A stretch of 63,721 nt of DNA, filler included, from Choristocarpus tenellus KU-1152 (taxonomy: Eukaryota > Protista > Phaeophyceae), in NCBI GenBank assembly GCA_964200185.2. It is 12 parts of 12 records of this genome, joined end to end, with 100 filler letters (N's around TTAATTAATTAA, not from the genome) between each part and the next. Parts side by side here need not be neighbours in the genome. Positions count along the whole stretch, not along the records: positions 10,219 to 27,345 come from CAXNAD020000720.1; 11 more parts are not named here. One strand, given 5' to 3'. Each line of letters begins with the position of its first letter. Positions within the stretch are counted from its first letter, which is position 1. A model generated the notes under the pieces. The model saw only the letters and a list, made by a program, of their open reading frames with translations. It ran no database searches and was not told where the DNA came from. Shown one piece after another: positions 1 through 63,721 of this stretch. A program made the translations under genes and the position numbers.

Positions 1-2328
1 CAGTGGTGTCTGCATTTCCTAATCCACTCCACCGATGGTGTCTATAGTGTACCAGCAGCACTATCTACGAACAGTTTATAGTTTTGCTAAGTCATCTGTA
101 GTAGTCTCTACCGCTCTCGTCACAATTATTCGTCCTTTTTTAAAAATGACAGAACACTGTTCCACTTGGGTACTCAACTACTTTGTAAGGTCAACAATGT
201 ACCGCTATTATGCCACATACTTCCACAGTACTTCTGAGATGAATTAGGGGTTGTCATGGCCGTATGACGATCGGGAAGGAGGGCACATGTGGATTGTATG
301 CCGCGGTGTTTATGTGTAATTTATCCCTTAAAAAGAATAGAGGGAATGGTTGACTGATGACAGTGCTGGTGTACACTGGTGAACAGAGTGGATGCAAACT
401 CCAACCATTTGGTGATAATTGACCAGTTGCCGTTGGACTGTTTAAATTTGTCCACAGATTTGACTGGAAAATTGCGTGTCTCACTGATTCCACCCAGATA
501 AATACATCCTGAATTTCCACTTCCCAGGCAACTTAGTGCTCGCCATTGTTTTGGGACTATTTTGAAGAACAGTACTTGTGTGTCCTATGCCGCAGTCCTT
601 TAGTTTAGAGTAGTCCCTCAAGTCTTTTCAATAACAGAACTCCAAAAGTGTTACAGGGGAATAGCGCGTGCATTTCTTTCTGCGTGCCAAAATGCCCGAA
701 CAGTATACATACGTAAGAATTCATGTAAGAGGAACTTTGAATTGATAGAAGTTGCAGACTAAGATTCGAAATGTATACCTAACCTTACAGAATAGATGTC
801 AATTCCAGAAAGTTGCAGAATAAAGATTTATGATTGGAGTATTTACACAGCAGTTTGCAGTCGTCATTTAACTCTTTGGCTGTAGAAAAGTTTTGAATGT
901 TAATAAAAGGCTGAGTCGTTGACCACTACTCAGTTCTTTGATCCTTACCCTCTTTTGATAAAGCGAAAAGCGAGACATTGACTGAGCTAAGCATCAACTG
1001 ACACCATACATGGTCATCATCTATGAACCCCCGCGTAGCGTCGTTTCAAGGTCGTTGGATTTGAGTTGCATATCCTGTGGAGGTGAGTTCTGGGGGGCAC
1101 GATGTAACATGGAGGTCCTACCGCCTCTCTTCAAACTGGAGAGAATACAAACCGTATTCACCTCAACACTTAGGATTCTTTGTAGCTTCCTACGCCCGCC
1201 TGGATTCTTTTCTTTTCCCACTTGGGTTTGTGATCTTCATGTGGGGTCTGCGGGGTTTTCGTCTTGGCCTCATCGTCTCTGTGGGTGTGATGACCTCTGT
1301 GGCTCCGAGGGAACCATTATCCTTCATTGTTGTACTGTTCAAACATAGGCGCTACTCAATTTTTTCTTGTTGATATGATACACAAACTACCAGCTTGTAC
1401 TGACTGTTGATTGGTGCACTGCACTGGTTGTTAGTGTTCATTTATTTATTGCGCATCCCAACACATCATCTCATCGATGACAGTAGATAGAAGTATAGCA
1501 TCAGTTGATCCATATCACACACAGGAACATCATAGCACACGTCATTCAAGTTACTTCGGAACTCGTATCAAGTGCATTCCCCTGTTACCTTGTGTTCCTT
1601 TTTTCTATTTGTTGTTGTCTGCCATCTCGGTTCTTTCCTTTTATATGCATAAGACCCCAGATGCACGGTAATTGTTGGTTATTATTTTTTATTGATTGCC
1701 ATTGTCCCCTCACTGAGTACCTCAAGCTCACTCTGAAATAGTGCTACAGGTGCCCCAGAAAGCTTACCTCCCCAGGATGTATAGCCCCAATCCACGGGCA
1801 TATAGATGCTGATGTACGTATAGGACTCGTGGTGCACAAGTCGTCACGTATGCTGGATCTCTCACTTGGATTATCGTCATTATCGTCATATAAAAAGGAA
1901 CTGGTCCACGCTGTCTTTTATCACAATCGGGGACCACAATGACCAAATAATAAATAAATAATCAAGAAGTACAAATATATCAAATCTAGAACTTCAATGT
2001 CATAATGGTGTTTATGAAACCGCCATCAAGACATACCGTCTGTGACATACCCCCCTAGCATGAAGCATAACTGCTTCAATGCGATAAACTGACGATTGGA
2101 CAAGGAAATATAATGTCTCTCCTCATCCTATCATGGACACAGCAGAAATGAAATGAATGCCACTTCCAGGTCCTACTAATTAATAGGCAGTGTTGGGGAT
2201 CCAGCGGAGGAGGAAACAGGGAGGGAAAAACCTCTTCCAACGTTTGCCCTGACAACAGATATGTTAGCGCGACACTCCCACCTCACGGCACTCACTCTGC
2301 ATTTGACTCAACGTTCAAAAGAAAAACT

Positions 2329-2534
2329 CCTATACCAGAGTCTCGTACACACGTCAAAAGTAGGGTACTATCTAAAAAGATTCCACCCCTTCCAAGATAA
2401 ACATAAATACAAACACAAAATCTTAGTAGCACTGAACTTGGTATTGCCATGCTAGAAAAGCTTCTACACCAGAGTCTCATACACGCATCAAAAGTAGGGT
2501 ACTGTCTAAAAGACTCCACCCTTCCAAGATAAAC
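2329..2534. repeat. Imperfect ~70-bp direct duplication
   Basis: ACCAGAGTCTC..TCAAAAGTAGGGTACT..TCCACCCTTCCAAGATAAAC occurs at ~2329-2402 and ~2463-2534. Confidence 0.85.
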
Positions 2535-2608
2535 GGGTCAAAGTATCTGGGGGTGGGGGGTGGTTTGTGAGGGGGCGTCCGTTTCGGTCAAACAAATCTT
2601 TTTTTTGC
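2535..2608. mobile_element. MITE family B end (truncated by contig break)
   Basis: Begins GGGTCAAAGTATCTGGGGG, the terminus shared with full copies at 59878 and 60468. Confidence 0.6.
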
Positions 2609-2708
2609 NNNNNNNNNNNNNNNNNNNNNNNNNNNNNNNNNNNNNNNNNNNNTTAATTAATTAANNNNNNNNNNNNNNNNNNNNNNNNNNNNNNNNNNNN
2701 NNNNNNNN
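2609..2708. other. Artificial contig linker N44-TTAATTAATTAA-N44 (first of 11)
   Basis: Identical 100-bp spacer with stops in all six frames. Also at 7505-7604, 10119-10218, 27346-27445, 33935-34034, 39542-39641, 43186-43285, 47553-47652, 50422-50521, 56742-56841 and 60914-61013. Confidence 0.98.
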
Positions 2709-5700
2709 GCTCCGAAGCGAGACCTGGTGATGTCCTGGATAGACTACTGGGCGGATACGTACGGGCAGTTCATGCCTCACAAGACCGCAATTGTGATCTA
2801 CGCCGCGAACAAAGAGGTAGGTTTTGCCCTTGGTTGTGGAGAGGTTGGCCACACCCTGCGTTGGAGTTAGTTGCAAACCGTGTGACCCATCAGTATGTAG
2901 AAGAAGTAGATCGAAGGAGAATTTTAAGTGGTGGGTGGTTATTACTTTGACCGGTCTGAGATTATGGTTAAAAAAAAAGTGAAGCTTCATACGAAGTACT
3001 ATTTTCTTTCTTTGTGAATGTCGACACTACAATGATGATGATGATACTCTTCGTTTGCTTTTACGGAGGAAGGCACAGTAACTGTTATTTCACCGCTGTG
3101 TACACCTACTCTTGCAGCCCCGGACCCGGTCTGACCTTGGTAGCAAAAGTGTGTACTTTGTATGTCTCAAGGACTTCGCGATGATGATGATGATGATGGT
3201 AGATTCACCTCCTTTACGTTTCTGCAAACGGCGGCAAGACCTGAAGAGAATGGCGCTCGTGGCAGATTTACGAAGATCATTCTCTTTGCTCTTTCATTAC
3301 GAACGATGTAAGGTTGCTTGATCCTGTCTTCCGTGTTGTCAGTTAAGTTACTGCTCAGCCTGCCTTCGAGAGATCATGCAGCGGTGTTCTTCGAGTGTTC
3401 CTTCTCAATAATTCCTCACTTGTCCACACAAACAACATTAATTATTAGGGGCTATACAAGGACTTTTGCAAAGAGGCAATACGGGTGTATCCTGACGACA
3501 CTTCCAAGCGGGTAAGCAAGGCACACTTCATTCGATTGCTCAGAGAGGACAGGCCCAACATCAGGGTGAGGGTAGGAGACGAATTTATGAAATGTGACAT
3601 ATGTGTCACGTTAAAAGAGAAGCGGCACGGTGCGCCTGGTGTAAAACCCACGAACGACTCCACCGTCCTCGAGTCCAATGACAAGGAGCTGTCAGACCAT
3701 CGAAAAGCAGGTGTCCAGCGTTAATTTTGTGACAATCATACAGTAGCAACATGTCGCCGTCATTGCCTTCCATTGGGAACAACATCTGTTGCCTTTTGCG
3801 AATGAAGACTCCGACGCAGGTGCTTACGGCAGCAGCAGTAGCAGCCTCACTCAGCGCCAAACTGTTATTATTAGGTTCCCACACACCTTGTGTGATGGAA
3901 CTGTTGTTTCCTGGTCGTCTACAACGGGCTTTGGGAGGGACATGTCATGTTGCGGTCTTCCGGCCCCGTACATACGTACCTGCTCCTGTGCCGATAATAC
4001 TGTCTTTGCCTTGAATGCAGCAGTAAAAAATAGGAGCAAAGACAAACATTTTTTGTTACCTACACTCGATTTTTGTCACGTACCTGGTACGTGTTAACAA
4101 GTGGACATTTATTTACACCTCTAAGCAGATTTATTTGATTTATAGACGTGATGTTGCTCTCCCCCATTCCCCAGATTATCCAAGCGGATCGGCTGGTCAT
4201 CACCAACAACACCAGCAGCGCCATGCGGGCCAAAGCCGACGGCAAACCTCTCGGCTTCGTGTTCATGTCTGTAGACGCGGCGAACCAGACATCCCATGCC
4301 CTCCCAGCACTTTACCCACCTACCCACGGCGGTGACAGGTAACCACACGCACGCATAGTCCATTTGTCAACAAGTTTGCAGCCGCATGCAGAAGAGAATA
4401 GACCACCCTGTTTTATTGAACGAGTGAGTGCAAAGTCCCAAGAGATAACCGCCAAAACAGACGCACATAATTCCACTACCTATTCCGTTCATCATGATGA
4501 TGACGCACCGTAACACCTTTCTTTACACGTTTCTTTGGTTCATGTCCTTGTTATCAGGGGCTACTCCGAGTGCCAGAAGATCATGGCCGCACACGTTGAA
4601 GGCCAGTTAGCGGAGGTGCTCTTCACTCCTCAAAATCTTGGAGGAGGTACGTATTGTGGGTTGTGGCAAACAATCACATGACCGAATAGATGTTGGTTGC
4701 ACACGCACCACTTGATTTATCGTCATAGTGAGGGGACCCACCGCAGGTTAGATACCCGAGGACGAGTACATCCTTGCACGATTTTCCTACAGATACCGCA
4801 GGCCTGGTGAACAGTTGATTAAGTGATGATGCGCTGTGCTCCCCTGCCCTCGTACCCCTCAGCTTCGGAAGGGCGAGAGGAGCGTAAGAGGCAATCAAGG
4901 AGGAGGGAAACCGACAGACATCTATATCAGCCAGTTGGGTGTATGTGCTCTACATCGCAAAAACACATTACATTACCCCTCTTTTTAGCTCCAAGTAAAC
5001 AATGCGTAAGTAAGCAGAGTACTATTTGCCAACTAACGACAGACATCATCGTTCGCGCAGGTTGTAATCTTGTCTGCACAGCCACCCACCTTGCCCTCAC
5101 AAGGCCCATCGACAAGTATCACAACAGCCTCGATCATGCGGGGGGTTGCATCATCCAGCACGCGCATTGACAGGTAAGAAAGTTTCATCTTGAGACGACC
5201 TACTTGCGATCTACTCGCCGAATAGCGGCCACCAAGTAACTAACTGCGTGGTATTTAGTTTTGGTTTGTGGGTTGCAACTTGCATGTATGATGGCGGTGA
5301 TATAGAGCTTGCGCTCTAGCACTGCTGGAAACACGCCCTGTTTCTCCACAAAACGTGCAGAAACGGGCTGATATATCGGCCTCGCGCCTATCCCTCCCCT
5401 GCTCCCAACTCCCCAAACTACCCAGGTCGACAACTGCGTCTCAGAGAACAAGAACAATTTCTTTCTCGGATATGCGGGGCTGTTGGTCGCGGCGAGTGTC
5501 GTTCGTGTGGTCGAGATACATTTTATATGGTAGGGCACACGCACATCAAGATCGATCAGATCTTCTCCAGGCAATTAGGCACGCATCGTGAATGCGATAG
5601 CCACATGGTATTTTTACATGGACAGATACTGCCTTGAGGCTTGCAGTTCACGCTTGTTGCCACTCTGGAAGGTTTATGGTCATACACTGCAATGGATTGA

Positions 5701-7440
5701 TTGACTCTGATTTCCCCACAACAAAACAGCATGAGAAGAGCAGCTGGCAAAACTGTATTGTAACCTGGCCTCGAAACAAAAAAAAAAATGTACGCATCAC
5801 CCCTTTTTATATTTATACTTCCATATACATGCATCAGAGCATGTGCCTGCATATATATCTTGCTTCTCCACTTCGTTTCTTTCGCGCCCGCCTCAAAATT
5901 AACTTGCTTGCATTTCACCTTCAGATTCTCACATGATATCAAAGGGAAGAACACCTTCACAAGAACACAGCTGGGTGAAGAGCTGCAGGCCTCTTACACG
6001 GAGGTTCCAGTCTACTGCAAGACCCTATGGAACGAGGGCAACTTCAAGGGACTCCTTCACGGTCGCGTCAACCGTGTTCCCAACATCACGAGCTACAGGA
6101 CTTTTCGCGTTGAAAAAGGCGGCGATGGATGGGTTAAGGTTAGCATAAAGCAATACATGCACAGCACCGAACGGAATGGGATAGGCGCCAACGTTGCTAT
6201 CGACCCCAACGCCCCTCTGCACGACCTCTTCATCGGCCACCCGCCTCGTCTCCAAGATGCACCACCCTACCAGCTCATGAGTGTTCCCGAAGACGTCATC
6301 CTGAAGGTGGAGCAGCGGTACCAGGTGTCGCACGAGCGCCTCACTGCTGCGTACCCATTGGGTAAGTCGAACATTTCGTGAGGAGAGTTGATGGCTAATT
6401 TTTGTATTCGGTGGCAGCCAAAACAATCTGGTGCAACTTCTGCACGAGGCAGCCCTTACAGCCTTTACAAAAAAATCTTGATAAATATTCCATTCTCATG
6501 CGCAGTGATCGTCGCGCGTCACGATAAACAAGTCTATACATTACCGGCAATAATTGTTTTGAGGGTACTGGTCTTGTACTCAACAGCGACGAATCCGACG
6601 AAATATACACCCTCCCTCTCACTACATGCTCCCTGAGCGCCTTCGTGCAACCTTACAGCTGGTTACAAAGTCACGTTCATGTTTCCATATCGTTGATGTT
6701 CTCGTGCTCATGCCATCCACCTTCGCAGATGATGAAGCCGTTCAGAGAGCGAAACACGAGCAAAGCGAGTCTGTGCAGCTTCTCAAAAAGACAGGGGAAC
6801 GAGAGTTCGACCTCCCAGTCCATTAACTTCCTACCGATGACGATGGTGCTGGAACTGGTACCAGCAACGTTGAATACACCGACCAGGGCAAACGTTCGGG
6901 TGGAGGAGGTAATCTCATCAGCGGTGACAATGATCTCGGCGGGCTCGAGGAAACAGACTATTCCTCATCGGACAGTGACACGGAAGAAGCTGGCTTCCGT
7001 CGACGGGGTTGGCCTCGTGCTACCTTGAGATCGGCGAATGATGGAAACCTTGTCACTGTGCAGCAGGAAGGCAGGTTTGCCTTCTTTGTGGGAACAGAGG
7101 CGCCGCTCTTGGTCGGCAAGATCCTAACGGAGCGTGTCAGCGACGACGGGGAGCGTGGGGTAGATCTTCACTGGCTTCAGCCGACCAGTGACCACACACG
7201 TGACAACGCCGCGTCTCTGACCCTTGAAAAGTACGGGAAAAGTACTTTTGTCGAAGGCTACATACACGCTGGTGATAGATCCCTCGGGTGAACTGGGAAA
7301 CCGAACCGGGTTAAAGACATAAGCTGGGAACCCATGGCGGGTATTGTTTCGACGTGCGAAAAACTTGTTGGGAACGGCAAAAAGATTCCTACCAAGGTCT
7401 TGACAGTTCTACGGTCTGCTATCGAGACAAGGGAAAGGGG
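2709..7440 (+). pseudogene. Sola-like (DUF7869-type) DDD transposase, intron-containing, disabled
   Basis: Exons joined by eye: 2709-2816, 3449-3710, 4175-4338, 4558-4646, 5061-5173, 5426-5570, 5925-6361, 6729-~7440. Motifs: W..GQFMP, F.KCDIC, SVDAANQ (D1), QVDNCVSENKN (D2), F.MVGHTHIKIDQIFSR (D3). Lesions: about one frameshift near 3705, stops at 5168, 6824 and 7289, and a GC donor at 5571. Confidence 0.85.
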
Positions 7441-7604
7441 GGGTTTTGTGGGAGAAGGATGGAAGACAAAATTCAAGGGACGAGGAGAGGAGAGGGGGGG
7501 GGAGNNNNNNNNNNNNNNNNNNNNNNNNNNNNNNNNNNNNNNNNNNNNTTAATTAATTAANNNNNNNNNNNNNNNNNNNNNNNNNNNNNNNNNNNNNNNN
7601 NNNN

Positions 7605-7678
7605 CACCCAAAAACCGCGACATGAAAAAATTTACCCCAAATTGACAGCCGCCACCCCTCCCCCAGATACTTTGAGCC
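7605..7678. mobile_element. MITE family B partial
   Basis: CACCCAAAAACCGCGACATGAAAAAATTTACCCCAAATTGACAGCCGCC...CAGATACTTTGAGCC matches 60576-60647. Confidence 0.85.
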
Positions 7679-9173
7679 TGTAGTGATGTTGACGTAACAT
7701 TCTAGGAAAATGCATTAGTTGGTGACGGTGTTCTTGCTTAAATATGCGTAACTGCACCAATAATTCTACAAAGTTATCGTGGGCATTCTAGTGCATGCTT
7801 GAATTCTATTGGCAACTTTATTGTCAAGAACATCTAAATCCACTAGGTAAGTTTGTTTCACAAGTAAGCATGTTCTGTCAAATAGTGTCGTTTGAACCAA
7901 CGGTAGTATCAATTGGTAGTCTTGAGTAACCCTCAGAATGCCATCTAAGGCAGGTGTTTCACCCCAATAGGTGGTGGACTTGTACATATATTTTGAGCAC
8001 AGGGAGCTCTTTCTTGAAAAGATAAAAGTTGGGGATGATAGATCATTTTTTTCTGGTGCCATTAAAGCTTCACCAAACTGTTATTGCCGTCCTTGATATA
8101 TAAAATATTTCATGTACCTTGCCCTCCTTGTATTTATCAATAATTTAACAGGATCCAACAAACATCAACAAATCGTCAAGTGACACCAAAATTGAATTGA
8201 CCTTCAGGTATCATTGCAGCAAGATTGTTCAGATCCTACAAGTAGTACCCTAGTATGTTCGATGTTCTAAGAAACGTTATGTTCAATGACATAAAAAGGT
8301 GTTTCGGTGGCATGAGAAAATTTCAACCGGCCAACTCTCTATATTGTACCATTATAGAAATAAGTACCCAGGGAGTACAGTTCTTCTACTAGAGTGGACG
8401 GATTCAGTTAAACTGGTTCCTTGTGCATGTTTGAGTCTCTGTCATGTCCTGTGTGCAGGTGCTACTACAAAGAGCTGTGGCAAAGGAACATATTAGGAAC
8501 ACCCAGCGATAACCATACTGCCCTATCCTTATCCCGAGATGTGCAAGAGCAATAGGAGTAGTAATAGTTTCAAATGTTGATATTCAAAATCGCTAACTCA
8601 GGTGGAACAGTGGCATGTCAGTGTTCAAACAATCAAAAGTCATGGGTTGTAGGTTTGAATTTTTCCTGGGTCACTTTCCTGACACCCATATGCAGGAAAA
8701 TAGTCATGGGAAGGGGAGGGTCCTGACAATCAGCTACTGGCATGAGACCTAAGGAGATAGAGGTCGCTCAGGGAGAGCGCACAAGTAGTGGGTAAAAATA
8801 AATATACACAGATTATGCTGGGTAGGACCCTAGCTTCTGATTATGTGTAATGTTGATATGATACCTAATGTGCAAGTGTCTGCCCTGGTGGAACAGTTAT
8901 ACATTAATTTTTTTAGAGTGGGAAATTGAAGGTGGTAGTGGATGATGCAACATTTGCACCAATGGAAGGCCTTGGATTTTAGTTTGAACCAACAAGGTAT
9001 AAGAAGCATTTTCCCCTCCACATATGTCACCTCTTGATATTGGCATGACTCCTCAGTAAGCACCATGCGCGTCATTGAACTATCATGAGACTCTAGTCCT
9101 GCTATTGCTGTAGATGACATCACTTCATTGCTTCACCAACTTGACCCTGACTCTTACTTTCACCATCTTACAG

Positions 9174-9319
9174 GTGACAATGCCACAGTCTCAGAGTACC
9201 TCAGCACAAACAGGCACCTTGTGTGGGTGGTTGACGGGGATGGGAGGACAGCTCTTATCCTGGCTTGCTTGGGCGAGCATATGCCCCTTGTGGAGACCAT
9301 TGTAAAGGCTGGAGCAGAG
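9174..9319 (+). CDS. Internal exon of an ankyrin-repeat protein
   Basis: CAG|...|GT bounded exon encoding GDNATVSEYL...VDGDGRTALILACLGEHMPLVETIVKAGAE (ANK consensus D..G.TAL..A...G....V..L...GA). Confidence 0.7.
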
Positions 9320-9512
9320 GTGGGCTATGGGATGAAAGTATTTTTCACTAGGATTTCAAATTCAAACAAGTACCATTGCAAGCGCAGCTCGCTGGATTTC
9401 ACAGGGGAATTTTTTTAGCCTTGTCCTATCTCTTGTGTTTCTCACACTGCAATTGCGTAGTTTTTATTTCTAATGATCAAACTTGTACTCTTTGATACAC
9501 ACACTATATATC

Positions 9513-9770
9513 CAGTGAAAATATCTTGGAGGGTATAAGCTTTGTCCTGTTTGTCCGTTTGAGGCTTGGCTTCCCACGAGTTTTATATAAGATTTTTTCC
9601 TACTCCGAAACATTTTGGAGTAGGTAAAATGTATACTTATGAAAAGTCGTGTCCGGAACAAGGATATTGACACTTCCTAACAACAAGATAGCCAAAATTA
9701 TATCAATATCGCAACATTGGATTTTGGTCCCCAAACGGACGTGGCTCTACCCTCTAAGATCATTTGACTC
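9513..9770 (+). mobile_element. MITE family A (~258 bp)
   Basis: Termini CAGTGAAAATATCTTGGAGGGTA / TACCCTCTAAGATCATTTGACTC; internal sequence shared with 55981-56239. Confidence 0.9.
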
Positions 9771-9901
9771 GTTACCAGTTATCAAGAAGATTTTAATACC
9801 AAGAAGCAATAGATATCCTGTTGAGTGTTCTTAGCCTCATGGTTCACATGGTGCTCTCATAGACTCCGATTCTTATGTCATTCAATTCGTCCTCCGTGCA
9901 A

Positions 9902-10118
9902 ACCAGGTGAACTTTCAAGATACTTCTGGGACATCCTCCTTGGATGTGGCAGTTGTTCTCGGGAATCTGAACTTGGCCAGGCAAAAAAGATGGAGAATTT
10001 TTCTAGCTCTTAGTGCTTCTTGTGTCTTCCATGTCCAATGGGGTGAAGGGTCTTGACTGAGTTCTTCATGTGCATACCAGGTGAACTTTCAAGATACTTC
10101 TGGGACATCCTCCTTGGA
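9902..10118. repeat. 43-bp direct repeat
   Basis: ACCAGGTGAACTTTCAAGATACTTCTGGGACATCCTCCTTGGA at ~9902 and ~10076. Confidence 0.85.
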
Positions 10119-10337
10119 NNNNNNNNNNNNNNNNNNNNNNNNNNNNNNNNNNNNNNNNNNNNTTAATTAATTAANNNNNNNNNNNNNNNNNNNNNNNNNN
10201 NNNNNNNNNNNNNNNNNNCCCCCCCCTCTCTGTTTACCTTTTCTCATGTAACGTAGTTATATTGTGGTGTGTTGTGTGTGTCTCTATCTGGCTCCCATTT
10301 GACCCTCAGTTTGGGACTCTTCAGACTGAAGTGAATG

Positions 10338-10607
10338 TAACAACAATAATAGTATTAGTAATAATAATAGTAGTGGTAGTAGCAATAATAGTAACAATGG
10401 TAGTATCAGTAATAATAATATCAATAACATAGTACTAGTAATAATAATACTAGCAATAATAATAAAAATAATAGTATTAGTAATAGTAATAGAAGTAGCG
10501 ATAGTAATTATAATAATAGCAAAAATAATAACATAGTATTAGTAATAATAATAATAATAAAGTAATAGTAATAGAAGCAGCGATAGTAATAAAAATAATA
10601 ATAGCAA
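10338..10607. repeat. Degenerate (AAT/AGT)n microsatellite, left half
   Basis: AAT-rich trinucleotide run with AGAAGTAGCGATAGTAAT motifs; continues in the same orientation at 26154. Confidence 0.9.
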
Positions 10608-10730
10608 TGTGGAAGTGTCAAAGGTGCCAAGCTCTCTGCTCAAAGGGCGCAATCACAATCACCGGAGTGAACTTTTCCACCTCAGAGGGTGACACCAAGT
10701 ATCAAAGATCTTACCCAAACATCTCAGAAC
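10608..10730 (-). repeat. Inverted copy of the Gypsy LTR 3' end (U5)
   Basis: Reverse complement of 26032-26153, roughly 90% identical by eye. Confidence 0.9.
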
Positions 10731-11945
10731 CCGGTCAAAGGTGCGTTTGAAAGCAAGATGGCCTGCAACTTTATGGCCATGTAGGGCGTGTAAAATTAAG
10801 CCCTGAACCTCTGTTGGGGCTACTAACTGATCACGAAACTCTCCGATTTTTCGAAGGTGACCAGGCTGATACGACCAGTAAAGTAAAAGTCTATTTTCTC
10901 GTTCTTGACTGAAACAATTTGACATGGTATAGGCCGTTTCCTTAGTGGGTAATGCCACATTACTTGGGTCTGCCAGGAATTGAAAACAAGCTCCAAACTG
11001 ATCATGCCGGGCCTTGGCTAGAATTTCCGTATCAATTACAGGGAAAACATTGATGTAGCTTGCAAAGAGCTCTGAGTCATTTGCTACCCTAGTAATTTCA
11101 CCTAGTCGATCCACAGACAATTCATAGGCAGGGTATACCTTACTTGCTTTAGAACTTGCATCCGTGGTTTTTGTACCCACATTTCGACGTACAGGGGTTA
11201 GGGGTGCTGGTTCAGATTCATGTTTACAAAATTGTTCCAGTTGAGGATGTGACACATATCTGGGATGTACTGCAGTCTGCCAGGCTTATGAAGGAAGATA
11301 AAATCAAAACCTTGTAAAGCTAAGGACTATCTAGTTAACAGATTGGACGTATCTTGCATCGTATGCAGCCACCATAAAGCTGAATAGTCACTAGTAACTG
11401 TGAAATGTTTACCCCAAATATATGGTCTCCAATATTAAATTGCCAGGATATCTGCAGGGCACTCTTTTTGTGTGGCAGAATATTTCCGTTGGGAGGGGGA
11501 AAATAAGGTACTATGGTATGCAATTATATCAAAATTGTCATCATCATTTTTATGGGCCCAAAACGCCCCTGTCCCAACATTACTGGCGTCTACATGAATA
11601 AAAAATTCCCTTGAAAAATCAGGAAAGTGCAGCACTGGAGCCCTAGATAAACGTCATTTGCATTCTTGTCAAAAGCAGTTTGCTGTGGTCGATTCCATCT
11701 AGATGAGATATCCTTGTGGTCTTTCTTTGATGGCTTTTACTGAGTTGTCATCTGTTCTTAAATTTTATTTCTGTGTATGGCGAATCAATTCAACCAACGG
11801 TTCTGTTGATGTTGCTAGGTGAGGAATATATTTCCTAACGAAGTTAGTAGAACCTAAAAAAGATTTTACACCTTTCACAGTTTGAGGAGGATGCACATCT
11901 AATATAACGGGATAATTGATAGTAATGTCTTTGTCAGGTGACTAC
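10731..11945 (-). pseudogene. Gypsy pol relic: RT thumb/connection, RNase H, integrase zinc finger
   Basis: PPQTVKGVKSFLGSTNFVRKYIP; FFIHVDASNVGTGA...IIAYHS...QRKYSATQKEC; LHALHGHKVAGHLAFKRTFDRV; frameshifted. Confidence 0.9.
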
Positions 11946-13013
11946 AAAAATATTGTCTGGGTTGGTTATTTCAGTACCACAAGGAGAATCCTAGAAAAGG
12001 AATGTTGTAGCAAGTAACATAGCAAGTAACACAGATTGAGTGGCAAGTTATTAGTGGTCAGTGATGAGTGAAAGGTTTATCACCCCCCTTCTTGAACTAT
12101 GTATCTCTCTCCAACTTTCTACCTCCTATAACATAACTGGGAAGGAATTAATCTACACACATCAATGTCAAGACTTGGGATTCTACACATTCCTTAACAT
12201 GCTAGGTAGCATACTTTAAAGTGTGCTGATATTTCAAGTTAGCTAGTAGTAGAGGGGTCAGTCAGAGTTCCGATGGCGTCTGCTGTCAGTAAGTGAACAT
12301 GGAGGTTGAAGATGTTGGTGTGGAAGTACAGGGCATCGATGATGAGGAGGATCTAGCGACAAGGGATATCGCGATCCCAATATAGACTGTGGGAGTGGAC
12401 CTGCAGCACCTCATCCCACTTCCCTCAAAAAGTTTGGCATACAACGGTGACGATGATGGTGAGGGATTTCCTCATACAAGAAGGGATTTCTAACTTGTGC
12501 TGCGATGGGCGGATGGATGGATGGATGCATTATTCACTCAAGATTATGAAGCAATCTGAGTTTTATGGGCAGAAGAATTCTATTTGGTTGGGGGCACAGG
12601 TCAAGGGGACAGGAAAGAAATAAAAATGAGCAAGGAGGGAATGAAGAATTAAATACTGAGTGGTTGAGAGGGAGGAGAGAAGTTAAAAAAAAAATGGTTG
12701 GCAGGCCGAGGCAGGAGTGGAGAAGGAATGGACAGTATTGAATTGAAGAGGAAACCTGAGGCTGGGGTGGCAGGACGAGGAAGGCTAGATCAAGACGACC
12801 CCCGAGCAAGCTTTCCCAACCAACCCGCCCTGTCGCTTGCTCACGACCGACTTGGATCTCAGGGTGGGAGGGGGGGGTCAAGTTCAGGTGGGGTAGGTGT
12901 CTTCTAGCTCAAAGGCGCGGTATGAAGGGGATGATGAAGGGGGGTTCTTGGATGATTGTGGAGTGGGGTTGAGCGGGGTTGAATAGGGTTGAAAGGGTTA
13001 GGGTGGTAGAGAC

Positions 13014-13165
13014 CGGAAATCAGTGGTGAAAGGAGTTGCACTGGTTGGTCATTGGATGCGGGAGGTGACTGGAAATCAGGGGCGAAGGGGGTTCACCCTG
13101 GTTGGTCATCCGATGTAGGGGGTGACTAGAAACTAGTGGCGAAGGGGTTGCACTGGTTGGTCACA
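13014..13165. repeat. ~57-bp tandem repeat x2.7
   Basis: GGAAATCAGTGGTGAAAGGAGTTGCACTGGTTGGTCA-like unit three times. Confidence 0.8.
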
Positions 13166-14237
13166 AGGGTTGTCAGAATGCGGGGAGAAAAGGGAATAGG
13201 GAGGAATGCAAACACAGAATAAAATTTAAAAAAAAATAATCCAGAATTTGTGAGCAAAACAAAATCAGGGTTGGCCCAGAAGGAGGAGGTACATGGAGGA
13301 GGACACACCAAGAGAAGTTTGTGAAGCCAGGATGGCGTTGGCTGGATTGGTTATGAGTGTAGGAGGACTTGCATTCAACGTTGTTCGTAACCACAACAGG
13401 CCCCGCCTGAAGCTTTCCAGGCACTGAGAGACCGTTTCGAAGGAGATGAAATTACACAAATAGCATCTAGCAATTGGGGGAGGGATCCTGCGCGTATCAC
13501 CCAAGAGATGGAAAAAAGCTGAAGATGTTGCGGAGTCTTGGTACCAAACCTGACGAGGAAGAGAGCAGCTGACACTTTTTGAATATCAGTTATTCGTAAC
13601 TGTTTTGCCGCAGAATATATTGTCGAGATACGTCAGATTTCCGATGTGGTTCGAACGACCAGATTGCAACTACGGAAGAGAGTCTGCGGATCATATCGGA
13701 TGAACAAGAGGTTGGAGGACGGTGCTATTGGGAACCACAACGGAGCGCTTACTTATGTCTACTGGAAGCTCGACATTCAATCATGGATCGCATTCTGCAT
13801 CATCGGCTGGACACCATGGTAAACATGCTGTAAAATGGTTCAAGTGCGGTGGACCGCATTGCATGTCTGTTTGTCCATCTGTTTCTTCCCCACCTGTAGC
13901 AGGAAAATTTTCCGGTACCTGCTATATTTGTAGCAGATCGGGACACAAAGCTTGAAATTGTCCTGGGCGTGGAGTGGCTATGGCAGCAGCTAAACAAGTC
14001 GTTGATGGTGGTGCAGCGATTACGCTGAGGAAGGGGCGTGGGCAAGGGAAGGCGAATGGTGGAAATAATGGACCGCCAAAGAAAAAACTTGCAGGTTTTC
14101 TCTCGAAGGTGTAGGATGAGAACACTGAACAGTGGGATGATGTATGGTATTTTGATAGTGAGCGTTCTGCCCATATGATCAACAACCCCATTGCTTTGAT
14201 GGACCAACGACCTGTTAGTGGAAAGTCTGTGACTGTT

Positions 14238-14428
14238 GGTGAAAGTATCTTAGAGGGTACAAGTTTTTCCCTACTTGTCCATTTGGGGCTTGGCTTCCCA
14301 CGGGTCTTACTACAACATTTTCCTACTCCAAAATGTATATGAGTAGGTGAAGTATGTATGTTATGAAAAGGTTGTGTCCTGAACATGGATATTGACACTT
14401 CCTAACAAACACAATAACCGAAATTATA
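14238..14428 (+). mobile_element. MITE family A, 3'-truncated, inserted in the Copia-1 protease region
   Basis: GTGAAAGTATCTTAGAGGGTAC...GATATTGACACTTCCTAACAAACAC. Confidence 0.88.
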
Positions 14429-17249
14429 TAGAGGACAGAAACTTCGAGCTACCATGGTCGGAAACTTACCATTACGTTGTATACGGAATGAGAAGGTTTA
14501 TGATTTTTTTCTGCGCAATGAGTTGTTGGTTCCAGAGTTAAAGTTCAATCTTTTCTCAATGGTTCAAGCTGGATGTCATCAGGTGGAGAAATTTATTGGC
14601 GGGGGGAAAATTCTTTGAAGTTGATCTCATCAACAGGTGGACCTCCCCTTATTTTTTCATCAACCCGTGGAAAGAATTTTCATTTGCTCACATTACAGGC
14701 TAGGAGGAGAATGCCTACAAAACCTACACCACCACGTAGACCAACTCCCCCTTACCCACCTCATGAGACTGAAGTGGCATTTGCGCTTGGAGGAACAGCA
14801 GCAATCCACCTCGCCCAGGAGGGGGGGTTAGGGGAGTCGACTTCGCGCGAGATGAGACTGGAGGTATCGACCTTAGCCCACGGTGGGGCTAGAGATATTG
14901 ATCTCGCCCAAGGGAGGAGTGGTGGGGATATCAATCGAGAAGGATTGATGATCGAGGCTACTTTACTACTACTATATCAGTGGAGGATGCTGTAGAAATG
15001 AGTAAACTTTCCCGCGAGGGGGTTGAAGTTAATGCCGTTGTCCCAGAGGGGATTATTGGGGGGGAGGACCTATCTCAAAGATGGTTCCACCAGTGTTTGA
15101 TCCAGGCGGGTCAACTAGTCTGAATGCAACATCAGAGGTGGGTGTTGAGGAACTGGGTGGAGGACTGATGAGGGCACGGAGTGCAAGAATGGGGACATCG
15201 AGGGGGTGTTGGATCAACACAAGATTCAGCATGAGTACATATTTCCTGGTTCCCCCCAATTGAATGGGAAAGTGAAACGCGCAATTGCACCGATAGCGGA
15301 GAAGGGGCTGGTCATGATGCACGCGGCTGGATTGGGTGATCGGTTGGGTTTGTGGGCAGAGGCGCCTAACATAGCTACCACACTAACAAACCTTTGCCCC
15401 ACGTCTGCTAACCCCCACTGGAAACCACCATATGAAATGTTTTATGGTGTTCCAACCCACCCTCATTTGTTGCCTCTTTGGGATTCCAAGGGTTTCACGA
15501 GAGTGGACCAACGGATGCATAAGTTAGCAGCCGAACCTTGTCTGATGAAGGTATGTTCTTCCAATCCCCCTTCTGATTCTTTGCTGGTTCTTACAAATTC
15601 AGGACAAATAGTCAACAGGCATGACTATGTTTGGGAATCACATTCTGTTGCTGGGATTAACAACGCTGGGGATGGAATCTTGGGGGAGAAGCAAGAGGAC
15701 TTTGGGGGGAGGATTGGGGAGTTGATGCTGGAAAAACTTTCTTTTGAATCAGAAGAAAAGTTCGAAGAGAAAAAGACTTCAAAAGGGGTGTCTTCAGAAA
15801 AAGTGGGTTTAGATTCGGAACTTAAAAGCGGGGAAGGTGGAATAGATGTGAAGAACACTATGGAGAATGGAAGTACGAATGGGATGCTGAACACTGGTGC
15901 TGGTGGTATGGATCCACCTACATCACAGCAGGGGAGTGGTGGAAAGTTGTTACTGCGACTAGCGGACCATTACCGCAATGGACATAAAGACCATAACCCC
16001 CCATCCGAACTCGGTGAACCATTGCAACGGACATAAAGGTATGAGCGAAGACTGGCTGGTCTACTTGTGGGTGGGGAAGATGAAGCCCTCCCACCAGAAC
16101 CTACGACCATGAGAGCAGCGACTGAGACTGAGGGGTGGCCTTTGTGTAAAGCTGCTATCGATGAAGTGGATGGTCTGGATAGCAGGGGAGTGTGGATTCA
16201 AGTACCTCGCCCCACTGATGGTCACAAGGTACTCGGAAAAAAGATGTGTTTACTAGGAAGATGGATGCTAAAGGAGAAGTGGAACGGTACAAGGTCAGGT
16301 TGGTTGTCCAGGGTTTCAGGCAGAGAAAGGAGGAAGACTACTTCGAGTCATTTTCGCCAACACCTATACATGCTTCTCTTCCCATGGTACTTGAACTAAC
16401 AGCAAAGATGAATTACGTGTTGATCCGCAGTGATGGGAAGAAGGTTTTCACACAGGCTGACTTGGAGGACACCATATATGTGGAACTTCCAGAAGGAAAG
16501 GCGAAGTTTGATGGAGAGGTGGGTCTACTGAAGAAGTCGCTGCATGGGATAGTCCAGGCTTCTTGGAACTGGAATTTTCTGCTAGGGGAAGCTTTGGCGG
16601 AACTGGGATTGGAACAATCTGAAGTATATCCATGTCTATTCCGAATGATTGTGGAGGTAAGGTTGTGATGATCATGATTGTTCATGTGAATGATATGTTA
16701 ATGGCTGAGGAGCCAGGGGCTGGTTATGCTCTGCGTATCATAGAGGGACAAGCGTTAAAGTTTGAAGAACAAACTGGAACAAGCGTTCCCGTGCCAGGGG
16801 GAAGGGGTATCTTTTTTATTGTGTGTACTGTGTAATAAATTCAGATGTTAATACTGAAATTGAAAAATGAGGTGGTGTATTTTCAGCCTGGTAAACATTT
16901 CTTGGGGGGGAACAGATGGGAAGGGGAACAATTTTGTGTTTTGATGCGATGCATTGATCACTGTCTTTAAACGACACCTCCTCTCTATCCCAATCTAGCA
17001 TTGCCCCAAATGCCGACATTTGAGGCATATAAGAAATGTCACCCACACCCCAAGAGAGGTTGCGAGGAAACAGAAAGAGCAGATGCAACAGCTGTTTGAT
17101 GTCCTACTTGTGGCCACTTTTGGTGTCCTGAACTTAAATGAGACAAGTGTTGGATCTTACGTGCTATCTCTACCACATCTGAGTCTGCTCTCAACAAATC
17201 CCCAGTTTTTCTTCTTATCCCTACGGCTTCCGGGAAAACAGATTCTGCA

Positions 17250-18130
17250 AGGCACCTCTATTTCTGTCCGGTCTCAGTTCGCTTTTCGCCCGGTTCAGGG
17301 TGGTCTTGGCCATCATTCCAACCTGGTTGAATCGGAAGTACCGTGTCCGCTAGGCGTACAGTAAAATGCAGACAAATAACGACCGTGCGACTTATCGGTA
17401 TTTCGGCTAATGACCAGAGCGATCCCTCCAGGACGGGCATTCCTCCCTTTCCGTCAGGGGTGATAATTGTTGCCCCCAGGGTTGGTCCAAAAATCCTCAG
17501 ACGAATGTCCTCGCCTTGACCTCACATTACAACCTTCGAAGTTGCAAACTGGGCGGGGCTCCGAAGGGGGTTGAGGTGAACGGTCATGTAGATTTTTTAA
17601 AGATTTTTCAGGCGTGTGGGTGCGTCTCATCGATTTCAATTGGTGAATTTCGGCGTTCGCCCGGTCCAGATCGTCTGCACGGCCCTTTGCAACAGTCAAC
17701 AACGGACGAATACCAGATAATTGAAAGTCTGTTGGGTGTAAATTTTCCAGGTTTTCAACGGATGTGCTGGAGGTCACAAAATATGAGGAAACGATCCCCT
17801 ATCCCGACCCGACATGGCAGGCGCTTGGCCAACCACGGCATCAACTCTAGTGCAGCGAAGTTCTCGTAACATTGAGGATATCAACACAAAGCTCCCAGAA
17901 TGGCGGGTAACACACCGACATTGAATGCACAGTATCCGAGTCTGTATGTAAGTAGGGCAATCAGGGTGGCTGGGGTAAGGTCAACAGGGACGAGGTCACA
18001 TCTGTTGTGCGGGTCGGGTCCACTCTCAACTCACGTATAAAAGAATCAATTGACTCAATTACCCTCCTAGCAAACGCCCAAACATCCTCCTTCGGTTCTT
18101 GACGAATATCAATCATGTTTCAGAAGGTCC
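17250..18130 (-). pseudogene. Gypsy gag relic (left arm)
   Basis: Zinc-knuckle-like PVCNFEGCNVRSRRGHSSEDFW; inverted copy of 18145-18550. Confidence 0.6.
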
Positions 18131-18144
18131 TGTCTAAAAGATTC

Positions 18145-18550
18145 GGTAATTTGAGTCAATTGATTCATTTATACGTGAGTTGAGAGTGGACCCGGCCCGC
18201 ACAACAGATGTGACCTCGTCCCCGTTGACCTTACCCCAGCCGCCCTGATTTCCCTGCTTATGGACATACTCAGATACTGCGCATTCAATGTCAGTGTATT
18301 TATTACCTGCTATTCTAAGAGTTTTGCGTTCGAACCCTCAGCGATACGAGAATTTCGCAGCACTAGTTGATGCGGCGGTTGGCCAAGTGTCCGCCATGTC
18401 AATTCGCCAATGGAAATTGAAGAGACACACCCACACGCCTGACAAATCTCCGCGACCATTCACGTCAACCCTTTCCAGGCCCCATGATCCCCACCCAGTT
18501 TGCAACTTCAAAGTTGGTAATGCGAGGTCGAGGGATGGACATTCGTTTGG
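18145..18550 (+). pseudogene. Gypsy gag relic (right arm, inverted duplicate)
   Basis: Reverse complement of ~17500-18063 with an internal ~160-bp deletion; PVCNFKVGNARSRDGHS. Confidence 0.7.
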
Positions 18551-18559
18551 TGTCTGCAT

Positions 18560-19665
18560 TGACTGCATGCCTAGTGGACTCTGCACTTCCAACTCAACCA
18601 ACTTCGAATGATGACCGCAAAATATATGTCATCCGCTGTACACCACCTTACAAGATTCACAATCTTGGTTGGAATAGCAAATAAGCAAGAAAAAACCGTG
18701 GCTAAACCTCTCGTGGATCGTATTCCATCTTTGGTCCTCCTGAAACAATCCACTCTGACCAAGGCAAAGAATTTGATAATCAACTCCTGGCTGAGTTGCA
18801 TTAAGTGTATGGATATCATAAAACCAAGATAATGGCATATCGACTACAAGGCAATAGTATATGTGAACGCATTCATCCTACAATGCATGGTATGCTGACC
18901 ATGTATTCAAATATGGACCAATCTGACTTGGCCTCATTATTGCCCTTTGTACAGCTACCTCATAATACAGCCTATAATACCACTGTTCAAGAAACGCCAT
19001 TTTCTCTCATGTTTGGGAGGCGCCGAATATTACCAATTGATCTTATTTTGGGGGTCCCTGAGGCCACCCCCATAACTACACAAGAATACAACATGAAAAC
19101 AGTGGAGAATTTACAACTAGCCTATGAATTAGCACGGCGTAATATTGGTGAGATGGCTCTAAGAAACGAATCAAAGAAAGTGAACCATAAACTCTCACTA
19201 AACGGACCTGGACATGAAGTGTAGCTTCACAAACCACATACTTCAGCAGATGCACCAAACCCCAAGTTATTGTCCCCAAGGAGAGGACATTATGAAGTGA
19301 AGGCACGTATAACACCTGTTGTACATCGTGTAAAACGCTTGGAAGATCAAAATGAAGTGGCAGTTCATCTGGCCAGACTTAAACCTTACAAAGAAGGAAT
19401 AGCCAGAGTACCTGACATTGATGCCCTTAATTCACTCTTTTTAGGCTGGATTTTACCCAAACCGAATCTTGATCAGGGGTCAAATACGCAGTCAACTATT
19501 GGATCTTACAATGAGGAGGGTATTGTTGATCATAAACGTGGTGTAGCAAGAAACACTACCGCAATTATTGTACCGGCTTCACTTTCAGGGATATTCACCG
19601 GCCAGTGATGTATGGCTCAAACCCACTGAAATACCTGAATGTGCAGAGATAATCGCAGCCTTTGA
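18560..19665 (+). pseudogene. Gypsy integrase core plus C-terminal chromodomain
   Basis: VHHLTRF...KTVA; YRLQGNSICERIH...LLPFVQL.HNT...TPFSLMFGR; VHLARLKPY; EGIVDHKR...LYRLHFQGYSPASDVWL. Confidence 0.9.
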
Positions 19666-20559
19666 CCAAGCGACTTGTCATAGTCAAAAGACACTGCCAC
19701 TACAACAGCCAAGGAACTTGTAGTACCACCAACCGGACGTCTACCTAATAGCAACCAAGCCTCCTCTAATATTTTTGACACCCCTCCTTGTGGACCGGAA
19801 AGAGCGATGAATGCCTCTATACTAGTGGGTTGCCGGCCTGGTGAGTTGCCACCAGATTCCACAGATAGAGAAGACGTTTCTTTTTCACTACCAAGATGGC
19901 AGAAGCGGCGCCGAAAGATTCTCGAAGACAATACCTAGGCTCAGACCGGGTGGTATTTTCAGAGCTGATCTAGTTAGCGACTTGAGTCTTGCGAAGTAGA
20001 AAGACTGCTCTCATCCGGAAACAAATACAGGTTGATTCTATCCGTGAGAAGCATGCATACTTTTTCAAAATATTATTTATCTCAGGTATAACATTTTACT
20101 TCATTATTTCTTTTAAAGGACTGTGCGCATATAATAAAAATTTAACAGTTCAACTTACTGGTTACCCAAGCACCTTGGAGACAAGTTGTTGAAGAAGAGG
20201 TGATAATAAGGGATGATGAGTCTTCCTGAGCAATGTAGGCAGATAGTCTATATGGTTTATAGGTGTTTAGTGACCACTACTAGACAATATGAATGTTGAC
20301 TAAGTGGAAGAAGTGTCATTGACTTGTTTTTGTGCTTAGAGTAATAGGATCAAATCTCAGATGATCGTTTTGTTATTACCTGACATAAATGGACTGATGG
20401 ACGATTACTGACATAGTACTAGCTATATAGGATAAGCTTTGTGTGGTATGGATGTGTTTGTTAGCGGAGCTTGCTTTGACCTTGGACTGGCCCTTCTTCC
20501 TATTGTCTTCCTGAAAATGGGCCTTCAGCATCAGGAAGGTTCCCTTCTCCTCTCATCAT

Positions 20560-23500
20560 AGGCATCAGGAACAGCATGCCACAAGTATTTGCACAGCTGT
20601 CAACATCCCCAGAACTAAAATATGATCAGTTAAAGAACACCATCATGTCTTCTGCTTCTTATGTGACCACGGAGGTAACAGGGGAAATAACTAGGACCTC
20701 GGGGGCTATGACACTGCATACAGGGGCAGAGTCGCAAACAGGGAAACTGGAGTCTGGGAGCGGCTTCAGTTCAGATCAATGTACGTTCTGCTTAGGTTCT
20801 AATCACAAGTGGCGAAAATATCGCTCGTACTTGAATGGACAACCAACCCCCTGCTAAGCGTCCCCAGGGGATGGCGAAACCAAAATTCCCACCACCAAAC
20901 AAAAGAAAGAGCAGTGGTGGCAGAGGTGGAGGCAAGGCAAAAGCTTTCCTGACCATGAATGTGTATGTAGGGGAGGATGTATATGACAGACTGGTTGAAG
21001 CAGCACACTTATCATCAACTCAAAATATGACCAAGACAGACGCCATTAGCCTCCTATGTGACTCGGGAGCCAATGTACATCTTACCCCAAGACTGCAGGA
21101 CCTAACTGCAGCAACAGAGATCACTCGCACCTGCACCTTTGGTAATAAAGGTACACTAGAAGCACAGGCAACAGGCAAGATGGTGTTGCAAGCCACTAAT
21201 GAGAAGGGCAAGCCGACCAAGATTGTGCTCCAGGATGTGCTCTGGGTACCTGGTCTACCATGCAGACTTCTTAGCACAGGTAGCCTGCGGCACAAGGGAG
21301 ATGAATTTGTGGACTCTGGGTTTAGAAGAAGCTACATTCAACCCAACAAAGGGGCAGCCAAGATCCATTTGGAGGAGAAGGGAGCCTTCCTGATGCTGAA
21401 GGCCTATTTCCAGGCAGACAATAAGAAGAAGGGCCAGCCCAAGGTCAATGCAAGCTACGCCAATAAATAACAGCGTCTCTCCCTCTTCGACTGTCATAAA
21501 ATAATGGGTCACCTCAACCCCTTTGCCATAAAGCACCTTAAAAACGAGGACTCCTGGATATCACAGATGCTACGGTCGCCTCCGAGCTTCACTGCAAGGT
21601 ATGCAAGGAGTGTAAGTCCGAGGCACTCAGTTACGCTCAGGGAGGCCGCAGTCCCAAGACAGTGGGGAAGGTGGTGTACACAGATATGGAGGGACCTTTT
21701 AACCCGGACGTGACAGGAATGAATATTTTCAGGTGTTCGTGGACGAGGCTAGCAGGGAAAAGCGTGTGATAGGACTGCGTACCAAGGACGCCGCTACAGC
21801 GGCCACTGCTGCCTACATAGATGAAATGGCTTGGGACGGGGTGGTAGTGAGATGCATCAGTGGAGATGGTGCTGGCGAGTTCGGGAGGAGGATAAGGTTC
21901 CAGCGCTTGCTAACAGAGCGGGGCGTAAAATGGTGTAAGAGCCCACTAACACACCCCAGAGCAATGGAATTGCTGAGAGGGCAATCAAACAGATTATGCA
22001 ATCTGCGTGCAGCCAGTTAATTCAGGCTGGACTGGGGGAGGACTTCTGTTTTTTTGCAGTGGTAGACGCCACATTCAAGACCACTGCAATGCCGCACAAG
22101 TACTTGGGAGGTGAGGCACCATGTGAGGACCTGACCAACATACCCTTCAACTACAAGCGGCTTCCGAGTATTTGGGACAGAGTGTTTTGTACACCAAACC
22201 AAGCAACAGCGCGGCGCTAATGCTAAGTTCCACCCATATGCAAAGCGGGGGATCATTGTTGGACATGACAGAGCGTCATTATGCTGGCACATCTGGATCC
22301 CACAGGAGGGTAAGCTGGTGACCTCAGCACAAGTGACTTTCCAGTCTGAAGCTAAACTACTGGAGCTAGTGGGAGAGTCAGAGCTGGACATACTGGAGGA
22401 GTCAGAGTTCGATGACGACATGGACATGGGTATGAAAAATGAAAAAGAGGGTTCCAAAACAGGGAGCAAGACTGGGGGTGAGAGCCAAAACATTGGGCGT
22501 GGGGCTCAAGATGCAAAGCGTCCAGCATCCCTTCAGTCAAGAAATTTCTCCCAGGATTGGACAATCCCAGCGCATGGATAGGGCTGCACAGATGGAAGCT
22601 AAGCGTCTGACCCCACACTCTGGACTTCGGAGATCTGCCAGGCTGGAGCAACGCCAGCGGGTAGCCTACACATCTCAACTATGTGATCAGGAAGAAGATG
22701 AAGAAACAGACATAAACCACTTTGTGTCAACCCTCATGCAGCAGAACAACAAAGAAGTGTACTGCTTTATGGGTCTCATGGGGGAAGTAACAGCAGGTCC
22801 AGATGAGCCATCTACAACCAAGGCGGCCTTGAGTGGGCCAGATGGAGAGCAGTGGCAAGAGGCAATGGAGAAGGAAATGTCAGGGTTATGGCAAAAGGGG
22901 ACTTTTAGTGACAAGGCCCTCCCCCAAGGTAGGAAAGCAATCTAGACATGATTTGTTTTCAAGATGAAGCGCTCCGCAGACGGGTCAGTGGAAAGATATA
23001 AGGCTAGACTTGTGGCCCGTGGGTTCACCCAAAATGCAGGAGTGGACTTCTTTGAAACCTTCAGCCTGGTGGTGGGATATGACACACTATGATGAATCGT
23101 GTCAGTCGCAGCGTACAGAGGTTGGAGCATAGACGCCCTGGACTTTACACAGGCCTACCTCAACGCTGATCTGCAGGAGGACGTCTGGTTGGAGCTTCCT
23201 AATGGCTGCACAGTCAAGGCCGAGAAGGCAATCTATGGGCTGAAGCAGTCAGCAATGGAATGGTACCATAAACTACGCATTACCATTATATCAGAAGGAT
23301 GGACAAGCAGCCAACATGATGAGTGCCTCTACTTCAAGAAGAGTGAAGACGGACGCATTGCCATTCTCACGACCTATGTGGACGACACTTTCACCACTGG
23401 GGACTTCACAGAAGAAATCCAGAGGATGAGGGCATCACTGCTGGAAAAGTATGAGGGGCGGGACCTAGGTACGCCAGACAAGCTGATTGGGGTGGGCATC

Positions 23501-24349
23501 ACTGTGAGTGAAGATGGCATCACCTTGGACCAACAAATGCACGCTAAAAACATTGTTATGGCTGGGATGGGCACTATAGAAGTACGAAAGACATCAGCAC
23601 CACTGGACGCCGGCATGGACCTCTCTGCTAAACAAAATCATGAGGAACTAGATCCCATCATATACCCCTATGCCAGTATTCTTAGGAAACTTATGTTCTT
23701 AGCAGTCATGACTCGACCAGATCTGGCTAACAGTGTTCGTGAACTGGGGCGTAGAGCAGCATCTCCATGCATGCGACACTGGCGCGGACTACAGCACGTT
23801 CTCCGCTACGTAGCAGGGACATTGGATGTCTGCATTCATTATGATCGAGGGGACAAAGATATGAACGAGGGGGACAAAGAACTCCTGGTGGGTTATAGAG
23901 ATTCTGACTGGGGCACAGACTCCCAAACACGCAGGAGTGTCACAGGCTACTTGCTACTGTTCAACAAGTCGTCGATTGCCTGGCGCTCCAAACTTCAAGG
24001 TGCTGTCACCCTCTCCAGCTCGGAGGCAGAGTGGACGGCAATGGCATACGGCATGCACCACTGCATTTTCCTTCAAGGCATTCTGGGGGAGATTGGCATA
24101 TTACAGGATCAGACTCCCTGGTTCTGTGACAATCGTGGTGCTATCCAGGCGAGCAGAATCCCAGGTTACAATGGGAGGACAAGACGCGTAGACATGAAGC
24201 TGAAGTGCACTAGGGAATATGTGGACCAAGGCCTGTTTCATGTAGAATATGTTCAAACATCAAAACAACTAGATGACATTTTGACAAAGCCTTTGCGTAA
24301 CTGTCTTACTTCTAGTTTTGTGCATTCTGTGCTTTCGTGTCGAGATTGA
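20560..24349 (+). pseudogene. Copia-2 gag-pol (frameshifted)
   Basis: CTFCLGSNH knuckle; LCDSGANVHL protease; H..MGHLN; integrase; RT TTYVDDT; RNase H VGYRDSDWG...LSSSEAEW. Confidence 0.93.
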
Positions 24350-24387
24350 ACTTTAGTCAGCAACTTTGCTGCACGCTCATGGGGGAG

Positions 24388-24801
24388 TGTGCAATATAGG
24401 CTGATAGTCTGTATGGTTTATAGGTGTTTAGTGACCACTACTAGGTAACAGGGATGTCGACTAAGCGGAAGAAGTGTCTGGACTCGTTTTCGTGGGCTTA
24501 AAGTAATGGGTTCGAATCTCAGATGATCAATATCTTATTACTTGATATAAATGGACTGATGGACGATTACTGACATAGTATTAGCTACACAGGATAAGTG
24601 ACATAGTACGATGTAATGGCAGGACACTTGTTGAAGTGTCAGCTGATGTGTCAGCTGATATATGCAATAAACAATAAGATAATAAGAGAGAGAGCACCCC
24701 CCACCACCACCGAGGGCTGTGCTCACTCCGCTGATAAATCCATACCACACGAAGCAAAATACTCTACTTGAGTAGCTCTCTTTTGCAAACTCTTTTGCAA
24801 A
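24388..24801 (+). repeat. Copia-2 3' LTR
   Basis: Starts TG directly after the PPT, ends at the TSD, and is similar to 20227-20436. Confidence 0.88.
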
Positions 24802-25207
24802 CTTCCAACCACCCTTGACACTATTCCTACAACACTCCCCAGTAGATGACTTGATGTACCAAAGCTGTGGTGATACTGAGCTTCATCCACTCAGACCCCG
24901 GGAGACACTTAGGAGACAGGCTGGTCCACGCCATTTTTCTCACTGCAATTTACACCCGTTAACACAAATTTCACTTGGACTAAGGTGGTATTTAGAGCTA
25001 TCTATTAGACGACTTCAGGATCGTGGGGTAGAAAGATTGCTCTTATCCGGGGACATTAACATAGAGTGATTCCACCTGTGTGAAGCATTATGCATATATT
25101 TTTCTGTTCAAATATTATTTACCATGGGTATAATATATTACTTCCTTTAAGAAATGCGCATATAACAAACATTTGAAGTCCATCTTTTTCTGGTCTTCCA
25201 AGCACCT

Positions 25208-25439
25208 GATTGAAAATATCTTAGAGGGTAAGATTTTTGTCCTGTTTGTCCATTTGGGGCTTGACTTCACACAGGTTATTTATGACAGTAGGTAAAACGT
25301 GTACGTTATGAAAAGGTGCGTCCGAAAAAGGATATTGAAACTTCCTAATAAGCACAAAAGCAAAAATTACATCAAAATTCTAACATAGGGTTTTGGTCCC
25401 CAAACGGACGCGGCTCTTCCCTCTAAGATAATTTGACTA
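25208..25439 (+). mobile_element. MITE family A with 4-bp TSD ACCT
   Basis: ACCT at 25204-25207 and 25440-25443. The empty site CCAAGCACCTTGGA is seen in the paralogous unit at ~20167. Confidence 0.93.
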
Positions 25440-25739
25440 ACCTTGGAAGCAAGTTGTTGAACAAGACATGATAGTAAGGGGTGATAAGTTTCTAATTGCC
25501 CTTGACGCTATCCCCACAACACTCCCCAATAGATGATGTACCAAAACACTTGGACTAGCGTGCGACCTAGGGCTGATCACCACTAGTGCTCCACCTTTCC
25601 TATTTCTTTACCCCCGAGTTGATTCAACCAGGGTGTCTTCATTTTTTTTTCCTCCCAAAGATGGACCTGTCCGACATGAGGTGCTGGCCAGCCACTTTTA
25701 TGTCCATGTTGGACAGTATCCACACCGGGGCGGGGGTAA

Positions 25740-26153
25740 TGTCAGGGACATGTTCCTCTCTTGTGATCTCCGACACACACACTTGTACAGAAGACGCGCG
25801 ATCATATAAATTTGTGCACGCCCACCACCTAATTTGCACTCACCCATACCGACCAGTCCAATAAACCAACCACATCCGTAAGATTCGGATTTGACCAAAC
25901 AGTCAAAATGTACTGTCAGAACGAAGATCCATTCCGATTCTGACTGATCCACTTCTCTGTGACGTTGCTCGGTCATTCTGGAACATCTGTTGTGCCTTGA
26001 AGTTTTTGTTCTGTTCTGGATTTCCTCAACAGTTCTGAGATGTTGAGTCAAGACCTTTGAAGCTCGGTCTCACCCTCTGAGGTGGAAGAGTTCACTCCGG
26101 TGATTGTGATTACCCCCTTGAGCAGAGAACTTGGCACCTTTGACACTTCCACA
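25740..26153 (+). repeat. Gypsy 3' LTR (TG...CA, 414 bp)
   Basis: Preceded by PPT-like GGGGCGGGGG; TGTCAGGG...CTTCCACA. Confidence 0.75.
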
Positions 26154-26243
26154 ACAATAGCAAAAATAGTACTAGAAGTAGCGATAGTAATAATAATTAT
26201 AGCAATAACAATAACAACATAGTAATAGTAATAATAATAATTA
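26154..26243. repeat. (AAT)n microsatellite, right half
   Basis: Same AGAAGTAGCGATAGTAAT motif and orientation as 10338-10607. Confidence 0.85.
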
Positions 26244-27654
26244 TGACGACAATATTTTCCCTTCAACACTCCCCACAGCCTAACACACTTGAATAAGCGC
26301 AACTTCAGGTTTGGAGGGACATCTCCCAAAGGAACGCTTCTCACGTGAAGATGCAAACATTAGATGGGTATTCCTAGCTCAATATACGACAGCAGCATGT
26401 TCCAGATTAGCACTACTGTTGTGCATCGGGATGGAATCAAAATCACACAAAGTTGGAGGTTACTCCTTGGCTGTTGCTATACAGGCAGGGTCAATTGATT
26501 TGGGAAGGAGAGAGAGACATCTGGGTGGGAACTAGACGGGAAAGTTACCAACTCTACCGACTATACACATTATGATGGTATGACGTTTTGTCACTGACTG
26601 TAGGAGGTATAATATACCCTCTAAGTAATATCAACAATCTTCCAAAAATATATATATATTTCAACCACAAAGCGTACAAGGCCTTTCTTGTACACTGATC
26701 AGAAGCTCCTGTCTACTCTGGCTCAACTCACAACATGGAAAACGTCAACACCAACACACACAAAATCGCTTTCCACTAAACCCCCAAAGTGTGTTTGCCC
26801 AAGAAAGCACTTGATACAAAACTTCCACAAAATGTGAAACATTAAGCACCACATCTGCACTTCAAATACAGTACAATGCAGGGCAACAAAATGCTTCAGT
26901 TCTAATAACACATTCACCATCACAAGTAGAGACACGGTACATCTCACTTACCCACCCTACTTCAATACTCATTATCACCACAGTCCAACAGATTAACTCC
27001 ACCTCAATAGCCCCCCACCCCACCTGTACCACTCCCCCATCGACTTTCCTCTTGTGGGCAGTACCTGTTCAGCACGCACATAACATGGAAACCCATAGAC
27101 ATGGCAAGTGTCTAACTTCTTCTCACCTGGCATGTACCCGCGTAATGGCAGCCAAGTGACCAGAGCCTGAGATAGAAGAATGGAGATGGGACTGCCCCCC
27201 AAGAACATCAAACCAACAGTAAATGCACACACACACACCCACAAACAAAAACACACGAACAAACAAGAGAGAATCCAACAGTGGTTTTAAGCAGGGGCCG
27301 GGGTAGGGGCACAGTCAGGGGGTTGGGTTAAGGGGAGGGAGGGGGNNNNNNNNNNNNNNNNNNNNNNNNNNNNNNNNNNNNNNNNNNNNTTAATTAATTA
27401 ANNNNNNNNNNNNNNNNNNNNNNNNNNNNNNNNNNNNNNNNNNNNCAGCAGGATGGGTGCAGAATGGAGCGGTACAGTCTAGGGATGTTATAACAAGGGG
27501 AGAATACGGGCACGAGGAGATGAGCATTTGTAACAGAGAGTATGATGAGTTGGAAGTGAAGAGAAACACAGCCCCACCAAAGGTAACAACTCTGTGAAGC
27601 TTACATGTGAGCTTTCAAGTTGTATAGAACCACACGCCAGGGCAAAGTACGCAC

Positions 27655-28169
27655 CTTGGCAACAAGGCAGGAGCGACGATAATCATGTTCACGACAAAAC
27701 TGGTACCCAGGAAAAGTTGAATCTTTTTCAATATGCTGCCTTTGCTGAAGAACGATCTCCCTGACACCAACATACGTCGTACTGTGCTTCCAATACTACT
27801 AGCATTTACAGGATCACCAAAACCAGGGGGCACGATTAGACCGGTGTTATTAGAGCCCAAATTTGAGGGAGTTAACATTTCAGCTTCCCCCCCATTAACC
27901 TCCCCCGCCTCGTATGCTATTGTTAAGCCTCGACGATCTGAGCCTTGATTGGGAAATGTCGGCCACCTCTGACACCTTCCACAACCCTTCCATAGACTAC
28001 GATTCGCAACATGGCATATTTTAGTTCCTTTAACCAAAACCACAGGATGCCTCGTTAATGGACCTAGACCGCAGAACGCCTCGCACCAAGATGGCACAAG
28101 CAAAAGGGAGAGGAAGGCGATCATCACGCCATGATAGTAGACAAGGCGGGGATCATTGGGCAAAGGCAT
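27655..28169 (-). CDS. First exon of a probable plastid-targeted membrane protein (function unassigned)
   Basis: Signal peptide MIAFLSLLLVPSWCEA|F, a basic transit-like region, hydrophobic FLGTSFVVNMIIVAPALLP, and donor AG|GTGCGT at 27654. The rest lies beyond the contig. Confidence 0.6.
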
Positions 28170-28517
28170 CTTGTGCCCCGCCGTTGTATTTAAGGCGATC
28201 AAGGCACTTTAATCGATTACCCGTCCCACTCTGAACGTGGGACCTTTGGGGTTATTGGTGCTTGATTGCTGCCTGAAGTTGGAACTACTTGATATTTGGA
28301 AAGGTACTATAATAGTTGATGATGTTGATGTTGATAAAAGGTTTGGAAGGCATTCTCCCGACCGACCAGCCACCGACCGAGGTGGCATGTAGACATGTAA
28401 CTCGCATTAACAAACTTGAGGTCCACCCGTCGAGTCCCTCCACGACATACTCTTCCCCAGGCTCTACTATAGATAGAGGAGTAGACCAAGTGTCGGACAG
28501 TTGAACCTTTTGTAACA
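28170..28517. promoter_or_regulatory. Probable bidirectional promoter/5'UTR region
   Basis: ~350 bp between two divergent start codons; inferred from position only. Confidence 0.45.
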
Positions 28518-30337
28518 ATGCGGGCATTTGTATTGGCTCTCGCAGCGTGCGCTACATGCGCTCATGCGTTTGTGGGGACAGGCCTGGCATCCTCAGGCCG
28601 CGTCGCTCGGCGACCGCATTCCTGTGGAGAGGTAAGCAAAGACCGCAAACTGTGCGCTCAATTACCGATAACAATGATATGCACTGCTGTTATGCCTGCA
28701 TAGTCTGCTATTGCCCATGGTGTTGACTTTCCTGGGTCAAACTTAAGTCTTCAATGAGCTTGTGGACCCCAGGTTTTCAGAAAATGGGAACAATGGAGAA
28801 CGTGCTGGGTTTTTATTCCGTTAGATATAGCTGTTGCAATATTTTGTGGTGATTTTTTTGAGCGATTGACCTATCGGTTTTGCGACACCTTGGAGAAGGT
28901 CTCAACAACTGCTATGTGGCAAGTTAAGCGGAACACGAGAACAGCACATATTTTTCTATCCTGGAGGGGATAAAACCACGTCCCGAACAACGTATTTTAA
29001 CAGACCTTAAATGCAGTGGAATTCGCTTTCTTGTCAACGTTATTTGACCATCCTGCTAAGAAATTCAGGTGCTGCCGTTAAATACATATATTGCTTTCGT
29101 TGAAGTTTGCCAACCCTGATTTTTTGTTGTGTGCTTCACCGATCCCATCCGACATAGATCACAAGCATGAACTGATTCGCACGTATGGTGCATCTGATGT
29201 GTCAGTGGTGTGTACAACTTCCTGCCTACATTTCTCTTACATCTTGCCACTCCCTCTACCTTCCCTGGTGCAAACTAGGTCTACATGGGGGGTGCAAAGG
29301 GAGAATCTTCTACGAGGCCTGGGAAGCTTAAAACTATCGAGTCTGTGTCGGAAATGCTCAAGGAGAATGATTTTATATTTTCCATCCCTAGCTCCAGAAT
29401 AAATGGAGTAGACATCGTAAAACTTCGAAAGGGTCTTCCTGACGGGTGCATAGCCAGGGTTGTGAAGAACAAGCTGATGATCATCGCATCAGAGGGTACT
29501 GCTTTTGAGAGTGTGAAAGACTTAGCGAAAGGCGAAAATATGTGGGTATTCTACAAGGGAGATAACCCAGGCACCCCTATTAACTACATTTTGGACTTCA
29601 CCAAGGAGTTAGACAAGGTGAGTTTCAGCAGCCGTGCACTCACCTATTGCGAGTCTAGTGTTACCCTTCCTACAGCTGCGAATATCTTACAAATGTAAAA
29701 TCTGTATCCTAACCTAGGCTTGTTCAAACGTGAAGAAACGTCTCCATGCAAAAACCGCAGGAATTTGTCAACAGTTCGTAACCTCTTCCTCCAGTTTCAG
29801 ACTCTGCTTTTCCCCTCCCCATTGTCCAGTGCTAGTTAGGTGGAATTGTCGCTTCCTTCCATGTAGTGAGCACCTGATGCCTCAACTGTGCAGGGAGCAA
29901 GTCTCAATAAAACATCCCCCCTTCCATTCTAAGCAACCAATCTATCACTTCGTTGTTTCGTTTATTTGATTCCCCTGCATACCTATGTCATCCTTGGTTT
30001 CTGCCCGAAACACACTCCACTGCAGAAAGAAGAACTCGCCATCAAGAACGGTATCTATGAGGGTCAGAACCTGGATGCAGATGGTGTCATCGCAATCTCC
30101 AAGCTGCCGTCGAAGCAGGAGCTCATGCAGCGCCTGGCTGTGGCGCTGAACTCTGTTCCCACTAAGCTCGGAAGGTCGATCAAGATCATCCCTACCAAGC
30201 TTGGCAGGGCTGTCAAGTTGGCATTCGCCGATCCAGATGGCGATGGTGCTGCTGCAGAGGGAGAGGCAGGGGATGCTGCAACTCCTGCAGAGGAGGGAAA
30301 AGAGGGGGATGCTGCTGAAGATGCCCCGGCTGAGTGA
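28518..30337 (+). CDS. rpl10: Nucleus-encoded plastid 50S ribosomal protein L10 (uL10c), 3 exons, ~254 aa
   Basis: Exons 28518-28631, 29279-29617, 30026-30337 (GT-AG, phase 0). Bipartite presequence MRAFVLALAACATCAHA|FVG. L10 motifs IVKLRKGL...VVKNKLM..A.EGT.FE and KLPSKQELM...VPTKL.R.IK. Confidence 0.93.
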
Positions 30338-32628
30338 GCAGTGCTGTTGTGGTTGTAGTGGCCTTGGGTTGATTTGAGTCATTAGTATTGAGAAGGGGGA
30401 ATGGGAGAGGGTCAGCGTGCTGAAGAGATGTTTCTCTTACTAGTCTGGTAATAGGGCGGCAGATTGGGTACCATAATTGATGCGGCCCAGACCAGGGTGC
30501 CAATAGTACTTGGGGGGGTACGGATGAGATGCCAGGTACAATCTTGTGAGGGCCAGTGAATACCTGCATGCTATCACAGACCATCTTGTTGTTGAGACCG
30601 AAACACGGTATCCATCAAGAGGACTGCAGCAGCTGACTTATTTTTGCAGTACATCTTGAATGAGATCATCATATAGATGAAGTGATTTGATAGTATGCAA
30701 ACAGCTCAGATGGTGTGTGCGGCTTGCTGCATGCACCATGTTTGAGTTGGTTAGAGCCAATCGTATGTAGCCAGTGTGTAAAAACGTGTTCTGTGTTTTG
30801 CACCTCCAAGCATTCCTAATGGCCCAGCTTCAAATTCAAGCATCTGCAAAGATGTGTGATGTGTTCATGATTGTTCTGTGATAGTACCCTTGAAATGGGA
30901 ACTTCCCACTATTATACAGATGGCAACACCTCACTCGCTGCTTTGTGCTCTCAGCCGAGCAGGGTGTAGTGCTGGATTGCTCCAGATCTCATCAAGAGAG
31001 TACCATCATTGGTATCTTGTTGCTGCCTTTTTCATTGTCTTATCCACGTCTCTAATGCACTCTCATTATTAACTCCTGCTTGTACAAAAGTTGATGAATT
31101 AATCTCCTTTGCACCACCACAACTTCATGACACATCTGCATGTACTTGAAATAGAGTCCTTATCCTCCTTGTCCTGATTTGGTAGACTTGAGGTCTTTTA
31201 TGAGTGGGGCTTACCCACCTCGATGTGGTGACATAGCATGAGAAAAGTATTTGTTACTCCTGCCTTCGAAGTCAGCAGATTTCTGGGATTTCCTCATTTT
31301 AGTCTAGGGCCCTGATTGGTGAAAAAACAAAAAAAATGCTTGAAGGATGTAAATATTCTGCGATGACTCTTGGTACGGGGCATTGTATCAATGAAGATAC
31401 AGATCTTTTGTTTTTGTTTCGTTTCGCTGGAAGCAAAGGGGTTTTATTTTGCGAGGGATTTGATTGTTGTTCAAGCCTCGTCAATAATTTGCAGAGATCA
31501 GCGGTTGCACTATTGTTGCTTTATTTGAAGTTCCTGTCAAGTTTCGAATTGGCCTTCCCTGTGTATCTATGCAAAGTTTGTTTGGAATTTGAACGGGCAC
31601 AGCAATTTTAGTCTTGATTTCACGTAATTTGTGCTGTGTGAGCGGTTGACCATTGACTGCTCCAGAGCCAAAGTGGATGTAGAACTGAAGCTCCTGGGCA
31701 GATGAAACGATGACATTTCCTCTGCAAGTGCACACGTTCCTGTGTATGCACCATCAGCATCACTGACTTGCTTGTGAACGCGTGCAAAGAGGCAGGAAAT
31801 GCAAGTGATTGAGGTAATTCAATGGCAGTCTGTGTCAGTGGCATTTGCAGCACAGTGGTATTATTGCAGTAGCATACCTGTAGTAGTCCTGGACCTACCC
31901 GGAAACCTTCCGAAAAGATGGTACTCTATTTTCTCTCTGCCTGCCTTGATATTTTTTTATTGCAAATATTGTATTCTGTGAAGAGGTGTGTTACGAATAA
32001 CCGTACTTTCCAGCAGATCGTACACCTGTCTTTCTTTCCACCCCTGCCCACCCCCTTCAGAAAACCATGAACATGCCAAGAAGCACGCACACTGATATGG
32101 ATTATTTGCAGTGGCAGAAGAAATCCATCCCATTCTGCCCTGATTCAATACGAGGCATTTCAATTAGAGGAACAACAGTAGATAGCTTTACCTTTTTCAC
32201 CCATTACAAGCAGATGAGATGAACTTTGTCACAAGTACTGTGTGGAGTTAGAGTTGAGAACGAATCAGAACATAAGCCATTACCCAATCACTACATTTAT
32301 TTGAGACTAAAGTAAGCGATCATGACCTTGACCATGTAAGAATATAAACTATGACCACATGCCGGCAACAAAGGAATCCATACAGGAAAGGGAAACATAA
32401 CCAAATGAGCCAAGTAAGAACAGAAAGGTGATCACAAAACCATTCACCACGCAGCAAAATGTCGTTCTGTCAATCAGGTACGTGTTTTGTGGATTAGTGG
32501 GCCATTTCAACCAGATTATCCATAGTTTTCCTATTAGTTTCTCATTCTTGAAGCGGTTTTGTTCATGGTCTCGAAGATTCAGATATTATTGCATGCGGTC
32601 AGATTTGCATATTTAGAACCTGGCACTT

Positions 32629-33147
32629 GAGTCAAAGTATCTTATAGGGTAGAGCAGCGCCCGTTTGGGGGCCAAAATCTAATGTCGCGATTGAGTGAGA
32701 GTATGTTGTAGGGTACGGGTTTTGCCCTGTTTGTCCATTTAGGGCTTGGCTTCCCTCGGGTTTTTTATGAAATTTTCCTACTCCAGAATATTTCGGACTA
32801 GGTAAAATGTATACGCTATGGAAAGGTGTGTCTGGAACAAGGATATTGACACTTCCTAACAAACACGATAGCCAAAATTACATCGAAATCGCACATTGGA
32901 TTTTGGTCCCCAAATGGACGCAGCTCTATCCTCTAAAGTACTTTGGCTCGATTTTGATGTAATTTTGGCTATCGTGTTTGTTAGAAAGTGTCAATATCCT
33001 TGTTCCAGACACACCTGTCCATAACGTAAACACTTAACCTACTCTGAAATATTTTGGAGTAGGTAAAATATCATAAAAACCCGTGGAAATCCAAGCCTCA
33101 AACGGACAAACAGGGCAAAACTCATACCCTCTAAGATGCTTTCTCTC
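32629..33147 (-). mobile_element. MITE family A host copy (TSD ACTT), split by a second copy
   Basis: ACTT at 32625-32628 and 33148-33151; TIRs GAGTCAAAGTATCTT / AAGATGCTTTCTCTC. Confidence 0.92.
32693..32949 (+). mobile_element. MITE family A nested copy (TSD GATT)
   Basis: GATT at 32689-32692 and 32950-32953; opposite orientation to host. Confidence 0.92.
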
Positions 33148-34808
33148 ACTTGGTACTGTGGTTAGTTTCATGCAGCTCATCTGATCCAACAAACACTCCC
33201 ACAGGTTCTTCAATCCTCGACTATGAATCTTGCCTTATATGGTTTTGAAGGAGGTCTGCATCAGACTCAACATCCTTGAACGCATTGAAGGATATGCTGA
33301 ACCCTGGGAAAGTGGAGAAGGGAGGGACCCTCCCTTGACACATTTGGTCCATGCATGAAGGAATGTGACTAATACATGATAGGATGTAACTCAAACAACA
33401 ATGAGAACATAAATCCTGCACATCTGCAATTCACCTGCTTGTGGTTTGTGAGTGTCATCGCCATCACCACATGGCTGAAGCATATATGAAGCATAGTCTA
33501 GAAAATATGAAGCAGTTACAGAATGGGTGAGGCTGAGCGTACCGTCCCAAATTGGAGAGGGAGGAGGAGATTCTACTAATGTACTGTAGGGACTAAAGAG
33601 AAAACTACAGATATCGACAGAGTAAGAACATTCCATCACACCATACATCACCCTTAGCTTATGTCAAACTGCTAAAATGATCCAACAGACCACCCAGATA
33701 AAGCCCCAACAAGGCCACCTGACTTAGGTGAAACAATATTTTCAACCGTCATGGTACTACAAGTCATTATATTACACATTCAATGTAGACAAACAGGGTT
33801 GTACCCTCAAAGTACCTGTGTTGTGACTATTTCTTCAAAAGGAGGATGCGATGGAATATTAGGCTAGATATGTTACAGGCGAATAGAGCGAGTATTTCTT
33901 CTTGTATTTCAACGAAGTGCAAACGTTGTTACACNNNNNNNNNNNNNNNNNNNNNNNNNNNNNNNNNNNNNNNNNNNNTTAATTAATTAANNNNNNNNNN
34001 NNNNNNNNNNNNNNNNNNNNNNNNNNNNNNNNNNCCCACCCCCCCGCAGCAGATACTTTGACCCACCCCCTCGTAACACCCTCAATAAATCAGAATATAT
34101 ATATATATATATATGGGAGAGGAAAAGACTACAATAGAGCTAGGGTTAAGGTTCGGAGTGAGGCAATTCTTGCCACTAAATAGAGCTGTGATATGTAGTT
34201 TGTGTTTTTACCAACACTTGCTCTCTTTCACAAGTTTCACAACTAATGATCATCTTGTGCTATACGTGTTGAAGGTCCACCTGCGTCTTCAGGCGATACT
34301 GTCGACTGAATAAAAGAAAAAAGAAAAAAGATATTGCACACATAAAAATGAAAGACGTTACACGCAACATAAATAAATAAAATATTTTATGCACAAAAAA
34401 TAAATAAGTGAAATATATTACACACACAAAAAAAAGTAAAAAGATATTACAAAAAAAATAACGTAAATAAAAGCAATGGCGAAGAAAGAGATGGGGACGG
34501 ACAGAAAACTCGCCCGTTGCGATCATTCTCATTCTTATCCTGAAAAATGCGTATTGGCAGTATTAACAGTTTGTATTAGCCATGGTATTTACTAAAATAC
34601 ACCTCTATTGAAACCCTCATGTACTATAAATATCCTTCAAAGGATTGTCACGACATTGTGACTGCCAACTATGAATCAACCATGAATCGTGGAAGGGTTA
34701 GAGCAGCTTCAAGTCCATCACTCCTGAAATGCACTATACATCAATGCCAGAACATAGCCAACCGGCTCAGTTCATCACTTGTTATTGATAACCCTAACCC
34801 TAACTCAC

Positions 34809-37800
34809 ATGAAAACAATGGCCTCAAAGGCCATCCTTGCAGCAGGCACTTGGTAAAAAGCCTCTGGCCTCACTACCAAACCCTCAAGCACAAACTGTGC
34901 TCCAATAGGGTAAGGTTAAGATTGGTTGAGAGATCAGACAAGAGCATTGGGGAGGTCATAGAAGAGAGGTTTAAGTGGTATTTATTTATTTTTTGGCAGA
35001 TGATACACAGGAGAGCACAGATGTCCATTCCGTTCAAATTCTGTCACAAGGCTTTCAAGGTCAGAAAAATGTGATCTTCTTACATTTTCAAGGGCAACCC
35101 AACACTCATGAGGGAAGGTACAACTAGTTCCTAATACATACTCCTCCATATATAACCCTTTACACAATGTACTGTGTATAAAAAATAAAAAAAATTGTAA
35201 AGAAAATTCTTTGCGTGTGCCAGTTCCGGAGACCAATCACTCAAAAAAGAAAGAAAAAGAAAGAGGGCATCCAATCACAATAGTAGGGAGTGGGGGAGTA
35301 ACCAATTCACAGATGCAACGGTTCTACAGAGTAATGCTACAGAGTACAATGACCGAGGGCACAAGACTGCCTTTGTCAAACAATCACCCTTCCTGATAAT
35401 CAACATGCCATGGTGAGGGAGGCACTGCAGCCTCACACAGCTACACCAACCGACAGTTTTTGACAGTTTTTGACACCAGCTCACGATGTCTATGTCAAAG
35501 GGTGACTCATATATTTATTTATTGCGGATGAGCGGAATTAAAAAAACAAAACAAAACACACACACACACACACACTGACTTCGGCATTTGATGCAGCACC
35601 AAGAAGAGGAGGCACCACTTGCTTGGGACAACAAGGAAGTGAGACGCCATATTACCTCTACCAACAGTGATCTCAGTCACACTAGCTCTACACGTTCAGA
35701 CGCACGAGGTTTGTGACTGATGTGCCCTCCAACAGAAACTCTGACCCTTGACAGTAGTTGCATCAAGTGAACAACAATAAAAAAGAAGAAAAATCAGGAT
35801 CGATTGATGGGGATCCCTACCAACAGGACAGGGGACCGACAGGTGAACATCAAAACTGGGTGGAGGTCAGGCATGCCAGGTCTGCCATACCCCCAACAAC
35901 GGAGGTGCCCCCACAGACCCTGCTCTATTTTCCACATCTTGACACAACTAATACATATTATTACTACAACCAGTACTACTACTCTCAGTAGCACTATCTA
36001 TCATCATGGGAGATGATAGCTTTTGTGTAAGCACTAAAGTATATATATCCCAAGAATCACAACCTGTCATCATAGCGTCTCACAATATCTCCTCACCTGC
36101 GTACGGGGAAAAGGTGTCATCAACGCAAACCCCCCGTCTCCTGTCAGTCCCATCCAGCTCCGAGTGACCCCTTGTGCATTATCCCCAGGCAGACCTGGAA
36201 CCAGGTAAGACCCAGAGCGCGGCGCCCTATTGAAGGTTGAATCCTTTGCATGATCGTATTTCCAGCAGCGTGGGTAGAGTAGAGTGTAGGAAGAGAGGTG
36301 GTTGTCTCCGAGGTTTTGTTTAAGCATCCTTTTGTCACATATGATATCAGCACAAGAAATATATATATATATATATATATATATCTTCCTGAACAGAAGA
36401 AGTGTGATAGATCATTGACCTGTTCTAATGTGACACACAAAATACTCGAAGTTCTACTTTCTAATCATTTTCAGTTCCTGACTTCCTTCGTAATACTTAA
36501 ACCATCCACTCCATGCTGGCAAGTAACATAACCGTTACTTGTAGCTCCATCTCACACCTTCAGTCTAACACCATACCGTGACAACAAGCATGAGAAAGAT
36601 GCCAATAAAATGCTTCAGACTTTGGGTTACGGTGTACTTGATATACAACTTCCAGTATTAATAATTAAATAGTAGTCGTGCCATCTCTATATACCTCCAA
36701 TAAATTCCCTGCCTGCAACGAACAGGAACTTCTAAACAAGTAACTTCATCACTCGAAAAAAATGAATTTACTTCATAACCTAGTAGGAACAGAGACGTCG
36801 GTCCCGGTGAGGATTGAACTCACGACCTCTCGATTAACAGTCGAACGCTCTAACCAGCTGAGCTACGGGACCATATACGTTTCCTGGGTACCTTCACATT
36901 AAGAATGGTGTAGGGGACTTCCTCAAGATTATTGACCTCCTCGTAACGAATGTCAGTCCCTCTATCTGTTACAAACCATTTTTGTATATTGTTCAAGACT
37001 ATTCATGTAATTGCTGTGTTTTGTTTTCCTCTCTCTACCTCACACTTCTTTCTATAAATAAAGATAGACTATACTGCATGAAAAGAACGAACCTACCTTT
37101 CACAAAAAATTCGGTCCCGGTGAGGATTGAACTCACGACCTCTCGATTAACAGTCGAACGCTCTAACCAGCTGAGCTACGGGACCAGATGAAAAAGTGTT
37201 TCAAATTTTTGCATCTAAACATAGGAATTGTTCGGAAAGAATATGCACATAAAAAAACAAGAAAAATACACGAGACATTATGTCTCTTACGTTTCAGTAC
37301 CCATTGCATCAGCTTCCAAAAAACATCAGGGACAGATGCAATAACGTTCTATACATCGGAGCTAATTGTCGTCTTATCTCGTCATTCAACCGGCAACAAT
37401 CAGCATTCATCAGCGAACCAAACATGTTGGCCACATCAATCGAGGCTACAACAGCTATCATCTAACTCTTTATGCCAAAATCATATTGGAAATAGAAGGA
37501 GGTTGCACGACTCCTTACCGTTGAATTTCATGCTGGAATCAATGCTGAATACTGAACTGGTAACACCAAGCCCAAAGTCTCAAACTATGCACAGAAATCG
37601 CTCACAACATAACTTCATTCAAAACAGGGTTCATTTTGCTGGGATTCGAACAAAATATCCTCCGTAATATGCAAAAGGACAGTTTCAATGGGAAGAACAG
37701 TCGAATTTGAATACATGTATTTTAAGCAGATACATCGAAACATTGATTGCATCTGCCCGTCTCAGATCATATCATGCTCTAGGCAAGTTCTCTACTGTTG

Positions 37801-38720
37801 AGATCAGATCCCTAAGTATATACTAAAATATTTCAGTTCCCTTCACCTTTTACTTGGCGGCAAAGACGAGTCAGCAGTAATGTACTTGAGCCACATGGCG
37901 CAAACAGAGTTCTAAACAGTTCAACTAGCTGCATCCTCTTCATGTTGCTGTACACTGCTTGTTCTCAAACAGAGTTCTAAACAGTTCAACTAGCTGCATC
38001 CTCTTCATGTTGCTGTACACTGCTTGTTCGCAAAATTCAGTTCTACATCATTAAGAATGTGGTTTGACCATTGCGCAAAGCTTATCATCTGGCGAGATCG
38101 CTCGTCTACACGCAATCTAAAGAGAATTTTTTGGCGTCAAAGAATACTTCGAAGTAGAATAATAATTAACATACTATATGTTGAACCACACAGCATTTAT
38201 TATACATTACTATATGTTGAACCACAACGTTATGAATGGTAATTTTTTTTTGCGGTAACCAAAATTTTCAAACAGCTACCCCTGGCTGTATTCACTCCCA
38301 TTCCGCCCAAGCTTTCAGCAAGCACAATCACAACCACTGTACCACTTACAACCATGACACAACACCACCAACGCCCAACCTATACACCAAGAGCTCTACA
38401 ACATAGACACCTTTTGATATAATGTCATACTTGACAACTGAGGAACAAATCTTAACAAATGGAGAAACAGTACTCAGACCGACCCCTCACAAAACATACT
38501 CCCCTCGATCTCAATTACATGTTCCCCCAGGGGTGACCAAGCACTACTGAACTAATAGTAATAGTTCCGATTTAAAAAAAACAAAGCTCACCCGGTGGTA
38601 GCCACGGAACTTCTCATCTTCCAGGTCTGCCCCAGCCCTGGCGGTGAAGGTTGTCCACAGGTAGTTCTTCACAAGTGGGAGAGACACAAAGTCAAGCCAT
38701 CGTAGCTCTACAGCTAGAGC
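34809..38720 (-). CDS. Internal exons of a TRP-like cation channel (pre-S1/S1 region)
   Basis: Exons 38720-38592 (ALAVELRWLDFVSLPLVKNYLWTTF), 36243-36097 and 34894-34809 (FVLEGLVVRPEAFYQVPAARMAFEAIVF) join in phase. Resemble TRP 'LA....F...P.V..YL' and 'FY..P..R...E' motifs. Confidence 0.55.
36799..36872 (-). tRNA. trnN-GUU: tRNA-Asn(GTT)
   Basis: GGTCCCG acceptor stem, D arm TAGCTCAGCTGGTTAGAGC, anticodon arm TTCGA-CTGTTAA-TCGAG, T arm GTGAGTTCAATCCTCAC. Confidence 0.97.
37112..37185 (-). tRNA. trnN-GUU: tRNA-Asn(GTT)
   Basis: Identical to 36799-36872; T6 Pol III terminator just downstream (37104-37109). Confidence 0.97.
37901..38029. repeat. 65-bp tandem duplication
   Basis: CAAACAGAGTTCTAAACAGTTCAACTAGCTGCATCCTCTTCATGTTGCTGTACACTGCTTGTTC x2. 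Confidence 0.95.
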
Positions 38721-41700
38721 CTGCCGATGTTCATGAACAACAAAATCAACACAACCTATTGTTAGATCAGCTGGACTTAATTCTTATCAACTCTTGAGGA
38801 CATTGAGTCAAACATCGGATCACTATTGATCATCGCTTCCCTAGAGGTAGGTCTCTTCCGGAAACGGGGAGAGGAATGTGCCAAATAAACAAACAAAAAA
38901 AATGCACGTGTTTAAAAAATACGTTACAGATTTTTACTATGGAAACTTTTTTTTTAATTCCATAATGAAAAATAGTGATTGATTCACCATCTGATCCCTC
39001 CAAGCCGGAACTAGCACAATACATGTAAGCAACACTGCTATAGAGCTCTATCGATGACCAAAGATCAACTGCGCTATCTGTGCATCCAGCTAAGTAAATG
39101 AAAATAAAAATAAAAACACACTAAATGGACCAACCATTTTTTTTTAATACACCATCACTACCGGTACACCCAACTGATGAACATTTATTTGCGTACTCAA
39201 CGAAAATCGCAACCAATACATCCAACTAACTAACTACCAATCGCTTCTCTAGGGGGGAAGATCAATCAGCCAATCAGCTCGTCCTACGGGAGTCTACTCC
39301 CACGTTACACAGACCATGGACTGACACATGAGAAGCACATCGTGTTGGTAGGGATTGGGGGCTCAGCGTGAGTTGCTCAGAGTATGGACTGTGGAAAACA
39401 CTCAACAACAACAATCATCAACATTGGGAACAACCAAAATACTCCCACCTATTTCATGCAATGAAATACATGGATAGTCTAAAAATATCTCGGGGGGGGG
39501 GGGGTCTACACCTGGGCGTTCGTTCGGCTCCTGACCAGGAANNNNNNNNNNNNNNNNNNNNNNNNNNNNNNNNNNNNNNNNNNNNTTAATTAATTAANNN
39601 NNNNNNNNNNNNNNNNNNNNNNNNNNNNNNNNNNNNNNNNNCCCCCCCCTCCCAGATACTTTGGGTCTTATCACCTTTATCCTCTTTGATGATTTGACCG
39701 ATACTTTAACACCAGTGGGATAGACAATAGGATGGAGAGCCAGTGATAGATGTATGTATTGACTCACTAATGTCCATTGATTTGTGTCATGTTCAAGATA
39801 CACTTGCTATACTGAAGACACATGGATAAGGTATTCATAGTAAATAAGTTTAATGTCACAATGCATTGAACCAACGAATATTCAAACAGTTGTTACAGTT
39901 ACTAAGTGTCTGATCCTAAACCTATACAAACAATTGCTAAAACCATGCCAGGAAACACACTCAAAATGAAGTTTAATAGAGTGTTGCACCAGAAGAGAAA
40001 ATGAGAAAATAGGATAACTTGTAAGAGAAATAGCACTTGATTCAACAGTTGAAAGGGTATTCTTGTAGGGTGTGGGTGTGACTAATTGATATTCTGCTCC
40101 ACATATCAAATCGGGAATGTTGAAGAAATTAATCTTTAATATCATTTAAAGATATAAGGTGTCACAGTAGGCTTGAAGTGGGTGTTACCTTCACTGTGTA
40201 GAATAATCTAGCGTCATCCTTATGTTGCGTGTGCTGATACAAATATACCACATAGTTCATCTACGTTTATGTTTAGTTCGGTACAACACAAAGTAGAAAC
40301 GTATATAGCGGTATGATGGGTCAGTCTTTGGTGATACATCAGAGATGATTGATGGCTAAGACAAAGGCCCAGCGGATAATTGACATTCAATGTATGTTCA
40401 CCCTGTAACTAAAACAGTGGCTTTGGGCGACGAGCCTTTCATGCGTTAAGCTTTTCAACAGACTGAGCATTTCTCTGTTAGCAACCAATAGCAAATCAAT
40501 CTAATTTTCAAATTGAGCTTTGGGATTTCTCATCTTATTAAAAACAGTTTGTTGGGATACAATTACTCGTGCAATAAGTTCAACACAATAGTTTCCAATC
40601 AATTATGGTCTTCCCTATCTCTGAATTTTTTTCTTAATCATGTAGATCTAGTTCTATACAAGGAGGCAAAGACTATGTAGAGCTAGTTTCATACAATGGG
40701 CAAAGACTATCTTTGCCAAATAATTTGTGCAAATATGTTATCTCCTGGATGCGGTACTAGTGCGTGGATGTTGGAAAAAATTGGGGCGATCAAATAAAAA
40801 AGCTCTCTCAGGAACTTCTGTAACTACTCACAAGTGTAATGGCAAATTTGACCTGCAAAATAATACCTCTCATGTCATCTAGAGCCCTTTCGATAATAGT
40901 GCGACCAGCGCTGTCTCTCTTCCGTCAAACTTTCCTCGCAGACATTTCGTGACTGCTCACAGGTTGAAGCGAAAAATGTTTTTTCCTATGGTTGACGGAC
41001 AGTACTTGGTCTAGGAATATCGCAAAGAAAAAATAAAACCTGAAAAAATGTGAAAATATCAATAAATGAGATACACGTGGGTACAACAGTTGCAAGACCA
41101 TGGCATGATACACTGCTCCATCATGTATGTAGACATACGTGTCAACACAATGTAACAGGTGTAACTGCCGCCTCCCTGAAGATATGCACCTGACTGTGCA
41201 CTTAATCTATATTGATTACTGGCACGCAAATGATGAGTATGGAGGAGGCGCCATCTCAGCATTGTATTTCGGTGGAAGCCTCGGAAGAGGTACAGAAGTT
41301 CCACTGGAATCGGCAGCAAGAGCTGCGGTCGCATGGTTAGGAACTGGGACATCGAGGGGTTAAACGTCAGGGAGGTTAAGGGTGGGTGAGTAAGACATAC
41401 TCCAGAGTAATAGAAGCACGATGTGTGACAATATATTGACCATTGCATCAGGTAGGAAATGTTGGCCAAACCTGTGTCAAATATCCACATGGAAACGTGA
41501 AGGGGGTTGAGGTTAAGGAGTGACCACAAATTTGGTTAGAGGAAACGCACAACAATGCAAAACCCCCCTGCTTGCACACAACATTTAATGTCGAGTATAT
41601 CAACCTTTCCCCAGTTTATTACTTAGTGCCCCTGCTCTTTCCTTGCACATAACCCAATAGATTGACATCGTTGCACTTGGTGAAAAACACCACAACATGC

Positions 41701-42179
41701 GTGTGCAATTAATCCAATAAAACATGTAGTCTCACCAACAGACTACAAAATATTTGATCATGAAGATATATCTGGATCCACTGAAAAGTGCACCACTCGA
41801 AGTCCAGAATGACAATTGAGTTTTTGCAAGTGGAAGATGTTCTGAGAGAAACGGGGTCATCCAGAAGTCAAGAAACTGTAGAAAATATTATGCTTAACAT
41901 GTGTAGCGAAATCTTGCGATCACATGTTCTACAAAATCCTTGATGAATATTTCTGAAGTTTACCATTATAAATGTTCGATTTTGAAGCCAAAATTTGGTG
42001 GAAGTTTCCTCGCACAGCTGAAATGCTGTTCTTGCGCACACCTCTAAGATAATAATAATAACCCTCAATGCCATCATTACGTTTAAATAATTGGAACATT
42101 TTCAACATACAAGGAACGTTGCCCCAGATAGTGCTTGGAGTATATTTCGCACGTAAGACACTTGATCCAAGATATTCTC

Positions 42180-42780
42180 ACAGCACATTTCCTTCATAGC
42201 GTATGATATTGTGTATGATTGGCAATCTGGGACAACTGTTGGATCACATGTAAAACACAAGAGTATTATACAAGAATGCTCTACATCATCCACAATGTAA
42301 TGCAGTTGCTTCTAACCGAAAGAAATACCACATCACATCATTTAAAACTGGTGTTGTGTTGTATAGTGTGGCATTACACACGAACATCCAAATGGTGTTG
42401 ACTGTGTGCAGTCCAGTACTGTGGTAGAACATGTGTTACTTACCAAAAATACGGTGTACCACATGTTTAGCTTACCTACCTGCCTACTACTTAGGAATAC
42501 AGTAAAGGTTTTACTCCATTCCAGTAGCTGTGGCATGTTGGGCTTGTAATCTTCTGTAGCCTTCCCAACAATTCCACTTGACAGCATTTATGTTATGCAC
42601 ACAAGCACCCAAAGCCCGTGACAACCCTCAAACCCATTTTTTGTATAATGTTCGTCATTAAGAAACACTTTCGGAGTCCATTTTACTCTAAACATAGTAG
42701 ATGTTGTCGAAATAGCACCATGTTGCCTAGAACTACAAAGCCTATTCCACGCTACCATTGCCTTAGCCAAGGTGTACATC
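42180..42780 (-). pseudogene. Possible decayed ERV1/ALR-type thiol oxidase sequence (viral-like)
   Basis: Stop-riddled translation NTIWMFVCNATLY...WYFFRLEATALHCG*CRAFL...IIHNII resembles the ERV W..H..A..Y / CxxC / HN pattern; weak. Confidence 0.25.
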
Positions 42781-43418
42781 TATCATATCTAATCAATTTT
42801 CTGATTGTTTGCCATTTTTCAAGAGTTTACTACAAAACCTTTTTGATCCTTGATTTTGCTACCGATGTCAACAAGTATGACTTTTATGCCAGACTTCTAC
42901 GTATATGGCAGTGGGTAGCTCAAAAATAGAAAAAAAATGAGTAAAAATTACAGTTAGCCAACATGTGTCACCGAGAACAAAAGTAGCACTTCTGTGGAAT
43001 TATTTTCATTTTCGAATTTGAAGAGTCTGAAAATTTACATGGTCTATACAACACACAAATCAAGGGCAGGTGCTCTGAAATCTAACATCACCTCTTCAGT
43101 ACATAGAGAGAAAACAGGAACCCAAGAAATGCTAAAAAAATATATTTCAAACTGAAAACATGACCCAAAGTATCTGCGAGGGGGGNNNNNNNNNNNNNNN
43201 NNNNNNNNNNNNNNNNNNNNNNNNNNNNNTTAATTAATTAANNNNNNNNNNNNNNNNNNNNNNNNNNNNNNNNNNNNNNNNNNNNACCTTTTTTTTTGTT
43301 GGTGGGAGTTAAGACGGGGGGTCTTCCCATTCCAAAAATTCCAAAAAAACCCCCCCCCCCCCCCCCCCCCCCCCCCTCCCGCCCTGCCCTGCCCTTTTTT
43401 TTGTATCTTTTGTCTAAC

Positions 43419-45879
43419 CTGGCAGTAAATCCGTGCAGTGAACTCTTGACCGGTATCTTCCACCCTTAGTGCCGGGAGAACGTCGTGGTTTGCTCTGGAT
43501 AGTGTCTTTTGCACCTCATCCTGATGTAGCATTGTATTGACAACCACATTGTATAGACAACCACATTGTGTTAACCACATTGTATGAACCACATTGTATT
43601 GACAACCACATTGTGTTAACCACATTGTATAGACAACCACATTGTGTTAACCACATTGTATTGACAACCACATTGTACAGACAACTTCATTGTGTTAACC
43701 ACATTGTATAGACAACCACATTGTATTAACCACATTGATTGACAACCACATTGTATTAACCACAACAGCAACAAACAACATACAAAAAAAAGAACAGAAC
43801 GGCACTCAGCAATACATCAAAAAAAAAATCAATAAAATTGAAATAAAACAAAAATAAAACAACCTATCAACAGGTCATAAGGCGCCATCAAGATTTCAAT
43901 TGTGCACACAAAAAACAACAATAATAAAATAATAATAATAATACTAATAATAGTAACAATACCAACAGTAATAATACTAATAATAATACTAATAAGAGTA
44001 ACGATACCAACAGCAATAATAGCAATAACAACAATACTAATAATAGTAATAATAATAATAATAACAATAATAATAGTTAACAATAATGATAATAATAACA
44101 ATAAAAATAGCAATAACAGTAATAATAACAAAAATAATACAAATCACATAGAAAAGAGAAAAATAAAAAAATAGAGTTGACAAAACCAACACACAGACAC
44201 CGATAAAAGTATCCCCTCGTTTGAATCCACCAGCAATGCAATCACACGTTCTGTTCTTTTATCTTTTTTTTGTATTTTTTTTCTCCTGTTCTACAGTGTA
44301 CAGCTTTTTACTAGACCCTCAAAATACATACAAGAATACATCAAATATATATATATATATATATATATCGATTATAATGAAAAAAATGGTGACGGTTACA
44401 AATGAAACAAAAAGGAACAACGGTAGTCACGTATCGTCAAGAACAGTGATGAGAAATATATATATATATATATATATATGTATATTTAATTCATAAAAAA
44501 AGAAAGTAGGACAGGATGTGAAAAAGCACACACTATTTTTTATTATTAATATAAATGTTTCTCAACGCGGGTAGGGTCAGGGTCAGGGTTACAGAAGCCA
44601 CAAGTGACTTTGTGCTATGTGCTCATAATTCACAGGTGGCATTGTCGCATGTGTTGCATCAGGATAGCAACAAGGTACAAGGTTAGATAGCACCACAAAA
44701 CACCAATACAGTTAGGGTTAGGGTTAATTCGCTACAAATGTGCAAATGCCATTTTGAGTAAGGACCAAGGATTGTAACCAGAAAGAAAAAAAGGGAATTG
44801 AAAATAATTTTTAAAAATGTATACGAATGTATCATCACGCCTCAGACACTGCAACAATCAGCACTGCGCCATTCCTCCTTAACTCAGAACCAAGACATTC
44901 ACAATGCCTCTTACATCCCATTACATCCCGTTACACCTGAATTAAAAAAACAATGATGTGCCTCATAACATCCCAATAAAATAAAATAATTTTCTCTTTT
45001 TTTTTAAACACACACACACACACACACTTACACACAACACATCTAATACCCTCCCACAATACTCTAGACAAAAACCACAAACACATGTCATGTCCCATGG
45101 TATATTATCGCTCCAGTCCAAGGTATACACGCAGCACACGGTATATGACTCGAGAGACTCTCAATTCAATTCAAATCAATTCAATTCAAATCAATTCAAT
45201 TCAATTCAATTCAAATCAAATCAAATCAAATCAAATCAAATCAAATCAAATCAAATCAAAGCCGTGTAGTGTATCATCATGTACAGAGAGAGAGAGAGAA
45301 AAAAAAAGTGCTGACAATAATTGTGTTGCAAAGACCTCATGCCATCCAGAAGGCGATACTAAAAATATATACGGTACAAATATATATACAACTATACATG
45401 TATGTATGTATGTATGTATGTATGTATGTATGTATGTATGTATGTATGTATGTATGTATGTATGTATGAGTTCCCATCGAACCAATCGTGAGACGATTTT
45501 CTGATAGAAAAAATATATAAAACAAATAATACAAAATATCAAAAATTGACCCACAACTCAGAATCATTACACCATAATAATAATAATAATAGTATCATTA
45601 AATTATATGTTGCAACTCACCTCGGACATTGGTGGACTCAGGGGGGGATGATCGTTGAGTCGATGGAACTGTTCTATCTTTCCATCATCGTTTATCTGAC
45701 ATCATCATCATCATCATCATTTTGGTTTTTAAAAAAAGGGGGGGAGGGGGGGGGCGGGGGGGGGGGTTGGTTACTCGTTACAGAAAATAAACAACNNNNN
45801 NNNNNGTATATATCTTTTTTTTTTTTTTTTCGTTGTGTGTGTAGACGGCTAAATTTTCTGTTGTTTGTTTGTTGTAAGA

Positions 45880-45917
<38 letters not shown>

Positions 45918-47039
45918 GGTTACTCGTTACAGAAAATAAACAACGTAATGAAACCATCATAAAAGAATCTATACTCACTATTCAACAATAACAATAATAA
46001 TAATAATAACAAAAAATGCTCAACTTGTGTGTGGTTAAACTTCCCAACAAAAAAAAATTGCAATTAATACCATTTCATTTTTTATTATTTTTCAAAAATG
46101 AAATAAATTTTTAAAACGAAAATAAGCATCACCACCGCCTGTCTCAAACGAAAAGAAGCCCTACTGACAAACTTTCTCACTGTGCACAGACTCCAAATAA
46201 AAAACACAAAAAGATCCCTACTCTTGTGAACTTTCTTTTTTAAATTAAAAATAAAAAAGGGCCGTGCACTCCATTGATACAACCATACATCTTCCCGCGC
46301 AAGTGTTACATAGAATAAGAATAATATTAATAAAAATAAACATACACACAACTCAGTTAAACATATTACAGTTGCAGACATCTCAATGGTATCATACAAT
46401 AACAATAATAATAAATATACACACAAATCAGTCAAATTCATTACACTTACAGGCATCTTAATGGTATCACACAACAGTAGCAATAATAATAATAATAATG
46501 ACACTCACCTCTTCTCTTGTTTCCCATGTACAGAACTGATAGGACAAGTTACACCACTTCACCAGATACTTCTGGACAGGCACCACCCGCACCTGCTTAA
46601 ACACACACAAAAAAAAAAACACCCGACCAGCCAAACAGTCAAGCAGTCAAGCATGCAAGGATTATCATACAGCAGGCACAGAGAGTAAAGTTGTATGGTC
46701 AAACAGTAGAGAGAGAGCAGACTGAACTCCAGTGAGAGAGAAGTTCTGACAGGCAAGACATGCTTCCGTTAAAGAGAGAATCTACCTTATAACCCTAACC
46801 CTGGGTCAAAGAGTTAAAAGGTTAACTAATACTGTCAGAATTGCACCATGCTAGAGGGGAGTCAACGTTCTTCTTAGGAAAAAGATTTTCCGTGCCCGTA
46901 CTGACCTCGCTACTTTACTTTACTTTACTTTACTTTACTTTACTTTACTGTACTTTACCTTGCTGTCTTTACTGTACTTCACTTTACTTTACTATACACA
47001 ACATGCATTACATCGCCTGCGAAGGTTACTCCTCAAAAC

Positions 47040-47074
<35 letters not shown>

Positions 47075-47470
47075 AAAGTGCAGCATATCAAAAGCGTGAA
47101 ATAAAGGTAGTCTCCTAATGTCCTTACATAGTCTGCAACAAGTCTAGCCTCCCCCCCCCCCCTTCCTTTCAACACACACAACCATACACACAAGGATGGA
47201 GGAGATAGAACAGACATCATGATAAACATGGTGCGAAAAGAAACATTTGCACCAATAGAAACACTTGAATACCAAACTCAGCCAATCTAATGCATCAATT
47301 TCTGCCCATCTGCCAATACAATAATATTAATATAAGGGGACAACACGCACCTCAGGTTCCGGCTCCTGTGTCCTAGCAGCCAAGTCCTCCTCCATGGCAT
47401 GGGAGTACAACGTATGTCCCTTGTGCAACTGGTCTTGGCACCGAGGACACAACCACTGCTTCTTCGGAAC
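43419..47470 (-). CDS. Internal exons of a PHD-finger plus chromodomain chromatin protein
   Basis: Phase-0 exons 47470-47351 (VPKKQWLCPRC, PHD C-terminus), 46592-46509 (KYLVKWCNLSYQFCTWE, chromodomain), 45695-45621 (INDDGKIEQF) and 43520-43419. Confidence 0.8.
43530..43764. repeat. Intronic minisatellite, AACCACATTGT core, 17/14-bp units
   Basis: About 15 units, largely alternating ATWGAC and GTT/ATT spacers. Confidence 0.95.
43915..44140. repeat. (AAT)n-rich microsatellite
   Basis: Degenerate AAT/AAC/AGT run. Confidence 0.9.
45161..45259. repeat. (TCAAT/TCAAA)n pentanucleotide microsatellite
   Basis: Directly visible. Confidence 0.95.
45398..45468. repeat. (ATGT)n microsatellite
   Basis: Directly visible. 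Confidence 0.97.
46910..46958. repeat. (TACTT)n microsatellite
   Basis: Directly visible. Confidence 0.9.
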
Positions 47471-48059
47471 CTTTCTCGGGGGGTGAGAGGTGGGGGGTGG
47501 GGGGTGGGGGGGTGGGGAAGGGAAGGGAAGGGAAGAATCCACAAAAATAAAANNNNNNNNNNNNNNNNNNNNNNNNNNNNNNNNNNNNNNNNNNNNTTAA
47601 TTAATTAANNNNNNNNNNNNNNNNNNNNNNNNNNNNNNNNNNNNNNNNNNNNCACCATTTCGGTCAAACCCATCCTCCATGAAATGATCCATCCGCCAAT
47701 ATCATGATCCGCTGTTCAGTGCTGAATGTATGGGAAATCATGCTTAAGTTGTGGTTAGACGGTTTGATCTAGTGAAGGTATGTGGCATTGGCGAAGATAC
47801 AGTAGTGTATGTGGTGTTCATTCTCGCATATGCACATTTATTGCGAAGGGTACACTAGTAATTCACACCCTGAAAAAGTTTCTTTCACCATTTATATACT
47901 ACCTCAGTGCCATAAGTTTGTGCCGCGAAACATCTGGGCTCGCCGAGCGAAAACGGCGCCGAATCGGATGATAAACCCACAGAATGAAATCGGGTTGACA
48001 ATCTCAGCTTTCAGAAAAGGTGGGGGTCGAGGATCATCAGGTACAAACTCGAGGTGCTT

Positions 48060-49110
48060 CAAGCTGTCAAAGTAGTTTTTTTGGGGGGTGATTTTTTAGA
48101 CCAGAATTGGGTATGTCGAGCGTCAGAACATTGGGCTGAATTATAGCACAAGCACCATAAAGAGGTGGTTGGATGATATCGGGACCATGCCGAATCATCG
48201 CTGGAGATCAAATCCAAGCTTACATCGTGGCAAAAGGTACGGATAATAGACTTTGTTTGCGATCAAGTGGATCGGAAAGGTGGTGCGTACGCCTCCGTGG
48301 CAAACACAATCTATGTGGATGAAACCTGGTTTTACGTGATGGCTGATGGGGTAAGGGTTAGGGTATTTCTATATGAGGATGATAGCGACCTCCCAGGGTC
48401 CCCTACTGTGCAGCACAAGAGTCATATCCCCAAAACCATGATCATTGCAGCCAACGCCCACTCAGATTCGGCTCACAGCTTTGATGGAAAGCTTGGTGTT
48501 TGGCATATGTGTGCGCCAAAAACGGCAGACAGGACAAGCAAGAACCATAAAAAGGGGGATGTATATGAGCAGGACTGTACTTTAGACCATTTGTGGTACA
48601 AGAAGTGGTATACGGAGGAGTTACTGCCTGCAATCAAGACCAAGATGCCTTGGTTGCAGGGGAAGCACGTTTTCGTTCAGCAAGGCAGTGCCACCCCCCA
48701 CATGGGCAAGGGCGACTCAGAAATCATTTCAGGGGCAGGGAAGACTGAGGGGTGGTCGATTAGGCTTGTGACGCAGCCATCTAACTCCCCCGACCTCAAT
48801 ATGATGGACCTGTGCTTCTTCAGGTCTTTGAAATGCCGGGTGATGGGGTAGTGGTTTGGGTCCGTTGAGGAGATAGTGAAGGTCATTAAGAAACAGTATG
48901 AGGAGTATGATGAAACCACACTTGAGAGGGCTTGATAGCTCCTTTTTTTGGTGTACAATCAAGTACTTAGATACAAAGGGGGGAATGACTTCAGTGTAGA
49001 GGACACAGGGGTAAGGAAGAGGCAGTTGTCTGGTGAACTTGAAAACACGCCGAAGATAGACATGCAGCTTTTTCTGTGACTGATAAAATTGTGATGGATG
49101 GGGAGTAATG
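48060..49110 (+). pseudogene. Tc1/mariner transposase relic (plant/oomycete DD39D-like lineage)
   Basis: IYVDETWFY; QHKSHIPKTM; FDGKLG; LLPAIKTKMPW; VQQGSATPH (second D replaced by G); QPSNSPDLNMMDL; frameshifts and stops. Confidence 0.9.
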
Positions 49111-49574
49111 ATAAGAAGAGCTGACCCTAACCAGAAATTTGTCGATTCCAAATCTTCTTTCACTTTCAGAAATGAATTTCATCATCACCAAGAGTTATGG
49201 ACAATGCGGCGCAGACTTGTGACATGAAGGTAGCTGTCTGACATTTTGCGGATGTGTCAGGGAAAAAGTCAAACCAATATCATCACAAGGACCTCAGTAA
49301 AATTAATAGTTGTCGTAAATGTGAAAGATATCTCTCGAAAATCTGTTCTGTTTACTATTTGAATATCTCACCTATACCACAAGCACCCCTTAAGGCTTGG
49401 AAACTACTTCGTTAAATTTCTTTCGCCATCAACAGTTTTTTCTTAGTCCTACTGTAAATCAAATATATCATACCAGAACAAAATGTTGGATACTGGTCGA
49501 TCACAGTCGGAATTTTTTTACTCCGCCTTCCAACATTTCGTAACCTGTAAGATATATTCAAGAAGCAAAATTAC

Positions 49575-49648
49575 CGGTCCCGGTGAGGATTGAACTCACG
49601 ACCTCTCGATTAACAGTCGAACGCTCTAACCAGCTGAGCTACGGGACC
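49575..49648 (-). tRNA. trnN-GUU: tRNA-Asn(GTT)
   Basis: Identical cloverleaf to the copies at 36799 and 37112. Confidence 0.97.
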
Positions 49649-49799
49649 TTCACTCTCTCCACCTTATGATAACAGCTTATGATACCGACCCTAACATGTG
49701 ATGATGTACCTGGAGTGATTCCTCTCCCTCTTTGGGGTCACGTTGGTGGTCGACTTTGGCCTTTAGTTCATTCAGTTAGTGGCACACCACTCTCTGTCA

Positions 49800-50100
49800 G
49801 CTCATCGCATGCACCAAGGACTCGGTGATTGATGCTCTTCACTCCCCCATAGATTGTGGGCGTTTGCATTGATGAAAACAAACCATTTGACGTTCTTAGA
49901 GGGCATCTGTTCCACCCCTCCTTGAATGGTCCCCCGAACTTTTCCTTCTCCCCAAAGCTGTCTTGCACTTTCCACTATTTTCCCTTGGAACGTGTCCCAC
50001 AACGATTGCCGCAAGGTGTGTTTGTGGGCTACAAAACAAGTTAAGGCCCTCTAAGTATTGTCTGTGTTGGCCAGTTGTTGACCCTTTTTTTTCTAGTTAC
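49800..50100 (+). mobile_element. Old Copia integrase/SH3 fragment
   Basis: SSLPHRLWAFALMKTNHL and ..GVFVGY in different frames. Confidence 0.4.
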
Positions 50101-50521
50101 AAAATGAGGTTTCCCGGACCAGGTAGCACTCAATTGTATCTCAGTTTAATCTAGAGAGTTTCCTGCAAGTCCTTATTTTTTTTCTTTCACCTGTAGGGAC
50201 TGTTCTTGTGCAAATTACCTTTGGAGGTAATGCTATTTCTCAGTAGTGAAGATAAGAGGATGTGAAGCCTGACACGACCCCTTTCGCTGAACGTGAAAAG
50301 AATGGATGGTTGAAATTAGAAGGGTGACGTTTGTGGGGTGTCTTCTCATTGATTGTTTATTGTTATTGTTGTGTTTTCGCTATCTATTTCAAAGAAGCGA
50401 AAGGGAACGAATAATAAACAANNNNNNNNNNNNNNNNNNNNNNNNNNNNNNNNNNNNNNNNNNNNTTAATTAATTAANNNNNNNNNNNNNNNNNNNNNNN
50501 NNNNNNNNNNNNNNNNNNNNN

Positions 50522-50579
50522 ATGAAAAAATTGAACCCAAATGGACAGCCGCCACCCCCCCCCCCAGATGCTTTGAGTC
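50522..50579. mobile_element. MITE family B partial
   Basis: CCAAATGGACAGCCGCCACCCC..CAGATGCTTTGAGTC. Confidence 0.8.
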
Positions 50580-51880
50580 TTTCTGGGAAAGCAGGTGCTA
50601 TGGATGAGTGCAGGGAACACTTTTTTTTCTTATTTTATCACATTATTATTTTCAATATTGTTACTGCTACGGTTGTTGATACATTGAATATTTTACCTTA
50701 TATTCCCAAGTTTGTTCAATTCATCATTTTCTGTTGTTTTGTGCATTCAATAAATTGACTTGATGTGTAAAAGAAGAAGAAAAAAATGCGAATGGGCCAC
50801 ATAAAAAAAGAGGAACAACACGAGCCAAAACGGAACCAAGCGCTGCTCTGGGCGGCAGATGATGCTATTGAGCAAATGGGCTCGGACATTACGTTGCTGG
50901 ACCATGGATATCTATTAGCCAGCAAAGGGTGCCAAACATTGCATTGATGGTGGAGGATATGGGCAAGCCCTTGCACTAGACAACCGACATGACAGAACAG
51001 AGAAAGGTACTCTCAAGTGTTGGAGTATGATGAACAGCTGATGATACAGAGCAACTTGCCCCCGAATGCTGTCCTGGTAGTGGATGCTGTTGAGTAAAAC
51101 AGCCTGGACATTGTCATGGAGAACGGACTATAAACAAATAGGGTTGAGTGTTCTGGGGGTAGCGCTAGTGTTTTGGCATCGCGCTATTCGATGTGCTGAA
51201 TTAATGAACTACAGCGCATACCTATCGGATCTGCGGTATTCCCGTCGTGCAAGGCACTACTAATACATGCTTCAATCTGGGGTGTTCTTACAGCAGCCAG
51301 CAGTAGTTTCAACAGAAAACAGCATCACACTATTGATGTCTTGACCGGGAATTGAACTCAGGACTGTTGCCACCAAACACCAACTGGCGGAACAACAACA
51401 AGGAATGATAGGGAAAATGTGCTAGGAAGCCGCGTTTTCGTTGATCATAAAGCTCGACCGTAGATGATAAAATCTCAACTGTAGCCACGGATCGTACCCA
51501 GGTGGTCACCAAGAGTTTGCAATTGCCGTCCGCACCCAGTCACAACGGAAAGAAAATTTAATATACAAATATAGTTTTGTCTCACTCATATTAATAACCA
51601 TAAGAGAAATGGCATAAGCAAAAGCCTTTCGATAATTTATTCGACGAAACAGGACAGGATGGGCACAAATTCGATCTATTAAGCCTTTTTTGTTTGGGAT
51701 TGACGTCATGCACTTTGGGGGATGTAAATATTCACTACTTTCATGCCGACCTCCTTTGTCAAAGGAACATCTGTGAAAATTTTGCTGAGAGGGACATTGT
51801 AAGGGCAATCACACTCAAGTGCTTTTGGCCCAAGCCATATATATACCTGTTGCTCTTCATCCACACCAGTGGCGTCTTAC

Positions 51881-52025
51881 CTCGAGACACGACTTTGGTA
51901 TGCCAATTCTTGACTGCTTTGAATGACTCCCGATCATCCAGGTCGAACAAGAGCAGGGCACAGCTTGCCCCTTTCATCACGACATCAGTTAGGTCAACTC
52001 CCCAAGAAGCCGGAATGTCCCACAG
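51881..52025 (-). CDS. Exon of an atypical Rab/Ras-like small GTPase domain
   Basis: CAG|LWDIPASWGVDLTDVVMKGASCALLLFDLDDRESFKAVKNW|GTAAG matches the G3-to-helix-3 region of Rab GTPases. Confidence 0.65.
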
Positions 52026-52233
52026 CTGGTTAGGGCACGAGGTATAGGAATGCAGAGAGGTGAAGGGAAAATTAATTCCAGCAGTCAGGGATGGGGAGCC
52101 CATGCTCCAGGATAGATGGCAAACTACGTCAGGGTTGATGGGGAAGTCTCAGGGGAAGGTGCATTAGCCACCGTAGTGGCAGCAGAGGGAAAGGGGCGAG
52201 TGATGTTTGAACAATATTTCACCCTCCAGTGTT

Positions 52234-52492
52234 GAGCCAAAGTATCTTAGAGGGTAGGGCTACGTTCATTTGGGGACCAAAATCCAATGTTGCGATTTTG
52301 ATGTAATTTTGGCTATCGTGTTTGTTAGGAGATGTCAATATCCTTGTTCCGGGCACACCTTTTCATAACGTATATATTTTACCTACTCCGAAACATTTTG
52401 GAGCAGGAACATGTCACAAAAAACCCCTTCGGAAGCCAAGCCCCAAACGGACAAACAGGGCAAAACTCTTACCCTCTAAGATACTTTTAGTC
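52234..52492 (-). mobile_element. MITE family A (TSD TGTT)
   Basis: TGTT at 52230-52233 and 52493-52496; TIRs present. Confidence 0.93.
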
Positions 52493-52940
52493 TGTTTTGC
52501 TCCCTAGCACAATGAGCAGCTTTTGAAAGTGTGAGAGTAAGACCTGAGCTCAGACCAGCATGGCAGCACCAGCACTACACAAGGGATTCTTTCTACTCGT
52601 ACACACAAGATTTTCGGTCTGATGGAGCGTAAGACATCATATATTACACCAGTTGCTTTGAGTAATGTGCTCGTGTGGTTTCAAATTTGAACATTGCAAC
52701 TGAGGGGACTGTTAGAGACAGGCAGAGAGCCTGATGTGATGCCCTTGAAGAGAGTAAGACACCAAGTAGGCTTCGTCGAAATATATCAAAGGGATGCACT
52801 ACTCTGAAGTGTTAGTAATTGGTGGGGAGAGGAAATCTGTTGCCCTTATTTATGGGAAAATACAAATACCTGAACAACGTAATAATTGACTCTTTTCAGA
52901 GCAGCTATCCTTTCCAGAATACCAAAATGCCGAGTAATAG

Positions 52941-53071
52941 CCTACCAGTGTAACATATGAATATATCACAGTGTCTGTTCCAATTATGTACCAAAATATG
53001 TAGCTCCTACCAGTGTAACATATGAATATATCACAGTGTCTGTTCCAATTATCTACCAAAATATGTAACTC
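52941..53071. repeat. 65-bp tandem duplication
   Basis: CCTACCAGTGTAACATATGAATATATCACAGTGTCTGTTCCAATTAT... x2. Confidence 0.93.
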
Positions 53072-53494
53072 CCCATCAAGACAAATATCATCACATGAAA
53101 CGCCCTACGTATATACTATATATATGTATTTTATTGTACTTCTGACAAAAATTATAATCTGCATGTTACCAACTACGATCAACATACCATAGAGAGCCGA
53201 AGCAAACAAGAGGTACCCAGGTTTTTTTTTCTGTGTTGCACTTGAAAACACTTTAAAAAATCTTTTTGCAATTAACCCTCATTTCTATGGCTGAAGTGCT
53301 ACCGATGACTTGAGAGCATTGTCTTCTCAATTGTTTGAAAATTTTCGACACAACTCAGAAACTTCCCCACACACAATTCTACAGGAAGACGAAATTTGCA
53401 CATTTGTCAGCAATTCTTGAAGCGCAATCCCTGACACCTCTTGTTTGCCTTGGATATGAGCTTTTCAAACAGTTGACAACACCATATATTGTGT

Positions 53495-54010
53495 GAGTGA
53501 ATCTTAGAGGGCACGAGGTTTTCCCTGTTTGTCCATTTGGGACTTGGCTTCCCATGTTTTTTTAGTGACCTTTTCCTACTCCAAAATATTTCAGAGTAGG
53601 TAAAATGTATACGCTATGAAAAGGTGTTCCAGGAACAAGGATACTGACACTTCTGAGCAAACACAACAGCCAAAATTACATCAAAATCTCAACATTGGAT
53701 TTTGAGTCAAACTATCTTAGAGGGTAGAGCTGCGTCCAATTGGGGACCAAAATCAAATGTCGCAATTTCGATGTAATTTTGGCTATTGTGTTTGTTCGGG
53801 AGTGTTAATATCCTTGTTGCGGACACACCGTTTCATAATGTACACATTATACTTACTCCGAAACATTTTGGACTAGGAAAATGTCATAAAAACCCCCATG
53901 GGAAGCCAGGCTCTAAACGGACAAAGAAGGCAAAATTCGTACTCTCTAAGATACTTTCACTCTTTTGGTCCCAGATGGACGTGGCCCTACCCTCTAAGAT
54001 ACTTTGGTTC
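53495..54010 (+). mobile_element. MITE family A host copy, split by a second copy
   Basis: 5' part 53495-53703, 3' part 53967-54010. Confidence 0.88.
53704..53962 (-). mobile_element. MITE family A nested copy (TSD TTTT)
   Basis: GAGTCAAACTATCTTAGAGGG...CTCTAAGATACTTTCACTC, flanked by TTTT; inverted relative to host. Confidence 0.92.
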
Positions 54011-55923
54011 TGTTCACAAGCAAGTAATGCTCCTCCTGGTTGCAATAAGTCCTGCCTCTCTGCATAGTTGTTCTCTGTCCACGGACATGGCAAATAGAGT
54101 GTCTAGTGGTCTACCAATGTTAGGAGACAAGAAGGTGCAATACGATATACAGGTTCAAATCCTATGTTTTGGCGTAGTGGGTTTTGTGCATCTGGTGAAC
54201 TTTGTCCCATGATATAGTGACTATTGAAAACTCAACTTGTGGGTAAGATACCTCTCTCTATATATATATATTATATGATATGATATGAAGCTTAGAACCT
54301 CTCCCCAGTTGATGCATGTTATATGTCTTGATGTAGCTGAGTCCAACATGCTAGGTAGATGACATGGCACATGACTGTTCTGATGGGGCAAACAACGGAA
54401 ACCACAACAAGCTATGTTCGAAATCGGAATATATACTTGAGAGTGCTCCTCTTGACCCCTAAAGGAGGGGTTGAGTTAATTATTGAACCAGGAAACGACA
54501 GGTAGTCAGGACAACAAAAGAAGCGAGGGGTACATGGATATCTGTCCTTGTCTCTGCATTTTTGTGTCACTAATGAGACAGTGTAAATGCCTAATCCTTG
54601 AGGGAGCATTGTGTATTTAATGAGGCGATAGTCATACCAGGCCAGCTCCTATCATTCATACATTCAGCACACATTTGTACGAGCGTGAACCATAGTTTTT
54701 TCATCATTTCATCTTCATCTGCTGTTTCAACCCAAGAATAGACATCTGTCCAGCAACAACCTCCCCTATCTTTTCAGCGATCTGTTGAATGAAAAGTGAC
54801 CAGGTTAGTTTCAGAGCCCCAAAGTAAGGAAATCATTCATGCCCATTTCAACAGAAAAAGGCGTTTTGGAAGCCCCACCACATACCTCCAAGACTGCCGG
54901 GGGAAATAGCTCCAGACAATAGCTCCGGACAGAAACGTTCACTGTCCAGGTTCACGATTATGGGGACCCCCACCGCATGTTCCAAGGTCAAGATTTCTCA
55001 GCTTAAACTAAGCCTAAAAGTCCACTCATTTATCGAGTCATATTTGGTCTGTGTGTGGCACATGAAGTCAAGGTAGAAAAAGCTCAACCTTGCCTAATTG
55101 AATATGCTGTGGGTACATTCACTCTCAAAAGAATGTTATTGAATATGTGTTGCCACAGCCTTCATTGACTGTGATTTCACTGAACTTCAATTTAAGAGGT
55201 AAGCCCACGAGTGTTAACTAGGGTCACGCTCCTTGAGGAGTCACCCTTTATGCCCTCTACTGGGTGAAGAAGACAGCAATTGCACAGCTCTAGAGAGAGG
55301 GGAGGCGCTGGCACGCATACCCTACTGGTTTCAATGTTTTCCATTGGTGAGTACACTGTTGCATTGTGGTCGTTTTGTGACCTGGTGAAACCATTTCCTT
55401 TCTCACTGTACTTCAAGTATCTTCTTTGAACATTTCAGCGTAATTGATCAAGGTGGGAAGGTTACTTTGGCAGGATTGAAGATAGAAGGACAAGTGAAAC
55501 TCGCAACATCTAGAGATGCCCAATCTAGTGATGTCACTCTCCCTTCCTAAGGACTTCATTGATGAAGAAATGAATACTGCACTACTACAGATTCGTCAAC
55601 CTACTGTAGCAGACTGCAACCCGTGCCATCCATGTAGACGTACCTCAGACTGTGATATGACCACAAACATATATTTATCAAGACCTGTTTATAGCTAGGT
55701 TCTCCTGGTTTAAACTGCCTTTTCAACAACCTATCAACAGTTAGATTTGACAATGCATTTAACACAACTGTTTTTGCCTTTGAGCAGTCTATCGATATCC
55801 CCACCCAACACCAACTCAACTTTGTAAGAATCCATTGGATTGGCTTTCAGGAGTATCTATTTGAACCAGTGTTGTTAATCACGACACTTCAAATCAGGTC
55901 CCGTTCAACTAATCTGACAGAGT

Positions 55924-55946
55924 AACCCTAACCCTAACCCTAACCA
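55924..55946. repeat. Short interstitial (CCCTAA)n telomere-type repeat
   Basis: TAACCCTAACCCTAACCCTAACC. Confidence 0.7.
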
Positions 55947-55980
55947 AGAAAAAGATAAAGCTATTCGCTTTTCTAACTTT

Positions 55981-56239
55981 GAGTGAAAGTATCTTAGAGG
56001 GTACGAGTTTTGCCCTGTTTTTCTATTTGGGGCTTGGCTTCCCAAGTATTTTTTTTATGATTTTTTCCTATTCCAAAATGTTTTGGAGTAGGTAAAATGT
56101 ATACTTTATGAAAAGGTGTGTCCAGAACAAGGATACTGACACTTCCTAACAAACACAACAGCCAAAATTACATCAAAATCGCAACATTGGAGTTTGACCC
56201 CCAATGGACGCCGCCCTACCCTCTAAGATACTTTGACTC
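55981..56239 (+). mobile_element. MITE family A, near-consensus copy
   Basis: TIR GAGTGAAAGTATCTTAGAGGGTA / TACCCTCTAAGATACTTTGACTC; flanks CTTT/TTTT. Confidence 0.95.
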
Positions 56240-56841
56240 TTTTAAAAAATAAAAAAAACGCGTACAGTCAGAAGTGGGACTAAATTCAATGTGAAGGGAA
56301 GTGAAGTGACTGTTGAGCGTGTCAGAGCTCACAGAGTGAGTAATATTCATCACAACTCACTACACTTTCCACTGTTCGAGGATTTGGATCAACCTGCAGA
56401 GGGCTATGGAGAGAGGCCTTGGAGCTTTTTCCTCAAGGTAAAAACACACCACATAGCAACCTGTACGATAGATTGTGTCGCCTCGTGCACCCACAGATCA
56501 ATCGGATTAATCTATGTACATATATATATTTTCCCAATTCAATCTTAGTTGAAGTTTCTTTTGGGGTTTGCAGCAGTAGTTTTGACAATGCTGTGAATGG
56601 TCATACTTTGAAATAGTTGATTAAATGTTATCGTGATACCTACAATCAGTCGTCATGACATACATATATATATATATGTATATATGTATATATGGTCATG
56701 TCCTCTGATATTTTGCAGATGGGCTCAGAGTACCTGGAGATNNNNNNNNNNNNNNNNNNNNNNNNNNNNNNNNNNNNNNNNNNNNTTAATTAATTAANNN
56801 NNNNNNNNNNNNNNNNNNNNNNNNNNNNNNNNNNNNNNNNN

Positions 56842-56929
56842 TAGAAAATGTCATAAAAAACCCTGAGTGAATCCAAGCCCCAAACGGACAAACAGGGCAA
56901 AACTCGTACCCTCTAAGATACTTTCACTC
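56842..56929 (-). mobile_element. MITE family A partial
   Basis: Ends ...TACCCTCTAAGATACTTTCACTC; cut by the contig start. Confidence 0.9.
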
Positions 56930-57052
56930 AGCGCCTAATCTGGCTTGAACTTATCACAAGCACCAAAATCTTAACCTTCTTCTTCCAGGTCTACGTGTAT
57001 CCACACCAAATCTAATGTAGGATTACATTGTCTGAAATTGATGGGTTCGCAG

Positions 57053-60000
57053 GTTCCGATCATTGAGCTGTTGTCCCCTGATCTTGACTATGGTGAATGC
57101 TTTGTCCGCTTCCATGAGTTCCGCACGGTGGTTCTGGTAAATATTAGCCCCAACATCACTGGCCTCTTCCGTGTGGTGCCGCAAGACCCTGCTACATACA
57201 GCGTTGCCCGCATTTCTCCAGAGCCGGAGGAGGGACAGGTATTGGAAACTTGAGGGGTTGGCATTAGGGTTATCTTGATGCGCAGACAGGAGGAAAGGAC
57301 ATGAAATGTGATACAAATTGGATTATCCATAATTCTTGAACATTTTTCCAATTTTTTTTATAGGGAAAAATTGCAATAGGGTGCCATAAAAAATATTAGA
57401 TTTTTTATTTCCTTTCACTATATCTCTATACCATCACGATTGCCAACCACAGATGTAATTGAACTCTTCTGATTGTGTACATAGGTTTGCTTGGTCTGAA
57501 TACCATGGCCCTCTGCCTGGGGTGGACAGCCATTTGCACATTGTACATGCTATATGTGAATTTTGGTGTAGATTTGAAAATTTTGGCAATTTATTTATAT
57601 TTTCACAAAAGCAGGATGCAACCCAGTAGTATAGAGTCTGTGGGCTAAGAAAACCACCTAGAGAAAACAATTGCTTGGCATGCTTTTCAAACTTCTCTGT
57701 ATCTATTCCATTATATTGAACAAGCACCAATAACAACACCAGGTGCCACCTGGTGGAAGGGCGGAGATAAAACTGTGGCTCACTTGTGAGAAGATGGGAC
57801 AGTTCCGCCTCCCTATGACCGTAGAGATCAAGGTACGTCAAGACTAAGATATTCAGTGCAGTAGCTAGTTTCCTCTCCAAGTCACCTACACAGCAGTATC
57901 ACTACTGTAGTACCGTTGCATTGTGACAATTTCAAAGGTGAGAAAGGCCCCTGGAGTAGGTCAAATGAATTTCCAGTACCTACTATATGTATGGTAGGAT
58001 ATGCATACGTAACATAGAGTATAGTCAGCTTGTCTACATCTTGTCAAAAACAAGAAACAAAGTCACCATAGTTGACCATTGTTGTCTCCTAGGCCCGCAT
58101 TGACTCCAATATTGCTAGCCCTAGCATTGAAATTCTCATATCATAACCAACATGCTAATTGGCGCATTATGTAAGACAAGTTACACTTGAAATGCATGCA
58201 TTATATGAAGGATTAGGTAAGATATGTATACCTAACATAGAGTTTGATCAGCTTGTCTACATCTTGTCAAGATTGAGAAACAAAGTCATTGTAGTTGACT
58301 ATTTTGTCTTTCAGTCCCAGGTTGACTCAAACAATGCTAGCCTTAACTTTGACTTGCTCACATCATAGCCCACATGCAAATTGTCCCCTTAAATAAATGT
58401 GAATCACAATCCCTCCTCCATAAAAAAATGCCAACCACTTTAGGGAAGCGTGGAGCCTCCCCTCCAGGTCACAGTTTCAGCCACAAGCGTGGGTCCCATC
58501 ATACGACCCAATACTGATGCCATATCTTGGGGCTCAATCCCTTGCTTGGTCAACACTACAAGGACATTGCACTTGCTAAATCCTGGAAAAATTCCAGGAC
58601 CATTCAAAATTTTCCTCAAAAGCGCTCGCTCTAAGTTCAGGGTAGACATCAGGGAAGGTGTCCTGGCTCCCTCAGAGGTACTTGTATGTCAGTAGGGAAG
58701 GAGAGGTTAGAATAACCTGTAACGTACACCATTAGTGGTGTTGAACCACCACAAAGTTGAAGTCTATTGACCCAATTGTGTCTCTCAATTGCAAAAATTC
58801 GCCTCTGGTGTTAATTAGGGCTGATGCAGAGCTTCCATCCACCTATCCTTGAACATCACTCTCTACCCCTCAGGAGGTTGCCCTAACATTAACTGCCAAC
58901 CTGGATGATACCATCTCACACCAAGACGAATTGCATGTTATTGTAGCTGAGGGGGAGAATAGGCGGATAATGCTGTCTGCGAGGGGAACAGGAACTACGG
59001 TGTGGTAAGAATTACTCTTGTTTCACAGAAGAATAGAGATCGTTGCACAAGTTGCAAGGGAAATGACAAGTGAAGATATCAAGGAGAATACACTTATTAT
59101 TGAGGTCAGAAAGGTAAATAGATAATGTAGAAATCAAAATTTGTTGGTGTGAAACGTTGTTCCCCCGAACAGGTGCATGCATGATCTCTCCGTACTTGAC
59201 TTTGGGCATGTCTTCACGAGTGGCACCTGTGTAAGAAAGATCACCCTGGAAAACAAGGGAAGACGCCAGCAAGTGAGTGTGCGGTGATGTGGTCCTTCTT
59301 GTTCTCTTGATAGGACATGTGGTCTCTTGATAGATGTTTTTTGTGTTTGGCTTTTGTAAACTCTGTCTTTGAAGTCAACAGGGGGACGAAAGTTGGTTGT
59401 ATGCGTTCAGCACTTATGCTCCCCAAAGGCTGCTGAAACGTGCAATAACCTGTTTCCCGACTTCCTACCACGTTATACTATTTGCTTTCCTAACCTTTAC
59501 GCTGAAAGGAAAATGCACAATGATGCACACAACTTTTCTTCACGTCTTTCTCATTTGTTAGGTAGTTGAAACGAGTCCACTTGTTCCATATCACACATGC
59601 AAAGCCTATGCATTGTCAGTCCTTGGGTAGATGGTGATCATTCCACTATAGTTCAATGTCACTAACAATTCAGCATTCCATGTACCAACCCATGTGCGTG
59701 GCTGTGAAGCAGCAGCACAACCCATTGGTTGTCTCTTTAAGGAACGCAAAACTAGATACCATGGACAGGAACATTCTATCCATTACAATTCACAAGAACC
59801 ACATTGTGAGATGTCACAAGTCAGAAATATTTCTATCCTCCATTTGAAACTTTAGTTGTGTTTCATGTGCCAGTCGGGGCTCAAAGTATCTAGGGAGGGG
59901 TGGTGGCTGTCCATTTGGGGTCAATTTTTCCACATCGCGATTTTTGTGTGATTTGGTTGCATGCATCAGATGGATAGTGTAAGTTCACTTCCCCTGGTCA

Positions 60001-60305
60001 GGTCCCAAATGGACATCCTGGTGTAGACCCCACCTCCCCCCCAGATACTATGACCCTCATTCATCCCGATTCCACTCATCCCGATTCCACTCATCCCGAT
60101 TCCACTCATCCCGATTCCACAGGCTCTCAAGTGGGTAAACCAAACTGTCAAGGAGAAACAGATCATAGCAGCAGCAAAGCTAAAAGCACAGCAGAAGAAG
60201 GATGCACAGGCTGGAGGGCAGGGCAGTAGTAGTGACAGTGGTGGGGCAGGAGGCCGGCCAAAGGAGACACCAACAATTGAACCAGTATTTACAGTCAAAC
60301 CACAG
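57053..60305 (+). CDS. HYDIN: HYDIN (axonemal central-pair ASH-repeat protein), six internal exons
   Basis: Exons 57053-57238, 57743-57832, 58444-58677, 58874-59004, 59173-59272 and 60123-60305 splice in phase: LDYGECFV; GSVEPPLQV..SATSVGP; WGSIPCL; LDDT...DEL; ARGTGTT; LDFGHVF...LENKGRRQQALKW; PVFTVKP. Confidence 0.85.
57992..58384. repeat. Diverged tandem duplication (~170 bp similar, ~225-bp spacing) in a HYDIN intron
   Basis: GGTA.GATATG.ATAC.TAACATAGAGT...TCAGCTTGTCTACATCTTGTCAA twice. Confidence 0.8.
59878..60056 (-). mobile_element. MITE family B (~180 bp)
   Basis: GGCTCAAAGTATCT...AGATACTATGACCC; reverse complement of 60468-60647. Confidence 0.88.
60061..60120. repeat. 15-bp perfect tandem repeat x4 (TCATCCCGATTCCAC)
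   Basis: Directly visible; abuts the AG acceptor at 60121-60122. Confidence 0.97.
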
Positions 60306-60467
60306 GTGCATGCAACCATGATGTCAAATTGAAGAATTCGCATTGAACTTTACTCCACCATGGATATTGGGGGACCCCATTCCATTTGCACCTATACGAT
60401 TGACTTGATGCTAAGAGCATATGGGAGTCCTCCTTCCTATACACTACTCTATGCTGTGGCAGGAGGA

Positions 60468-60647
60468 CACTCACAGTATCTGGGAGGGGGGGGGGGGTCT
60501 ACGCCAGGGAGTGCATTTGGACCAAAATCAAGAAAAGTGCATTTATAGTATCCATGTGACGTATGCATCCAAATCACCCAAAAATCGCGACATAAAAAAA
60601 TTGACCCCAAATGGACAGCCGCCACTCCCTCCCAGATACTTTGAGCC
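60468..60647 (+). mobile_element. MITE family B (TSD AGGA)
   Basis: AGGA at 60464-60467 and 60648-60651; ends CAGATACTTTGAGCC. Confidence 0.88.
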
Positions 60648-60843
60648 AGGATACAACCCGGTACCCAAAGTCGGAAAAAAGATTAAAATTTCCTCTCTTA
60701 GTTTCAATGACCACACCCTCCCTAAACATCACAACAATGGGACAAATCCTCTCCAATATATTTATATTGAAGGGACTGACAGCATATGATATCATTATCC
60801 ACCTAGGAGTGCAGTCCCATCCTTCTCCTTTGTTGACCCTGTT

Positions 60844-60913
60844 GGCTCAATGTATCTGGAAGGGGTTGGCGGCTGTCCATTTGGGGTCAATTTTTTCATG
60901 TCAATTTTTTGGG
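60844..60913 (-). mobile_element. MITE family B partial
   Basis: GGCTCAATGTATCTGG...GCTGTCCATTTGGGGTCAATTTTTTCATGTC. Confidence 0.85.
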
Positions 60914-62289
60914 NNNNNNNNNNNNNNNNNNNNNNNNNNNNNNNNNNNNNNNNNNNNTTAATTAATTAANNNNNNNNNNNNNNNNNNNNNNNNNNNNNNN
61001 NNNNNNNNNNNNNAATCTCACCGGGTTTATCACCTTTATCCTCTTTGATGATTTTGAGGATACTTTAACACTGCACATGCTTCTTGGATCATTTTTTTGC
61101 TCAAAACAACATAATCTCACCAGCGCATTATCTACGACACCCCTCCACACTCACATATCGATGCTTGAGAAAAATCACTGCCCACATTTACCTCCCCCCC
61201 CTTTCCCCTCTCTTGCTCCTTCACCAAGATGATCCCGAATTTTGTACCTTCATCTGCATCTGCCATCGGAGATATCCGCATATACCAGCCACTGGTTGGG
61301 CTACCGAATAAATCAATATCATTGTAATTGTTCATATTATGTGCTAATGATGTAGAATACAAGGAGGATTACCACGCCTTAGTATCCCTGTTAAGTTCCC
61401 AGTACCCATGACATATACTGGAGCATCACCAGCTGCTACTCAAATAAGCTTTTCCATACCTGAAAGTTGCGACTTTTAACAAAAAGCAATTTGTATGTGC
61501 TTCACGTTGATATGGGGTGTCAACAGGTCACACCAATTTCCCGTACTACTATCTGTTCCATATCCCCCCCATTACAGTAGAGCAATGCAGTAGCAGTCTC
61601 CACCGTCTTTCCAAGGACTTCCTGCCCATCCAAGGACCCCTCATGAACAATCTGAGGACAAGATACCTGCCTTCAGGCTCCTGTTGCCACTTTTTTTTCA
61701 AAATCAGCTTGTCCACTGCCTGATCCCCAGATGATCATACCGCTGCCACAAGTCTTTGATTTCCCCTCCTTCTGTTACCGATATCAAAGGACCCGCTCAT
61801 TGTGCCAACCTTCTCACCTGTACACGACATGTGGGAGCGTTTACATGCATCCGAACTAAGCGTACGTTGATCTCGAAGTATTTGTTCATTCTCAACTATA
61901 TCTGATCTATCCTTCCTTGTAGTTCTCGTACCACCACTGCCATCTGGCCAACCTGTGTTCACTACACCCCTGCCTACCTCTTTCGTGCAATTTTCTCAAC
62001 TCTTTACTTGTTATAACTTGTTGTAACATGTTGCACAAGTAGGTTGATCAATTTCCTTTCTGGTACCTTCAAACCCTTCTCCCAGGCTCCCCACTCTTCA
62101 CTGGAGCGTGTGTCCTTACTCTGGTCTAGAAACTTGTAATCTCAATCCTTACCACTCTGGTATCCACCTCGCCATTCCCTGATCCATCTTTCTCTTAACC
62201 CTTCCAATTTCTTCCTAGTGTTTGGAATGATTGTAGGGTGCTCTTTGATAAATGTGGAGTACTATGGATGAAGGTCCAGATGATGGGGA

Positions 62290-62925
62290 GGATTGATATG
62301 GGAGATGGACACACGAATATTTGCTACATTGGTTTGTGAGTGGATCCGTGGAAAGTGGCTGCATTGGTATGTGGGTGGATGCACGGAAAGTGACTTCACT
62401 GATTTATGAGCGGATAAGTCGAAGTTGGCGTATTGGTATTGGCATGGATATGAGAAAGTGTCCCGATTAGTTTTAGAAGTGGATACAAGAGTCCAAGCGA
62501 CTGAGAGATAGGCAGGTTTGAGCCTTTTTACATTCTAAGCAATCTTCCTTACCCTATGTAATACGCGCCACTACATTGCTTTATATCAATAACAGTGTAC
62601 AAAAAATTGATATTCCCCCTTTTTCAAACAAAAGTGACACCACAAGTCAGTTAAGGTCCTTTCCACAATTGTACAAAATGGCAACTCTCTGCCCTTTCTC
62701 GAGGTCCTCGAAACACTACCTTGCCTACCTCTCAATTCGTTTGGCTCTACATGGAAAATGGCCGCATTGGTGTGCGGATGGATACGTGGATTTTGGGGGC
62801 ATTGGTGCATGAGTGGATGCAGGGAAAGAAAGGGGTGCATTGGTTTGGAAGCGGATATGTGGAACTTAGTTGCTGCTTTGCGGTGTGAGTGGATACGTGT
62901 AAATTGGTCGCATAGTTGGGGTGGA
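62290..62925. repeat. Degenerate ~35-bp minisatellite in two blocks
   Basis: GCTGCATTGGTWTGTGRGTGGATRCRYGGAAAGTG-like units at ~62290-62490 and ~62750-62925. Confidence 0.7.
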
Positions 62926-63539
62926 AACAAGGTGGTGATGTGACGTTAGTTGATGAGGAGCAAAGTGGACACGTGACGTAAAGAGATAGGAAATAGAATA
63001 AGGTAGATTTTTTTGAGAACAAAAGTTGGGTTTATGTTTCTAAGACATCTATTTTTGAAAAAAAAAATGTTGAAAATAAATTATTCACACAAAGCTTTTA
63101 AAGCTGTTCACAGGATGTAAGATCCACCACCTAGTAGTCAGATCTGTCCACTCGATATATATATGTCTTCCTGTATGACGAATGAGAGGGGGGAGTGGTC
63201 ATCGTCGGGTTCCTTGTGAAGACTAGGCCCTGTTGGACATTTCAATACCAGCAATTACCAAGCACAGCTTGAGTGCAAAGCAAAATGGAGAATCCTTTTG
63301 TACAGGATTCGACACCTGCCTAAAGTCGATTACCGGTGTTGCCGTGCACTAAAAGTGCGGATAACTAATATGTTGCAATGTCCCCGATTCCGTTTCGACA
63401 TCATAAAAGGCTGTCATTTGGTGCGCGTTTTTGGAGCTGAAATGGTGGAGTTCATCTTGATTTGAGTGTTGCGTGGCTCGAAATGAAGGTCTGGCATAGT
63501 TAAAGCCTTGCATGAAAGACCAATGAGATCTGTTCATCC

Positions 63540-63721
63540 ACCTAAAGTATCTGGGGGGGTCTGCACCAGGGTGTCAATTTGGGTCATAACAAGGAAAAGT
63601 GCACTTACATTATCCATCCGACGTATGCAACCAAATCACCCAAAAATCGCGACATAAAAAAATTGTCCCCAAATGGACAGTAAGTCAGCACCCCCCCCCC
63701 CCCCCCCCCCCCCCACCCCCC
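63540..63721 (+). mobile_element. MITE family B (truncated at window end)
   Basis: AAAGTATCTGGGGGGGTCT...AAATCACCCAAAAATCGCGACATAAAAAAATTG.CCCCAAATGGACAG. Confidence 0.85.

Follow-up and report, generated by a model that had tools for sequence, protein, structure and literature searches.

Positions 10608-26153 of the window, a 63,721-nucleotide stretch of DNA from Choristocarpus tenellus KU-1152, are what erosion has left of a long inverted dimer, arranged head-to-head (5'-to-5'), of a single chromovirus-like Ty3/Gypsy lineage. The dimer occupies one target within an AAT array. In element coordinates, the left flank is followed by the reverse complement of the last 123 bp of the LTR, the reverse complement of the element from the integrase zinc finger back to position 937, the element from position 1024 into the putative gag, the integrase core through to the LTR end, and the right flank (Table 1). 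The two arms are complementary, since the left arm ends inside the integrase zinc finger and the right arm picks up 187 bp further, in the integrase core; present in both are 123 bp of LTR and about 470 bp of gag. Foreign DNA (a Copia element, two MITE-like elements and a Copia fragment) makes up about 9.7 of the 15.5 kb, and the piece as a whole is a dense nest of transposable elements. Devoid of a 5' LTR, a PBS and an intact ORF, the locus is presumably dead today. A single integration of a pre-formed U5-U5 inverted dimer is tentatively proposed as its origin, with a probability of about 0.42.

Architecture of the inverted dimer

The fold-back structure had been recognized in an initial annotation of the sequence, and this description holds, with refinements concerning the LTR length, the centre, the domains and the inserts. 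The outer ends form a terminal inverted repeat of 123 bp (10608-10730 versus 26153-26032; 88.6% identity, E 2.5e-39), and both stop at the exact LTR terminus of the family (...CACTTCCACA), as observed in 20 other copies. The same LTR (U5) end, inverted, is thus found at both borders, as annotated. A search for LTR homology across the piece returned none beyond these two ends, in agreement with the reported absence of a 5' LTR. The true LTR measures 414 bp and not about 1.1 kb. It contains TATAAA near 25806 and AATAAA near 25860, and the stretch upstream of it is repeat-rich 3' UTR.

Table 1. Features of the dimer locus and its flanks (positions of the window)
Feature	Position	Strand	Remarks
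Left flank, degenerate AAT/TAATAG array, last 4 bases GCAA	10345..10607	.	TRF periods 3 and 6
LTR U5 end, last 123 bp	10608..10730	-	outermost base coincides with the LTR terminus exactly
Left arm pol: C-terminal RT, RNase H, first half of integrase H2C2 zinc finger	10728..11906	-	Pfam, colinear copies
Foreign block replacing about 1.1 kb of Gypsy PR/RT	11907..16765	.	
Unknown repeat with 57-bp tandem, in foreign block	tandem 13011-13163		
MITE-like element, in foreign block	14239-14430		
Copia fragment, RVT_2, in foreign block	16219-16665	+	Pfam
Left arm 5' internal region, putative gag/PR, without Pfam match	16766..18148	-	reaches position 937 of reference copy C9358
Right arm putative gag fragment, small internal deletions	18145..18616	+	begins at position 1024 of the reference copy
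Right arm integrase core (from about 20 aa into rve), integrase C-terminus, chromodomain region, start of repeat-rich 3' UTR	18617..20226	+	
Nested Ty1/Copia, perfect 5-bp TSD CTTCC	20227..24801	+	Pfam Pol_BBD, rve, SH3_retrovirus, RVT_2
Gypsy 3' UTR, continued	24802..25207	+	colinear with C10255 3326-3731 and others
MITE-like insert, 232 bp, about 20-bp imperfect terminal inverted repeats, 4-bp TSD ACCT	25208..25439	.	
Gypsy 3' UTR, ends in polypurine tract just before LTR	25440..25739	+	
Complete 3' LTR, 414 bp, TGTCAGG...TTCCACA	25740..26153	+	5' and solo LTRs of other copies begin here
Right flank, AAT-rich array, direct orientation, first 4 bases ACAA, then unique sequence	26154..26245	.	

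On both sides the element is bordered by one AAT/TAATAG array. The 77-bp unit at 26165-26241 has a directly oriented counterpart at 10482-10558 with 86% identity, which bears out the annotated co-directionality of the flanks, and both the unique part of the left flank (10219-10345) and positions 26240-27345 are single-copy in the genome. Target site duplications of the family are 4 bp long (GATT/GATT at solo LTR C2879, AAAT/AGAT at C2130). The 4-mers flanking the dimer, GCAA and ACAA, match at three of four positions, the rare C included, so that their description as TSD-like stands for a match of the right length, which is nevertheless imperfect and lies in low-complexity sequence.

Within the left arm, Pfam matches to RT_RNaseH_2 (E 1.8e-18) and Integrase_H2C2 (E 0.003), together with colinearity to 7-10 other copies at 84-89%, confirm the RNase H and zinc finger annotated here; of the annotated RT, however, about 1.1 kb of PR/RT is gone and a 4.9-kb foreign block stands in its place. 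The pol segment meets the LTR end via a 3-bp overlap (AAC), a join that is unique in the genome. In the right arm, the join at 18616/18617 is blunt, and eleven copies begin to match at exactly 18617. Of the domains ascribed to this arm, the polypurine tract and the LTR are present, whereas integrase core and chromodomain were undetectable by Pfam in the decayed frames of the window and appear only in the better family copy C9358 (rve, E 2e-11; Chromo, 22.3 bits, under the Pfam cut-off of 25.1 bits). The reference sequence runs uninterrupted across the site of the nested Copia element, the LTRs of which (20227-20436 and 24388-24598) are 87.1% identical.

At the centre, an inverted repeat (17498-18058 versus 18151-18549) has a calculated folding energy of -230.6 kcal/mol (z = -31.5). 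The annotated gag hairpin is thereby retrieved, but its 81-bp 'spacer' consists of 87 further bp of the left arm, and the label gag is putative, since Pfam gave no support for it. The arms join through a 4-bp overlap, GGTA, at 18145-18148, with an offset of 87 nt between them in element coordinates. This combination of microhomology and offset is a classic fold-back signature. Neither a 5' LTR nor a PBS nor any array sequence is discernible at the centre.

A short-read assembly may fuse different loci via repeats, and the 17-kb contig is itself a short-read product. With 27,310 contigs for 164 Mb the assembly is fragmented, the runs containing the locus are short-read data stored as contigs, and copy number is high at 18.7-20.2 kb and at 15.8-16.4 kb. 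An assembly chimera is nevertheless highly unlikely. Independently built contigs of run X1 cross the centre (17280-18249, 0 differences) and the 18616/18617 join (18229-18724); they differ from the locus at 0 to 3 positions and have single-copy depth, while the 16765/16766 join is spanned in two samples, X1 and X2 (16659-17000), of which X2 also covers 18484-18646. At these three joins the misassembly that the initial annotation had raised as an objection was therefore not found. Moreover, the joins show overlaps of 0-4 bp, too short to be the invention of a k-mer graph, a rare minisatellite unit is common to both flanks, and the nested Copia and the MITE-like insert possess clean TSDs.

Divergence of the arms and distribution of the family

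The arms differ at 93 of 589 sites (15.8%), compared to 12.9 +/- 2.3% for the LTR pair of the Copia element, which was inserted later than the dimer. Since the LTRs of this later insert already differ by 12.9%, most or all of the arm difference can be post-formation decay; the arms were therefore similar or identical at formation, with a possible initial difference of a few percent. In the putative gag, a region with 18-30% divergence among family copies, identity is 83.3% between the arms versus 71-77% to the two other copies available, and in comparison with these two copies the informative sites favour grouping of the arms by 15:6:3. Over the first 135 bp beside the centre, the arms are about 91% identical by hand count, compared to at most 86% for any of 36 scored copies. 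Their private-substitution loads of 4.8% and 4.5% are nearly equal, as expected for arms of equal age.

Within the 123-bp LTR end, the arms have no derived site in common and carry 9 and 4 private changes, and their identity of 89% falls within the range between unrelated copies. The divergence of 15-22% in the putative gag lies somewhat above the prediction from the private loads and the Copia clock, and in parts of gag the right arm is no closer to the left arm than to C8239 (84%) or C26102 (84%). An initial gag difference of a few percent would argue against a pure self-copy and be compatible with two joined cDNAs.

The family comprises at least 157 LTR ends with AT-rich flanks, counted as exact LTR-end 14-mers in the assembly; copy C11189 also sits in AAT/AGT-like sequence. 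An intact head-to-head or tail-to-tail LTR-LTR abutment was not found in the assembly, and among the first 100 LTR ends listed, this contig is the only one with an inverted pair. Each of the three internal joins occurs just once in the genome. The proposed behaviour as a TIR-bounded element consequently finds no support, nor does the suggested hairpin RNA, as the locus is contained in no RNA run. An apparent hot spot of inverted joins lies in the same 5' region, with two more contigs of the family known from match coordinates alone and from queries biased towards this region: in C8239 the reverse complement ending at 669 is followed by sequence from 596, and in C26848 positions 1-831 are followed by the reverse complement of 862-1. 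In the remaining 5 kb or so of the element, no inverted joins were seen across 20-45 copies.

Origin of the dimer

According to the tentatively preferred reading, the dimer existed before integration. Nascent minus-sense DNA may have folded back on itself via the GGTA overlap, or two 5'-truncated cDNAs in one particle may have been joined head-to-head by microhomology. Integrase, which is indicated by the exact LTR termini at both outer joins, would have inserted the molecule with its two U5 ends in one concerted event, generating a target duplication of 4 bp, today GCAA/ACAA. Instability is a property of long inverted repeats, and two deletions, blunt or at microhomology, could each have taken one copy of a duplicated stretch, resulting in complementary arms. 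The Copia, the two MITE-like elements and another block would have inserted afterwards. Formation before integration is favoured by the flanks, which are single-copy parts of one array in direct orientation and match at three of four positions, rare C included, at the TSD length of the family, and by the centre with its small overlap and offset and its lack of any 5' LTR, PBS or array trace. The grouping of the arms in gag, their similar private loads and a divergence near the Copia clock point in the same direction, as do the inverted joins of C8239 and C26848 in the same 5' region and the read-derived contigs across the centre and the 18617 join. However, we know of no documented integrated U5-U5 inverted-dimer cDNA of any LTR retrotransposon, and the prior is therefore low. 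Further points against a pre-formed dimer are the imperfect, low-complexity TSD-like match, the missing common derived sites in the LTR ends, the gag divergence above the clock with C8239 and C26102 equally close to the right arm in parts, and the two additional deletions still required.

The inverted-dimer cDNA put forward in the initial annotation has survived every test run, but its own alternative of two opposite insertions comes close in fit, provided that sibling molecules hit one target and that a symmetric central deletion followed. Sibling cDNAs would have entered the same or a neighbouring 4-bp target in opposite orientation, creating a near-perfect palindrome with central 5' LTRs; a hairpin-driven, near-symmetric deletion of about 1.3-1.4 kb per arm would have removed 5' LTRs, PBS and 5' UTR, and deletions stimulated by the inverted repeat would have trimmed the arms to complementary halves. 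Each step is a documented process: central deletions are known to remodel palindromes, and the processing of fold-backs or hairpins has been described in detail. Repeated hits are unsurprising in a dense nest, and inverted LTR-retrotransposon tandems of Drosophila have been attributed to double insertion (PMC5932611). Hits at the same site likewise predict matching outer 4-mers, similar private loads without common derived LTR-end sites fit two sibling molecules, and a few percent of initial gag difference fits two molecules better than a self-copy. On the other hand, the deletion end points must agree to 87 bp between two arms that each lost about 1.3 kb, both molecules must stem from the same lineage despite the 18-30% difference among copies here, and an identical 4-bp target or a chance match at three of four positions is required; the absence of LTR-LTR abutments against 157 exact LTR-end 14-mers, and of another inverted pair among the first 100 listed LTR ends, adds to this. 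Overall, a double insertion followed by palindrome-driven deletion is a serious contender that falls short of being probable and ranks only narrowly behind a pre-formed dimer.

Insertions of unrelated copies into the AAT tract at different times and places, followed by random deletions, would be conceivable for a chromodomain family of this size with AT-rich flanks and another copy, C11189, in similar sequence, and the LTR-end identity of 89% falls within the range between unrelated copies. Symmetry and complementarity would then be coincidental, and central breakpoints 87 bp apart, arms complementary within 187 bp and flanks matching at three of four positions amount to three coincidences. 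As gag similarity is also higher between the arms than to either of the two available copies, and the arms carry equal private loads, such a history is improbable. Even less likely is a chromosomal rearrangement of a single normal element, by inversion or by replication fold-back after a break in gag. Complementary inverted 5' and direct 3' parts with a 187-bp loss do resemble a simple inversion or L1 twin priming, and the centre has the fold-back signature; however, the exact U5 terminus at the left flank is not obtainable from a single element, and a chromosomal fold-back would invert the flank, whereas the right flank is direct and unique. Simple inversion schemes were worked through on paper, and each sets the inverted LTR end beside the integrase core instead of the flank.

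Comparison with known inverted elements

The locus resembles Foldback and other TIR-bounded DNA transposons in having inverted ends of 123 bp (89% identity) and flanks with a short match in direct orientation, but its termini are LTR ends, and it displays no transposase, second copy or sign of mobilisation. The Rover pair of Drosophila melanogaster, an inverted LTR-retrotransposon tandem derived from double insertion (McGurk & Barbash 2018, PMC5932611), likewise consists of two copies of one family, inverted at one target. In Rover, however, the inner join brings the LTR termini together on either side of the target motif, whereas here the inner LTRs and about 0.9-1.0 kb more are gone and the arms meet in the putative gag with a 4-bp overlap.

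In yeast, fold-back inversions, i.e. hairpin-primed inverted duplications, reportedly arise at DNA breaks and resemble the present centre in that their join is inverted, shows microhomology of a few bases and includes a short, asymmetric spacer, of 87 nt here. The chromosomal kind duplicates the flank in inverted form; in the present locus, the duplication ends exactly with the LTR termini, between directly oriented flanks, and any fold-back would thus have occurred on free cDNA and not on the chromosome. The head-to-head Ty1 pair of FS2 on yeast chromosome III is a fragile site and, similar to the dimer, a natural inverted LTR-retrotransposon pair acting as an unstable inverted repeat; it comprises two full elements and a spacer, while the arms described here are truncated, complementary and decayed. 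L1 twin priming produces, from one insertion, an inverted 5' segment beside a direct 3' segment, complementary, with a small loss at the breakpoint and flanked by a TSD, which resembles the arrangement here. L1 inversions, however, originate from target-primed reverse transcription, whereas LTR elements integrate finished cDNA, and in the present dimer both arms carry the duplicated LTR and gag stretches.

Locus and outer termini

The feature at 10608-26153 consists of two Gypsy arms in inverted orientation, a left arm on the minus strand (10608-18148) and a right arm on the plus strand (18145-26153). Positions 10219-27345 make up contig C720 in full (17,127 bp); the assembly is fragmented, with 27,310 contigs for 164 Mb, and the host is a eukaryote whose genome abounds in Gypsy and Copia elements. 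The left arm begins with an LTR end (10608-10730) that matches 26032-26153 in reverse complement over 123 bp (88.6% identity, E 2.5e-39). Both feature ends coincide with the exact LTR terminus, which recurs in 20 other LTR ends of the family; the same ~123-bp LTR 3' end is thus inverted at both termini, as the initial annotation had proposed. Its statement that no direct 5' LTR exists also holds: a second LTR in direct orientation was not found and both ends are inverted U5 ends. A normal single insertion would show one U3 end, one U5 end and two LTRs in direct orientation; this arrangement is not present in the feature.

A degenerate AAT/TAATAG array forms the left flank, and the right flank contains a 77-bp unit that matches one of the left flank at 86% identity in the same direction, in agreement with the earlier observation that the microsatellite runs in the same direction on both sides. 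This shared minisatellite unit speaks for one locus. The unique portions of both flanks are single-copy in the genome, in which neither an empty-site nor a second-haplotype contig was found. Solo LTRs indicate a family target-site duplication (TSD) of 4 bp (GATT/GATT in contig C2879, AAAT/AGAT in C2130). The 4-mers flanking the feature, GCAA (left) and ACAA (right), match at three of four positions in low-complexity sequence. The TSD-like match noted earlier therefore has the family size and, as in C2130, one mismatch, but it is imperfect, and [AG]CAA recurs about every 45 bp (own count) in the repetitive flank.

Independently built contigs from read run X1 cover 16659-17000, 17280-18249 (0 differences) and 18229-18724; their depths of 11-17 resemble those of unique stretches elsewhere. 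Contigs from a second sample, X2, cover 16659-17000 and 18484-18646. The reads reach these inner stretches; long-range continuity, the outer joins and the boundary 11906/11907 rest on the assembly. Overlaps of 0-4 bp, as found at the joins, cannot be made by a k-mer graph. A technical fold-back read or an assembler palindrome was rejected, since the arms differ by ~16% and hold different content.

Composition of the arms

The anatomy of the feature was derived by comparison with 20 other contigs carrying the Gypsy family.

Features of the inverted Gypsy pair (window positions; ref, position in family copy C9358)
Feature	Position	Strand	Description
Left join	10728-10730		Inverted LTR end to zinc-finger region, 3-bp overlap AAC
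Left arm pol	10728-11906	-	RT C-terminus, RNase H, half integrase zinc finger
Integrase_H2C2	10662-11285	-	Pfam
RT_RNaseH_2	11438-11653	-	Pfam; upstream of Integrase_H2C2
Foreign block	11907-16765		4.9 kb; unknown repeat, MITE-like element, Copia fragment with RVT_2
Left arm 5' internal region	16766-18148	-	Down to ref 937
Central join	18145-18148		GGTA overlap; left arm ends 18148 (ref 937), right arm begins 18145 (ref 1024)
Right-arm join	18616/18617	+	Putative gag to integrase core, blunt
Nested Ty1/Copia	20227-24801		Pol_BBD, rve, SH3_retrovirus, RVT_2; perfect 5-bp TSD CTTCC
MITE-like insert	25208-25439		232 bp; clean 4-bp TSD ACCT
3' LTR	25740-26153	+	414 bp, TGTCAGG...TTCCACA; purine run directly upstream

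The LTR begins with TG, ends with CA and is preceded by a polypurine tract, as in Ty3/Gypsy elements. Identical boundaries are found in contigs C587, C4215, C2879 and C2130, and many 5' and solo LTRs start exactly at the point equivalent to 25740, behind the purine tract. TATAAA (~25806) and AATAAA (~25860) lie within the LTR. Due to the tandem-repeat 3' UTR located upstream, the LTR initially appeared to be ~1.1 kb long. This 3' UTR (19949-20226 and 24802-25207; C1475 7962-9326; C4215 6590-8663) contains tandem repeats of ~180-450 bp in copy-variable number.

In other copies the domains follow the order RVT_1, H2C2, rve and Integrase_p58_C/SH3_Tf2-1, which, like the position of RT_RNaseH_2 upstream of Integrase_H2C2 in the left arm, agrees with the RT-RNase H-integrase order. 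A chromodomain at the C-terminus of integrase would mark a Ty3/Gypsy element of the chromovirus type. In C9358, a sub-threshold Chromo match has E 1.2e-4 and 22.3 bits (Pfam cut-off, 25.1 bits), and Chromo is present in 47-94% of the members of the closest Atlas clusters. The decayed frames of the window gave no significant Pfam matches for gag, integrase core or chromodomain, and neither there nor in better-kept copies did the putative gag ORF match any Pfam family. C9358 (also L007) contains at the expected gag position (878-1738) a 287-aa open frame, likewise without Pfam match. Of the contents previously ascribed to the left arm, the RT C-terminus and RNase H were recovered but only half of the zinc finger; in the right arm, polypurine tract and LTR were verified, and integrase core and chromodomain went undetected in the window frames. 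Taken as a whole, the initial observation is confirmed with corrections: the LTR is 414 bp long, there is no true spacer and the arms carry nested insertions.

The foreign block of the left arm stands in place of ~1.1 kb of Gypsy PR/RT. In the right arm, 18617-20226, 24802-25207 and 25440-26153 are contiguous in other copies (e.g. C10255 1674-4448), and therefore 20227-24801 represents an insertion. The 5' LTR of this nested Copia element matches its 3' LTR over 210 bp only, and a 96-bp inverted repeat (20457-20552 versus 21372-21467, 90%) suggests an internal rearrangement near the 5' end. The MITE-like element, found at 25208-25439 and 14239-14430, spans ~190-230 bp with imperfect ~20-bp terminal inverted repeats; copies are present in at least five fetched contigs (C827, C3776, C5785, C11573, C1878), some within other Gypsy copies. 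The unclassified repeat at 12200-13700 displays strong positive GC skew of up to 0.42, includes a 57-bp tandem repeat (13011-13163, 2.7 copies) and is 78% similar to stretches of C2879 and C11189; its frames gave no Pfam match.

On the coordinates of C587, a second reference copy, the left arm ends at 9176 and the right arm picks up again at 8989, which makes the arms complementary; 187 bp are absent from both. Each arm retains what the other has lost, and only ~470 bp of gag and the 123 bp of LTR are still duplicated.

Internal joins, arm divergence and origin

At the left join, weak additional similarity extends over a further 7-15 bp in some copies. The matches of 11 copies begin exactly at 18617. 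The central join carries the marks of a fold-back, namely microhomology and a short asymmetric spacer relative to the reference. No LTR, PBS or array sequence was found at this gag-gag join, nor were abutting LTR termini with a target motif between them, the sign of a double insertion; a later deletion could have removed the inner LTRs, which keeps a double insertion in play. None of the three internal joins was found elsewhere in the genome. The central inverted repeat (17498-18058 versus 18151-18549) would fold as a ~255-bp stem (-230.6 kcal/mol, z = -31.5). It bears out the gag hairpin described initially; the supposed 81-bp spacer, however, is 87 more bases of left arm, since the arms overlap by GGTA at the centre.

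Divergence between the arms is 10.7% in the LTR end; three gag segments give 15.1%, 18.4% and 21.6%, and the pooled value is 15.8% (93 of 589 sites). The LTR pair of the nested Copia element, identical at the time of insertion, is now 87.1% identical (p = 0.129 +/- 0.023). Because the Gypsy sequence predates Copia, decay after the structure formed can explain most or all of the difference between the arms, and the gag divergence would leave room for an initial difference of a few percent. Private substitutions amount to 4.8% and 4.5% in the two arms, ~1.5-1.9 times the loads of copies with 5.5% divergence within their own LTR pairs. Between the arms, no RIP-like or otherwise strongly biased mutation was seen (62 transitions, 31 transversions). 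In gag, the arms are 83.3% alike versus 71-77% to C9358 and C4215, and informative sites favour grouping the arms together by 15:6:3 with these two copies as the only outside sequences. Within the 135 bp beside the centre, where the arms are ~91% identical (own count), the left arm is the nearest relative of the right, with 36 other copies at 86% or less. Farther from the centre other copies are equally close (C8239 and C26102, both 84%), and the LTR end holds no derived site common to both arms. Judged from these comparisons, both arms belong to one lineage; with two outside sequences, one molecule and two are not distinguishable.

The exact LTR termini require that integrase acted at both ends. 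Since both are exact U5 termini, rearrangement of a single element is excluded, and so is a fold-back of the chromosome, since the flank is direct here and would then be inverted. We narrowly favour, at less than even odds, an inverted dimer that existed before integration, ended in U5 on both sides and was integrated once. Such a dimer could arise if minus-sense DNA folded back and primed itself, or if two 5'-truncated cDNAs were joined at a microhomology, and integrase would then insert it in a single event. This would account directly for the symmetric centre, the arms of one lineage and the TSD-like flank match. To our knowledge, no integrated U5-U5 product of this kind has been documented. 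Almost as probable is the insertion of two sibling elements at the same target, followed by near-symmetric deletion of the palindrome centre. This route uses documented steps only: inverted double insertions of LTR retrotransposons are reported in Drosophila (PMC5932611). However, the central deletion, a step known from the revision of palindromes, must be symmetric within 87 bp over ~1.3 kb per arm, both insertions must share a lineage although this region differs by 18-30% between family copies, and either the same target or a chance flank match is needed. The integrated inverted-dimer cDNA of the initial annotation thus stays viable and narrowly favoured, while inseparable from the two opposite insertions it gave as alternative. 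Under both routes, later deletions stimulated by the inverted repeat would leave complementary arms; each would have taken one copy of a duplicated stretch, the second ending 187 bp past the repeat boundary.

The following readings were rejected. The 123-bp LTR end does not represent minus-strand strong-stop DNA (R-U5), since TATAAA and AATAAA place the transcript start ~300 bp, rather than 123 bp, from the LTR end. The right arm is not a self-copy of the left made in one reverse-transcription cycle, as it holds integrase core, 3' UTR and U3, which the left lacks. Autointegration would have linked internal sequence to the terminus of an inverted LTR, whereas the internal sequence here meets the LTR 123 bp inward of its end and with orientation unchanged.

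The feature has no promoter-bearing 5' LTR, PBS or intact ORF, none of the RNA runs contains it, and no function is evident today. Among the 100 LTR ends listed, no further copies of the bounded unit, as expected of a mobile TIR-bounded or foldback element, were found at other sites; such a role, or one as a source of hairpin RNA, is speculation. Palindromes act as fragile sites and may yield hairpin RNAs that can start family silencing. Should a single integration event be able to insert an inverted dimer, LTR retrotransposons would create long palindromes directly and integrase would accept two U5 ends in vivo. A double insertion would provide a well-preserved example of a genome disarming a 15-kb palindrome, by near-symmetric central deletion and then by one-copy deletions that yield complementary arms. 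By either route the case is concrete and datable, with the nested Copia as clock, and the family offers three candidate joins. The feature is a well-resolved palindrome remnant and may point to an integration product of a new kind.

Inverted joins in other family copies

A search with the first 1,030 bp past the 5' LTR end of C9358, a query that favours this region, identified, by their coordinates, two further contigs that carry inverted joins within it. In C8239 (35-2531), the reverse complement of reference 1057..669 is followed by 596.., and a deleted copy lies nested next to it; position 605 of that copy adjoins the final 36 bp of an LTR. C26848 (807-2548) has the opposite polarity, reference 1..831 followed 10 bp later by the reverse complement of 862..1. 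The region may mark a fold-back hot spot; both contigs could also be chromosomal fold-backs. The family's fold-back joins fall in or just before the N-terminal part of the 287-aa frame of C9358. Among the 20-45 copies examined, with queries favouring the 5' region, no inverted joins were found elsewhere along the element. We tentatively propose, while regarding it as rather doubtful, that this chromovirus-like family occasionally produces inverted-dimer cDNAs, either folded back or joined head-to-head at a hot spot ~0.6-1.0 kb past the 5' LTR, that integrase inserts them via their identical ends, and that 10608-26153, C8239 and C26848 (U3-U3) represent such events. If so, the process would be the LTR-retrotransposon counterpart of L1 twin priming and would seed long palindromes.

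The genome search for this LTR, suggested initially as a check, gave 157 exact LTR-end 14-mers; among the 100 of them listed, C720 is the only contig with an inverted pair, and no inverted LTR-LTR abutments were found in the assembly. In C11434, two LTR-end 14-mers in the same orientation (4413-4426 and 4898-4911) lie 485 bp apart and may represent tandem solo LTRs or an LTR-LTR recombinant.
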